In this document: positions 1 to 32,000 of the stretch, in pieces | Numbering within the stretch: the stretch's first letter is position 1 | How the letters are laid out: every line of letters starts with the position of its first letter | Assembly: GCF_000284455.1 (NCBI RefSeq) | Contig: NC_017039.1 | Location: 1,350,001 to 1,382,000 of the forward strand | Length of the DNA stretch: 32,000 nt | Origin: Synechocystis sp. PCC 6803 substr. PCC-P | GTDB lineage: Bacteria; Cyanobacteriota; Cyanobacteriia; Cyanobacteriales; Microcystaceae | Direction of reading: 5' to 3' | Notes under the pieces: model-generated | The model's database searches: none | The model's input: the letters and a program-made list of their open reading frames with translations, nothing else | Told to the model about the DNA's origin: nothing | Position numbers and translations under genes: made by a program

Positions 1-606
1 GCGGTAATAGCTTCGGAAATCCTCCATATTGTCCTGGCGGATGGCCGTGATCAGATCATTGGTAAATCTTTCTGTGGAAACGTAATAAACCTTGGCGTTA
101 GGGTACATTTCCAGTCGGTAATGGGCGATCGCCTGCATGAGGTGGGTTTTGCCTAGACCAACGCCGCCACAGAGAAAAAGAGGATTAAATTCCCGTCCGG
201 GGGATTCTGCTACAGCCAAAGATGCCGCATGGGCCATGCGATTGGTGGGCCCCACCACAAAACGAGAAAAAGTATATTTACCATTGAGCGCTGTGGCATT
301 TTTAGGGGTGGTCTCCATGGGCAGAGAAGACTCCTGGCCAATTAAGCTATGGGGTTCCAAGCCATCGGTAATGAGCTTCACCGTGATCTCCTGGCCTGTT
401 AAATCCGTCAGTACCTCCATCAGCAGTGGTCCATAGCTTTTTTGCAGATGGTTCAGGACAAAACCATTCTCCACCTGAATGGTGGCCACCCCATCCCCCA
501 AGGAAATTAGGACTGATGCTTTGATCCAAGTGTCAAAGGCCGGTTTGGTTAACTGGGTTGCCAGGATTGCTAGGGCCTGTTGCCAAAGATTTTCGCAGGA
601 GACCAT
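1..606 (-). CDS. dnaA: Chromosomal replication initiator DnaA, N-terminal ~202 codons; the 3' end lies beyond the left window edge
   Basis: My reverse-strand translation from the ATG (complement of 604-606) reads MVSCENLWQQALAILATQLTKPAFDTWIKAS...REFNPLFLCGGVGLGKTHLMQAIAHYRLEMYPNAKVYYVSTERFTNDLITAIRQ. This matches the DnaA domain I plus the start of the AAA+ domain, with Walker A GGVGLGKTH. The frame stays open to position 1. It is absent from the ORF track because it is truncated by the window edge. Confidence 0.9.
   Translation of the reverse strand, partial: MVSCENLWQQALAILATQLTKPAFDTWIKASVLISLGDGVATIQVENGFVLNHLQKSYGPLLMEVLTDLTGQEITVKLITDGLEPHSLIGQESSLPMETTPKNATALNGKYTFSRFVVGPTNRMAHAASLAVAESPGREFNPLFLCGGVGLGKTHLMQAIAHYRLEMYPNAKVYYVSTERFTNDLITAIRQDNMEDFRSYYR
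125..132. repeat. HIP1 octamer GCGATCGC, first of about 30 copies in the window
   Basis: Exact GCGATCGC copies found by eye start at 125, 716, 1811, 2018, 4432, 5449, 5853, 8521, 9251, 9921, 11511, 12350, 12488, 12961, 13191, 13501, 13814, 15395, 15665, 17939, 19991, 20784, 21870, 23652, 28173, 28425, 28848 and 29773. A hand scan may have missed a few. Confidence 0.85.
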
Positions 607-660
607 CAAAAATATACAAATATACTTAGTAGGAAAACTCTATTGGTGAGCGTGAACGGC

Positions 661-1065
661 CTAAAACGATTGGAACATGATTGCTAAAAAAGCAAAGGTT
701 CCCACCACCACCAAGGCGATCGCCACCACAAAACTAATGGAAAGACGGGACTGGTAAGTGAAACGTCCCCGTTCAATGTGCTTTAAATCCTGACGGTGAT
801 TAATGGCCGCCGCCAGTAGGGCTAAGGTGCCAATGATAATAAAGGATAAACCCAAAGTCCGGGATAGGTGAAAACCATTTCTGCCCCCCGGAAACGCGCC
901 ATGGATGGCAGCGACAATACGGTCAATGCCCACGCCAAAACTGATCAAAGAAAGGCTGGTGCGAATCCAAGCCATTAATGTCCTTTCTGCGGCGGCCCGA
1001 TTCCGTTCCTTGGCCAATTCATTGGCTAAGTTATAGGGCTCTGGAGTTGGGGGATAATTATCCAT
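661..1065 (-). CDS. DUF202/YidH-family small inner-membrane protein
   Basis: The motif ERNRAAAERTLMAWIRTSLSLISFGVGI is followed by two more hydrophobic helices, which is typical of DUF202. The track ORF (to 1266) has a long odd N-terminal extension. The internal ATG at 1063-1065 (MDNYPPTPEPY...) gives the usual ~134-aa size, but the start is uncertain. Confidence 0.6.
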   Translation of the reverse strand: MDNYPPTPEPYNLANELAKERNRAAAERTLMAWIRTSLSLISFGVGIDRIVAAIHGAFPGGRNGFHLSRTLGLSFIIIGTLALLAAAINHRQDLKHIERGRFTYQSRLSISFVVAIALVVVGTFAFLAIMFQSF

Positions 1066-1282
1066 ACATTTCGCTAGCAAGTAAATTTGCTGTTTATCAA
1101 AAAAATGGACGCTAAAATCCCCTATTAAAGCCAAACCCAAGCAAAAGGCCCAAAGCCCAGAGACTTTGGACAATATGACCAGGTATTTGTCCCAGAGCTG
1201 AGGGGGCAATAGGCAATAACTGTGGGAAACTGAGAAAAACCAGATCCCTAGCCGGTTAACCCCCACCCTCTAACATTTAACC

Positions 1283-2458
1283 ATGGCCAATCCTGTCACT
1301 TTGCCCCAAACTTTTCTGTTACTCGGCTCTGGGGAATTGGGCAAGGAATTTACCATTGCCGCCCAGAGATTGGGCAATCGGGTCATTGCGGTGGACCGTT
1401 ATCCGGATGCGCCAGCCATGCAGGTGGCCCAGGTTGCCGAAGTCATTTCTATGTTGGATGGGAATGCCCTGGAAGCAGTGGTAAAAAAATATCAGCCGGA
1501 TTGGATTGTGCCAGAAGTGGAGGCCATCCGCACGGAAAAATTGTTGGAGCTGGAAGCCGGGGGCTATCGGGTCATTCCCACCGCCCAAGCCACCAATCTG
1601 ACCATGAACCGGGACCGGATTCGGGAGTTGGCCGCCCAACAGTTGGGGGTACGTACTGCCCGTTACAATTACGCCACCAGTTTGGCCGAGTTAGAGGAGG
1701 TAAGCCAGGCCATTGGTTTTCCCAATGTGGTCAAGCCGGTCATGTCTTCTTCGGGTAAGGGGCAATCTGTAGTTAACAATGCAGGAGAGGTGCAACAGGC
1801 CTGGTCAGCGGCGATCGCCGGAGCGAGGGGGGATCAGACCAAGGTGATTGTGGAGGAATTTATTCCCTTCGAGTTGGAAATTACGCTCTTAACTATCCGC
1901 CAATGGCAGGGAGAAACTCTGTTTTGTGATCCCATTGGCCACCGCCAAGAACGGGGAGACTATCAAGAATCATGGCAACCAGCCCCCTTAACCCAAAGGC
2001 AACTAGCCCAGGCCCAGGCGATCGCCAAAACCGTTACCGATGCTCTGGGGGGGGCGGGTATTTTTGGAGTGGAATTTTTCATTACCCCGGAGGAAGTGAT
2101 TTTTTCCGAATTGTCCCCCCGGCCCCATGACACTGGCATGGTTACCCTCATTTCCCAAAACTTGAACGAATTTGAGCTACATTTGCGGGCCATTTTAGGT
2201 TTACCCATTCCTCAAATTAAACAAACGGGGCCCGCCGCCAGCGCAGTTATCCTCGCTCTAGAAGCTGGGGAAAAGCTTAGTTACGCCGGATTAGCAGAAG
2301 CTTTAACAGAATCCGGCACCGATGTGCGTTTATTTGGTAAGCCCAATGCCAGACCCCATAGGCGTTTAGGAGTTGCCCTAGCCCAGGCAGAATCGGTCGA
2401 TGCAGCCCGACGTTTAGCCCAAACTGTGGCGGAAAAGGTAATAGTGCAAACAGAATAA
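1283..2458 (+). CDS. purT: Formate-dependent phosphoribosylglycinamide formyltransferase (GAR transformylase 2), ATP-grasp
   Basis: The 391-aa product starts LLLGSGELGKEFTIAAQRLG, has an ATP-grasp core (VVKPVMSSSGKGQS, EEFIPFELEITLL) and contains SPRPHDTG. The PurT resemblance runs the full length. Confidence 0.9.
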   Translation: MANPVTLPQTFLLLGSGELGKEFTIAAQRLGNRVIAVDRYPDAPAMQVAQVAEVISMLDGNALEAVVKKYQPDWIVPEVEAIRTEKLLELEAGGYRVIPTAQATNLTMNRDRIRELAAQQLGVRTARYNYATSLAELEEVSQAIGFPNVVKPVMSSSGKGQSVVNNAGEVQQAWSAAIAGARGDQTKVIVEEFIPFELEITLLTIRQWQGETLFCDPIGHRQERGDYQESWQPAPLTQRQLAQAQAIAKTVTDALGGAGIFGVEFFITPEEVIFSELSPRPHDTGMVTLISQNLNEFELHLRAILGLPIPQIKQTGPAASAVILALEAGEKLSYAGLAEALTESGTDVRLFGKPNARPHRRLGVALAQAESVDAARRLAQTVAEKVIVQTE

Positions 2459-2470
2459 CAGACAAACAAA

Positions 2471-2504
2471 AACTTCCCTAAGGAGAGATTCCCTGGGGGA
2501 AGTT
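2471..2504. terminator. Possible intrinsic terminator hairpin in the convergent purT / DUF1232 intergenic region
   Basis: aacttccc (2471-2478) pairs perfectly with gggaagtt (2497-2504). On the minus strand the hairpin is followed by a T-rich run (complement of gacaaacaaaa, 2461-2470). The loop is long (~18 nt), so this is weak. Confidence 0.3.
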
Positions 2505-2622
2505 AAAAAGCTCTGGGTTTTGGTCACTGTATTCCGTTGTCGAAATCCTCAGGATCTGAAAATTTTCCGCAGTTAGGGAATCAGGGGAAATTTAAGAACA
2601 TTTCAGGTTTGACCCGACCGAA

Positions 2623-2931
2623 TTAACTGTGGGCCACGTCCTGTCCCACCACATCCACCACATCCACCACCACGGTTTCCTGGGGGGCATCCTTTTCCTG
2701 CTTGGTTGTCTTGTTTTTTAAGCCAGTGAGAACCATTTGGGAAATTTCCGATACCAGCAAAGTGGCAATTAAACCATCGTCAATCCAACCAAGTACGGGG
2801 AAAACGTCGGGCAGAAAATCGATGGGACTGAGGAGATACACCAAGGAGCCGAGGACAATCCACCAACGGTACCGGGGATGGTTCAGCATTTGACGGTACC
2901 AACCATAGAGAGACTCGAGGGAAAATTTCAT
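2623..2931 (-). CDS. DUF1232 (YkvA-like) membrane protein
   Basis: WWIVLGSLVYLLSPIDFLPDVFPVLGWIDDGLIATLLV is the DUF1232 signature. The track ORF starts at a TTG (2973). The first ATG is at 2929-2931 (MKFSLESLYGWY...). Confidence 0.65.
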   Translation of the reverse strand: MKFSLESLYGWYRQMLNHPRYRWWIVLGSLVYLLSPIDFLPDVFPVLGWIDDGLIATLLVSEISQMVLTGLKNKTTKQEKDAPQETVVVDVVDVVGQDVAHS

Positions 2932-3120
2932 GGGGTGCGGGGGGAAAGAACAATTTAATTTTGGCAGATCCAATGGGGGCTCCGGGGGGGAAAACTCCCA
3001 GGCTTGGGGACGGATTTCCCTCTAGCCTTGGGTTTAGCCAGCAGTTTCTCTTTTGAGCGCTGACATTGCCCCCCAGTCGGCAATAATGTATCTGTCGTTA
3101 ACCTTGTCTTTGCCAGGCCC

Positions 3121-4101
3121 ATGCTGATTTCCCGTGCCCCTGTCCGCATTAGTTTTTTTGGTGGGGGAACCGATTATCCTGAGTATTTTCTCCAGCATGG
3201 TGGTGCGGTTCTAGCTACGGCAATCGACAAATTTTCCTACGTTACTGCTAGTCCTTTTCTGAGTCATTTATTTGACTATTCCATTCGCGTTTCCTACCGC
3301 AAAGTGGAATTGGTTAAAAATCCTAGCGAAATGGAGCACGTGGTTTTTCGGGAATGCTTGAAATTCTGTGGTTTAGAAAAAGATATTGAGCTTCATAACG
3401 TGGCGGATTTACCAGCTTTTACCGGTCTGGGGTCTTCCTCTGCTTTTACGGTTTCCTTGCTCCAGGCTCTGCACTCTTTTAAAGGGGAATTTATCCGTCC
3501 TTTGGATTTAGCCTATGAAGCCATTTATGTCGAAAGGCATTTGGTCAAAGACAAGGTGGGTTGTCAGGATCAACTAATGGCCGCCATGGGGGGATTTAAC
3601 TTGGTGGAATTTCGCAAGGAAGACGATATTGTGGTCAGTCGGGTCACCATGGCCCCGGAAAGGATGGCGGAGTTTGAAGAACATATTTTTATTGTTTTTA
3701 CCGGCATTAAACGGCGGGCAGCCAATGTGGTGGAAAAGCAATTAAAAAGGGTGGGTGATAATCGAGAAACCCTGAAACTGATGCGTGCCATGGTGGACAA
3801 AGGTTGGGACATTTTAACTAGTAACCAATGTTTGTCAGCCTTCGGAGAATTATTGGATCAAGCCTGGCAGGCAAAGCGAAGTTTAGATGTGGGCATTTCC
3901 AATGGCGACATTGACCGCATTTACCAACAGGGAAGGGAAGCCGGGGCCTGGGGCGGTAAATTGCTGGGGGCTGGAGCAGGGGGTTTTATGTTATTTTTTG
4001 CCCCCCCATCAGTGCATCCCCGTTTGGCGGAAACTTTTAAGGATCATCAAGTCTTGTCGGTAAAAATTAATGCCCCTGGTTCCCAGATCATCTTCTCTTA
4101 G
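3121..4101 (+). CDS. GHMP-family sugar kinase (heptose-phosphate / fucose kinase-like)
   Basis: The N-terminus SRAPVRISFFGGGTDYPEYF, GHMP motif II (LPAFTGLGSSSAFTVSLL) and motif III (GGKLLGAGAGGFMLFF) are all present. The substrate cannot be assigned from sequence alone. Confidence 0.75.
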   Translation: MLISRAPVRISFFGGGTDYPEYFLQHGGAVLATAIDKFSYVTASPFLSHLFDYSIRVSYRKVELVKNPSEMEHVVFRECLKFCGLEKDIELHNVADLPAFTGLGSSSAFTVSLLQALHSFKGEFIRPLDLAYEAIYVERHLVKDKVGCQDQLMAAMGGFNLVEFRKEDDIVVSRVTMAPERMAEFEEHIFIVFTGIKRRAANVVEKQLKRVGDNRETLKLMRAMVDKGWDILTSNQCLSAFGELLDQAWQAKRSLDVGISNGDIDRIYQQGREAGAWGGKLLGAGAGGFMLFFAPPSVHPRLAETFKDHQVLSVKINAPGSQIIFS

Positions 4102-4188
4102 GTTGAAAGCTGTTTATTTCCATGGACCCTGACGGTCAAGCAAGGGCAGGAAAAGTATCATGGATGATGACGCCCTAATTCTTTGCCC

Positions 4189-5580
4189 ATGAACTTAGCC
4201 ACCATTAAAGTCACCTTGCCGGAACTAATTGGCCGTTACCAGTCCCAGGCAGACTTTATCAGTATTCGTTTGGAACAGTCCGAAGGAACCCAAATTAGCT
4301 TGCGGAGTGACCAGGTGGAAACCCTCAGTGAGGGTATTGCCATGGGTGGCCAGGTGCGGGTTTGTCATCAAGGGGGTTGGGGTTTTGCCAGTTTTAACCG
4401 TTGGGAACAGTTACGCCAAAGACTAGAAGAGGCGATCGCCGCCGCGCGATTAATTGGGGATGATGAAACCCTGTTGGCTCCCATTGATCCGGTTCAACAA
4501 ACCTTTATCAATCCTTTAACGGGCAAAGATCCCCGCCAGATTAGTTTGGCTGATAAAAAAGCTCTGTGTGACCACTACAATGATTTGCTCCGGGGCACCA
4601 GCGATAAGATTACCACCACCCATGTGCGCTACAGCGACAGCCAACAAACGGTGTTGCTAGCTACTTCGGAAGGGACTCTGTTGGAGCAATGTTGGTGGGA
4701 TTTGGAAATGCGTTTTGCGGCCACCGCCAAAGATGGCAACGGCGTTCAAGTAGGTAGAGAAACCACAGGCTCCCGCCGGGGCTACGGGGATTTGGAAAAT
4801 TTAGACCAGGTGGTGCAGGGGGCGGCCCAACGGGCAGTGAAAGCGTTAACTTTGCCCACAGTGCAGGGAAAAACTTATCCGGTGGTGATTGACCCAATTT
4901 TGACTGGGTTATTTGTCCACGAAGCCTTTGGCCATCTGTCCGAAGCGGATATGCTCTACGAAAATCCCGACTTTTTGGAAGTGATGAGTTTGGGTCGGCG
5001 CTTTGGCCCGCCGGAATTACAAATTTTTGATGGAGCGGCTCCACCAGGGCACCGGGGTAGTTATGGTTTTGACGATGAAGGGGTGCCCGCCAGTACCACC
5101 CAGTTGATTAAAGATGGGGAATTGGTGGGTAGGCTCCATTCCAGGGAAACGGCGGGGAAATTGGGGGAAAAACCCACTGGCAATGCCCGCTGTTTGAACT
5201 ACCACTATCCCCCCATTGTGCGGATGACTAATACGTGGATTGGCCGGGGCGAAACTCCTGTGGCTAATTTGTTAGACGGCATTGAGGAAGGGATCTATGC
5301 CCAAAATTGGCTGGGGGGTATGACCAACGGGGAAATGTTCACCTTTAGCGCTGGAGAGGCCTGGATGATCCGCCATGGTCAGCTAGCGGAACCGGTTAAA
5401 GATGTGACCCTGTCCGGCAATGTGTTTAAAACCCTGGCTAACATCGAGGCGATCGCCGACGACTTTTATTGGGATGAGTCTGGGGGCTGTGGCAAAGGGG
5501 GCCAAAATGGTTTGGCGGTGGGTTGCGGTGGCCCCAGTTTACGCATCCGGGATGTGGTGGTGGGGGGCGATGCCGCCTAG
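4189..5580 (+). CDS. TldD/PmbA-family metalloprotease (TldD-like)
   Basis: It carries the [11 protein letters not shown] metal-binding motif and the Gly-rich C-terminus [22 protein letters not shown] typical of TldD/PmbA. The track start (4183) is a TTG. The first ATG is at 4189. Confidence 0.8.
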
Positions 5581-6653
5581 ACCCCTGCTGTTTCGGACTT
5601 TTGGGGGCAAATAATACCTCCCCCTAACACCCGATCGCCGTCATAGAGCACTGCGGCTTGCCCTGGAGTGATGCCAAATTGAGGTTCGTCAAAGACCAGT
5701 TTGATTTGTTGATCGTGCCAGGGAATGGCATTGACGGTCACTGGAGCGGAACGGTAGCGCACCTGCACTTCACAGCGGATGGGGGCTGTTGGCTCTGGAA
5801 TGGAAACCCAGTTGAGCCGTTGTACGTAGCATTCCCCACTGCCCGCACTCTGGCGATCGCCGACAATGACCCGATTCATCACCGGATCGAGCTTAACCAC
5901 GTATAACGGTTCCGCCGCCGCAATACCTAACCCTTTCCGTTGGCCAATGGTGTAGTGATGAATGCCTTCATGGTGGCCCAACACCGCCCCGGACAGATCA
6001 ACAATTTCCCCCGCTTTCGGGGCGATGTATTTGTCCAAAAAGTCCCGCATGGAGCCATGGGCTTCAATCAGGCATAAATCCTGACTATCTTTTTTTTCCG
6101 CTGTGCTCAAGTCAAATTCCGCTGCCAACTGTCGGGTCACAGTTTTGGTTTGCTCCCCCAGGGGAAACAGGGTGGCCGCCAAAATTTCCTGGGATAGGTC
6201 ATAAAGGAAATAGGATTGGTCCTTCTGGCGATCGACCGCCCGCAACAACTCGTAGCGTTGACTGGCTTCATTAAAGCGAATGCGTGCATAGTGCCCCGTG
6301 GCAATTTTATCGATACCGAGGGACTGCTGAGCATATTGCAGCATAGGGCCAAATTTGACCGCCTTATTGCATTGGGAACAGGGTAATGGGGTCACGCCCT
6401 CGCCGTAGCCCTGCACCAGATAATCAATGATGTGATTTTGGAATAAATCTCTGGTGTCCACAATTTCGTGGGGCACCCCCAACTGCTCACAAATGGAAGC
6501 GGCATCCACTAGCCCTTCCGAACAGCATTGACCCTTACCCTTCATTAACCAGAGGGTAACTCCCACCACGGCATAACCTTGACGGTGCAACAGGGCCGCC
6601 GCCACCGAACTATCTACTCCGCCGGATAGTCCCACCACTACTTTTTGCGTCAT
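5577..6653 (-). CDS. mnmA: tRNA-specific 2-thiouridylase (tRNA U34 2-thiolation)
   Basis: It has the PP-loop [15 protein letters not shown], the catalytic-Cys context ([10 protein letters not shown]) and IATGHYAR. The 358-aa length fits. Its 3' end overlaps the convergent TldD-like stop by 4 nt. Confidence 0.92.
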
Positions 6654-6766
6654 TGCTGGTTTACTCTGCGCTCCAAATTGACAGGGGTTGCTTTAACAAA
6701 TAGGCCCTAACCCAGCTTAACCTAGAAAAACTACCGCCAGAAAATGAGCATGAATAAAACCTTGAT

Positions 6767-7864
6767 TCAATAATTTTCCTGATATTCAAAGCGGGTGTGG
6801 GGAGTGAAGTCTGCTAAACCATCACAGGCCATAATGCCCTGGGTCGTCAAACCTTTTGCTGGATAAGGATGGTAAATATTTAAAAAATCGTCCAACACCA
6901 TTGTCAGATCTTCATAGGCTACCGTCTGCTTCCTTAGGGCTTGGTCTAGAAAAGGAACTAGGGATGCTAAAAAATCCTGACTAACTATGGTGCCCAATTG
7001 GGCTTGATCCGTTAGACAGTTAAAACTTTTCTCGACCATGCCATTACTTTGAATTTGACAATGGTCTTGGCTCCGCTGCCAAATTTGATCATCTTCCAGG
7101 ATAGATCCCCCACCAAAGTCACGTTCGTGAGCAAATACGGTATGGACACAACCAACGGAATACACTGATGCTTGGTTACGACCGAAATAAGGATAACGAA
7201 AACTACAAACGTCCGTTAATAAATGGGTCTGGGGATGACGTTTAACATGGGCTGGGGCAAAAGAATCCTGGACGGTATGGAGCGATGCTCCAATAAATTT
7301 TAAACCCAATTGTTTGCGTTGATAGCGGTCCAAGTTTTGGTTGACTATTTGTTGGCCCGCCATTACCTCAGTGCCATAAATTACTGCATTTTTGATAAAA
7401 TTTTGAGACAGAATACAAGACTCTTTGGCACTAAGAGCCTGTTGTTGATGCGGGTCAAGATAATTACGGGTAAAATGCATTACCTGGGAATGGGATTCGC
7501 TGTGTTCGATCATCCCAGTCAGTATTTTTTTCTGTTCTTGGGCGGTAAAATGTTCCCATTCCTGTCCCAGCAAAATTCCGATTAAACTTGTGGCAAATGC
7601 CGGATCAAGTTGAGGAAAATCATTAACCACATTGCCATAGGCCAAAGGATGGGATAAATAATTTACGCCGCCGACATAATCACCATAAAAAACCCTAGTT
7701 AATTTATCATCACTGGATTGGAGTCTTGTGAGCGCAAATTTAGTCAGATATTCATGGCCTGGCACAATGTAACAAGAAAAAGCCTGAACAGGTGGAGCTT
7801 CCCAGGATAGCAACCAAATAAACCCCAGAAAAGATAGACATTTTTGAAAAAATGCTAGCTTCAT
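6767..7864 (-). CDS. Secreted hypothetical protein with a HET-C / Zn-phospholipase-C-like His-Asp motif
   Basis: From the ATG at 7862-7864 there is a signal peptide, MKLAFFQKCLSFLGFIWLLSWEAPPVQA. The motif GASLHTVQDSFAPAHVKR resembles the LHxxQD(F/Y)xAHS metal-site motif I recall from HET-C and PLC-like folds. The assignment is tentative. Confidence 0.5.
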   Translation of the reverse strand: MKLAFFQKCLSFLGFIWLLSWEAPPVQAFSCYIVPGHEYLTKFALTRLQSSDDKLTRVFYGDYVGGVNYLSHPLAYGNVVNDFPQLDPAFATSLIGILLGQEWEHFTAQEQKKILTGMIEHSESHSQVMHFTRNYLDPHQQQALSAKESCILSQNFIKNAVIYGTEVMAGQQIVNQNLDRYQRKQLGLKFIGASLHTVQDSFAPAHVKRHPQTHLLTDVCSFRYPYFGRNQASVYSVGCVHTVFAHERDFGGGSILEDDQIWQRSQDHCQIQSNGMVEKSFNCLTDQAQLGTIVSQDFLASLVPFLDQALRKQTVAYEDLTMVLDDFLNIYHPYPAKGLTTQGIMACDGLADFTPHTRFEYQENY

Positions 7865-7872
7865 GACCAAAA

Positions 7873-9339
7873 TCAAATGATGGCGAAAGCTGCTCCTGAT
7901 TGAGGGGCCATGGTCAAAAGTAACCCTGCGGTGTTCCGGTCAATTACGGTCTCACCATTAGCGCTAAATACAGGTTCAGCTATGTCTATTTTATCCAAAT
8001 TTATTATGTCTGGAGATAATATAATTTCTATTATGTTGTCACCACTATTAACGGCAACCATTAGGGTTTCATCGCCGTATTGCCGTTGAAAAACATAGCC
8101 CATACCTGCCGTGGCGATAATTTTGTAATCCCCCAATTGCAAACATTGATAGCGATGGCGCAGGGCAATCAATTGGCGGTAGAATTCCCAACAATCCAAG
8201 TCCCAGTCAGTTTTAGCAGGAAAAACTCGGCGACAATCGGGGTCGGCCTCCCCAGGCAAACCCACTTCGTCTCCGTAGTAAACACAGGGAGCACCGGGGA
8301 AAGTAAACATCAGTAAAAGAGCGAGGTTAACGCTGGGCCGATCGCCATTGGCTAGGGTTAATAAGCGGGCGGTGTCGTGGCTGTTGAGTAAATTTAATTG
8401 GGTTAACTGAATTTCCCAGGGATGTTGTTGCAGCAGTTGGCTAATTCTTTCCCCATAGGCTTCTGCAGTTAGGGCTGGGTAAGGACGATATTCTTCCCCC
8501 CGTAGATGTTCTTTTTGCAGGCGATCGCCAATGGCAAAAGCTACGGTAGGTTCGGTAAAGCGATAGTTCATCACCCCATCGAATTGATCTCCGGCTAACC
8601 AGGGGCTAGCATCACACCAAATTTCCCCCACAATGTAGGCTTCTGGATTAATGGCCTTGACCCTGCAGCGGAATTCTTGCCAAAAACCTTCCGCTTTGAC
8701 ACAATCGGGCACATCCAAACGCCAACCATCAATGCCCTGGGCAATCCAATACTCCCCCACCCGCATCAAATATTCCCGTACGTCGGGATGGTCATGGTTA
8801 AACTGGGGCAGGGCCCGCAAATCTACCCAGCCCCGATAGTTAGCTGGCAGAGAACCGTCATAGGCTGATAGGGGCCAATCTTCAATGTGAAACCAATCTA
8901 ACCAAGGAGAATGGGGGCCATTTTCCAAAATGTCGTTGAAAAAGTAGAAACCCCTGCTGGCATGGTTAAACACTCCATCCAAGACTACTTTCATCTCCCG
9001 GCGGTGGGCCTGGGTTAGTAAAGCCTGCAACGCCTCGTTGCCCCCCAGTAGAGGATCCACTTGGTAATAGTCATGGGTGTGATAACGGTGATTACAGGCG
9101 GACTGGAAAATGGGGGTCAAGTATAAAGCGGTAATGCCCGAATCCTGGAGATAATCCAAATGTTCGATCACTCCCCACAGGTTGCCCCCCTTATAACCCT
9201 GCACCGTTGGCGGGGCCTCCCATGGTTCTAGCTTTGGTTGTTGAGCGACGGCGATCGCCTGTTGTTGGCCGATGGCAAAACGGTCAGGAAAAATTTGATA
9301 GAAAACGGCTTTTTTCACCCAATCTGGGGTTGTAACCAT
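7873..9339 (-). CDS. Glycoside hydrolase family 13 (alpha-amylase / neopullulanase-like)
   Basis: All four GH13 conserved regions are present: DGVFNHAS, GWRLDVPD, YIVGEIW and LLNSHDTAR. The likely start is the ATG at 9337-9339 (MVTTPDWVKKAVFYQIFPDRF). The track start at 9399 adds an implausible 20-aa leader. Confidence 0.85.
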   Translation of the reverse strand: MVTTPDWVKKAVFYQIFPDRFAIGQQQAIAVAQQPKLEPWEAPPTVQGYKGGNLWGVIEHLDYLQDSGITALYLTPIFQSACNHRYHTHDYYQVDPLLGGNEALQALLTQAHRREMKVVLDGVFNHASRGFYFFNDILENGPHSPWLDWFHIEDWPLSAYDGSLPANYRGWVDLRALPQFNHDHPDVREYLMRVGEYWIAQGIDGWRLDVPDCVKAEGFWQEFRCRVKAINPEAYIVGEIWCDASPWLAGDQFDGVMNYRFTEPTVAFAIGDRLQKEHLRGEEYRPYPALTAEAYGERISQLLQQHPWEIQLTQLNLLNSHDTARLLTLANGDRPSVNLALLLMFTFPGAPCVYYGDEVGLPGEADPDCRRVFPAKTDWDLDCWEFYRQLIALRHRYQCLQLGDYKIIATAGMGYVFQRQYGDETLMVAVNSGDNIIEIILSPDIINLDKIDIAEPVFSANGETVIDRNTAGLLLTMAPQSGAAFAII

Positions 9340-9460
9340 GGTGATTCTAGTCCTTGTTAATAATTTGTTAATATTTACCCTGTCGTAATGGTGGGGCACA
9401 GGTTTTTAAAGGCAATTTTTCGATACACTGGAAGCTCAGTTTCCCCCCAGCCCTATTCCT

Positions 9461-11185
9461 ATGCTCCGACTCGAACACATCCGCAAAATTTATCCCACCG
9501 GCGAAGTTCTTAAAGATGTGAACTGGGAAGTTAAACCAGAAGAACGGGTAGGCCTGGTGGGGGTCAACGGGGCCGGAAAATCCACCCAACTCAAGATCAT
9601 TATGGGGGAAGTGGAGGCCACTGCGGGGGAAATTATTCGCCCAGCGGCGCTGAAAATTGCCCATTTAACCCAAGAATTTGACGTTACTCCCAGCCGTACT
9701 TTGCGGGAGGAAATGTGGACGGTATTCACCGAGGCGAACCAGGTTCAGGATGCCATGCACCACGTCCATCAGGAAATGGAAGTAGCCGATCCCGATACCC
9801 TAGAAAATTTAATTCACAAATTAGATAAATTACAGCGGCAATTTGAAGGCCTAGACGGTTATCGTTTGGAGTCGCAAATTGAGCGGATTTTGCCAGAAAT
9901 TGGTTTTGAGCCGGAGGATGGCGATCGCCTGGTGAGTTCCTTTAGTGGCGGCTGGCAGATGCGGATCAGTTTAGGCAAAATTTTACTCCAGGAGCCGGAT
10001 TTACTGCTGTTGGACGAGCCCACCAACCATTTAGATTTAGAAACCATTGAATGGCTAGAAACTTACCTCAAGGGCTTAAAAACTCCCATGGTGATTATTT
10101 CCCATGACCGGGAATTTCTCGACCGGCTTTGCACCAAAATTGTCGAAACGGAACGGGGAATTTCCACCACCTATCTGGGCAATTATTCCAGTTATCTAGT
10201 GCAGAAAGAAGAAGGCAATCTTGCCCTGGCCAGTGCCTATGAACATCAACAAAAGGCCTTGGCTAAACAACAAGCTTTTGTGGATAAATTCCGGGCCAGT
10301 GCCACCCGCAGTACCCAAGCGAAAAGCCGAGAAAAGCAACTAGAAAAAATTGAACGGGTAGAAGCTCCTGTGGGTGGAGTAAGAACCCTAAAATTCCATT
10401 TCCCCCCTGCCCCCCGCAGTGGCCGGCAAGTGGCGCTTATTGAAGATATTTCCCATTCCTTTAACGATAAATTGCTCTTCCTGGGGGCTAATTTGGAAAT
10501 TGAACGGGGCGATCGTATTGCTTTTTTGGGGCCCAACGGTTGCGGTAAATCCACCCTCCTGCGGATGATTATGGGTATGGAATTGCCAGACGAAGGGCAA
10601 ATAAAATTAGGGGAACACAATATTTTGCCCGGCTATTTTGAGCAAAACCAAGCGGAAGCTTTGGATTTAGAAAAAACCGTTATGGAGACCATCCATGATG
10701 AAGTGCCCGACTGGAAAAATGAAGAAGTGCGGACCCTGTTAGGAAGATTTCTCTTTTCTGGGGAAACGGTGTTTAAAAAAGTGGCCGCCCTCAGTGGGGG
10801 GGAAAAAGCCCGTTTAGCCTTGGCGAAAATGTTGCTCACCCCGGCCAACTTTTTAATCCTTGATGAACCGACCAACCATTTGGATATTCCCGCCAAAGAA
10901 ATGCTGGAAGAAGCTTTGCAGGAATATGAAGGCACCGTGGTACTAGTTTCCCATGACCGTTATTTTATTTCTCGAGTAGCTAATAAAATAGTGGAAGTTC
11001 GGGACGGGGAACTGGTGGCTTACAGCGGTGATTACCACTACTATTTAGAAAAGTTAGAAGTGGAAAAAGCCGAAGAAAAGCGTCGTCTGGCCGCTGAACA
11101 AGCTGCTAAAAAACAAGCCGAAAAACGGGCTAAACAAGCGGCGAAAAAGGCAGAACAGAAGAGCAAAAAAGTGATTGCTCCTTAG
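9461..11185 (+). CDS. ABC-F family ATPase (two tandem ABC domains, no membrane domain)
   Basis: Domain 1 has Walker A GVNGAGKST, signature FSGGWQMR and Walker B LLLLDEPTNHLD. Domain 2 has GPNGCGKST, LSGGEKAR and FLILDEPTNHLD. An inter-domain linker and a Lys/Ala/Glu-rich C-terminal tail are also present. Confidence 0.9.
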   Translation: MLRLEHIRKIYPTGEVLKDVNWEVKPEERVGLVGVNGAGKSTQLKIIMGEVEATAGEIIRPAALKIAHLTQEFDVTPSRTLREEMWTVFTEANQVQDAMHHVHQEMEVADPDTLENLIHKLDKLQRQFEGLDGYRLESQIERILPEIGFEPEDGDRLVSSFSGGWQMRISLGKILLQEPDLLLLDEPTNHLDLETIEWLETYLKGLKTPMVIISHDREFLDRLCTKIVETERGISTTYLGNYSSYLVQKEEGNLALASAYEHQQKALAKQQAFVDKFRASATRSTQAKSREKQLEKIERVEAPVGGVRTLKFHFPPAPRSGRQVALIEDISHSFNDKLLFLGANLEIERGDRIAFLGPNGCGKSTLLRMIMGMELPDEGQIKLGEHNILPGYFEQNQAEALDLEKTVMETIHDEVPDWKNEEVRTLLGRFLFSGETVFKKVAALSGGEKARLALAKMLLTPANFLILDEPTNHLDIPAKEMLEEALQEYEGTVVLVSHDRYFISRVANKIVEVRDGELVAYSGDYHYYLEKLEVEKAEEKRRLAAEQAAKKQAEKRAKQAAKKAEQKSKKVIAP

Positions 11186-11285
11186 ATACGGCCAGGGTAA
11201 AAATTCTGAATCTATCCCTGGTCTGTCGATCTGGAGGGACAGTTCAGGTTATGGTGCGAGGATGTGTTAGTTTTTGCACCTCACC

Positions 11286-12299
11286 ATGGTCTCCGTTCAA
11301 AATTCCCTCCGCCTGCAGATAGAAAACCGGCTCCTCAGCCATCCCCAGAGCTATGTCAACCATGGCCAGGATGTTATTGCTGGTTTACAGCAATCCCCTA
11401 AAACTTTGCCGCCCCACTATTTTTACGACGACCGGGGTTCCCTGCTGTTTGAGCAAATTTGCTTACTGCCGGAATATTATCCCACCCGCACCGAAGCGAG
11501 CATTCTCCAGGCGATCGCCAAGGAATTGGTGCAAATTACGGGGCCCTGTGACTTCATTGAATTGGGTAGCGGCAGTTCCACTAAAACCCGGATTTTATTA
11601 GATGCCTTTGCGGAAGAAAATATTGCCCTACGCTATATTCCCGTTGATATCAGTGAAGCGATTTTAAGAGAAAATGCGGAGGCTATTTTAGCTACCTATC
11701 TCCACTTAACGGTGCAAGGTTTAGTAAGTACTTATCAGTTGGCGTTGGCATCATTGCCCGATCATAATTATCCCCATCGTTTGATGGCATTTTTAGGCAG
11801 TTCTCTCGGTAATTTTTCCCCTGAAGATTGTCAAGTATTCTTTGAACAAGTAGGTCAAGCGTTAGACCCAGGGGATTACTTTTTATTAGGGGTGGATTTA
11901 TGCAAACCTGCTGATATTTTAGAAGCCGCCTATAACGATGCCCAAGGGGTAACGGCGGAATTTAATTTAAATATGTTGCGCCATTTAAATTGGCGTTTTC
12001 AAGGTAATTTTGCGTTGGATAACTTTTCCCATCGGGCTGTATTTAATCAGCAAAAATCCCAAATTGAAATGTATTTACGCAGTGGCACGAAGCAAACGGT
12101 GCGGTTGGAAAATCTTGATTTAACGGTGGATCTGCAAGCTGGAGAAACCATTCTGACGGAAATATCCCGCAAATTTTCCCTCCATGCTAACAATCCCAAC
12201 GCCATTCCCCGGCAATTGGCGGACCATGGCCTAGAGCCACTCCAAGTGTGGACCGATGACCAACAATGGTTTGCTGTGATTTTAAGCCGGGTCAACTAG
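11286..12299 (+). CDS. egtD: EgtD-like SAM-dependent histidine N-alpha-methyltransferase (Methyltransf_33 family)
   Basis: PPHYFYDDRGSLLFEQICLLPEYYPTRTEASIL, ELGSGSSTKTRILL and YIPVDIS are hallmark EgtD-family motifs. The track start (11274) is a TTG. The first ATG is at 11286. Confidence 0.7.
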   Translation: MVSVQNSLRLQIENRLLSHPQSYVNHGQDVIAGLQQSPKTLPPHYFYDDRGSLLFEQICLLPEYYPTRTEASILQAIAKELVQITGPCDFIELGSGSSTKTRILLDAFAEENIALRYIPVDISEAILRENAEAILATYLHLTVQGLVSTYQLALASLPDHNYPHRLMAFLGSSLGNFSPEDCQVFFEQVGQALDPGDYFLLGVDLCKPADILEAAYNDAQGVTAEFNLNMLRHLNWRFQGNFALDNFSHRAVFNQQKSQIEMYLRSGTKQTVRLENLDLTVDLQAGETILTEISRKFSLHANNPNAIPRQLADHGLEPLQVWTDDQQWFAVILSRVN

Positions 12300-12885
12300 C
12301 AGCAAATACCCCTGCCTGACAATCCCTCAACCATAAACGAATGCCTTGGGCGATCGCCCCGGTGCTGGCATCCCGTCGGGGAGAAGGGGGCTGATCCGGG
12401 GAGCTTCCCCCTAATTGTTGGTACAGTAAGGCCAATTGCCAACCCTGCTCCGTTTGCACAAAAAATGCCCAGTAAAAATTCTGGCTGGCGATCGCCCGTT
12501 GGTCGGTGTAGCTTCTTTCCAGGGTGGTGAAAAAAACCTGTTTAGTGGTATCCGGTACTTCCGTTTGCCACTGTTGTTGAGCTAGGGGCAGGGGATCAAA
12601 ATCCGCATTGCCAGCAATCAAAATGTAAGTTCTCAAAGGAACGCCACCAATTTGACTCCGTTGCATGACCCGATTGGTATAACTGGGCAGTGCGTCCAGT
12701 AGGGGGGGCATCAATTCCGCTAACGGTTGTTGGCAGTGGCCTCCGTTGGGGGAGCGGCTATTTCTGGCTTGGGCGGAGCTTAAACCCAGGCCTGTGACCA
12801 ATATCAAGGCAAAGCCAGTGACAGATAGGCCAAATTTGACTACCGAGGAGAAGCCCAACAATTTTAAACAGCAAGGTCTTGGCAT
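12292..12885 (-). CDS. Hypothetical exported or membrane-anchored protein
   Basis: The N-terminus from the ATG at 12883-12885 is hydrophobic ([40 protein letters not shown]). I recognised no domain. It overlaps the pyrF 3' end by ~22 nt, which suggests co-transcription. Confidence 0.5.
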
Positions 12886-13559
12886 AATCTTTCCCAAGCG
12901 GCTTCGGGACTAGGATCAGCAGTGATGGGTCGACCAATGACCACATAATTGGCCCCAGCGGCGATCGCCTGGGCGGGAATCATGACCCGTTGTTGATCGC
13001 CTGGGGCCGACCAGAGAGGCCGCACGCCGGGGGTAACCAGTAAAAATTCAGGGCCGCAGGTTTGCCTCAGTTTAGCCACTTCCTGGGGGGAACACACCGC
13101 TCCATCAATGCCAGCATTTCGGGCCAACCGGGCCATGGCGTTGACGTAATCATCCACGGCTAAGGGTTGTTGTAACTCTTCCCGTAACTGGCGATCGCCA
13201 ATGCTAGTGAGCAGGGTAATGGCCAACAGTTTGGGAGGATGGGGCAATGGGGCCATGGCTTGGGCGGCTAAGGTTAAAGCTTGACTTCCCGCAGTGGCAT
13301 GGAGAGTGAGTAAATCCACTTCGTACCGACTGGCAGACAGGCAGGCCCCCAACATCGTATTGGGAATGTCATGGAATTTCAGATCCAAAAAAATCCTTTT
13401 ACCCCGGTCTTTTAACTCCGCCAAAATGACCGGCCCCGCCCCCACAAATAATTCCAGCCCCACCTTCCAAAAACCTACCCCTGGCAAACGATCCACTAAG
13501 GCGATCGCCTTGGGTAAATCCGGCACATCTAGGGCAACAATTACTTGGTCTGGGGTCAT
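12864..13559 (-). CDS. pyrF: Orotidine 5'-phosphate decarboxylase
   Basis: [25 protein letters not shown] and VVIGRPIT are the canonical OMP decarboxylase motifs. The product is 231 aa. Confidence 0.9.
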
Positions 13560-13605
13560 GGCAAAGTTGAGGAGTTATGGCAGAGGAATGGGAAAATTCG
13601 AGCTT

Positions 13606-14490
13606 TTACAGGTCGTCACTGGGGGGCGGCAAAGTACGCAATACTTCCACCATGGTAGGGGTAGCAAATAGGGCTTTCGTATCTGCAATTAACTGCTCTC
13701 CCCAAAGATTTTTGACCAGGAAATCAATTTCCCCATAGCGACTATCTAAATTGAGGGCATCCTGGGCCTTCCGCAATCCTTCCTCCGTTTTGCCCTGTTT
13801 ATACAACGCCACGGCGATCGCCAATTGGGGTTCCGGTTGTTCGGAGTCAATTTTGATCACTTCTTGCCAACGTTTGAGGGCGGTGTCAATTTTTCCCTGT
13901 TCGTATTCAATCAAACCAATATTGTTGAGGGCCGGCCAGAACTGCTCTTCTGCTTTCAATGCTTTTTGGTAGGCAGTGACCGCATCGGGATATTTGACCA
14001 ACTTGAGGTAGGCATTCCCCAAATCAAACAAAGCGGCGGGGGTATCGGGGCGCTGGGCCAAACCTGCTAGCAACACCTCCACAGCTTGGTCATACTGACC
14101 TTTTTGGAAATAGGCATTACCCAAAGTAAACTTAATGCCTGCTTCCTCTGGAGCCAAGGCCTCGGCTTTTTTCAGCACTGTGATGCCCGGCTCCACTTCC
14201 TCCTGCTGTAGATAAAGAGTGCCGAGAATGAACCAGGTTTGAAACTGTTCCGGGGCCAGTTGGGTTGCCAGTTTAGCCCGGGGAAAGGCCAGGTCGTACT
14301 GCTGAAAGCGCACCAATTGCACCACATCTTCTGTGAGCGCCAGGCCCTGATCTTCCAACTGCTGTTGGTCTAAATTGGGGGTGTAGGGCAGAACCGCCTG
14401 GGAAAACACCGGAGCCGCCCCACCGGCCAAGCCCAGTTGTAGTCCCCATAAAAGCAACCAATGACGTTTTGACACAGTAAATTTTTCCAT
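13606..14490 (-). CDS. Periplasmic/secreted TPR-repeat protein
   Basis: It has a signal peptide (MEKFTVSKRHWLLLWGLQLGLAGGAAPVFSQA). This is followed by about 6 tandem 34-aa TPR-like units (for example ALFDLGNAYLKLVKYPDAVTAYQKALKAEEQF). Confidence 0.8.
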   Translation of the reverse strand: MEKFTVSKRHWLLLWGLQLGLAGGAAPVFSQAVLPYTPNLDQQQLEDQGLALTEDVVQLVRFQQYDLAFPRAKLATQLAPEQFQTWFILGTLYLQQEEVEPGITVLKKAEALAPEEAGIKFTLGNAYFQKGQYDQAVEVLLAGLAQRPDTPAALFDLGNAYLKLVKYPDAVTAYQKALKAEEQFWPALNNIGLIEYEQGKIDTALKRWQEVIKIDSEQPEPQLAIAVALYKQGKTEEGLRKAQDALNLDSRYGEIDFLVKNLWGEQLIADTKALFATPTMVEVLRTLPPPSDDL

Positions 14491-14753
14491 CGATCAATGT
14501 TTTGAGCCGTCGTGGGGGAACGTTACAGTCTCCCAGCTTACCCAAAGCAAAACCTAATCATTAGGTTAAATAGGGTAGGGCCCAACACCTTGGTGGTGTG
14601 CGTTTATTGTATCTAGCCCGACGTTGTTTTGGCCATCCATCTTCATCCTTAGGAGCCGGAAACAATTTTGTTCCATGCCCCATTCCCCCCTCAGCCAGGC
14701 TAACTTCACCGATGAATTTTTCCCCAGCATCTTTCTTTTCTTTCCTTATCCCT

Positions 14754-15242
14754 ATGCAGCTTGGGCGGGAATTAATCATGCCGCTGGGCTTAGCTGTGAC
14801 TTTTGGGTTAACGTTTTCCCCTGCCGCTAAGGTTATGGCCCAAACGCCCTCCACAGATCCAGACTTTGCCAGTGTGAAGCAACAATTGGAAGCCAAGCAA
14901 TTCAAAGTTTTGTTGTCGCCCCCTCCCCAGCGGGGAGCCTATGGATTAATCAATGCTGAAAGCCGCACTATTTGGATTCATCCCCTCACCTTTGAACTGG
15001 GTATTGCGGTGCCGGTCATTATCCATGAGGCAGTCCATGCCGCCCAAGTATGTAAGGGTAAAGGTCAATTAGCCCCCCTGGGGGTAACGGCCGAACCATT
15101 GGTCTATGCCCAACCTTTCTGGCTCAGGTATGGCAATATTCACCGCCAAGACTTGGAGCGGGAAGCATTCACCATACAGACCCAACCCAATCGCATGGCC
15201 TTAGTTTCTGGTTACCTTAATCAATTTTGCCCATCTCGATAA
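14754..15242 (+). CDS. Small exported protein with an HExxH motif (putative metallopeptidase-like)
   Basis: The candidate signal peptide is MQLGRELIMPLGLAVTFGLTFSPAAKVMAQ. The motif VIIHEAVHAAQ is HExxH-like. The start is ambiguous: GTG 14598, ATG 14712 or ATG 14754. Confidence 0.45.
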   Translation: MQLGRELIMPLGLAVTFGLTFSPAAKVMAQTPSTDPDFASVKQQLEAKQFKVLLSPPPQRGAYGLINAESRTIWIHPLTFELGIAVPVIIHEAVHAAQVCKGKGQLAPLGVTAEPLVYAQPFWLRYGNIHRQDLEREAFTIQTQPNRMALVSGYLNQFCPSR

Positions 15243-15243
15243 C

Positions 15244-15351
15244 TCATTTCCGCCAGGGCCAACGGGTACCCATTTCGGTTTTGGCGGACCAAATTAGGTA
15301 AAGCACCAACAGGCCAACGCCTGCAAGAAAGGGCAATAGATCTTCTTTCAT
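15244..15351 (-). CDS. Possible 35-aa single-TM micro-protein (not in the ORF track, too short)
   Basis: My own translation gives ATG (complement of 15349-15351) to TGA (complement of 15244-15246): MKEDLLPFLAGVGLLVLYLIWSAKTEMGTRWPWRK. It has one hydrophobic helix and a basic tail. There is no other support. Confidence 0.2.
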   Translation of the reverse strand: MKEDLLPFLAGVGLLVLYLIWSAKTEMGTRWPWRK

Positions 15352-15538
15352 AACTTCCCACGTCGTAATTTTGCTTAGGCTACAGCAAAAAAAGGCGATC
15401 GCCACAGTCAATGACGACAGACAGGTCCAAACTCAAAATAAAATTTCAATACTAAACAACTTTATTAATCTTTACAGTTTTCCTGAGTTGGTGGAACTAT
15501 CATTGTTTTACCAAGATCCCAACTTGATTATAGAGTTT

Positions 15539-15796
15539 ATGTTTTTACAGTCCTGGAAAAGCTTAGAGGGAACCCATTTGAAGGACAAGTACTTACTTGA
15601 AACCTTGCTTGGGATTGGTGGGTTCGGCGCAGTGTTTCTGTCAAAAACAGTCGGCCACGATGGGGCGATCGCCAAGGTTGCGGTGAAATTAATGGTCTGG
15701 GATAGCAAAAGGGAAAAAGAACAAACCCAAGAACTGGAGTTGGCAACTACGCTCAAGCACGACAGGCTAATCAATTTTGTCGATCTTGATCATTGA
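15539..15796 (+). pseudogene. Truncated Hanks-type Ser/Thr protein kinase, N-lobe only (subdomains I-IV)
   Basis: YLLETLLGIGGFGAVFLSKT is the Gly-rich loop GxGxFG. AKVAVKLM contains the VAxK catalytic lysine. ELELATTLKHDRLINFVD matches the alpha-C helix and subdomain IV (Lx-H-x-x-I). The frame then stops at 15796, 3 nt from the stop of the convergent HNH gene. No HRD, DFG or APE motif follows. Confidence 0.55.
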
Positions 15797-15799
15797 TGC

Positions 15800-16042
15800 T
15801 TAGCAATGGCGACGACGAAAGCGGGGATCAAACTTAGCTCCTTTACTGCCATTACAACTCTGACAAAGAGTTTGCAGATTACTCATGTCATTACTACCGC
15901 CCCTTGCCAAAGGAATAATGTGATCTACCTGTAAAGCCGTTTCATTGTGACTACAACCACAAGCTCGACAACGGTAATTATCCCTTCGGAAAACATACTC
16001 ACGAACGACGGCAGGGATGGGAATACGGGGCGTTTTTTCCAT
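15800..16042 (-). CDS. Small stand-alone HNH endonuclease
   Basis: YRCRACGCS...LQVDHIIPLARGGSNDMSNLQTLCQSCNGSKG is an HNH nuclease motif flanked by CxxC pairs. The probable start is the ATG at 16040-16042 (MEKTPRIPIP...). The track ORF extends to 16102. Confidence 0.8.
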   Translation of the reverse strand: MEKTPRIPIPAVVREYVFRRDNYRCRACGCSHNETALQVDHIIPLARGGSNDMSNLQTLCQSCNGSKGAKFDPRFRRRHC

Positions 16043-16155
16043 GGGAGTGGCACAAGAAACAAGGAAAATATCAATTTTTGTAAAGTCGAAGTCAACGGCC
16101 AATTAGTTTGAGCATAGCCTTGTATTAGAGCGATTTTTCCACTAACGAGGCTTCC

Positions 16156-18594
16156 ATGTCCAAGATTGCGCCCCAATGTCAGAATCTCCGTGAGCAAGTT
16201 AATCAGTTAATCGAGCTTCTGCGCCAGGAACCCACACTCCGCAGTCAGCAGGACACCAGCATTGTGGAAACGGCCTTAGGAAAGGCACTGTCCCCCCGGT
16301 TTGAAATTGTTTTTGCCGGGGCTTTTAGTGCCGGTAAGTCCATGCTGATCAATGCGTTGTTGGAGCGGGAATTGCTTTATAGTGCAGAAGGTCACGCCAC
16401 GGGGACAGAATGTCATATTGAATATGCTAACGCCAATGAAGAAAGGGTAGTGTTAACTTTTTTGAGTGAAGCGGAAATTCGTCAGCAGGCTTTGATTTTA
16501 GCAAAATATCTCAATGTCAATGTGGGGGATTTAAATATTAATCAACCTGAAGCAGTGAAGGTGGTTAGTCAATATTGTCAGAAAATAATTGCAGAAGAAG
16601 GGGGAGAAAATAAGTCAGAACGAGCCAAACAAGCCAATGCTCTACACTTACTACTAATAGGATTTGAGCAAAATCGAGAAAGGATTAATACTGTACAAAA
16701 TTCCACGTATTCTATGGATCAGTTAAATTTTTCTAGTTTAGCTGAAGCGGCAGGTTATGCGAGGCGGGGAGCTAATAGTGCGGTGCTTAAACGATTGGAT
16801 TATTTTTGTAATCACTCATTATTAAAAGATGGCAATGTCTTGGTGGATTTGCCAGGGATTGATGCCCCAGTTAAAGAAGATGCGGAAAGAGCTTACCGTA
16901 AAATTGAAAGCCCGGATACCTCAGCAGTGATCTGTGTGCTTAAACCAGCGGCAGCAGGAGATATGAGTGCAGAAGAAACACAATTATTAGAACGCATCAG
17001 CAAAAATCATGGCATCCGAGATCGGGTATTTTATGTGTTTAATCGCATTGACGATACTTGGTACAATACTCAACTGCGACAACGGCTAGAGGGTTTAATT
17101 CAGTCGCAATTTCGGGATAATTCTAGGGTCTATAAAACCAGTGGTTTACTTGGTTTCTACGGCAGTCAAGTTAAGCAGACTAATAGTAGTACTCGTTTTG
17201 GCTTGGACTCAATTTTTGCCACCACCATCAAAGGTTTTGACGGAGAGGAAGAAACACCACAATTTGTTAGCGAGTTTAATAACTACTGTGCTAATTCTGG
17301 TAAGTTATTGTCCACTGCTTTCCGGGTCTCGGTCAATGGTTATGAAACATCTAATGAAAATTATGTCAGAATTTTAAGTGAATGGGGAATACCATTAGTT
17401 GATCAACTAATCCATGACAGCGGAATTGAATCTTTTCGTTCTGGCATTGGTCTTTATTTAGCAGAGGAAAAATATCCTGAACTATTTGCAACTCTAGCTA
17501 ATGATTTGCAACCGTTATGTATTGCTCTACGGCAATTTTATCTAGAAAATTATCGGCAGTTAGATAGTCAGCCCCGGGAAATTGCGGCGATGAAAGCTCA
17601 GGAATTAACTTTGCTTAATCAAGAAATGCAAAATCTGGGTATTGAGTTCAAAAAATATATGAGTGCTCAAATTAATGATGTGGTTATCGGCAATGATCGG
17701 GAATTTGACCAAGATTTTACTAAGTTAAAAGCAAGAATGGTGGCTCGATTAGATGAGTTGTTAAAAACTTTTTCGGTAATGAATGCCTATAAGCGAGCAA
17801 CGGAAAGTCATCCTCGTAATTCCACAGCTCCTTTTATTGCAGTTTTGGTGGAGGCTTTATATTATCTTGCTAATGAATTGGAAGATGCTTTCATAGAAGC
17901 TATTCATGAGCTAGTTAAAAATTTCTTTCAACGATTAGGCGATCGCCTACGAAAAGTGGATTGTTACCATCAAGTTTATCGTTTGGTTGGCAATGATGGC
18001 GGTATTGAGCAACTATTACGACGGGCGGAAGAAGATATAACTAAAGCCTTGGTTAATGAAGCTCGAACGGAATGTGATCGTTATGTGCGGGAAAGTCCCC
18101 GATTTTATGATGAAGGTACTTTTTCCATTTATCAATTCCGGCAAACTCTCCAGCAAACTTCCCAGGGTTATGATGCCCAGGCGATCGTGGAAGCGGAACC
18201 AGCTATTAAGGAGTTGCTAAAACTAGATTTTGAACCTAAAGTTTTCAATACTGTACGGAAAAATTTCCGACAAACCGTCAATAATACCCTAAAAACCCAT
18301 CTGCTACCAATGGCAGAAGAACAAGCCCAAATAATTTTAGAACAGTATGATGTGGCAAGGAAATATCGTGAGCAAACGTTGGAACAGGATGCCGAAGAAA
18401 AAATTGCTCGCAATTCCCGTTTACAATCGGAGATTAAACAGAAAATCGATCTTTACCAAACGAGTATTGTTAGCATTAATGAATGTTTAAAAGCCATGCA
18501 AATTTTTGAGCAGTTACCTGTTATTACAGAATCAGACATTACTAAGCAAGCAGAAATAGTTGCAGATGCAGATTTTGTGGAAATAGTAGAATAA
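16156..18594 (+). CDS. Dynamin-family large GTPase (bacterial dynamin-like protein), 812 aa
   Basis: The Dynamin_N-type G domain is readable. G1 is FEIVFAGAFSAGKSMLINALLERELL (GAFSAGKS at 16318-16341). The candidate switch-I Thr lies in GHATGTECHIEY. G3 is VLVDLPGIDAP. The G4-like motif is VFYVFNRIDD. About 500 aa of predicted helical stalk follow. I saw no obvious TM segment. Confidence 0.8.
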   Translation: MSKIAPQCQNLREQVNQLIELLRQEPTLRSQQDTSIVETALGKALSPRFEIVFAGAFSAGKSMLINALLERELLYSAEGHATGTECHIEYANANEERVVLTFLSEAEIRQQALILAKYLNVNVGDLNINQPEAVKVVSQYCQKIIAEEGGENKSERAKQANALHLLLIGFEQNRERINTVQNSTYSMDQLNFSSLAEAAGYARRGANSAVLKRLDYFCNHSLLKDGNVLVDLPGIDAPVKEDAERAYRKIESPDTSAVICVLKPAAAGDMSAEETQLLERISKNHGIRDRVFYVFNRIDDTWYNTQLRQRLEGLIQSQFRDNSRVYKTSGLLGFYGSQVKQTNSSTRFGLDSIFATTIKGFDGEEETPQFVSEFNNYCANSGKLLSTAFRVSVNGYETSNENYVRILSEWGIPLVDQLIHDSGIESFRSGIGLYLAEEKYPELFATLANDLQPLCIALRQFYLENYRQLDSQPREIAAMKAQELTLLNQEMQNLGIEFKKYMSAQINDVVIGNDREFDQDFTKLKARMVARLDELLKTFSVMNAYKRATESHPRNSTAPFIAVLVEALYYLANELEDAFIEAIHELVKNFFQRLGDRLRKVDCYHQVYRLVGNDGGIEQLLRRAEEDITKALVNEARTECDRYVRESPRFYDEGTFSIYQFRQTLQQTSQGYDAQAIVEAEPAIKELLKLDFEPKVFNTVRKNFRQTVNNTLKTHLLPMAEEQAQIILEQYDVARKYREQTLEQDAEEKIARNSRLQSEIKQKIDLYQTSIVSINECLKAMQIFEQLPVITESDITKQAEIVADADFVEIVE

Positions 18595-18682
18595 TCAACC
18601 ATGAATTAAAATCTACATTGAGACCAGCAAATAGCTGAATAATTTTTCTTTTGATTTAAGTAACCTTTCTGACATACAAGCA

Positions 18683-19045
18683 ATGCAAATTATCTACGAC
18701 GAATTCCTAGAATCCCTAAATGCTGATGACGTCCTACAGTTATTAGACAAACAGTTTCCCGGCAAATTGTTTTCAGTATCTCGTATTAAACATACCTTAG
18801 AATATTCTTTTCAGCAGCCACCACAAGAGAAATTTATTGAGCAATTAGAACTTGGATCTAGAGCAAGCATTTACTTGGGTCAAGGTGTTGATTGTCGAAT
18901 TTTAAAAGCTGGATCCAGTGGCTGGAAAAAAGGAAGGATTGCAGTTAATGTGTCTGTAGAGTTCATTCCCGATGAGCCTGAGGCAAATGAATATCAATCT
19001 CCGTTAGATGAAATTCGTCGAGAAATACAATCTGATCTTCAATGA
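18683..19045 (+). CDS. Small KGK-like protein, paralog 1 (120 aa)
   Basis: The product ends ...SSGWKKGRIAVNVSVEFIPDEPEANEYQSPLDEIRREIQSDLQ. It shares the (K)KG(K/R)-I-x-(V/I)-x-(L/V)-EFIPDE ... SPLDEIRRE tail with the next two ORFs. It resembles the cyanobacterial KGK domain (Pfam PF08872, recalled from memory). Confidence 0.7.
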   Translation: MQIIYDEFLESLNADDVLQLLDKQFPGKLFSVSRIKHTLEYSFQQPPQEKFIEQLELGSRASIYLGQGVDCRILKAGSSGWKKGRIAVNVSVEFIPDEPEANEYQSPLDEIRREIQSDLQ

Positions 19046-19069
19046 TTTATCAATTGAAATATTAAAAAT

Positions 19070-19453
19070 ATGAAAACCGACAAAATTGGCTACCTTAATT
19101 CACTCAGTGAAGACACTGTTATTGATTGTGGTAATAACCATTCCTTTTACAAAATTAAAACTTTAATCGGTGAGTTTGTTAATTTCTTTAAAACTGTACC
19201 CTGGTGTAATAAAGATTATTTTTATAAAGCTTTTCAAGTTAGTCTGAAAGACCATAAATCAATCGATATTAAACCAGAAATTTTTACAGAAGAAGGTATA
19301 ATTGCTGAAATTATTGATCCTAAATTGGACAAACCGCTAAAGGGAAAATTTAGAATAATCTTTGCCCTGGAGTTTATCCCGGATGAGGTTCAAGATTCAG
19401 TTTCGGATTCTCCCCTCGATGAGATTCGTCGAGAAATAGAGCAAAGTAGCTGA
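19070..19453 (+). CDS. Small KGK-like protein, paralog 2 (127 aa)
   Basis: The product ends ...KPLKGKFRIIFALEFIPDEVQDSVSDSPLDEIRREIEQSS. It starts 24 nt after paralog 1. Confidence 0.7.
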   Translation: MKTDKIGYLNSLSEDTVIDCGNNHSFYKIKTLIGEFVNFFKTVPWCNKDYFYKAFQVSLKDHKSIDIKPEIFTEEGIIAEIIDPKLDKPLKGKFRIIFALEFIPDEVQDSVSDSPLDEIRREIEQSS

Positions 19454-19463
19454 GGACATTACC

Positions 19464-19760
19464 ATGGACAAAAGACAATTACTTAACCCTGAAGATGTAG
19501 TTTCAGTAACTGACTCCGACAAAATATGTATTAATCATAAAACTTTTACTGTTCAAGAATTACTAGGAGCCTTTTTGACAAAATGGTTCAATAGTGATAT
19601 AGGCAAAAGGTGGTTATTTGAAGGTACAGAGTGCCAATATCTTGCCCCCGGTAAGCTATGGAAAAAAGGAAAAATTAAAATAAGCCTTGAATTTATTCCC
19701 GATGAAGCGGAATCACCTCTCGATGAAATTCGTCGAGAAATGACCGAAAATCAATCTTAA
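19464..19760 (+). CDS. Small KGK-like protein, paralog 3 (98 aa)
   Basis: The product ends ...LWKKGKIKISLEFIPDEAESPLDEIRREMTENQS. It starts 10 nt after paralog 2. Its N-terminal half aligns with paralog 2 (C-x-NH-x2-F ... L-x-G-x-F). Confidence 0.7.
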   Translation: MDKRQLLNPEDVVSVTDSDKICINHKTFTVQELLGAFLTKWFNSDIGKRWLFEGTECQYLAPGKLWKKGKIKISLEFIPDEAESPLDEIRREMTENQS

Positions 19761-20119
19761 AAAATTTAGGGATAAAATCAGGGAGCTGAAATATTAAATA
19801 TTAACAAGTTGAGTTTAGAAATAGAGGTAACAGGCGTTTTTAAACTCTCAATTATGATTCACCATACTCCTGTAAAAAGCTGAGGAACTCGGCCGGGGCT
19901 AATCGGGCATCTGGGCCAGGGAGTCGGGCAATAAAGCCAGGATGGTTACCATGGCATTATTCTGGCTAACCCACAACAACCCTAATTATGGCGATCGCCT
20001 AGAATAGAAAACTGAAAGCGGTAATGGAGCCTGAAAATCCCTGATAGTTTTTCTCTGGGGATTGGTTTGCTGAAAAGAGCCTAATTTAATCATTTATTTT
20101 CAAATAATCTCGTTAAACT

Positions 20120-21313
20120 TTGCTAACTTCACTTTTTTTGCCCCTACGTCGTTGCTCCTCCGTTTTATGGGGGGGATTACTCCTCAGCACATTAATGTTA
20201 AGCAGTTGTGCACCGCCCGATCCCCTAGAACAAAAAAGTCAGCCCCCACCGCCCAAGGAAGAAAGTAGCCTCACCCTCAACAATGCCACCCTAGAGCAAG
20301 CCAATGCTAAAGGGCAAACTGTCTGGAAAATTCAGGTGGAGGAAGCTCGGTATAGCGTTGATGGGAAGAATGCCACCCTAGTGAACGTGAAAGGGGATTT
20401 TTACGAAAATGGCAAAGTGGTGCTCCAGGTGAAGGCGGATAAGGGAGAAATTATTGAAGACGGCAAAGCATTATTTCTACGGGAAAATATTGTTGCCCTT
20501 GACCCCCGTAATAAGGCAGTGTTGCGGGCCCAGGAAGTGGAGTGGCAAACGGAATCTAGCATTCTCACTGCTCGGCAAAATTTGAAAGGGGAACACCCTG
20601 ATTTGACCGTGACCGCCAAGGAAGGACGCTATGAAACCAAGGAAGAAAAGCTGATTGTGTCCGGCGATGTGGTGGCGGTGACAGAACACAATACCAAAGA
20701 CCAAAATCAACCCAAGGACCCCCGTCGCTTGGAACTCAAAACCGACAGAATTACCTGGGAAATTAAAAACAACCGGGTTTTTGGCGATCGCCCGTTGACC
20801 CTAGTGCGCTTTGTGGATAAAACTGCCACCGACGAAGTGAAAAGTAACCAAGCAGAATTGTTGCTGAAACAACAGTTGGTACATTTAGCAGGCTTAAATC
20901 AATTTAAATCCGTTGAACCGCCGTTGCAAATTGCCGCCGAACCCATTAGTTGGTCTTACCTAAACCGCTTTGTCTCCACCGATAATCCCATCACTATTGT
21001 GGATTATAAACAACAAATTACTGTGCGGGGTAACCGGGGAGCAGTCAATCTAGCCGACGGGATAGCTAAACTAGAGCAGGGCACTAATACTACGAGCCAG
21101 GAGCAACAATCCCAACTGTATGCCGATGAGTTAACTTACAATTTTGGTCCCCAAACGTTGCAGGCAAAAGGAAATATTATCTATGAACAACAAAAAGGAG
21201 TGAAATTTAACCTCACAGGGGATTTAGCCCAGGGATCTTTACCGGATAATAATGTGGTGGTAACTAGTACTAGCCCCGAAAGGGTAGTGACAGAGATTTT
21301 CCCCAATCAATAA
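20120..21313 (+). CDS. Periplasmic lipoprotein, LptC/OstA-like (tentative)
   Basis: It has a TTG start and a signal peptide with the lipobox LMLSSC. The rest is beta-rich with repeated segments (for example LEQANAKGQTVWKIQVEEARYS, KADKGEIIEDGKALFLRENI) that resemble LptC/LptA-fold proteins. The family call is from memory only. Confidence 0.4.
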   Translation: MLTSLFLPLRRCSSVLWGGLLLSTLMLSSCAPPDPLEQKSQPPPPKEESSLTLNNATLEQANAKGQTVWKIQVEEARYSVDGKNATLVNVKGDFYENGKVVLQVKADKGEIIEDGKALFLRENIVALDPRNKAVLRAQEVEWQTESSILTARQNLKGEHPDLTVTAKEGRYETKEEKLIVSGDVVAVTEHNTKDQNQPKDPRRLELKTDRITWEIKNNRVFGDRPLTLVRFVDKTATDEVKSNQAELLLKQQLVHLAGLNQFKSVEPPLQIAAEPISWSYLNRFVSTDNPITIVDYKQQITVRGNRGAVNLADGIAKLEQGTNTTSQEQQSQLYADELTYNFGPQTLQAKGNIIYEQQKGVKFNLTGDLAQGSLPDNNVVVTSTSPERVVTEIFPNQ

Positions 21314-21481
21314 AGCTAGTTATTAACTAAGCAAATTCGTAACGTTTACAACTCTAAGAGTCTGTTTTAAAAGCCCCTCTGGACGCCTAAATTTGGAAGA
21401 AAACTGAGTTAAAGTCCCCCATTATTGCCGGAGCTTTAGTGAGGAGATTTAGGGGGCAGAATGAAACTTTTCAAACACGTT

Positions 21482-24118
21482 CTAAAAGCCAAAAATATCT
21501 AACTGTTTAGCTTGATCTTCCGCTGCTTCAGCAGCCGCTTGACTAGCCATAACTTTACCCCGATTACCCTTACGTAAACCGACAGCAATTTTACTATGCT
21601 TTTCAATCTGGGCCATTACCTGGCGGGCCCTGGTAATCACTGAACTAGGCAATCCCGCTAAACGTCCCGCTTCAATGCCATAGGATTTATCGGCTCCCCC
21701 CGGTGTTACTTGGTGTAAAAAGATAATTTCCTCTGGCAATTCTTTCACCGTAACTTGAAAGTTAGCCACATTTTCCAGTAAAGAAGCCAACTCGTTTAAC
21801 TCATGGTAATGGGTAGCAAAAATTGTCCGGGCTTGGATTTCCCCCGCTAGATACTCCGCCACCGACCAGGCGATCGCCAAACCGTCAAAGGTGGCCGTGC
21901 CCCGGCCAATTTCATCCAGTAATACCAGGGATTTAGCCGTGGCATGGTTAAGAATATTGGCAGTTTCATTCATTTCCACCATAAAAGTAGACTGCCCCGT
22001 AGCTAGATCATCCACGGCCCCTACTCTGGTAAAAATACGGTCACAAATGCTCAGGGTCGCGGTTTTAGCAGGAATAAAGCTGCCGGTTTGGGCCATTAAC
22101 TGTATTAAGCCAACTTGACGCAAATAACAACTTTTGCCACTGGCGTTGGGCCCCGTCAAAATTACTAAATCAGGATGCCAATGGTCGTGGCCCAATTGGG
22201 TGTCGTTAGCAACAAAAAAACCTGCCCCAAGGGATTGTTCCACCACTGGATGGCGACCTGCTTCAATGTCAATTAAGCCTGGTTCCATTTGCATAATGGG
22301 ACGGCAATAACCCTGATAAACTGCCACTTCCGCTAGACCTGCCAACACATCGATCGCCGCTACGGCCTTGGCCACGTCCCGAATTGGTTGGGCTTTTTCT
22401 GCTACTGTGGCCCGCACTTCGGTAAAAATTTCATACTCCAATTGATTCAAGTCAGCTTGGGCGGTGAGAATACGGGTTTCCCGCTCTTTTAATTCCGGTG
22501 TAATGTATCTTTCTTCATTGACTAAAGTTTGTTTGCGAATGTAATTGTCTGGGGCCTGTTCCGATTTACTGCGGGGTAGACTTAAATAATAACCAAAGGC
22601 TTTGTTATAACCAACTTTTAAATTAGCAATACCAGTTTTTTCCCGCTCCGTTACTTCCAAATTAGCTAACCATTGATTATCATCTTCCAAACTTTGACGC
22701 ATTTCATCCAACGTCGGGTTAACACCACTACGAATTAAATTGCCTTCCCGAATATGTAAGGGGGGATTTTCCACAATGTGGGCTAACACATATTTGCCCA
22801 ATTCTTCCAACTCCGGCGGCACTGTCTGTAAGGCTTTTAAATAGGGGCTATGGCCTTCCTGAGCTAACTCAGCTAAATCCGTCAACCGCACCAAAGAAGA
22901 TGCTAAGCCATACACATCCCTAGCACTGGCGGTGTTGGCCCCAATTCGCCCCGTTAACCGTTCCAAATCGTAAATTTGCCGGAGCAATTGCCGCAAATCC
23001 TGACGCAAAGCGGGATGATGGTACAACTCTTGGATGGTGTCCTGGCGAGCTTGGATACCTTTGAGATCCAATAAAGGCTGCAATAACCAACGCCGCAAAG
23101 CCCGACTACCCATGGTGGTGCTGGTGCGATCTAAAGCCCACAGTAGGGAACCATGGAAACTACCATCCCGCACGGTTTGGTTAATTTCCAAGTTGCGTCG
23201 GGTTTGGTGATCCAAAACCAGAAAATCGGTTAAGCCATAGGTTTTTAATGGTTGAATGGGCACCACATGGGCTTTTTGGGTATCTTCGATATATTCCAAT
23301 AATCCCCCCGCCGCCCGGATTGCTAGGGGTAAACCTTCACAGCCCATGCCCTCCAAAGATTTAACTCGAAAAGTGGTTAGTAATCTCTGTTTTGCTTCCA
23401 CCAAGGAAAAGGGCGCTTGGGAACGGAGAGAATAACAAAAACTGGTGGGTAACTGTTTAGGAATATGCTCTGAAGGTTCCCCAGGGCGCAAAATATTGCG
23501 AATATCGGGGGCAGAGGTGGGTATCAATACTTCCGACGGTTGGAGTCGAAGTAATTCCACTGCTAGGTCATCCAAATTACTGGATTGGCACGTAAAAAAT
23601 TCCCCAGTGGAGATATCCGCATGGGCCAGGCCCCATTTATCCTCCACCATGGCGATCGCCGCCAGGAAATTATTCCGCTTGGCCGGAAGCATACTGTCAT
23701 CGGTCAAAGTGCCGGGGGTGAGTAACTTGGTCACCTGCCGTTCCACCATGCGTTTTTCTGCCTGGGCTTCCGCTGCATCCTCCACCTGGTCACAGATGGC
23801 CACCGCATAACCCTTTTCCACCAACTGCCGCGCATAGCGATCCAAGGCGTGGTGGGGTACCCCAGTCATGGCCACCCGGCCGATTTCCTTGCCCCCCTCT
23901 TTGCTAGTTAAAATCAGTTCCAATTCCCTAGCAATGATCACCGCATCCTGGAAAAAACACTCAAAAAAGTCCCCCACCCGGTAAAGCAACAAAGCCCCTT
24001 GATACTGTTCCTTAACCTCCGTGTAGTGCTGGAACATCGGCGTCAACTTCTGGCGATCGAGGGTGCGATAGTCCCGTTGGGGTTCTTTAACAGTGCCGAG
24101 GATCGGAGTATCAGTCAT
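21482..24118 (-). CDS. mutS: DNA mismatch repair protein MutS
   Basis: The N-terminal mismatch-binding region is [30 protein letters not shown]. Walker A is [10 protein letters not shown] and Walker B is [11 protein letters not shown], followed by FATHYHEL. The likely start is the ATG at 24116-24118 (MTDTPILG...). The track ORF extends to 24220. Confidence 0.93.
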
Positions 24119-24377
24119 GGAAAGGGAAAATTCTGTGGAGCAGCCTTTAATTGTATGAGATTTATCGAAAGCCATCATCAAACTAGTGCATTGATTAGTG
24201 CACTTAAGTCGGCAATCCATAGGAAAAAATATAGTAAATTTTTAGTAAAGTCTTGCCGTCATTGCAAAAGCACGTATTAGTATCGACGGGCGGTTTTATC
24301 GCCTTTTATTCTGTTACCATTACCATAAGAGTGTCTTCCTACGCAAATTTTATAGGATAAAAAAACACATAAGGCTT

Positions 24378-27300
24378 ATGGATTTTACTAAAATAAAGAG
24401 AATTGAAGAGAATTTAAACAGGCTTGAGGACTGTTCTGTTGATGAGTTAAAAGTTTTAACTGATGAACTGTTAGCTTCCATTTGTGAAACCTTAAATATT
24501 TCTCAGAGTTCTAACCTTATTTCAGCTTTATTTAATGAGCGAACAAGTACCAACCAAAAAAAACTAATAGCCGTATCTATGCTAAGAGCCTTATGCAGGA
24601 ATCAAAGCGTAGTTTGGAATCACAATAGTGTCACACTACGCAATAAAACATTTGATTTATTCGATGAGATTTTAGTGGATATTTATAAGCAGTTTCAGAT
24701 AGATATTAAATCAGATAAAGAAGAAAAAACATCAAAACTTCAAGAAATTGAAGGAAATTTAAATCGCAAGTTCTTTAATCTTGAACAATCAATTTGTGAC
24801 TTGAAGGATTTGGATAAATTCAAAAGCGACTTTATGCAATTTTTGTTTGCTGATAAAGTTAATAGCTTTATTTTTAGACAGTTTTCAGATGAAGATATCT
24901 TAAGTAAACCTAAAATACAATCACTATTTAAAATTCTTCAAGATTATCAAAAAAGCAATTCTGTTGAATCAAAAATCAACTATTATGACAATATAAAAAA
25001 TAGTTATCAGGAATTTATTGATCAATGTTCCAAACAATCAGAATTAGTTGAAACTTGTATTGGTAATTTTTTCAAGAGGCTACTTAATTTAGTTGATGAA
25101 GATTATACAAAGAGAGATGATATTGTTCCAACAATAATACGTGTAGAACTCATAAAGAAAAAATATCCTCTCCACATAAAAGACCAACTATTAAATATAG
25201 AAATTCAAGTGAATAATATAGGCAAAGGAAAAGCTTTTGATATTGAAGTTACTCTTGATGTAGATGATAGTTTATTGATGCTTTATGACCCTAAAATATA
25301 TATTGGAAATCTCGAGCCATTAGAATCTACACATCGGATATTTGAAGCCAAAATTCTTGTGCAGAAAAACAAAGAAAAACTAGAAGAAATTATCTTGGGT
25401 AGAGTTGATTGGTATAACTGCGACAAGACCAGGTGCCATGAAGAATTTAGTGGTGAGTTGCTTCCACAAAATACAGAACTAAACTGGGAAAAATTAAGTA
25501 AGGAAAAACCCTACAGTTTAGAGGCTATTTCTAAAGAAAACGATTTAATTGGTCGTTCAGAACAAATTAGACAGCTTGAAAATAAAATTTTCTCTGACGA
25601 ATTAGAATCTTCAATCATCTTTGGACAAAAGAGAGTTGGAAAAACATCAATTGCCAAAATCATTGAAAATAAGCTAAAAAAACATTCACTCTATACTGCA
25701 ATTTATATTTCAGTAGGTTCCCTTGATAAAAGTTCTCCCGAAAAATTCTTAAAATCTTTAGGGGAATATATTTATGAAGAAATCATTGATGATCAACCAT
25801 TCAATGAATATAAACTTCCAGGGTTTGAGTTTGAAGATTCAATTACACCTTTAGATAAATTATTTAGAAAAATACGAAAAATTGAACCCAATCACAAATT
25901 TGTGATTATTCTTGATGAGTTCGATGAAATTCCTTCTCAATTATACAAGCTGACGGATATCGGAGACAATTTTTTTCATAATATTAGAAGTTTAAGCAGT
26001 AACAATAATATTGGATTTATTTTAGTTGGCGGAGAGAATATGACGACAATCAATCAATCAACTGATAAATTAAATAAATTTGAATCCTTTCCAGTTGATT
26101 ATTTTGATAAAGGAAGATTTTGGAAAGACTTTCAAGACTTAGTATGCAAACCTGTTGAAGGAATAATAGAATTTACTGATAATGCAATATTAGAACTCTA
26201 TAAAATGACAGAAGGAAATCCATTTTTTACAAAATTAATATGTGGAAATATTTATAATATGGCTTGTGAAACCAGAAACGCTTATGTTTCTTATGAAGAA
26301 GTTACTAAAGCAATCTCAAAGAGTTTATCTTCCATTAATAGTAATAATGTTAATCATTTCTGGAAAGATGGAATTAAAGAAAGCGATCCAGTAGAAGTAG
26401 ACAAAATTGAAACTCAGAGACGAAAATTTTTAATTTCTTATGCTAGAGAAATTCGCTCAGGCAAGAACAGCTTCACAAAAGAAGTCGTTCTGAATAATAG
26501 CATATTAGACAAGACTGTAACAACAAAGGTATTTGAAAGTTTCGTCAATCGCAAAATTTTGATTGAGGAATCTGAAAACTATAGATTTAAGCCTTTATTC
26601 TTTGATAAATGGCTAACAAATGAAGGTTTTAACATCATTACATCTGAAGCTCTTGATGAGCAAGCTATTGAAGAATTAGAAAAAGAAGAGGACAGGGCTT
26701 ATGTTGAAGACACAGAAATTGTTGATTTATGTAAATCATGGGGAGAGATCGCAACATACAGAGCACAACAAATTACACCTCAACACATTCGCAGTTGGCT
26801 TGATCAATTTTCAAACAATATTGAAAAACGTCTTATGTTCATTCTATTGTTAAATTTAAAGTTTTATACACAAATAGAAGTTAGAGAAAAACTAGGAATC
26901 ATTCATAATGAGGTAAAAAAAGGATTGGTATACAAGCTTCCCAAAAATGCAAAAGGGGAAACAAAAACAAGAGAAGTTTTATTAAGTGCTTTTGGGAGTC
27001 CAACAAAAAGCGGTTCTACCTACTTAAGATTATATGCGACGGTAAATAATTTTTATCGTAGTAGTTCACATAATGTGTCTTTGTCTAAAATCAAAGAAGC
27101 TATTATCCAAGATAAAGAAATTCAAAGAATTGTTTTTATAGAAGATATAATTGGTTCTGGTCAATCAATCATTAGAGGGCTTGATACATTGAGTAATTTA
27201 TGTGGATCTCTGATAAAAGAACATAAAATTACAGTCTTTGTTGGTGCTATCTGTGGCTTTGAATCGGGCATAGAAAATATTGAAATAAAAGGAAATGAAT

Positions 27301-27572
27301 TACCTTTTAATGTCAAGGTATTTGTCTGCGATCATCTCACCGAACAAGATCAGTGTTTCAGTGAGAGTTCATCAATGTTTAATTCTTCTCAGGAAAGGAA
27401 TAAAGCAAAAGAAATTGCTTATACTTATGGCAGTAAACTTGTTAAAACAATGCCTTTAGGATACAAAGATAATCAGCTCCTAGTTTCTTTTTTTGAAACC
27501 TGTCCCAATAATAGCCTTCCCATATTATGGGCAGAGAAAAGTGATTGGAAAGCTATCTTTAGAAGAGACTGA
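24378..27572 (+). CDS. 1064-aa multidomain protein: N-terminal helical region, possible beta-sandwich, STAND/AAA-type P-loop NTPase and C-terminal phosphoribosyltransferase-like domain
   Basis: The LIGRSEQIRQLENKI lead-in precedes Walker A GQKRVGKT (25623-25646). Walker B is FVIILDEFDE (25899-25928). A GNPFFTKLI helix follows, as seen in ATPase_2/AAA_16-type STAND NTPases. The C-terminal motif IVFIEDIIGSGQS (27129-27167) fits the type-I PRTase PRPP loop: hydrophobic run, two acidic residues, hydrophobic, then a small-residue G-x-S/T turn. Residues ~250-345 (IEIQVNNIGKGKAFDIEVTLDV...GNLEPLES) look like a CARDB-type beta-sandwich. Confidence 0.7.
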   Translation: MDFTKIKRIEENLNRLEDCSVDELKVLTDELLASICETLNISQSSNLISALFNERTSTNQKKLIAVSMLRALCRNQSVVWNHNSVTLRNKTFDLFDEILVDIYKQFQIDIKSDKEEKTSKLQEIEGNLNRKFFNLEQSICDLKDLDKFKSDFMQFLFADKVNSFIFRQFSDEDILSKPKIQSLFKILQDYQKSNSVESKINYYDNIKNSYQEFIDQCSKQSELVETCIGNFFKRLLNLVDEDYTKRDDIVPTIIRVELIKKKYPLHIKDQLLNIEIQVNNIGKGKAFDIEVTLDVDDSLLMLYDPKIYIGNLEPLESTHRIFEAKILVQKNKEKLEEIILGRVDWYNCDKTRCHEEFSGELLPQNTELNWEKLSKEKPYSLEAISKENDLIGRSEQIRQLENKIFSDELESSIIFGQKRVGKTSIAKIIENKLKKHSLYTAIYISVGSLDKSSPEKFLKSLGEYIYEEIIDDQPFNEYKLPGFEFEDSITPLDKLFRKIRKIEPNHKFVIILDEFDEIPSQLYKLTDIGDNFFHNIRSLSSNNNIGFILVGGENMTTINQSTDKLNKFESFPVDYFDKGRFWKDFQDLVCKPVEGIIEFTDNAILELYKMTEGNPFFTKLICGNIYNMACETRNAYVSYEEVTKAISKSLSSINSNNVNHFWKDGIKESDPVEVDKIETQRRKFLISYAREIRSGKNSFTKEVVLNNSILDKTVTTKVFESFVNRKILIEESENYRFKPLFFDKWLTNEGFNIITSEALDEQAIEELEKEEDRAYVEDTEIVDLCKSWGEIATYRAQQITPQHIRSWLDQFSNNIEKRLMFILLLNLKFYTQIEVREKLGIIHNEVKKGLVYKLPKNAKGETKTREVLLSAFGSPTKSGSTYLRLYATVNNFYRSSSHNVSLSKIKEAIIQDKEIQRIVFIEDIIGSGQSIIRGLDTLSNLCGSLIKEHKITVFVGAICGFESGIENIEIKGNELPFNVKVFVCDHLTEQDQCFSESSSMFNSSQERNKAKEIAYTYGSKLVKTMPLGYKDNQLLVSFFETCPNNSLPILWAEKSDWKAIFRRD

Positions 27573-27688
27573 TTTTTTATGATTATCGTTTTATCAAAAA
27601 TTGGGAATTATTGTTAATCATGTGCGTTTGTCGTGCGAGTATTTTACCAGCTATTTGCTAACCAAACCGCAAAAATCTAGATGATTGT

Positions 27689-28738
27689 CTAAACTCCCCT
27701 AAAGCCCACATTTGTATCCATTGCTTCCCGGGAATTTAAAGGCTTTGAAGCTTGCTTATCTTTTGCTGTTTTCAGATTATCAATAAAACTTAGTATTGCC
27801 CCCAACAACAACAAGATTCCGCCTAAATACTGAGCGTTTGTGGGCGTTTCCAGCAAGATTAGATAGGCAAAAATAATCGCCAAAATAGGAGTTACTAGAC
27901 TTGCTAAGTTAATTTGAATAAAACTTGCATTTTTGAGACCGGCTAACCAAGCCACTTGACCAACAACGACAATAATAGCACCATAAATTAACATCCATCG
28001 CCATAAAATGGGAGAAGAAACATCCATAAAATGGTCAAATCCGTAAATAATAACTGCTATCCAAAAAAACACAAAAGTTCCCAGCAAACTACGATAAACA
28101 GTAAAAATACCTACGGGAATAGATTGTAATTGTTGCTTACTCAAAATTGTTGTGATTGCTGAAATAAAAGCGGCGATCGCCACAAAGCTTTCCCCCAAGC
28201 CAAAATCGAAATTTATCACCATATCAAGGGGATCAGCAACCCCCCAAAAAACCGTAACAGCGACTCCGACAAAGGAAATCAAGGTCGCCACCATGCTTAA
28301 CCAATTAACTGATATTTTCAGTAATAAAATACTTAAAATTAAGGTAAAAACTGGTTCCAGCCGTCCAATTAAAACCACATTTGTTACATTAGTTTTTTCC
28401 AAAGCACTGAACATTAATCCAGGGGCGATCGCCCTTGACAAAATGGCTGTAACAGTCAAAAGGAACCAATCTTTTCGGGTTAATTTTCTTAATTTATGAA
28501 GTTGCCAATCAGGGTGAAAAATTAAGATCATCAAACCCAAGGCGCATAAATTACCAACAAAGAGGACATTACAGAAGGAAATAGGATTCCGACCGTTGAT
28601 CTCATACGTTTTACCCAATTCAATAATACGACTAGTTACAGGATTGGCAGCCGAAAAAATAACAACGGCAAGGGCAAGATAAATTGGACTATGAACTTGT
28701 TTGAGAAAAGTCTGAAAGCCAGAAAAAACATGTTTCAT
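27689..28738 (-). CDS. DMT-superfamily (EamA-type) transporter, about 10 TM helices
   Basis: The 349-aa product is almost entirely hydrophobic helices arranged as two similar halves, as in EamA/DMT permeases. The C-terminal tail is hydrophilic. Confidence 0.75.
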   Translation of the reverse strand: MKHVFSGFQTFLKQVHSPIYLALAVVIFSAANPVTSRIIELGKTYEINGRNPISFCNVLFVGNLCALGLMILIFHPDWQLHKLRKLTRKDWFLLTVTAILSRAIAPGLMFSALEKTNVTNVVLIGRLEPVFTLILSILLLKISVNWLSMVATLISFVGVAVTVFWGVADPLDMVINFDFGLGESFVAIAAFISAITTILSKQQLQSIPVGIFTVYRSLLGTFVFFWIAVIIYGFDHFMDVSSPILWRWMLIYGAIIVVVGQVAWLAGLKNASFIQINLASLVTPILAIIFAYLILLETPTNAQYLGGILLLLGAILSFIDNLKTAKDKQASKPLNSREAMDTNVGFRGV

Positions 28739-28741
28739 TTA

Positions 28742-29095
28742 CTATGCTGATTCCTTTTGATAGCCAATGTGGGGAGCCGAATAGATAGAAACAAAAACTG
28801 CATTTTCCCGACCATGGTTAATTGCTCCGTGGACTTGATTTTTCTCGGCGATCGCCACTTCTCCTTGGTGCAAAATTTGACTTTGCCCATCCCCCAAACA
28901 GTAAGTTAAAGTACCTTTGAGCATCACCCAAGTGTCCTGACCATCGGGATGGGAATGGGGCTGAACAATCTGCTGAGGTTGAACGCCCCAAACCGCAATA
29001 CTAGAGTTTTCTGTCTCGATTACCGACGTTACCGTTGCCCCTTGCTCAGAAAAACAAGCAATTTGCTCTAGGTCAAAAATTCGTTGGCTATCCAT
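28742..29095 (-). CDS. Cupin-domain protein
   Basis: HSHPDGQDTWVMLKGTL ... GEVAIAEKNQVHGAINHG follows the two-motif cupin pattern (G-x5-H-x-H ... G-x5-P-x-G-x2-H-x3-N-like). The likely start is the ATG at 29093-29095. It lies 3 nt upstream of the DMT gene. Confidence 0.7.
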   Translation of the reverse strand: MDSQRIFDLEQIACFSEQGATVTSVIETENSSIAVWGVQPQQIVQPHSHPDGQDTWVMLKGTLTYCLGDGQSQILHQGEVAIAEKNQVHGAINHGRENAVFVSIYSAPHIGYQKESA

Positions 29096-29111
29096 TGCAA
29101 TAATCCTCTCT

Positions 29112-29819
29112 TTATTTGAACTGAGGACAGGTTTTACCGACGGAATCACATTGATAAATATAAGGCTTTTGCCAATGAAGTGGAATTTCCAGCAAATCCC
29201 TTGCCCCAGTTATGCCCTGACCAATAAAGAGCAATAAAGCGAAACTATTAATAATAATGTGGGCATTACGCCAACGATTTCGACGATCTTGATAAATATC
29301 TTGAATCGTAGCCACTGAAAAAATCATTAACAGCGCGGCTAAAATTCCATAATAAAAATGGGAGACAAGCCATTCATGGTCTCGACGATAAATTTCGGGC
29401 TGACAACCTAAGAGCACTAGTCCCATTCCCGTTAAGGTGGCAAAGATCCCCCGCCAAATTCTTGTTTTAGCTTGAAAAAGAAAGATGAAAGAAGTAATAC
29501 TTAAAATGAACAGCGCAATGATAAATAAAACCCGAAAAGGCTCTTCAGAAATTAGATTTTTATTAATAAACTTAGAAAAAATAGGATAGGCTAACCCTAG
29601 AAAAGTAACGCCCACCACCGCCATACTAAGATATCTTCCGATCGCCACGTGTTCGGTGCCAACGATGGGAGGAATTTTACTTTTCTCGCCCACCTTCATC
29701 GCCAAACGCCGTTCCCGGGTGAGTAAAGCACGGTTAAGCACAATGCCCAACAGAGGGAAAACCACAACCACGGCGATCGCCGGATGTAACAAAGCCCAGG
29801 TATCTTGAAAATCCATCAT
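29112..29819 (-). CDS. Polytopic membrane protein (DUF4079 / cytochrome b561-like, tentative)
   Basis: It has about 6 TM helices with conserved-looking His residues near helix ends (LLHPAIAV, SHFYYGIL, NAHIIINSF). The family name is from memory and has low certainty. Confidence 0.45.
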   Translation of the reverse strand: MMDFQDTWALLHPAIAVVVVFPLLGIVLNRALLTRERRLAMKVGEKSKIPPIVGTEHVAIGRYLSMAVVGVTFLGLAYPIFSKFINKNLISEEPFRVLFIIALFILSITSFIFLFQAKTRIWRGIFATLTGMGLVLLGCQPEIYRRDHEWLVSHFYYGILAALLMIFSVATIQDIYQDRRNRWRNAHIIINSFALLLFIGQGITGARDLLEIPLHWQKPYIYQCDSVGKTCPQFK

Positions 29820-29909
29820 AAAAATTAATCCCCGAGTTTATTAAACAATTTTTAAATAATTTAAGACTAAATATTTAAATTCTCTTTTTCCAGCAGAAAA
29901 AGGGATATT

Positions 29910-30917
29910 TTAAGAAGATTTTAGCCAAGAACCTGCAAATTTTTTAACAAATGTCAGAAGCCGTTGACGACGTGGAACAACCTCAACATCTTCGATAATG
30001 GGGGGAGTGCCTTGCATTGCCAAAATTTCATAGGCTTGCAGAGTAGTTTCTTTTTCTTTGAGGATGATTTGATTGCCGACCCTTGCCTGGTTCTTAATTA
30101 CCTGATAAACATCTTGGGAAACTAATAGTTGTGTTCCTTTTAGTTTGTTTGCTGATTCGAGAAGATTGACAATGGCGGCCACCTCACCTAGGGGCGTTAA
30201 TAGGGTAGATTGCGCCGCCACCAATGGAACAAAAACAACACTTCCAGAATGAATCCCCATACTTAAATTCAAGGGGCGATAGCGCATTTGATTTAATAAG
30301 GTATTTAATTCTTGAACTGATTTAAACATTTCCAAGGCTGCCCAAGTTGCCCTTTCTGCAGCAGAAACATCAAACTCCTTGAGACCAAAAGCAACCAACA
30401 TTTTTCGTCCCATGACGTTGGAAATTGTCCCTCCATATTTTTCAATAATTTTTTGCATTTGACTGAAATAGCGTCCCATAACATAGACAATATCGTAGGG
30501 AAAATTAACTTCATCAAAATTAGTTGCCCCACGAATATTAGCCATTAATAGGGCAACATTGCGCTCGGTATTGATTGCCCCCGTAGTTAATTGATGATCA
30601 ATTAAATCTATATCGCCCTCATCCAACACTAAACGACGGATAGTTGCTGAATTTGATAGTTTTGTTTGACACGCTAGACGGACGTGAAAGGGAAAATCTA
30701 ATTTTTTAGCAAGGGCTTGTTCGATACTGGTAGGAGGACTACAATTTTTTATACCATCTAGAACCATAATGCGGCAGGTTGAGCAATTGGCTTTCCCGCC
30801 GCACACACTTATGTGGGCAATATCACCCTTTAAAAGGGCATCCAAAATAGTCTCGTTTGAGTCAATTTCCAGTAATCGATTGTCGGGCAAACAGATAAGA
30901 GTCGGCACTTTATTCAC
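29910..30917 (-). CDS. [2Fe-2S] ferredoxin domain fused to a degenerate class III nucleotidyl-cyclase homology domain
   Basis: The N-terminus has the Cys pattern C-x5-C-x2-C...C (VCGGKANCSTCRIMV ... RLACQ). The C-terminal 200 aa align to the CHD fold (NVALLMANIRGATNF... YGGTISNVMGRKMLVAFG ... SMGIHSGSVV ... PLGEVAAIVNLLES). The canonical metal-binding Asp residues and the Asn/Arg are replaced. The start is a GTG. Confidence 0.65.
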   Translation of the reverse strand: MNKVPTLICLPDNRLLEIDSNETILDALLKGDIAHISVCGGKANCSTCRIMVLDGIKNCSPPTSIEQALAKKLDFPFHVRLACQTKLSNSATIRRLVLDEGDIDLIDHQLTTGAINTERNVALLMANIRGATNFDEVNFPYDIVYVMGRYFSQMQKIIEKYGGTISNVMGRKMLVAFGLKEFDVSAAERATWAALEMFKSVQELNTLLNQMRYRPLNLSMGIHSGSVVFVPLVAAQSTLLTPLGEVAAIVNLLESANKLKGTQLLVSQDVYQVIKNQARVGNQIILKEKETTLQAYEILAMQGTPPIIEDVEVVPRRQRLLTFVKKFAGSWLKSS

Positions 30918-31112
30918 GTTTAAATCTCTTAAATTTCCAGCAAGTCAGTGCTTTTTAATTACTTAAGTTAACTTATTAATCGCGTTTTGCTAATCAATCA
31001 GTTAGGTTAATTAATAGGCATTGCAGATCGAAGAAATAAAAACAAAATTGGTTATAAGTTTTGCTGGTTATATCCTAATTTTGCAACGCCTAAGATTAAA
31101 TTATTACTAATC

Positions 31113-31595
31113 TTAACCTTGCTCTTTCAAGCGAACCATTGCCGAACCAATGGGAATATCTCCATCGACACCCTCTAGCTTAGTGGTGACACGATAAAGA
31201 ACCCGTCCCCCCATTCGTGACATATCAATCCCCGATAATTGCAGTCTTACATAAGTATTAGCCTCAACCGGTTGGTTAAAGTCGATGGTTACTCCCCCAG
31301 GGGACACTTTTGTAGTGGTGGGAATTTCCTTGCCATTAGGATCAAAAGCTTTGACATCAATGGAACGCCCCATGTCAATGGGTAAACTAATGGTGGCCGA
31401 TTCTAAGGAAAATCCGGTAACGGCTAGGGTGATGTAGTGCATATTGCCGGCGGCTCCCACAAAACCAGAATCCGTGACAAAGGGAGTGGTAAAACGCATT
31501 ACCATTTGGGCTTGGGCTGGGAAATTAGCCAAGGGCAACAGAGCTACAGAAATAGCTAAAGCAGACAAAGAACTAACAAGGGGACGAATATTCAT
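31113..31595 (-). CDS. Secreted hypothetical protein (possibly DUF2808-like)
   Basis: The signal peptide MNIRPLVSSLSALAISVALLPLANFPAQA is clear. The mature part is beta-rich. The family assignment is uncertain. Confidence 0.5.
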   Translation of the reverse strand: MNIRPLVSSLSALAISVALLPLANFPAQAQMVMRFTTPFVTDSGFVGAAGNMHYITLAVTGFSLESATISLPIDMGRSIDVKAFDPNGKEIPTTTKVSPGGVTIDFNQPVEANTYVRLQLSGIDMSRMGGRVLYRVTTKLEGVDGDIPIGSAMVRLKEQG

Positions 31596-31629
31596 AGCGT
31601 TAAATTCCTTAAATTAGGAAAAAAATTAG

Positions 31630-32000
31630 TCAATTGCCAACAAAAAGAGACAGTAAAATGGCAATGGCATCCTCAGGTTCGTAGCGAACACGAAAGTCCA
31701 CATTGGCGTAAGCTAGGGCGATATGGCCGCGGCGATCAATTACAAATGTGGCCGGCACGGGTAATAACCATTCTTCGGTGCCATTGTGCTCAGGAATAAC
31801 ACAGCCTGATTGTAAATAAATTTGCTTAACAGCATCGGGAACGGTAAAAACTAATCCATAATCCTGAGCTGTTTGAAAACCACTGTCGCTGAGGAGATCG
31901 TAAGTCAAATCATGACGATCAATGGTTTTTTGAGAAGCAACTAGAGTTTGGGGAGAAATAGCCAGAATTGTCCCTCCCAATGCCCTAATTTTATTAACAA
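31630..32000 (-). CDS. AhpC/TSA (peroxiredoxin / thioredoxin-fold) family protein, C-terminal part; the 5' end lies beyond the right window edge
   Basis: ...ILAISPQTLVASQKTIDRHDLTYDLLSD ... PATFVIDRRGHIALAY is typical of the distal half of AhpC/TSA proteins. The frame stays open upstream of the track start to position 32000 (..VNKIRA-LGGTILAIS), so the gene is truncated by the window. Confidence 0.7.
   Translation of the reverse strand, partial: VNKIRALGGTILAISPQTLVASQKTIDRHDLTYDLLSDSGFQTAQDYGLVFTVPDAVKQIYLQSGCVIPEHNGTEEWLLPVPATFVIDRRGHIALAYANVDFRVRYEPEDAIAILLSLFVGN

Follow-up and report, generated by a model that had tools for sequence, protein, structure and literature searches.

The window, i.e. 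the whole 32,000-nucleotide stretch of Synechocystis sp. PCC 6803 substr. PCC-P DNA analysed here, contains five verified ORFs at positions 15797-19760, separated by gaps of exactly 113, 88, 24 and 10 nt (Table 1). An HNH gene is divergent from a gene encoding a dynamin-like protein (DLP), which is followed by three small KGK genes. These coordinates and gaps reproduce those of the initial annotation, and its five domain assignments were confirmed by a Pfam profile search, in which every domain call on the module ORFs passed the gathering cut-off. The divergent intergenic region presumably carries the promoters of the HNH gene and slr0869; the literature also proposes that a SyCrp1 site precedes slr0869 (SyCrp1 substrate list, PMC3159480). 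A consensus promoter scan of this region gave fewer matches than shuffled sequences.

Table 1. Features of the SynDLP locus and the adjacent ORF (window positions)
Feature	Position	Strand	Remarks
Adjacent ORF, probable slr0868	15371..15796	+	141 aa; Pkinase 1.7e-4, MAD6 1.4e-7
HNH gene	15800..16042	-	80 aa counted from ATG
Divergent intergenic region, HNH/slr0869	16043..16155		113 nt
slr0869 (SynDLP), dynamin-like GTPase, KGK clade	16156..18594	+	812 aa; Dynamin_N 2.2e-16
slr0870 (KGK1)	18683..19045	+	120 aa, acidic; KGK PF08872 4.1e-27
KGK1 constant 3' segment, EFIPDE...SPLDEIRREI	18959..19026	+	direct repeats, alignment, BLAST breakpoints
slr0871 (KGK2)	19070..19453	+	127 aa, acidic; KGK PF08872 2.5e-24
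KGK3	19464..19760	+	98 aa; KGK PF08872 2.6e-12, C-terminal half of model

The GTPase is SynDLP/Slr0869 of Synechocystis sp. PCC 6803, a protein already studied: it is 100% identical over 812 aa to the "Slr0869 protein" of PDB entries 7ZW6, 9EM7 and 9EM8. SynDLP has been purified and its cryo-EM structure determined (PDB 7ZW6; Gewehr et al. 2023, PMC10104851). In vitro it oligomerises, shows GTPase activity, binds negatively charged thylakoid lipids and fuses membranes; it is non-essential, and its authors favour a role in membrane repair and expect accessory proteins that restrain it (PMC10104851). The extended P-loop GAFSAGKSMLINALL (pattern GxxxxGKSxLINALL) is present and the disulfide cysteines C8 and C777 are conserved. 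The pairing of DLP and KGK was published in 2018 and 2023, with a "KGK clade" of cyanobacterial dynamin-like proteins (PMC5827413, PMC10104851), and "HNH nuclease" figures in a supplement as the downstream-neighbour label for a few KGK-clade members (Jilly et al. 2018, PMC5827413). With SynDLP and the KGK clade already in print, the earlier statement that no such system had been described was too strong.

The HNH protein (Pfam HNH_5, 1.5e-18; HNH, 8.3e-15) is by domain a minimal 80-aa beta-beta-alpha-Me nuclease and is basic, with a pI of 9.5 (about 9.6 in the family comparison). As its orthologs start with M-x-K-T-P-R-I, the ATG start was preferred, and a TTG-extended ORF reaching 16102 was rejected. 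Across 40 orthologs, with a mean identity of 0.73, the CxxC..DH..N..CxxCN core is kept and the catalytic and zinc residues are conserved. The nearest solved structures are the HNH protein of phage GVE2 (5H0M) and the HNH domains of Cas9/IscB. The gene has no name in the original Kazusa annotation.

The three KGK genes, described earlier as paralogs, are indeed so, though old ones (mutual identity 24-37%). KGK proteins are acidic (pI about 4.9), and the best 150 KGK matches are all small stand-alone proteins. The conserved part, as seen in 79 KGK proteins, is C-terminal (motif W.KGK...lEF.pdE...SPLDDlR). No structural relative of the KGK1 AF2 model (pLDDT 80) was found in the PDB. The family is far more diversified than had been claimed: it forms 1343 clusters at 50% identity, and its mean identity is 0.35, versus 0.72 for DLP.

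The variability extends to the strain level. Four Synechocystis strains share the locus in synteny, and when the window copy was compared with its best match in the three others, DLP was 98-99% and HNH 92-100% identical, versus just 29-54% for KGK1 and 40-72% for KGK2; KGK3, the distal and stabler copy, was 89-98% identical. KGK copy number in the four strains ranges from 2 to 4. KGK1 is a hypervariable, DLP-proximal cassette and KGK2 a variable one. The constant segment of KGK1 has counterparts at 19370-19437 (KGK2) and 19689-19741 (KGK3); these segments contain the direct-repeat families D1 and D2, and BLAST alignments between strains break and cross-match there. Such a pattern suggests that KGK genes are swapped between near-identical Synechocystis strains. 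Relaxed constraint, rather than diversifying selection, could be the source of this hypervariability.

In published RNA-seq data for a delta-lexA mutant, slr0869, slr0870 and slr0871 are jointly up-regulated 6-11-fold, in agreement with the earlier proposal that DLP and KGK form a unit; the HNH gene was not among the genes measured. The same data show a 16-fold increase for slr0868, which is very likely the adjacent ORF, judging from the gene order of the accession numbers. The stop codon of this ORF lies 3 nt from that of HNH. In its C-terminal half it is similar to a Ser/Thr kinase N-lobe, with a Pkinase match below the cut-off. The ORF is missing in S. salina and partial in CACIAM 05; it appears to be a strain-specific remnant and is probably outside the module.

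Comparison of 80 DLP loci across cyanobacteria revealed an HNH ortholog in 40, in 39 of them downstream on the same strand, and KGK also in 40; no other recurrent gene family occurs near DLP in more than 13 of the 80. The proposed membership of HNH in the DLP-KGK unit, which the window alone could not reveal, is borne out by its place as the last operon gene in the 39 other loci. Where 3 kb or more of sequence was available downstream (66 loci), the full triad is found in 32, DLP with HNH in six, DLP with KGK in five and DLP alone in 23; of the 30 named genera or families, 22 have a full triad. From gene order, the usual architecture is one operon in which DLP is followed by 1-5 KGK genes and then by HNH; three complete genomes have the order DLP-KGKx(1-4)-HNH. 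The Synechocystis form is rearranged, with HNH flipped, upstream of DLP and on the opposite strand. A divergent HNH/DLP pair is also seen in locus L001, between different flanking genes, and Microcystis retains a KGK-HNH pair apart from DLP. Pairwise identities of DLP and HNH are correlated (Mantel r = 0.76; 0 of 2000 permutations as high), a co-divergence that would equally be expected if both track the species tree. Judged by this linkage, the near-invariant 80-aa HNH appears to be a conserved third partner of DLP and KGK, which is new.

The initial annotation had interpreted the segment as a compositionally foreign patch that fits a conflict or defence module; the reading weighed here is that of a foreign defence island, acquired recently and carrying a novel dynamin-HNH anti-phage system. 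G+C content is indeed lower in DLP (40.0%), the KGK genes (37.7, 33.1 and 35.0%) and HNH (45.7%) than in the flanks (48.9%), and the by-eye estimates of 37% for the GTPase and 27-30% for the small genes had the direction right and were a few points too low. The single HIP1 copy was also confirmed, at 17939 (of 28 in the 32-kb window); as 3.5-4.8 copies would be expected in the segment at about 0.9-1.2 per kb, the depletion is only mild. Across cyanobacteria these families share a low G+C content, which falls below that of the flanks for KGK in 37 of 38 loci and for DLP in 58 of 70. Synteny of the locus holds in each of the four Synechocystis genomes examined, and DLP orthologs, 63-84% identical across cyanobacterial orders, lose identity with growing taxonomic distance. 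The module does not lie in a defence island: its neighbours are housekeeping genes both in the window (pyrF, lptC, mutS) and in other cyanobacteria (lpxB, clpXP, tig, atpBE), although a clearly defence-type gene, encoding a STAND ATPase with PRTase-CE, lies 4.6 kb downstream past lptC and mutS. Searches of IMG/VR viral contigs yielded no relatives, those of plasmids none of DLP and those of phage records none of KGK3. PADLOC, run on the proteins, returned just low-scoring LeoA/LeoBC matches at the P-loop level, confined to residues 9-71 and 46-268, and generic HNH matches to the effectors PtuB and ZorE. Within-genus synteny largely refutes a foreign island, which we regard as highly improbable, and the presence of DLP and HNH in synteny across the genus weakens the defence reading, though a hypervariable KGK array and a nuclease still fit a conflict role. 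Phylum-wide vertical conservation in a housekeeping setting, with no PADLOC support, would be unusual for an anti-phage system. The earlier interpretation is, overall, partly supported.

These core-type features might instead reflect membrane or thylakoid maintenance only: SynDLP would repair or remodel membranes, KGK would only tune its oligomerisation and GTPase activity, and HNH would be a conserved cyanobacterial housekeeping nuclease, mechanistically uncoupled, whose frequent place in the operon is incidental. DLP and HNH resemble core-type genes that are inherited vertically and set among housekeeping genes, the in vitro properties of SynDLP and the role favoured by its authors (PMC10104851) point the same way, and the Synechocystis LexA regulon comprises stress, pilus and salt genes and not the SOS response. 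DLP stands without KGK or HNH in 23 of 66 loci, which also speaks against a three-part module. In Nostoc, Pannus and Cyanobacterium stanieri, HNH occurs solo amid housekeeping genes; its co-transcription with DLP-KGK is therefore not obligatory, and it may serve a job of its own. This explanation is nevertheless rather unlikely. HNH lies within 8 kb of DLP in 40 of 80 species, versus about 0.3% by chance (a rough estimate for a single-copy 240-bp gene in a several-Mb genome), their adjacency survives inversion and changed flanking genes (L001), and HNH still adjoins KGK where DLP is elsewhere (Microcystis). Moreover, if KGK proteins were simply regulators of a GTPase conserved at 98%, such KGK1 divergence within the genus would be unexpected.

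The Microcystis pair, persisting as it does without DLP, would also suit a toxin-antitoxin-like system, in which the acidic KGK neutralises the basic HNH and DLP removes KGK upon membrane damage or infection, as in abortive infection. The opposite charges agree with this. So do 12 of 32 loci in which KGK precedes HNH with a gap of at most 10 nt or overlaps it by 4-8 nt, the usual antitoxin-toxin layout; solo KGK genes that adjoin recombinases on Nostoc plasmids could then be counter-measures. A toxic nuclease should not, however, tolerate the lack of a nearby KGK seen in Nostoc, Pannus and C. stanieri, or of an intervening one between DLP and HNH (L002, L047, L048, L067). Cognate inhibitor pairs co-vary, yet HNH is nearly invariant and KGK hypervariable, and in the window HNH is transcribed apart from the KGK genes. 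We consider such a pair improbable.

Our results establish that the three genes are linked, that DLP and HNH co-diverge, that both are far better conserved than KGK, and that inheritance is vertical and chromosomal. The most likely explanation is a LexA-repressed, vertically inherited stress or conflict module in which DLP would serve as the scaffold, KGK as interchangeable adaptors and HNH as the output. We hold tentatively, at a little under even confidence, that the segment is a local, rearranged SynDLP locus of such an old cyanobacterial three-part module, which would work as follows. SynDLP, which binds membranes and self-oligomerises in vitro, would be the constant GTPase scaffold, and the small acidic KGK proteins would be accessory adaptors or regulators that can be exchanged. 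Through a constant C-terminal tail (W-KGK...EF-PDE...SPLDD/EIR helix) they would dock on the constant partners, while their fast-evolving N-terminal part might recognise a strain-variable target, e.g. an invader or a stress-derived ligand. The 80-aa basic HNH, whose catalytic core is intact and which seems to have no targeting domain of its own, could be the constant DNA-cutting output or co-factor. The module would be dispensable under standard growth, held low by LexA and induced as one block alongside other stress genes.

Several known systems resemble parts of this module. Bacillus subtilis DynA is a dynamin-like protein that limits phage spread through membrane protection; like SynDLP it is chromosomal, conserved, non-essential and fusogenic in vitro without nucleotide, and the SynDLP authors drew this analogy (PMC10104851). 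DynA, however, joins two DLP units in one two-headed protein and lacks dedicated partners, whereas SynDLP has one GTPase head plus KGK and HNH and scores 24.8 bits against the NCBIfam DynA model (cut-off 1600). Eleos (formerly "Dynamins", LeoA/LeoBC) likewise ties dynamin-family GTPases to anti-phage defence, but requires 2-3 tandem paralogous DLP genes and has neither nuclease nor KGK, while here a single DLP is accompanied by both; the PADLOC matches cover the P-loop region alone (residues 9-71, E = 5e-8) and the NCBIfam LeoA family model gives 13.9 bits (cut-off 325). Septu PtuA/PtuB and Zorya II ZorE combine an NTPase with an HNH nuclease effector, and the PADLOC PtuB and ZorE models give weak matches to the HNH core, with E about 1e-3 to 1e-4. 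Their NTPase is not a dynamin but either an ATPase of the ABC/SMC type or a MotAB-like stator, they are sporadic and island-borne whereas the present module is vertically conserved, and its 80-aa HNH, unlike theirs, has no extra domains. Eukaryotic dynamin/Drp1 with SH3 adaptors and Mff/Fis1/MiD may serve as a working analogy of one GTPase scaffold with small, diverse adaptors sharing a common docking element; there is no homology, since no relative of the KGK fold has been solved, and docking is putative here.

The closest counterparts are the KGK-clade DLPs (PMC5827413, PMC10104851), which include the same protein at the same locus and share the P-loop, C8-C777 and the downstream KGK. Those papers describe one KGK as "typically" downstream, whereas we found 0-5 copies, and HNH, a conserved partner here, is left there as a supplementary-table label. 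Strain-level KGK hypervariability and DLP-KGK-HNH as the commonest architecture are both new to the present report, and the HNH partner and the apparently swapped KGK genes offer concrete leads to SynDLP function.

The dynamin-like GTPase (DLP) of the window is identical in all 812 residues to chain A of PDB entry 7ZW6 and is also the same as entries 9EM7 and 9EM8 ("Slr0869 protein"); its Dynamin_N match in Pfam had an E-value of 2.2e-16. It is SynDLP (Slr0869) from Synechocystis sp. PCC 6803, which among cyanobacterial dynamins has been characterised best and has a cryo-EM structure and a "eukaryote-like" assembly. Purified SynDLP assembles into ordered oligomers and hydrolyses GTP; it binds thylakoid lipids of negative charge and brings about liposome fusion, and the protein is expressed, yet dispensable under standard conditions (PMC10104851). 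The authors of that study invoked "accessory proteins" that would curb its futile GTP hydrolysis (PMC10104851).

The initial annotation placed this gene in a unit of five ORFs, with gaps of 113 nt (from a divergent HNH gene to DLP), 88 nt (from the DLP stop codon to the first of three KGK genes), 24 nt and 10 nt. The ORF list agrees exactly with this arrangement, and the HNH, dynamin and three KGK assignments were borne out by the Pfam search for all five proteins. Exact-sequence look-up supplied the names slr0867, slr0870 (KGK1) and slr0871 (KGK2), while the HNH and KGK3 genes were nameless in the original Kazusa annotation. A 100-aa, TTG-initiated form of HNH was discarded: the orthologs begin where the 80-aa ATG form does. 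A promoter and terminator scan of 15200-20200 gave fewer sites than shuffled controls and is therefore uninformative.

Genes of the DLP locus and lptC, with amino acid identities to the window in three other Synechocystis strains
Feature	Position	Strand	Basis of the call	Identity in three other strains
HNH	15800-16042	minus	ORF list, from ATG; Pfam HNH_5 and HNH above gathering thresholds	92-100%
DLP (812 aa)	16156-18594	plus	ORF list; Pfam Dynamin_N above gathering threshold	98-99%
KGK1	18683-19045	plus	KGK (PF08872) above gathering threshold	29-54% (best match)
KGK2	19070-19453	plus	KGK (PF08872) above gathering threshold	40-72% (best match)
KGK3	19464-19760	plus	KGK (PF08872) above gathering threshold	89-98% (best match)
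LptC				97-100%

The DLP-KGK pairing is already known, since it was published by Jilly et al. 2018 (PMC5827413), who defined a "KGK clade" among the DLPs of cyanobacteria by a KGK-domain gene typically located downstream, and was restated by Gewehr et al. 2023 (PMC10104851). HNH is absent from the main text of both papers; in a supplementary table of the former, "HNH nuclease" or "restriction endonuclease" stands as the label of the gene downstream of a few clade members, with nothing further. A full-text literature search for a system of a dynamin-like protein and an HNH nuclease retrieved nothing relevant from the papers covered. The proposal that no such system had been described was overstated, because SynDLP itself and two of the three parts (DLP and KGK) had been published.

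New is the finding that the HNH gene is a real, conserved third partner of the DLP-KGK module and that it co-diverges with DLP. We collected 80 loci from species-representative genomes, with DLP orthologs 63-84% identical to that of the window, and searched their six-frame ORFs with two queries, the HNH of the window and an HMM of the window KGK genes. An HNH ortholog of about 81 aa was found in 40 of the 80 loci (E = 1e-27 to 1e-39), and in 39 of these 40 it lies downstream of DLP on the same strand, after 0-5 KGK genes. When all flanking ORFs were clustered, the only recurrent families were DLP, KGK (73 genes in 40 loci) and HNH (40 loci); the remaining ones occurred in at most 13 loci and reflected only lineage-specific synteny. 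Downstream sequence of at least 3 kb was available for 66 loci; of these, 32 contained the full triad of DLP, KGK and HNH, six DLP and HNH, five DLP and KGK, and 23 DLP alone, 17 of the last group belonging to Microcystis or Nostoc. The triad was present in 22 of 30 named genera or families, and the order DLP-KGK(1-4)-HNH was confirmed in three complete genomes from gene calls with Pfam labels. Pairwise identities of DLP and HNH, which average about 72-73% for both proteins, were correlated (Mantel r = 0.76, a value reached in 0 of 2000 permutations), and the CxxC...DH...N...CxxCN core of HNH was intact.

DLP-KGKn-HNH is the commonest arrangement of the module and that of Synechocystis is a derived inversion; both points are new. 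The only other divergent HNH/DLP pair was detected in L001, a locus whose DLP is 84% identical to SynDLP and whose left-side genes are entirely different. In Microcystis, DLP stands alone and HNH is found at another site, immediately 3' of a KGK gene. The HNH-DLP linkage outlasts rearrangement. It is non-obligatory, as a solo HNH ortholog occurs amid housekeeping genes in Pannus, Cyanobacterium stanieri and some Nostoc. SynDLP might also serve membrane maintenance alone, as its lipid binding and fusion activity would allow, with the nuclease merely co-located; we consider this less likely.

Two further observations concern the surroundings of HNH. The Microcystis KGK-HNH pair (7388-8243 in L081-L083, three independent assemblies with the same arrangement) has an epimerase gene on one side and rpsP-khpA on the other, and obg and a ComEC-type competence gene are close by. 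A family of proteins of about 80 aa ("f11"), with one predicted membrane helix and the pattern ...FPWLYEVKTKAGINISKSRHAGTF...CEWLYPYRC, was found in nine loci either after HNH or 1.5-2 kb 3' of DLP (8598-8921 in L065, 8692-8937 in L067 and 11940-12182 in L021); the window has no copy of it.

The KGK genes behave differently from HNH: they form a hypervariable cassette array within the genus, which is a new observation. The four Synechocystis genomes examined are syntenic at this locus and share the order pyrF-TPR-slr0867-HNH(-)-DLP-KGKn-lptC-mutS, with arrays of two, three, three plus one broken, or four KGK genes. DNA alignments between strains hold 95-98% identity as far as the DLP stop codon, are interrupted within the KGK array and resume before lptC, with short cross-matches at the segments encoding the constant tail. 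As a test for possible gene conversion at the 3' ends of the KGK genes, the codons of matched residues were compared; their identity was 58% within loci versus 44% between loci, a gap inseparable from codon bias. In Synechocystis sp. B12 (L091, a complete genome), DLP was called in three pieces of 63, 104 and 626 aa (4485-6921) despite 97% DNA identity of the region to the window, which points to a pseudogene or else to a fault of the assembly.

Across the phylum the KGK proteins show a mean identity of 35%, and their common part is mainly the C-terminal motif G.dCeiL...W.KGK...lEF.pdE...SPLDDlR. When 1.84 billion representative proteins were searched with a profile, 1343 KGK clusters at 50% identity emerged. 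The best 150 matches were all small, mostly of 110-150 aa, a few with two KGK domains, and no fusion to another domain was apparent among them. In the AlphaFold model of KGK1 (pLDDT 80), a linker joins a small alpha/beta domain to a terminal helix, and a Foldseek search with this model against the PDB gave no significant match (best E = 0.54, TM < 0.25). The KGK proteins had no PADLOC match and a single NCBIfam match (KGK2), far below the cut-off.

The median pI is 4.9 for the acidic KGK proteins versus 9.6 for HNH, and KGK-HNH junctions are tight in 12 of 32 loci, two features that would suit an inhibitor and its nuclease. Such a pair is doubtful, since HNH also occurs as a solo gene and the two proteins do not co-vary.

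As for regulation, RNA-seq of a lexA-disrupted Synechocystis strain revealed induction of slr0868 (16-fold), slr0869 (8-fold), slr0870 (6-7-fold) and slr0871 (8-11-fold) (PMC4759255). These plus-strand genes rise jointly in the mutant and therefore behave as one LexA-repressed unit; HNH was unannotated at that time, so the co-induction data cover slr0868-slr0871. The slr0869 gene has also been listed as a target of SyCrp1 (PMC3159480) and as SigC/SigE-dependent. The member with the highest induction, slr0868, is very likely a 141-aa ORF on the plus strand (15371-15796), whose end lies 3 nt from the stop codon of HNH. Transcriptional read-through from this ORF would be antisense to the HNH gene. 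The C-terminal half of its product resembles the N-lobe of Ser/Thr kinases (Pkinase, 1.7e-4; MAD6, 1.4e-7). As a fourth component it was rejected: it is a fragment, missing in S. salina, partial in Synechocystis strain CACIAM 05 and absent from all other loci, and we treat it as a putative strain-specific remnant.

The segment had initially been described as an AT-rich, compositionally foreign patch, possibly within a defence island. Its G+C content is indeed lower (DLP 40.0%, KGK genes 33-38%, HNH 45.7%) than that of the flanks (48.9%), though the values estimated by eye were a few points too low, and one of the 28 HIP1 copies of the window falls inside it, as had been stated. The foreign character does not hold, as low G+C is a trait of these gene families in other cyanobacteria, where KGK genes lie 8.3 points below their flanks (37 of 38 loci), DLP 2.6 points (58 of 70 loci) and HNH 1.7 points, and as the synteny is genus-wide. 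The island reading fares no better, with synteny in four genomes and housekeeping genes as neighbours. DLP similarity drops with taxonomic distance. A search of the viral contigs of IMG/VR revealed no relatives of DLP or KGK; plasmids had none of DLP, and phage records none of KGK3. Solo KGK genes on three Nostocales plasmids are the sole exception. That the module is a recently acquired defence island is accordingly very improbable, and the module is unlike a typical mobile defence system because it is vertically conserved phylum-wide.

The plasmid-borne KGK genes are located at 5013-5312 of L093 (Nostoc pNsp_f), 4536-4973 of L094 (Nostoc pNPM6) and 4824-5180 of L095 (a Calothrix plasmid). 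Two of the three copies retain an SPLDDIR-type tail and the third is truncated before it; on both Nostoc plasmids a tyrosine recombinase gene directly adjoins the KGK gene and a pentapeptide-repeat gene is near.

Elsewhere in the window, a 1064-aa ORF (24378-27572, plus strand) occupies the most AT-rich stretch (28-32% G+C), and no HIP1 copy occurs between 23660 and 28172. It combines a STAND/AAA-type ATPase region (residues 390-615) with a C-terminal PRTase-CE domain (PF24390, 1.1e-52) and matches PADLOC PRTase_III-A (2.7e-41). Horizontal acquisition as a defence gene is far more credible for this ORF than for the DLP module. A 335-aa protein (29910-30917, minus strand) contains 2Fe-2S ferredoxin and adenylate/guanylate cyclase domains and has a weak PycC-like PADLOC match (3e-10).

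Based on these observations, we tentatively suggest, at somewhat less than even confidence, an old, vertically inherited, non-essential and stress-induced module with scaffold, adaptor and nuclease roles. SynDLP is the constant, membrane-bound GTPase scaffold, as shown in vitro by others. The conservation pattern of the KGK proteins suggests exchangeable adaptors or regulators, whose constant C-terminal tail may dock on one or more constant partners while the fast-evolving body would confer specificity. The minimal HNH, with an intact active site and no targeting domain, might provide a constant DNA-cutting output. An invader- or foreign-DNA-related role is plausible because of the strain-level KGK turnover and the presence of the nuclease.

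A bolder version of this scheme, which we regard as improbable, is a new type of phylum-wide innate immunity or invader-DNA surveillance, in which a membrane dynamin scaffold armed with HNH would be programmed by KGK proteins. The recombining array would then supply "specificity" adaptors, each docking by a constant SPLDD/EIR tail and using a hypervariable body for recognition, and the solo KGK genes of plasmids would be decoys blocking the machine. If true, SynDLP and the KGK fold would each gain a first physiological role, and a dynamin would for the first time be seen to direct a nuclease.

Named candidates are now at hand for the accessory proteins postulated by the SynDLP authors: a nearly invariant nuclease that accompanies DLP phylum-wide, and KGK partners that form an array of strain-variable cassettes whose constant tail may serve for docking. 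Should the three proteins cooperate, they would represent the first dynamin-nuclease coupling, and a function would be assigned to the KGK family, which comprises some 1300 clusters and is restricted to cyanobacteria. Otherwise, it is nothing more than the SynDLP operon already known, and the claim of a novel defence island can go. The findings would hardly astonish a specialist, but they reduce the question of SynDLP's role in the cell to a few direct experiments.

Compared with known defence systems, the locus stands apart, the PADLOC matches being only P-loop-level ones to LeoA/LeoBC and generic ones to the HNH core. Eleos (LeoA/LeoBC) has at least two paralogous tandem dynamin-like genes and full-length model matches, whereas the window has one DLP, of which PADLOC LeoA covers only residues 9-71 (30 bits; LeoBC 25.8 bits) and for which the NCBIfam LeoA model gives 13.9 bits (cut-off 325). 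DynA-type proteins consist of two fused DLP units of about 1200 aa in all, in contrast to 812 aa and one GTPase domain here, and the score of the NCBIfam DynA model NF052648 (24.8 bits) is likewise far below its cut-off of 1600. The HNH-core matches to Septu (PtuA/PtuB) and Zorya II (ZorE) are weak (E = 2e-4 or weaker), and no PtuA-like or ZorAB-like gene was found among the neighbours of the module. Type II toxin-antitoxin or nuclease-immunity pairs show obligate adjacency and co-variation, whereas HNH lacks an adjoining KGK gene in Nostoc, Pannus, C. stanieri and four DLP-HNH loci, and it is conserved while KGK is hypervariable. By its sequence features, HNH itself is assigned to the HNH / beta-beta-alpha-Me nuclease superfamily and predicted to be an active nuclease: it scored 66.9 bits for HNH_5 (cut-off 27.5) and 55.1 bits for HNH (cut-off 21.4), and the motif C..C..DHIIPLA.GG.ND.SNL.TLC..CN..K, with CxxC...CxxC zinc ligands, the catalytic D-H and conserved Asn residues, is kept in 40 orthologs. 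The DLP locus carries three features of the KGK clade, namely a downstream KGK gene, the extended P-loop GAFSAGKSMLINALL (residues 55-69, invariant in A1, an alignment of diverse DLP orthologs), for which the clade motif is GxxxxGKS/TxL/INALL/I (PMC5827413), and the C8-C777 pair that forms the disulfide of SynDLP (PMC10104851). Over 15 diverse orthologs, C8 shows a conservation of at least 90% and C777 does not vary.

Follow-up and report, generated by a model that had tools for sequence, protein, structure and literature searches.

KGK-domain proteins form a family restricted to cyanobacteria (PMC3141437, PMC5827413). They are about 120 amino acids (aa) long and are encoded downstream of a GTPase (Jilly et al. 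2018, PMC5827413), and the published guess is that the domain serves protein-protein interaction (PMC5827413, PMC10104851). The linkage of KGK genes to the GTPase has already been reported for the very operon considered here (PMC5827413, PMC10104851). The authors of the work on its GTPase, SynDLP, expect accessory proteins that restrain oligomerization and futile GTP hydrolysis (Gewehr et al. 2023, PMC10104851). In a lexA mutant, slr0868 to slr0871 were all upregulated 6- to 16-fold (PMC4759255). Neither the KGK family nor its linkage to this GTPase clade is new (Jilly 2018). Relative to the KGK literature searched, the apparently new elements are a separable tail on a spacer of variable length, the restriction of this tail to cassette-linked KGK proteins, the presence of 0 to 5 tandem copies with very unequal rates of evolution, concerted evolution of the tails, and a conserved HNH nuclease.

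Gene layout of the SynDLP locus

The window (the whole stretch of 32,000 nucleotides that was analyzed) is from Synechocystis sp. PCC 6803: its KGK open reading frames (ORFs) were identical to PCC 6803 proteins, and its GTPase was a full-length match to Slr0869 (PDB 7ZW6, "Slr0869 protein"; 1790 bits, residues 1 to 812). It contains the type operon of the KGK clade (PMC5827413; PMC10104851) and is thus the identical system, with a Dynamin_N GTPase of the SynDLP clade and KGK genes directly downstream. In this arrangement, slr0869 (SynDLP) directly precedes slr0870, slr0871, and an unnamed ORF of 98 aa:

15800 to 16042, minus strand: minimal HNH endonuclease, 80 aa from its ATG (Pfam HNH_5, 1.4e-18; Pfam HNH, 8e-15)
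16156 to 18594, plus strand: SynDLP (slr0869), dynamin-like GTPase of the "KGK clade," 812 aa (Pfam Dynamin_N, 2.2e-16)
18683 to 19045, plus strand: KGK paralog 1, 120 aa, an exact match to slr0870 (Pfam KGK, 4.1e-27; profile positions 6 to 119 of 119)
19070 to 19453, plus strand: KGK paralog 2, 127 aa, an exact match to slr0871 (Pfam KGK, 2.5e-24)
19464 to 19760, plus strand: KGK paralog 3, 98 aa, an exact match to a Synechocystis "KGK domain-containing protein" (Pfam KGK, 2.6e-12; residues 47 to 93)

No slr or ssr gene name for paralog 3 was among the database names returned. From the GTPase gene to the third KGK gene, the gaps between genes were 88, 24, and 10 bp, and no convincing terminator was found in these intergenic spaces. 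The HNH gene is inverted, lying just upstream of the GTPase gene and divergent from it; the mechanically called ORF extends to 16102, starting at TTG. A further ORF (15371 to 15796, probably slr0868) was rejected as a member of the group, since no homolog was found beside these genes in other loci. A scan of the whole window with Rfam at gathering thresholds found no RNA family.

Three old paralogs with a shared tail

All three small ORFs scored above the Pfam KGK (PF08872) gathering threshold of 25.6 bits (95.4, 86.4, and 47.7 bits for paralogs 1, 2, and 3, respectively). Each carried the basic motif in its C-terminal half (WKKGR, PLKGK, and WKKGK, respectively), the glycine of which was invariant across 67 aligned homologs. 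Named KGK matches were all cyanobacterial except for one contig labeled Sphingobacterium, which was probably mis-binned. Over their full lengths, the other two paralogs were 22% and 40% identical to paralog 1, and identity among the three bodies (tails set aside) was 21 to 39%. Paralog 1 is a fast-evolving type, its body being 44% identical to that of its ortholog in locus L004, where the GTPase was 91% identical. Across the DNA orthologs available in L004 and L001, the bodies had 44 to 51% protein identity, a divergence too great for a meaningful dS. Orthologs of paralog 2 in other Synechocystis were 58 to 72% identical; this type appears to be missing from loci L001 and L004, because no KGK copy there exceeded 34% body identity to paralog 2. 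Paralog 3 is a short, conservative type whose orthologs in other genera were 51 to 60% identical in the body. Because these bodies resemble orthologs from other genera more than they resemble one another, the duplications that gave rise to these three members of the cyanobacterial KGK family are old.

The sequence-only reading had described these ORFs as differing in body and converging on a near-invariant C-terminal tail. We confirmed this pattern in all three, which combine a variable body with an acidic spacer that differs in length and a short helix that stays constant. Each tail consists of EFIPDE, a spacer, and SPLDEIRRE:

18959 to 19024, plus strand: tail of paralog 1, with EFIPDE (codons at 18959 to 18976), a 7-aa acidic spacer, and SPLDEIRRE (18998 to 19024); 32.8 bits alone, at Pfam KGK positions 88 to 119
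19370 to 19435, plus strand: tail of paralog 2, with EFIPDE (19370 to 19387), a 7-aa spacer, and SPLDEIRRE (19409 to 19435); 26 bits alone against Pfam KGK
19689 to 19739, plus strand: tail of paralog 3, with EFIPDE (19689 to 19706), a 2-aa spacer, and SPLDEIRRE (19713 to 19739); 18.8 bits alone against Pfam KGK

Convergence was not borne out, however: the tail falls within the Pfam KGK model, where isolated tail peptides scored 19 to 33 bits at positions 88 to 119, and the paralogs are related by descent.

The tail marks one KGK subfamily

A search with a KGK profile lacking the tail returned 798 representatives at E <= 0.001, of which 145 were new. Among these new representatives, 107 had the core motif, 5 more had near variants, 7 ended just past the body, and 26 had other C termini (about 20 of these look truly different). 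The tail is therefore carried by about 75% of the KGK relatives found without using it. Spacer length across the family ranged from 0 to about 20 residues, and the motif was followed by 3 to 10 or more unconserved residues, sometimes many more. We conclude that the tail is the signature of one KGK subfamily, composed of EFxPDE at the end of the last extended segment, a disordered acidic spacer, and the amphipathic helix (S)PLD(D/E)(I/L)R. Because the motif was kept in about three-quarters of the 145 representatives, which are at most 50% identical and come from many genera, its persistence needs purifying selection.

The presence of the tail followed genomic context. KGK copies in loci with a GTPase gene, an HNH gene, or both had the motif in 141 of 150 cases, the remaining 9 being near variants or truncated or broken genes. 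By comparison, the five proteins with other C termini that could be placed (P0208, P0246, P0205, P0176, and P0214; 5/5) were stand-alone: their neighbors were cysS, ftsZ/psbA, glnA-type, and similar genes and included neither a GTPase nor an HNH gene. This sample is biased in that cassette loci were located through either the HNH gene or the tail pattern and the stand-alone ones were hand-picked (n = 5). Distant tail-bearing KGK genes adjoined a GTPase or HNH gene. One exception, in Aliterella atlantica, was a tail-bearing KGK gene that stood by itself, with a ccsA-like gene and tilS as its neighbors in a locus covering 10 kb to either side. These data indicate that the tail marks KGK proteins that travel with the GTPase and the HNH nuclease. 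The possibility, raised against a GTPase-linked role in the sequence-only reading, that the tail is generic to all KGK proteins regardless of context held for about three-quarters of them; independence from context did not hold.

A conserved GTPase-KGK-HNH cassette

Comparison of loci revealed a conserved cassette of a dynamin-like GTPase gene, 0 to 5 KGK genes, and a gene for an HNH nuclease of about 80 aa, usually in this order. An HNH ortholog was adjacent in all of the KGK-anchored genome loci with enough flanking sequence (10/10). We also sampled metagenomes from the HNH side, obtaining 35 loci in which the upstream sequence extended for 5 kb or more: 22 had a GTPase gene plus KGK genes, 6 a GTPase gene only, 3 KGK genes only, and 4 neither. 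The earlier claim that KGK copies are linked to an upstream GTPase gene is thus upheld, the order GTPase then KGK being found in 22/35 of these loci and in most KGK-anchored loci. The three genes remained adjacent through inversions (the window, L001, L004, and L005), and no flanking gene of the window was found to recur beside the cassette elsewhere. Identities of GTPase and HNH proteins to the window copies covaried (Pearson r = 0.65, n = 42). The GTPase and HNH genes also occur as a pair in loci that lack KGK genes, so KGK proteins are not essential to this pair. A search of viral contigs returned no KGK relative, and no SynDLP relative at E <= 1e-20 was found on plasmids.

The window HNH protein was an exact match to an annotated 80-aa Synechocystis HNH endonuclease and exceeded the cut-offs of both Pfam HNH_5 and HNH. 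Residues D40, H41, N51, N55, and N64, together with C25, C28, C60, and C63, were invariant in 13 orthologs; with the catalytic His and Asn residues and the Cys4 zinc site intact, the protein is a predicted nuclease. In almost every locus, its homologs lay next to a KGK gene or the GTPase gene. As the third member of the cassette, the nuclease is apparently unreported, and no nuclease terms were found in PMC5827413. The protein is basic (pI 9.5, net charge +7; the GTPase has a pI of 5.1), and it is a candidate partner of the tail at least as good as the GTPase stalk named in the sequence-only reading. HNH sequences did not differ systematically according to whether the locus had KGK genes, and there was thus no partner-side signature that would favor either the HNH protein or the GTPase. 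Overall, that reading was correct about the tail pattern and the GTPase linkage, and it overlooked that the tail belongs to the model of a known family, that the KGK-GTPase linkage had been published, and that the cassette has an HNH member.

Tail anatomy and concerted evolution

The AF2 model of paralog 1 (mean pLDDT of 81) was an alpha/beta fold in which block-mean pLDDT was 73 to 93 over residues 1 to 100 (84 over residues 91 to 100, which include EFIPDE), dropping to about 60 for the spacer and the helix that follows it. The model of paralog 3 (pLDDT of 67) had the same order of secondary-structure elements as that of paralog 1 but lacked the N-terminal helix and an internal one, with a C-terminal helix predicted at residues 85 to 97. 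Searching the paralog 1 model with Foldseek returned no match in the PDB below E = 1, and nothing in a viral structure library fell below E = 0.29. A likeness to EspA in a profile search of PDB sequences was rejected as chance level (E = 0.6). The net charges of the tails of paralogs 1, 2, and 3 were -7, -7, and -6, respectively, compared to 0 to +3 for the bodies (0 for that of paralog 1).

With body identity matched, tails of paralogs from the same locus exceeded those from different loci in identity by 0.16, a difference reached in none of the permutations (0/2000). Locus L099, for example, had four copies of the ESPLDEIRQQLT tail, and L007 had three copies of the ESPLDDIRREIN tail plus one ending in ...IK. 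Tails therefore evolve in concert within genomes.

Possible roles of the tail

We propose that the tail serves as a tethered helix by which KGK proteins dock onto a common partner from the cassette, in agreement with the earlier suggestion of a shared docking peptide, and we judge the chances of this reading to be even. The tail helix of every KGK paralog in a genome would engage the same single-copy partner, and the divergent, fast-turning-over bodies would provide alternative adaptor, sensor, or regulatory surfaces. Observations in its favor include the association of the tail with the cassette, the tether-like anatomy (a confidently modeled body followed by a spacer and helix with pLDDT of about 60), the opposite charges of the acidic tails and the basic HNH protein, the greater similarity of tails within loci, which would point to a shared partner, and the accessory proteins expected for SynDLP by its authors (PMC10104851). 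The basic HNH nuclease would rank slightly ahead of the GTPase as that partner.

By extension, the GTPase, KGK proteins, and HNH nuclease could form a single undescribed three-component machine in which a dynamin-like polymer controls a DNA nuclease, an idea that we put forward tentatively and with considerable doubt. KGK proteins would then be interchangeable adaptors or sensors, and their acidic tail would keep the basic nuclease, or alternatively the GTPase, held or silenced as long as no membrane or stress signal is sensed. Such a machine might have an anti-phage or other conflict function or might process DNA at membranes.

The strongest alternative, which we nevertheless consider unlikely, assigns the tail a structural or oligomerization role within the KGK proteins themselves. 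The helix and EFxPDE would pack on the same or another KGK body, e.g., onto the basic GWKKGK hairpin, producing autoinhibition or else KGK homo- or hetero-oligomers, and neither the GTPase nor the nuclease would have to take part. The inclusion of the tail in the Pfam domain model, the confident modeling of EFIPDE, and the charge complementarity between acidic tail and basic KGK hairpin are all consistent with such packing. In addition, the residues running from the KGK motif to EF had an alternating strand-like pattern and was unpaired by DSSP in the monomer model, as though awaiting a partner strand. The within-genome similarity of tails does not discriminate, since concerted tails would also be expected from tail-to-KGK-body contacts or from older gene conversion. 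However, KGK proteins with the same body fold and no tail exist, so the body does not need the tail, and packing at one fixed position is hard to reconcile with disordered spacers that reach about 20 residues. Confidence in the helix was low in both modeled paralogs. Packing also leaves the near-confinement of the tail to cassette-linked copies unexplained.

The sequence-only reading had also suggested that gene conversion keeps the tails identical, and it had noted that conservation reaches the DNA level. The 20-nucleotide (nt) strings behind this suggestion are real: the one at 19007 to 19026 was identical to that at 19722 to 19741, and the one at 19418 to 19437 differed by one change. No 20-nt tail match arose when the window was shuffled (0/100 shuffles), and a repeat finder also listed the tails as three-copy families. 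In all three tails, the two adjacent arginines were encoded by the rare pair CGT CGA, and an 18-nt identical run inside the SPLDEIRRE codons had a simulated P of about 0.03. Conservation of the DNA is nonetheless weaker than it appears. Each pair of tails shared only 8 to 9 of 15 invariant codons, compared to the 6.9 expected from the window's own codon usage, and the Ser, Pro, Leu, Phe, Ile, and some Glu codons varied between the three tails. Because synonymous sites differ, recent gene conversion is not supported as the cause of the resemblance. Across loci, codon identity at identical residues was somewhat higher within (0.62) than between loci (0.49), and two copies in L099 shared identical tail DNA. 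Against conversion or recent tandem duplication with no specific tail function stand the retention of the motif across many genera and the age of the duplications. As a sole explanation it is largely refuted, and we regard it as very improbable.

Least probable of all, and barely credible, is a C-terminal degron or export signal (the protease or secretion tag of the sequence-only reading): the tail is C terminal, conserved, and acidic-amphipathic, and the operon is stress regulated through LexA, but the distance from motif to C terminus is not fixed, a hydrophobic signal-peptide-like start is absent from all three ORFs, and conservation is cassette specific rather than genome-wide.

Implications

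SynDLP is the best-characterized cyanobacterial dynamin, with a cryo-electron microscopy structure and accessory proteins anticipated by its authors. It is dispensable under standard conditions. The identities of the genes, known before, are unchanged by our analysis; the vague idea of KGK interaction becomes a defined tail of 20 to 30 residues with two candidate partners. The constant HNH nuclease, apparently unnoticed until now, hints that a bacterial dynamin may be connected with DNA cleavage. If the three-component reading is true, SynDLP would move from thylakoid housekeeping to a nuclease-coupled system, and the KGK family would gain its first function. If the tail is merely part of the fold, it is an ordinary family signature.

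Comparison with known systems

The cassette resembles several described systems in part. Like Septu (PtuA/PtuB) and type II Zorya (ZorE), it places an NTPase gene beside a small HNH nuclease gene in a cassette that changes genomic context. Unlike in those systems, the NTPase is a dynamin-like GTPase and not an ABC-type ATPase. In PADLOC, matches of the HNH protein to the PtuB and ZorE models were weak and generic (E of 1e-4 to 4e-4), with PtuB matched at 1e-4 or weaker through the generic HNH core; PtuA models had no match among the six cassette proteins scanned, and KGK proteins had no match at all.

Eleos (LeoA/LeoBC), for which a role in phage defense has been proposed, is likewise an operon of bacterial dynamin-like GTPases. 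SynDLP matched LeoA only in the N-terminal P-loop region (residues 9 to 71; E of 5e-8) and LeoBC weakly (E of 1.4e-6; residues 46 to 268, 86/601 profile positions). Full-length LeoA and LeoBC occur together in Eleos, compared to a single GTPase gene here, and Eleos has neither a KGK nor an HNH component. With both the GTPase and the HNH matches being generic, we rejected a known defense system as a label for the cassette.

The pairing of a small acidic protein with a basic HNH nuclease of complementary charge recalls the colicin DNase-immunity pairs (E9-Im9). Similarity in sequence or fold is lacking: immunity proteins of the Im type have a four-helix fold, the KGK model is alpha/beta, and KGK proteins had no match at E < 0.6 among sequences of solved structures. 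Several KGK copies also accompany one nuclease. Moreover, KGK proteins cannot be an obligatory antidote, because of the GTPase-HNH loci without KGK genes.

The closest analogy for the tail itself is bacterial SSB, in which a disordered linker carries a conserved acidic tip, DDDIPF, that docks onto partner proteins. Both combine a folded body, a variable low-complexity linker, and a short conserved acidic C-terminal motif. The two are not homologous, and the KGK motif differs from the SSB tip in being helical (as predicted) and in not lying at the extreme C terminus. The proposed logic is also reversed: one SSB protein serves many partners, whereas several KGK paralogs would converge on one.

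Three KGK paralogs share a C-terminal tail

Directly downstream of the gene for the 812-amino-acid (aa) dynamin-like GTPase SynDLP (slr0869), three tandem open reading frames (ORFs) carry divergent bodies and a common tail, as a sequence-only reading had proposed. An HNH gene lies on the other side of SynDLP.

15800-16042, - strand: HNH gene, 80 aa, 113 bp from the SynDLP start
18683-19045, + strand: KGK paralog 1 (slr0870), 120 aa
19070-19453, + strand: KGK paralog 2 (slr0871), 127 aa
19464-19760, + strand: KGK paralog 3, 98 aa

Whole-length identity to paralog 1 was 22% and 40% for the other two ORFs, and body-only identity among the three was 21 to 39%. All three C termini run in the same order: a basic K-G-K motif, a short alternating segment, EFIPDE, a spacer (7, 7, and 2 residues in paralogs 1, 2, and 3), and SPLDEIRRE, followed by 6 to 7 further residues. 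The 20-nt strings reported from these tails lie exactly where claimed (19007-19026, 19722-19741, and 19418-19437) and are not a chance occurrence, and a repeat finder returned both tail parts as three-copy families, confirming that the shared tail is real.

The ORFs scored 95, 86, and 48 bits against Pfam KGK (PF08872; cutoff 25.6), with the match reaching the last profile position. Exact look-up returned slr0870, slr0871, and a third "KGK domain-containing protein" of Synechocystis PCC 6803, and the 812-aa protein matched the PDB 7ZW6 cryo-EM chain "Slr0869 protein" over its full length (1790 bits), so the window is the model strain's SynDLP locus. Linkage of KGK and GTPase genes has been used to define a "KGK clade" of cyanobacterial dynamin-like proteins, with KGK function called enigmatic (Jilly et al. 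2018, PMC5827413), and was restated for SynDLP by Gewehr et al. (2023, PMC10104851); the genes were thus already known, as were their family and its linkage to the GTPase.

The tail is a family signature that may mark cassette-linked KGK proteins

The paralogs had been described as converging on the tail, but all of them retain the signature of the KGK family: isolated tails (26 to 31 residues) matched Pfam KGK positions 88 to 119 with 33, 26, and 19 bits. The tail is thus inherited as a family signature and is not convergent. The tail or a close variant was present in 120/120 homologs listed by a profile search that included the tail, a count limited by that inclusion. We therefore ran a profile of 35 diverse members (alignment A3) with tails cut against 1.84 billion representatives, yielding 798 matches at E ≤ 0.001. 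Of the best 150, 145 were new and were sorted by their C termini: 107 carried the core motif close to the end of the protein (a hydrophobic residue, D/E, any residue, a hydrophobic residue, R/K); 5 had near variants (e.g., SPLDEIY and SPLAEVR), 7 stopped just past the body, and 26 had other C termini, ∼20 of them apparently truly different. The family consensus of the helix core is SPLDD(I/L)R, SPLDEIRRE being the form in Synechocystis and its relatives, and the spacer ranges from 0 to ∼20 residues across the family (modes 1, 3, 8, and 19).

As to whether the tail is family-wide or GTPase linked, it is a family feature by these counts, but not one independent of context. Among all fetched loci with the GTPase and/or HNH gene, 141 of 150 non-identical KGK copies carried the core motif, the remaining 9 being near variants or truncated or broken genes, and the distant tail-bearing proteins P0121, P0137, and P0151 had a dynamin or HNH gene nearby. 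In contrast, neither gene was found near any of five KGK proteins with other C termini that could be placed on contigs: P0208 adjoins cysS, P0246 has small ORFs in the 6 kb upstream, P0205 lies downstream of ftsZ and adjoins psbA, and P0176 and P0214 are surrounded by housekeeping genes for 7 kb on either side. One clear exception was Aliterella atlantica (L015), where a KGK gene with the tail is flanked by a ccsA-like gene and tilS. Since cassette loci were located via the tail or the HNH gene, this contrast is suggestive rather than a statistic; it hints that the tail depends on context and marks a cassette-linked KGK subfamily.

Some KGK proteins without the SPLDxIR tail (P0208, P0218, P0246, and P0175; loci L022 and L024) share an acidic-plus-tryptophan ending (...ELLEDIWG, ...ELLEDVWD, ...DLFDDVWQDMQ, ...EVEDVWKV), which may be a second tail type. 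Two of them, P0208 and P0246, were placed on contigs, both as stand-alone genes.

A minimal HNH nuclease accompanies the GTPase and KGK genes

The first distant locus read GTPase, KGK, KGK, 81-aa HNH protein. A tblastn search with the window HNH protein found 64 to 82% identical orthologs beside the cassette at nearly every KGK-anchored locus, including 10/10 KGK-anchored genome loci whose flanks were long enough, and the catalytic and Cys4 residues were invariant among the orthologs compared. Most commonly the GTPase, KGK copies, and HNH gene follow one another on a single strand, with HNH usually the last operon gene. In the window, as in its two nearest relatives (L004 and L001), HNH instead lies upstream of the GTPase in the opposite orientation, and in L005 the inverted gene is the GTPase.

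Scanning metagenomes with the HNH gene as anchor recovered 80 loci. The 35 whose upstream sequence reached 5 kb or more contained GTPase and KGK (22), GTPase without KGK (6), KGK without GTPase (3), or neither (4), and GTPase-containing loci carried 0 to 5 KGK copies. The most divergent GTPases (44 to 50% identity to SynDLP) were in KGK-less loci (L103, L106, L110, and L107; L110 is slightly under the 5-kb cutoff), so the pairing of GTPase with HNH seems to predate the KGK insertion or to extend beyond it. The HNH gene follows the GTPase with no KGK between in these four and in L093, L102, and L051, with a gap of <200 bp in three of the seven. KGK and HNH genes also occur together without a dynamin gene within 4.7 to 9.7 kb upstream (L017, 9785-10384, and L083 to L085), amid housekeeping genes; a Uma2-family putative restriction endonuclease lies directly upstream in L017.

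Identities of GTPase and HNH to the window copies co-varied (Pearson r = 0.65; n = 42 non-independent loci). Of eight genes that flank the cassette in the window (including lptC-like, mutS, TPR, and OMP decarboxylase genes), none was found within 8 to 10 kb of any other cassette, even where the GTPase was 91% identical, so the cassette behaves as a unit that changes genomic context. A 267-kb contig labeled Sphingobacterium thalpophilum MAG (L014, CALRTB020000005.1), probably mis-binned, bears a cyanobacterial-type cassette in which the GTPase shares 66% identity with SynDLP and is accompanied by four KGK genes and HNH. Decaying or interrupted cassettes were also seen: a ∼1.5-kb insert splits the GTPase after residue 37 in L011 and L012, where one KGK gene is truncated; L010 has a split HNH gene and a partial GTPase duplicate; and L038 has transposase-like ORFs between GTPase and HNH gene.

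The tail as a candidate docking helix

The AF2 model of paralog 1 (67 sequences; mean pLDDT, 81) has an alpha/beta body (H7-11, E17-20, E29-31, H32-42, H47-54, E69-74, and E81-86). Confidence was 84 over residues 91 to 100, which contain EFIPDE, and ∼60 across the spacer and terminal helix (107 to 118). Paralog 3 was predicted with the same element order but lacking the N-terminal helix and an internal one, at lower confidence (67; shallow alignment). No resemblance of the KGK model to solved or viral predicted structures was found. All net negative charge lies in the tails (-6 to -7; bodies, 0 to +3). The HNH protein is basic (pI 9.5, +7), and SynDLP is acidic overall (pI 5.1) and reported to bind anionic lipids (PMC10104851).

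We propose, with evenly balanced confidence, that the tail is a tethered docking helix common to all KGK paralogs of a genome, by which each would dock on one single-copy cassette partner. We infer that the HNH nuclease ranks slightly ahead of the GTPase as this partner, because its charge complements the tail, because KGK-HNH loci exist without the GTPase, and because no fully covered GTPase-KGK locus is without the HNH gene. That the tail is instead part of the KGK fold or of contacts between KGK proteins, with EFIPDE confidently modeled and the terminal helix less so, we consider unlikely, though the likeliest of the rivals.

A third explanation, gene conversion without tail function, bears on how tails evolve. 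Window bodies shared 51 to 60% identity with the closest counterparts from other genera versus 21 to 39% with one another, indicating old duplications. Relative to L004 (GTPase 91% and HNH protein 82% identical), the short KGK3 type has hardly changed, the KGK1 type retains 44% identity in its body and 11/12 matching positions in its tail, and the KGK2 type is apparently absent; rates are sharply unequal among paralog types. Tails were more alike within loci than between them at matched body identity.

Tail identity within and between loci, by body identity
Body identity 20-30%: 0.65 within, 0.55 between
Body identity 30-40%: 0.78 within, 0.57 between
Body identity 40-60%: 0.81 within, 0.60 between

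The body-matched excess of 0.16 was equaled in 0/2000 label permutations; L099 has ESPLDEIRQQLT four times, and L007 has ESPLDDIRREIN three times and ESPLDDIRREIK once. The sequence-only reading had raised the possibility that conversion keeps tails identical. However, codon identity at identical residues was only modestly higher within loci (0.62 versus 0.49), 8 to 9 of 15 tail codons were identical in the window versus 6.9 expected, and Ser, Pro, and Leu codons differ among copies. Recent conversion is at odds with these data, making conversion without function improbable; selection acting on every tail of a genome toward a common target, or old conversion, would account for the likeness. 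A degron or export tag is a slightly fainter prospect still, and the remaining probability falls to something else.

Expression and neighboring genes

Gaps of 88, 24, and 10 bp (SynDLP-KGK1-KGK2-KGK3) and no convincing terminator between SynDLP and the KGK genes fit a single operon. In a lexA mutant, slr0868, slr0869, slr0870, and slr0871 are jointly up 6- to 16-fold, slr0868 by 16-fold (PMC4759255). SynDLP is dispensable under standard conditions, and the authors of the SynDLP study anticipate accessory proteins that would keep it from hydrolyzing GTP futilely (PMC10104851).

15371-15796, + strand: ORF, probably slr0868, encoding a Ser/Thr protein kinase N-lobe alone (GxGxxG ... VAVK; Pkinase 21.5 bits, below cutoff)
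16162-16133, - strand: promoter-like site, extended -10 TG
24378-27572, + strand: 1,064-aa protein in which an AAA/STAND-like NTPase region is fused to a PRTase-CE domain at the C terminus (Pfam PF24390, 1e-52)

The kinase-like ORF had no counterpart beside the cassette in other loci. In the region 15800-16160, a slr0868-slr0871 read-through transcript, if made, would be antisense to the HNH gene, and the promoter-like site could drive that gene divergently from SynDLP, an arrangement specific to Synechocystis. The 1,064-aa protein, whose C terminus also matches PADLOC retron type III-A PRTase effector models (3e-41), is a defense-like gene beside mutS, ∼4.6 kb from the KGK cluster.

Relation to known systems

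In the literature searched, the KGK domain is mentioned in only three papers, and the words HNH, endonuclease, and nuclease are absent from the text of Jilly et al. (2018, PMC5827413). Four points appear to be new: the tail-marked, cassette-linked subfamily; a tail spacer whose length varies freely; concerted tail evolution within genomes; and a minimal HNH nuclease that is seemingly always part of the cassette. These points make the function of KGK proteins and SynDLP directly testable, the docking of the tail being a proposal. Eleos, Septu, and colicin-immunity systems were rejected as identities for the cassette after their defining components were tested for and not found.

Follow-up and report, generated by a model that had tools for sequence, protein, structure and literature searches.

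The slr1243 gene of Synechocystis PCC 6803 encodes a protein of 1064 residues in which a central ATPase_2-type NTPase is joined to a C-terminal phosphoribosyltransferase (PRTase)-like domain of the type III retron kind. We believe, with moderate confidence, that the product is a self-contained, horizontally acquired conflict protein, most likely of the anti-phage abortive-infection type, whose single chain would combine sensor, switch and effector. Since an NTPase switch is joined to a type III retron PRTase ‘toxin’, we think it very probable that this is a one-gene anti-phage or conflict system and not a metabolic enzyme. A literature search found no paper that names slr1243 or describes an NTPase-PRTase fusion; an earlier note on this DNA, made from the sequence alone, likewise knew of no described STAND-PRTase fusion serving as a defence system. 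All positions refer to the window, the whole stretch of 32,000 nucleotides that was analysed, and the features discussed below are the following.

24164..27684, no strand: strain-specific cargo cassette of 3,521 bp, 30.5% GC, between mutS and an EamA transporter gene
24378..27572, + strand: slr1243 ORF, 1064 aa, ATG start
24378..25127, + strand: all-helical N-terminal domain, residues 1-250, proposed sensor (DSSP of models)
25128..25481, + strand: Ig-like beta-sandwich, residues 251-368, with conserved KKYPL and N-x-G-x-G motifs (model, Foldseek)
25533..26285, + strand: AAA+/ATPase_2 (STAND-like) NTPase core and helical lid, residues 386-636 (ATPase_2 profile, Foldseek)
25623..25646, + strand: Walker A, GQKRVGKT (K422), residues 416-423
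25899..25928, + strand: extended Walker B, FVIILDEFDE, residues 508-517; D513, E514 and D516 invariant
26214..26228, + strand: GxP motif of the lid, GNPFF, residues 613-617; G613 and P615 invariant
26286..26597, + strand: winged-helix domain, residues 637-740, with conserved H660-F-W662-x-D-G-I (model)
26598..26762, + strand: helical linker, residues 741-795 (model)
26787..27566, + strand: PRTase-CE effector domain, residues 804-1063 (PF24390)
27129..27167, + strand: predicted PRPP-binding loop, IVFIEDIIGSGQS, residues 918-930, with E922, D923 and G928
27459..27521, + strand: G-x14-PNN-x-L-P motif, residues 1028-1048, retron-type PRTase signature

A strain-specific gene among housekeeping neighbors

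The ORF is present as the earlier note had described it, and every motif named there was found in its place. The sequence AAGG lies 5-8 nt 5′ of the ATG, none of the other five frames over the gene stays open beyond 75 codons, and a stop-free run of 1064 codons at the base composition of the cassette has P ~1e-42. Promoter-like counts at the locus equaled the shuffle expectation, and the number of terminator-like sites (3 versus 1.2±1.2 expected) was not significant.

The sequences on either side of the cassette (20000-24163 and 27685-30980) are 95-96% identical to Synechocystis sp. CACIAM 05, in which an unrelated 1,419 bp occupies the syntenic slot in place of the slr1243 cassette. The cassette was also not found beside EamA in PCC 6714 or PCC 7339. 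GC3 is 22.5% for slr1243 versus 48% for mutS. These data bear on the possibility that slr1243 has a housekeeping role in cyanobacteria, as an ATP-regulated phosphoribosyltransferase for nucleotide salvage. Its neighbors in the window are indeed housekeeping genes, with no defence island seen there, and its PRPP-binding loop is typical of type I PRTases. However, sister strains lack the gene at the same locus, the base composition differs from that of mutS, the family is found patchily across phyla without synteny in ~0.1% of species genomes, and neither PF00156 nor another metabolic PRTase profile matches at E<=1. Housekeeping orthologs in conserved synteny, which the earlier note had held would speak against its reading, were looked for and none was found. 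We consider a salvage enzyme highly improbable and effectively refuted.

The N-terminal module

The AlphaFold (AF2) model of slr1243 (pLDDT 92) has clear module boundaries, in the order helical domain, Ig-like sandwich, AAA+ with GxP lid, winged helix and PRTase. The first ~250 residues, earlier described as helical, are all-helical in the model at pLDDT 92. Residues 1-250 gave no Pfam match above cutoff, no PHROG match, no PDB-sequence match and no convincing fold match, and a PDB search with the N-terminal profile returned noise only. Comparison of the N-terminal fold with viral structures yielded generic Ig-like/FN3-like matches, with no phage mimicry found, and the non-NTPase part of slr1243 had no match to a repeat family (TPR/WD40/LRR). 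This module evolves fastest; its pairwise identity is ~21%, whereas the AAA+ module has 43% and the PRTase 38%. The weak conservation could reflect relaxed constraint instead of an arms race.

The Ig-like sandwich has eight strands at residues 254-363 in the model, with conserved residues K262, Y263, P264 and N280. Foldseek matched it to TRAP-beta, OCRL ASH, MSP, Caf1M and 2r39 with target-normalised TM values of 0.35-0.52. The earlier description of a CARDB-type sandwich is thus good at the level of the fold only, because the Pfam CARDB match, at E=0.016, is below cutoff.

The predicted NTPase switch and winged helix

The center of the protein matches Pfam ATPase_2 (43.9 bits; cutoff 33.2; E=3e-11), as the earlier reading of an ATPase_2-type NTPase had it. 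Of the STAND/AAA_16 part of that reading, the motif set is confirmed, whereas membership by profile is not established. Motifs and model together give the STAND-type layout of Walker A, acidic-extended Walker B, lid GxP and then a winged helix (helices 639-724 followed by a hairpin 728-737 in the model), the features that Leipe et al. in 2004 are said to have named as STAND hallmarks. The profiles AAA_16 (23.3 bits; cutoff 32.6), NB-ARC (17.6; 23.5) and nSTAND_NTPase4 (11.7; 27) all fell below their cutoffs. Precomputed nSTAND or NPHP3_N matches exist for some homologs. Using Foldseek on the whole model, AAA+ neighbors only were recovered, the best being 2qen (PAB2304), RuvB, Orc1/Cdc6 and RFC. 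With NB-ARC and AAA_16 below cutoff and PAB2304, RuvB and Orc1/Cdc6 as the best structural neighbors, strict STAND membership is not established. PAB2304, an ATPase_2 protein, gives the best match in both structure and profile to residues ~390-740, comprising core, lid and winged helix; it is, however, a stand-alone ATPase of 350 aa that lacks an N-terminal sensor-like module or effector.

The catalytic residues are strongly conserved. From LIGRSE (residues 390-395) to the PRPP loop, each motif residue either never varies or is kept in at least 90% of 108 aligned homologs. In the Walker A motif of these sequences G416, Q417 and R419-K422 are invariant, and K418 is lysine in 107 of the 108.

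A retron-type PRTase-like domain at the C-terminus

The C-terminal domain matches PF24390 (PRTase-CE) over its full length (profile positions 1-253 of 253; 179.9 bits versus a cutoff of 27; E=1e-52). This result confirms the PRTase-like domain proposed earlier, and a profile search places the proposed loop motif within this PRTase-family domain. The loop IVFIEDIIGSG (residues 918-928) fits the pattern of a hydrophobic strand, two acidic residues and x-x-G-[ST]-G; at least 99% of the 108 homologs retain D/E922, D923 and G928, and the PRTase profile aligns IVFIEDIIGSGQS with the PRPP loops in structures of OPRT, APRT and PRPP synthetase. The PDB profile matches of the domain are mostly PRTases, each non-significant alone (E=0.2-2.4), and a single-sequence PDB search with the domain gave no match. 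In the model this part has parallel strands 917-925, 952-961 and 979-987 flanked by helices. Pribosyltran (PF00156), PRTase_2 and PRTase_3 had no match in slr1243 at E<=1, and NCBIfam PRK06031 matched at E=0.21 over just 26 residues. Relatives are already named ‘phosphoribosyltransferase-like protein’ by NCBI and the domain family is already in Pfam, while the term ‘PRTase-CE’ was not found in the literature searched. Kaur et al. 2020, considered as the source of this name, has no PRTase in its text or in one supplementary file.

The link to type III retrons, which the earlier note had drawn, holds. These PRTase effectors are classified in Mestre et al. 2020 (PMC7736814), and the whole PRTase part of slr1243 matches the PADLOC model PRTase_III-A at E=3e-41, which places it in the same effector clade as retron type III-A (Eco11; clusters 67/113 of Mestre et al. 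2020). The PRPP loops follow a common pattern, IEDIIGSG in slr1243 and LTDTIGSG in Retron-Eco11. The retron-PRTase signature Gx14PNNxP defined in PMC12746101 appears in slr1243 as G1028-x14-P1043-N-N-S-L-P1048, with PNN-x-L-P in place of the printed PNNxP and the last proline one residue farther; G1028, P1043, N1044 and P1048 are at least 94% conserved. Retron III-A effectors combine the PRTase with a RuvB-type winged helix (PMC12746101; PMC7736814), and a winged helix recurs in slr1243. In contrast to retron III-A, with its RT, msr/msd RNA and tripartite complex, slr1243 has none of these and would be controlled in cis by ~800 aa (helical, Ig-like, AAA+ and winged-helix modules), a chassis that retron effectors lack.

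Since the retron III-A models are those nearest to its effector domain, slr1243 might be a degenerate or relocated type III retron left without its RT and ncRNA. However, no RT is among the genes called in the window, and scanning 19000-32000 against Rfam at E<=1 yielded just two chance-level matches to unrelated families and no msr/msd. Moreover, no neighbor is conserved in 80 loci, the ~800-aa chassis is always attached, and conservation of the catalytic motifs is strong in both enzymatic modules. We regard this as the least probable of the explanations considered.

Family size, spread and mobility

The earlier description of the gene as an ‘orphan’ holds in that it has no partner gene, but not for the family, which has >120 full-length homologs and 637 cluster representatives. 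We found 223 loci in 185,579 species genomes, a patchy distribution over >20 phyla that amounts to ~0.1% of species. Members keep one fixed architecture of about 1,050-1,085 aa, and across the family the PRTase is always joined to the same ~800-aa N-terminal chassis. No other effector on this chassis was seen among the homologs looked up; mid-length matches had no other domain, and those homologs without the PRTase were split ORFs or IS-disrupted copies.

At 64 of the 67 loci compared, the family gene is AT-richer than the DNA flanking it (median GC difference -9.5 points), and an identical Aliarcobacter protein occurs in three different right-flank contexts, beside TnsA or IS3 genes. No family match was obtained in the phage collection, and the plasmid collection gave a single, PRTase-only match, the full family not being found there. 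We conclude that slr1243 is a horizontally acquired, stand-alone accessory gene.

Neighbors of the homologs

Family members are frequently placed in defence or mobile islands. A Pseudomonas homolog has GajA (2e-203) and GajB (4e-160) of Gabija directly upstream, HsdR of type I R-M (E=1e-131 and 4e-185) and ZacC of Zorya (E=0) likewise lie beside homologs, and mREase_IV, MADS, DruA and SieB were also found as neighbors. The earlier note had suggested asking whether homologs are enriched next to known defence genes; Gabija, type I R-M, Zorya, DruA and transposases do often stand beside them, but the share of roughly 1/5 of loci is only a lower bound from a tally that has no matched background. 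No conserved neighbor gene or synteny was found, no neighbor being shared by >5 of 80 loci. The AT-rich transfer signature, together with the defence-island and transposon neighbors, is in keeping with a role in defence or conflict.

Alternatively, the gene in these islands could be a selfish module, or one tied to a mobile element, without any role against phages, for example an addiction module or toxin, an agent of inter-element competition, or a growth-arrest switch for stress. Transposases, integrases and TA genes near some homologs point in this direction, as do the absence of a defence island from the window and the tolerance of disrupted copies (one IS insertion, one split ORF). Against this, slr1243 has no cognate antitoxin or partner, the family is missing from the phage and plasmid collections except for the PRTase-only match, the neighbors are very often bona fide anti-phage systems, and all characterised relatives of the effector are anti-phage. 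We therefore find a purely selfish role doubtful and retain the anti-phage conflict protein as the preferred reading.

Comparison with other defence systems

In PADLOC at E<=1 slr1243 matched PRTase_III-A models only, with no Avs, ShosT or PsyrT match, and no model reached its N-terminal or NTPase part. It resembles Avs/AVAST and STAND/NLR-like sensors in that a single long chain combines a P-loop switch (Walker A, extended Walker B DEFDE, GxP lid, winged helix) with a variable sensor-like part and an effector enzyme, and in the patchy, horizontally transferred spread of a family with members in defence islands. The domain order is opposite, however, the sensor-like part of slr1243 being N-terminal and the effector C-terminal. 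The sensor-like part is helical and Ig-like instead of TPR, WD40 or LRR repeats, the NTPase passes ATPase_2 whereas the STAND-type NB-ARC, NACHT and AAA_16 are not above cutoffs, and the effector is a PRTase instead of a nuclease, protease, SIR2 or TIR.

In the ShosTA/PsyrTA toxins, Ophion OpnC and NADR, the last a validated defence system that pairs a retron-III-like PRTase with NADAR, the component that kills or blocks is a PRPP-binding PRTase-like enzyme, as predicted for slr1243; ShosT binds PRPP and is toxic (PMC11961720). These systems consist of two or three genes with an antitoxin or partner and have no NTPase switch in cis, while slr1243 stands alone and has one. Furthermore, PsyrT fits the PRTase_3 and Pribosyltran profiles, neither of which slr1243 fits, and the solved ShosT structure was not recovered by the slr1243 PRTase profile.

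Proposed mechanism

We infer the trigger, oligomerisation, chemistry and phenotype of slr1243 as follows. The diverging N-terminal helical and Ig-like module would sense a cue derived from an invader. The cue would lead to nucleotide binding or exchange and to oligomerisation of the AAA+/winged-helix module, as suggested by the general behavior of this family, and oligomerisation would switch on the C-terminal retron-type PRTase-CE. The enzyme may then use up PRPP, by transfer to an acceptor or by futile turnover, so that nucleotide synthesis would collapse and both phage replication and cell growth would halt.

In place of bulk PRPP depletion, the PRTase of a defence or conflict protein might modify a specific acceptor (an unusual base, NTP, nucleic acid or protein) or make a toxic or signalling nucleotide, with the winged helix and the RuvB/Orc-like AAA+ module sensing nucleic acid. 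No base acceptor was found for ShosT although it binds PRPP (PMC11961720); in Retron-Eco11 PRPP falls by only ~50% (PMC12746101). A G-x14-PNN-x-L-P-x-L-W motif peculiar to the clade is strictly conserved, R805, Q810, F994 and R1063 are invariant as well, and their position outside the PRPP loop may point to a dedicated acceptor site. Sensing of nucleic acid would agree with the RuvB-type winged helix of retron III-A PRTases, with the triggering of Retron-Eco11 by helicases acting on msDNA (PMC12746101; PMC7736814) and with the DNA-handling AAA+ proteins that are the closest folds of the NTPase. However, the likeness to RuvB, Orc1 and RFC is generic (target-normalised TM 0.5-0.64), and variability is greatest in the N-terminal module rather than in the winged helix. 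Overall, we rate this alternative as unlikely but worth weighing. As tentative is the bolder proposal of a new class of one-protein immune sensor, in which an Orc/STAND-like NTPase might gate a retron-type PRTase whose G-x14-PNN-x-L-P-x-L-W pocket phosphoribosylates a specific acceptor (nucleic-acid base, NTP or phage protein) instead of simply draining PRPP.

Implications

PRTase-like effectors are now part of several validated defence systems, namely type III retrons, ShosTA/PsyrTA, Ophion and NADR. The slr1243 family would place the same effector under a predicted cis-acting ATP switch in one gene, and because effector and switch lie together, gating and chemistry should be separable by point mutants (K422, D513/E514, E922/D923, N1044/N1045). 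Since no RT or msDNA is needed, the family would, if the bolder proposal is true, offer the first simple one-gene handle on the PRTase chemistry of the retron III/NADR/Ophion type. Homologs in cultivable Pseudomonas, Rhizobium, Mesorhizobium and Halomonas strains provide material for phage work. The proposed protein would add a new sensor-switch-effector combination to the prokaryotic NLR-like repertoire, and for slr1243, a 1064-aa gene in a model cyanobacterium, it sets out a role that can be tested.

The slr1243 reading frame

slr1243 is a single long ORF of the window (24378..27572, forward strand, 1064 aa) with an ATG start and an AAGG 5-8 nt 5′ of it. The interval is 30% GC, a composition at which 1064 stop-free codons would occur with P ~1e-42, and its other frames are open for at most 75 codons. 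GC3 is 22.5%, versus 48% in the adjacent mutS. The protein is identical to slr1243 (BAA17822), encoded on the 3.57-Mb chromosome of Synechocystis sp. PCC 6803; it is present as well in the 7.585-Mb record AP012495, which we take to be the B. subtilis BEST7613 chimera. The ORF and all motifs quoted in the earlier note were recovered, each at the residue given there, including K422, E922 and D923.

Motifs and modelled domains of slr1243 (domains from the AlphaFold2 model)
Residues 1-245: all-helical module
Residues 254-363: eight-strand beta-sandwich
Residues ~390-636: P-loop alpha/beta core with helical lid
Residues 390-395: LIGRSE
Residues 416-423: GQKRVGKT, including K422
Residues 508-517: FVIILDEFDE
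Residues 613-617: GNPFF
Residues 637-740: winged helix
Residues 741-795: helical linker
Residues ~800-1064: alpha/beta domain in which strand 917-925 runs into the PRPP loop
Residues 918-930: IVFIEDIIGSGQS, including E922 and D923

The stretch separating mutS from the divergent slr1243 contains a GC-rich hairpin with a T-run behind it (GGGCGGTTTTATCGCC TTTTATT; 24288-24304, forward strand), ~75 nt before the slr1243 ATG and inside the strain-specific cassette (24164-27684) that holds the gene. Its role may be that of terminator, insulator or leader element. The total count of terminator-like sites was no higher than chance.

Domain composition and predicted structure

The C-terminal PRTase-like domain proposed earlier was supported at profile level by a full-length match to Pfam PF24390 ‘PRTase-CE’ at residues 804-1063 (E=1e-52; 180 bits versus a cutoff of 27) and by the retron type III-A PRTase models of PADLOC, the sole models of that set to match slr1243 (best E=3e-41). 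We could not trace the origin of the Pfam name in the literature, and an NCBIfam search returned no family for the protein. When the C-terminal domain profile was compared with the PDB, matches were weak (E=0.2-2.4); 19 of the 23 were type I PRTases or PRPP synthetases, and in 17 of those 19 it is the PRPP loop that aligns with the lvfvDDliGtG stretch of the family.

ATPase_2 matched residues 393-615 (43.9 bits versus a cutoff of 33.2), and AAA_22 and AAA also exceeded their Pfam cutoffs, while AAA_16, NB-ARC and CARDB each scored below theirs. The central region is described here as a STAND-like P-loop switch with a winged helix, and at most as a candidate member of the STAND class. The AlphaFold2 model, built on 108 homologs, was confident (mean pLDDT 92.2). 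Foldseek with the whole model placed PAB2304 (2qen), the ATPase_2 archetype, first, followed by RuvB, Orc1/Cdc6 and RFC. In a separate model of residues 1-385 (pLDDT 88), residues ~250-365 matched generic Ig-like/E-set sandwiches only (TRAP-beta, the OCRL ASH domain, MSP, Caf1M and 2r39). The sandwich anticipated in this region appears in the model as an eight-strand Ig-like fold; the label ‘CARDB-type’ applies to its fold only. Structure comparison yielded no convincing fold match for the helical N-terminal part, and the N-terminal profile found no relative in the PDB or PHROG.

Conservation

Residues invariant or at least 90% conserved among 108 full-length homologs include Walker A (G416-S424), Walker B with its acidic extension (D513-E-F-D516-E), G551-x-E553 and G613-x-P615 in the NTPase module, H660-F-W662-x-D-G-I in the winged helix, and the pair 922/923 plus G928 in the PRPP loop. 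Near the C-terminus, P-L-G1028-x14-P-N-N-x-L-P-x-L-W is conserved; this is the signature of retron-associated PRTase-like effectors, printed as Gx14PNNxP (PMC12746101). Since these motifs are conserved, both the P-loop switch and the PRTase are apparently catalytically competent. Mean pairwise identity peaks in the AAA+ module (43%), followed by the PRTase (38%), and drops to its minimum of 21% in the N-terminal helical domain, with the Ig-like domain at 27%; these last two together form a fast-diverging module.

Family size and host range

slr1243 had been regarded as an orphan, a description that must be abandoned. More than 120 full-length relatives share 26-54% identity with it, a family-specific N-terminal profile retrieved 637 cluster representatives at E<=1e-10 among 1.84 billion, and 223 loci were confirmed in 185,579 species (one genome per species). 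The hosts include Cyanobacteria, Acidobacteriota, Chloroflexota, Planctomycetota, Bacteroidota, Gemmatimonadota, Myxococcota, Campylobacterota, Firmicutes and CPR bacteria; Alpha-, Beta- and Gammaproteobacteria, including Pseudomonas, Rhizobium, Mesorhizobium and Halomonas; and the archaeal Woesearchaeota and Hodarchaeota. Nearly all full members are 1,045-1,085 aa long. The shorter matches examined were fragments or disrupted copies and carried no alternative effector. In NCBI, relatives carry the name ‘phosphoribosyltransferase-like protein’.

Mobility and neighbourhood

Clustering of four genes on each side of 80 homolog loci revealed no partner gene, as no family occurred in more than five loci. 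The window neighbours (dynamin, KGK, LptC, MutS, EamA, cupin, DUF4079 and cyclase) were absent from all 80, and slr1243 is absent beside EamA in Synechocystis PCC 6714 and PCC 7339. The family thus shows no housekeeping orthologs in conserved synteny, and a housekeeping role for slr1243 is very improbable. In 64 of 67 loci the family gene is AT-richer than its flanks (median difference -9.5 GC points). The family was not found in phages, and plasmids gave a single PRTase-only match on one plasmid.

On both sides of the cassette, the window sequence (20000-24163 and 27685-30980) shares 95-96% identity with Synechocystis sp. CACIAM 05. In place of the 3,521-bp cassette, that strain has 1,419 bp (9055-10473 of its locus, L085) encoding an unrelated 259-aa protein, with the C-terminus EPDF...VVEVDGDRWH and a weak, sub-threshold DUF559/REase-like match (E=0.0036). 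Because so close a strain carries different cargo there, the slot between EamA and mutS appears to be a small variable hotspot. After EamA, PCC 6714 has a 167-aa DprA-like fragment. As a mechanical ORF, mutS (21482-24220, reverse strand) is 912 aa, and its annotated length varies between assemblies (878, 898 or 912 aa). Sequence similarity with CACIAM 05 ends at 24163, inside the longest version; consequently, the true start is probably that of the 878-aa version near 24118, the extra N-terminal codons belonging to the cassette.

In Aliarcobacter, an identical homolog (P0088) closes an island (L090-L093, 1-7000) that also carries a TnsA-like or IS3 transposase, QueC, a nucleoside deoxyribosyltransferase, Ogg-HhH and DUF3800; together they make up a block of conflict-type genes that modify nucleotides and bases. 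To the right of P0088 the chromosomal genes vary by strain, in three contexts.

Defence context

A PADLOC census covered 236 genes within two positions of a homolog, drawn from the 80 loci. Among the neighbours were Zorya ZacC (E=0), type I R-M subunits (HsdR 1e-131 and 4e-185), type IV restriction enzymes, MADS components and Old-family nucleases. In three Pseudomonas species, full-length Gabija GajA (2e-203) and GajB (4e-160) lie directly upstream of the homolog. One decayed copy (L089, 6001-10297) has a DDE_3 IS element between its NTPase and PRTase parts and lies in a Gabija/DruA/SieB island; another (L088, 6001-9186) is split into 710-aa and 330-aa ORFs and adjoins an integrase, transposases and a PIN/PhdYeFM pair. 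A recognised defence system lies within a few genes in at least about one-fifth of loci, counted without a matched background. slr1243 itself, in the window, is surrounded by housekeeping genes. The genomics is that of a single, horizontally mobile and often defence-linked gene; we judge a non-defence selfish role unlikely.

Other features of the window

A second low-GC stretch (36-38% GC at 17-20 kb) of the window contains the dynamin-like GTPase gene listed here.

15800-16102, reverse strand: small gene for an HNH endonuclease, annotated as 80 aa, immediately upstream of the dynamin gene; three of the four assemblies shown annotate it, AP012495 does not
16156-19453, forward strand: 812-aa dynamin-like GTPase (Dynamin_N E=2e-16; weak PADLOC LeoA match, 5e-8), followed, within this interval and just past it, by two or three small KGK-domain genes
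29910-30917, reverse strand: 2Fe-2S ferredoxin domain fused to a class III nucleotide cyclase (Pycsar PycC models, E=3e-10)

The third KGK gene (98 aa) is called just downstream of 16156-19453 in loci L081-L084. The GTPase and KGK genes could form a membrane-remodelling or conflict module of their own. The Fer2-cyclase fusion is unusual; its PycC match is probably no more than general similarity among cyclases, in a block of conserved housekeeping genes.

Proposed mechanism and relation to known systems

slr1243 combines a P-loop switch of the ATPase_2/STAND-like type, with a winged helix, and a retron-type PRTase, both conserved and to all appearance active. STAND and AAA+ immune sensors provide the model for its behaviour. 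The N-terminal helical and Ig-like module would sense an invader cue, NTP-dependent oligomerisation would follow and activate the PRTase, and the active PRTase would use up PRPP, arresting nucleotide synthesis. We infer this sequence of events from the behaviour of such sensors and from published work on the PRTase effector clade, and favour it as somewhat better than an even bet. In Retron-Eco11, PRTase activation halves PRPP in an abortive defence (PMC12746101), and ShosT is PRPP-binding and toxic (PMC11961720). A retron-III-like PRTase paired with NADAR is a validated defence system, and the defence PRTases form one clade. The main rival, also a defence reading, has the PRTase act on a specific phosphoribosyl acceptor or makes nucleic acid the sensed cue. 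In its favour are a conserved pocket specific to the clade and the repeated pairing of PRTase and winged helix in retron III-A; we consider it rather unlikely.

The effector of slr1243 belongs to the PF24390/retron III-A PRTase clade. The window contains no RT and Rfam gave no match near slr1243; lacking RT and ncRNA, slr1243 is not a retron, and its derivation from a decayed retron is extremely improbable. Profiles likewise gave no relationship to ShosTA or PsyrTA. In its presumed working mode slr1243 resembles the single-protein sensors of the Avs/NLR type. However, we do not file it there, because no PADLOC Avs model matches it, the STAND profiles AAA_16 and NB-ARC fall below cutoff, its putative sensor is not a repeat array and its domain order is reversed.

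We found no paper on slr1243 or on an NTPase-PRTase fusion. The single-gene immune sensor/effector proposed in the earlier note is supported as a candidate by domains, mobility and defence neighbours, but its surprise was overstated, the effector domain family being already known in Pfam. The combination itself is undescribed in the literature searched; with its putative function, it is amenable to experiment and could open up the chemistry of PRTase effectors.
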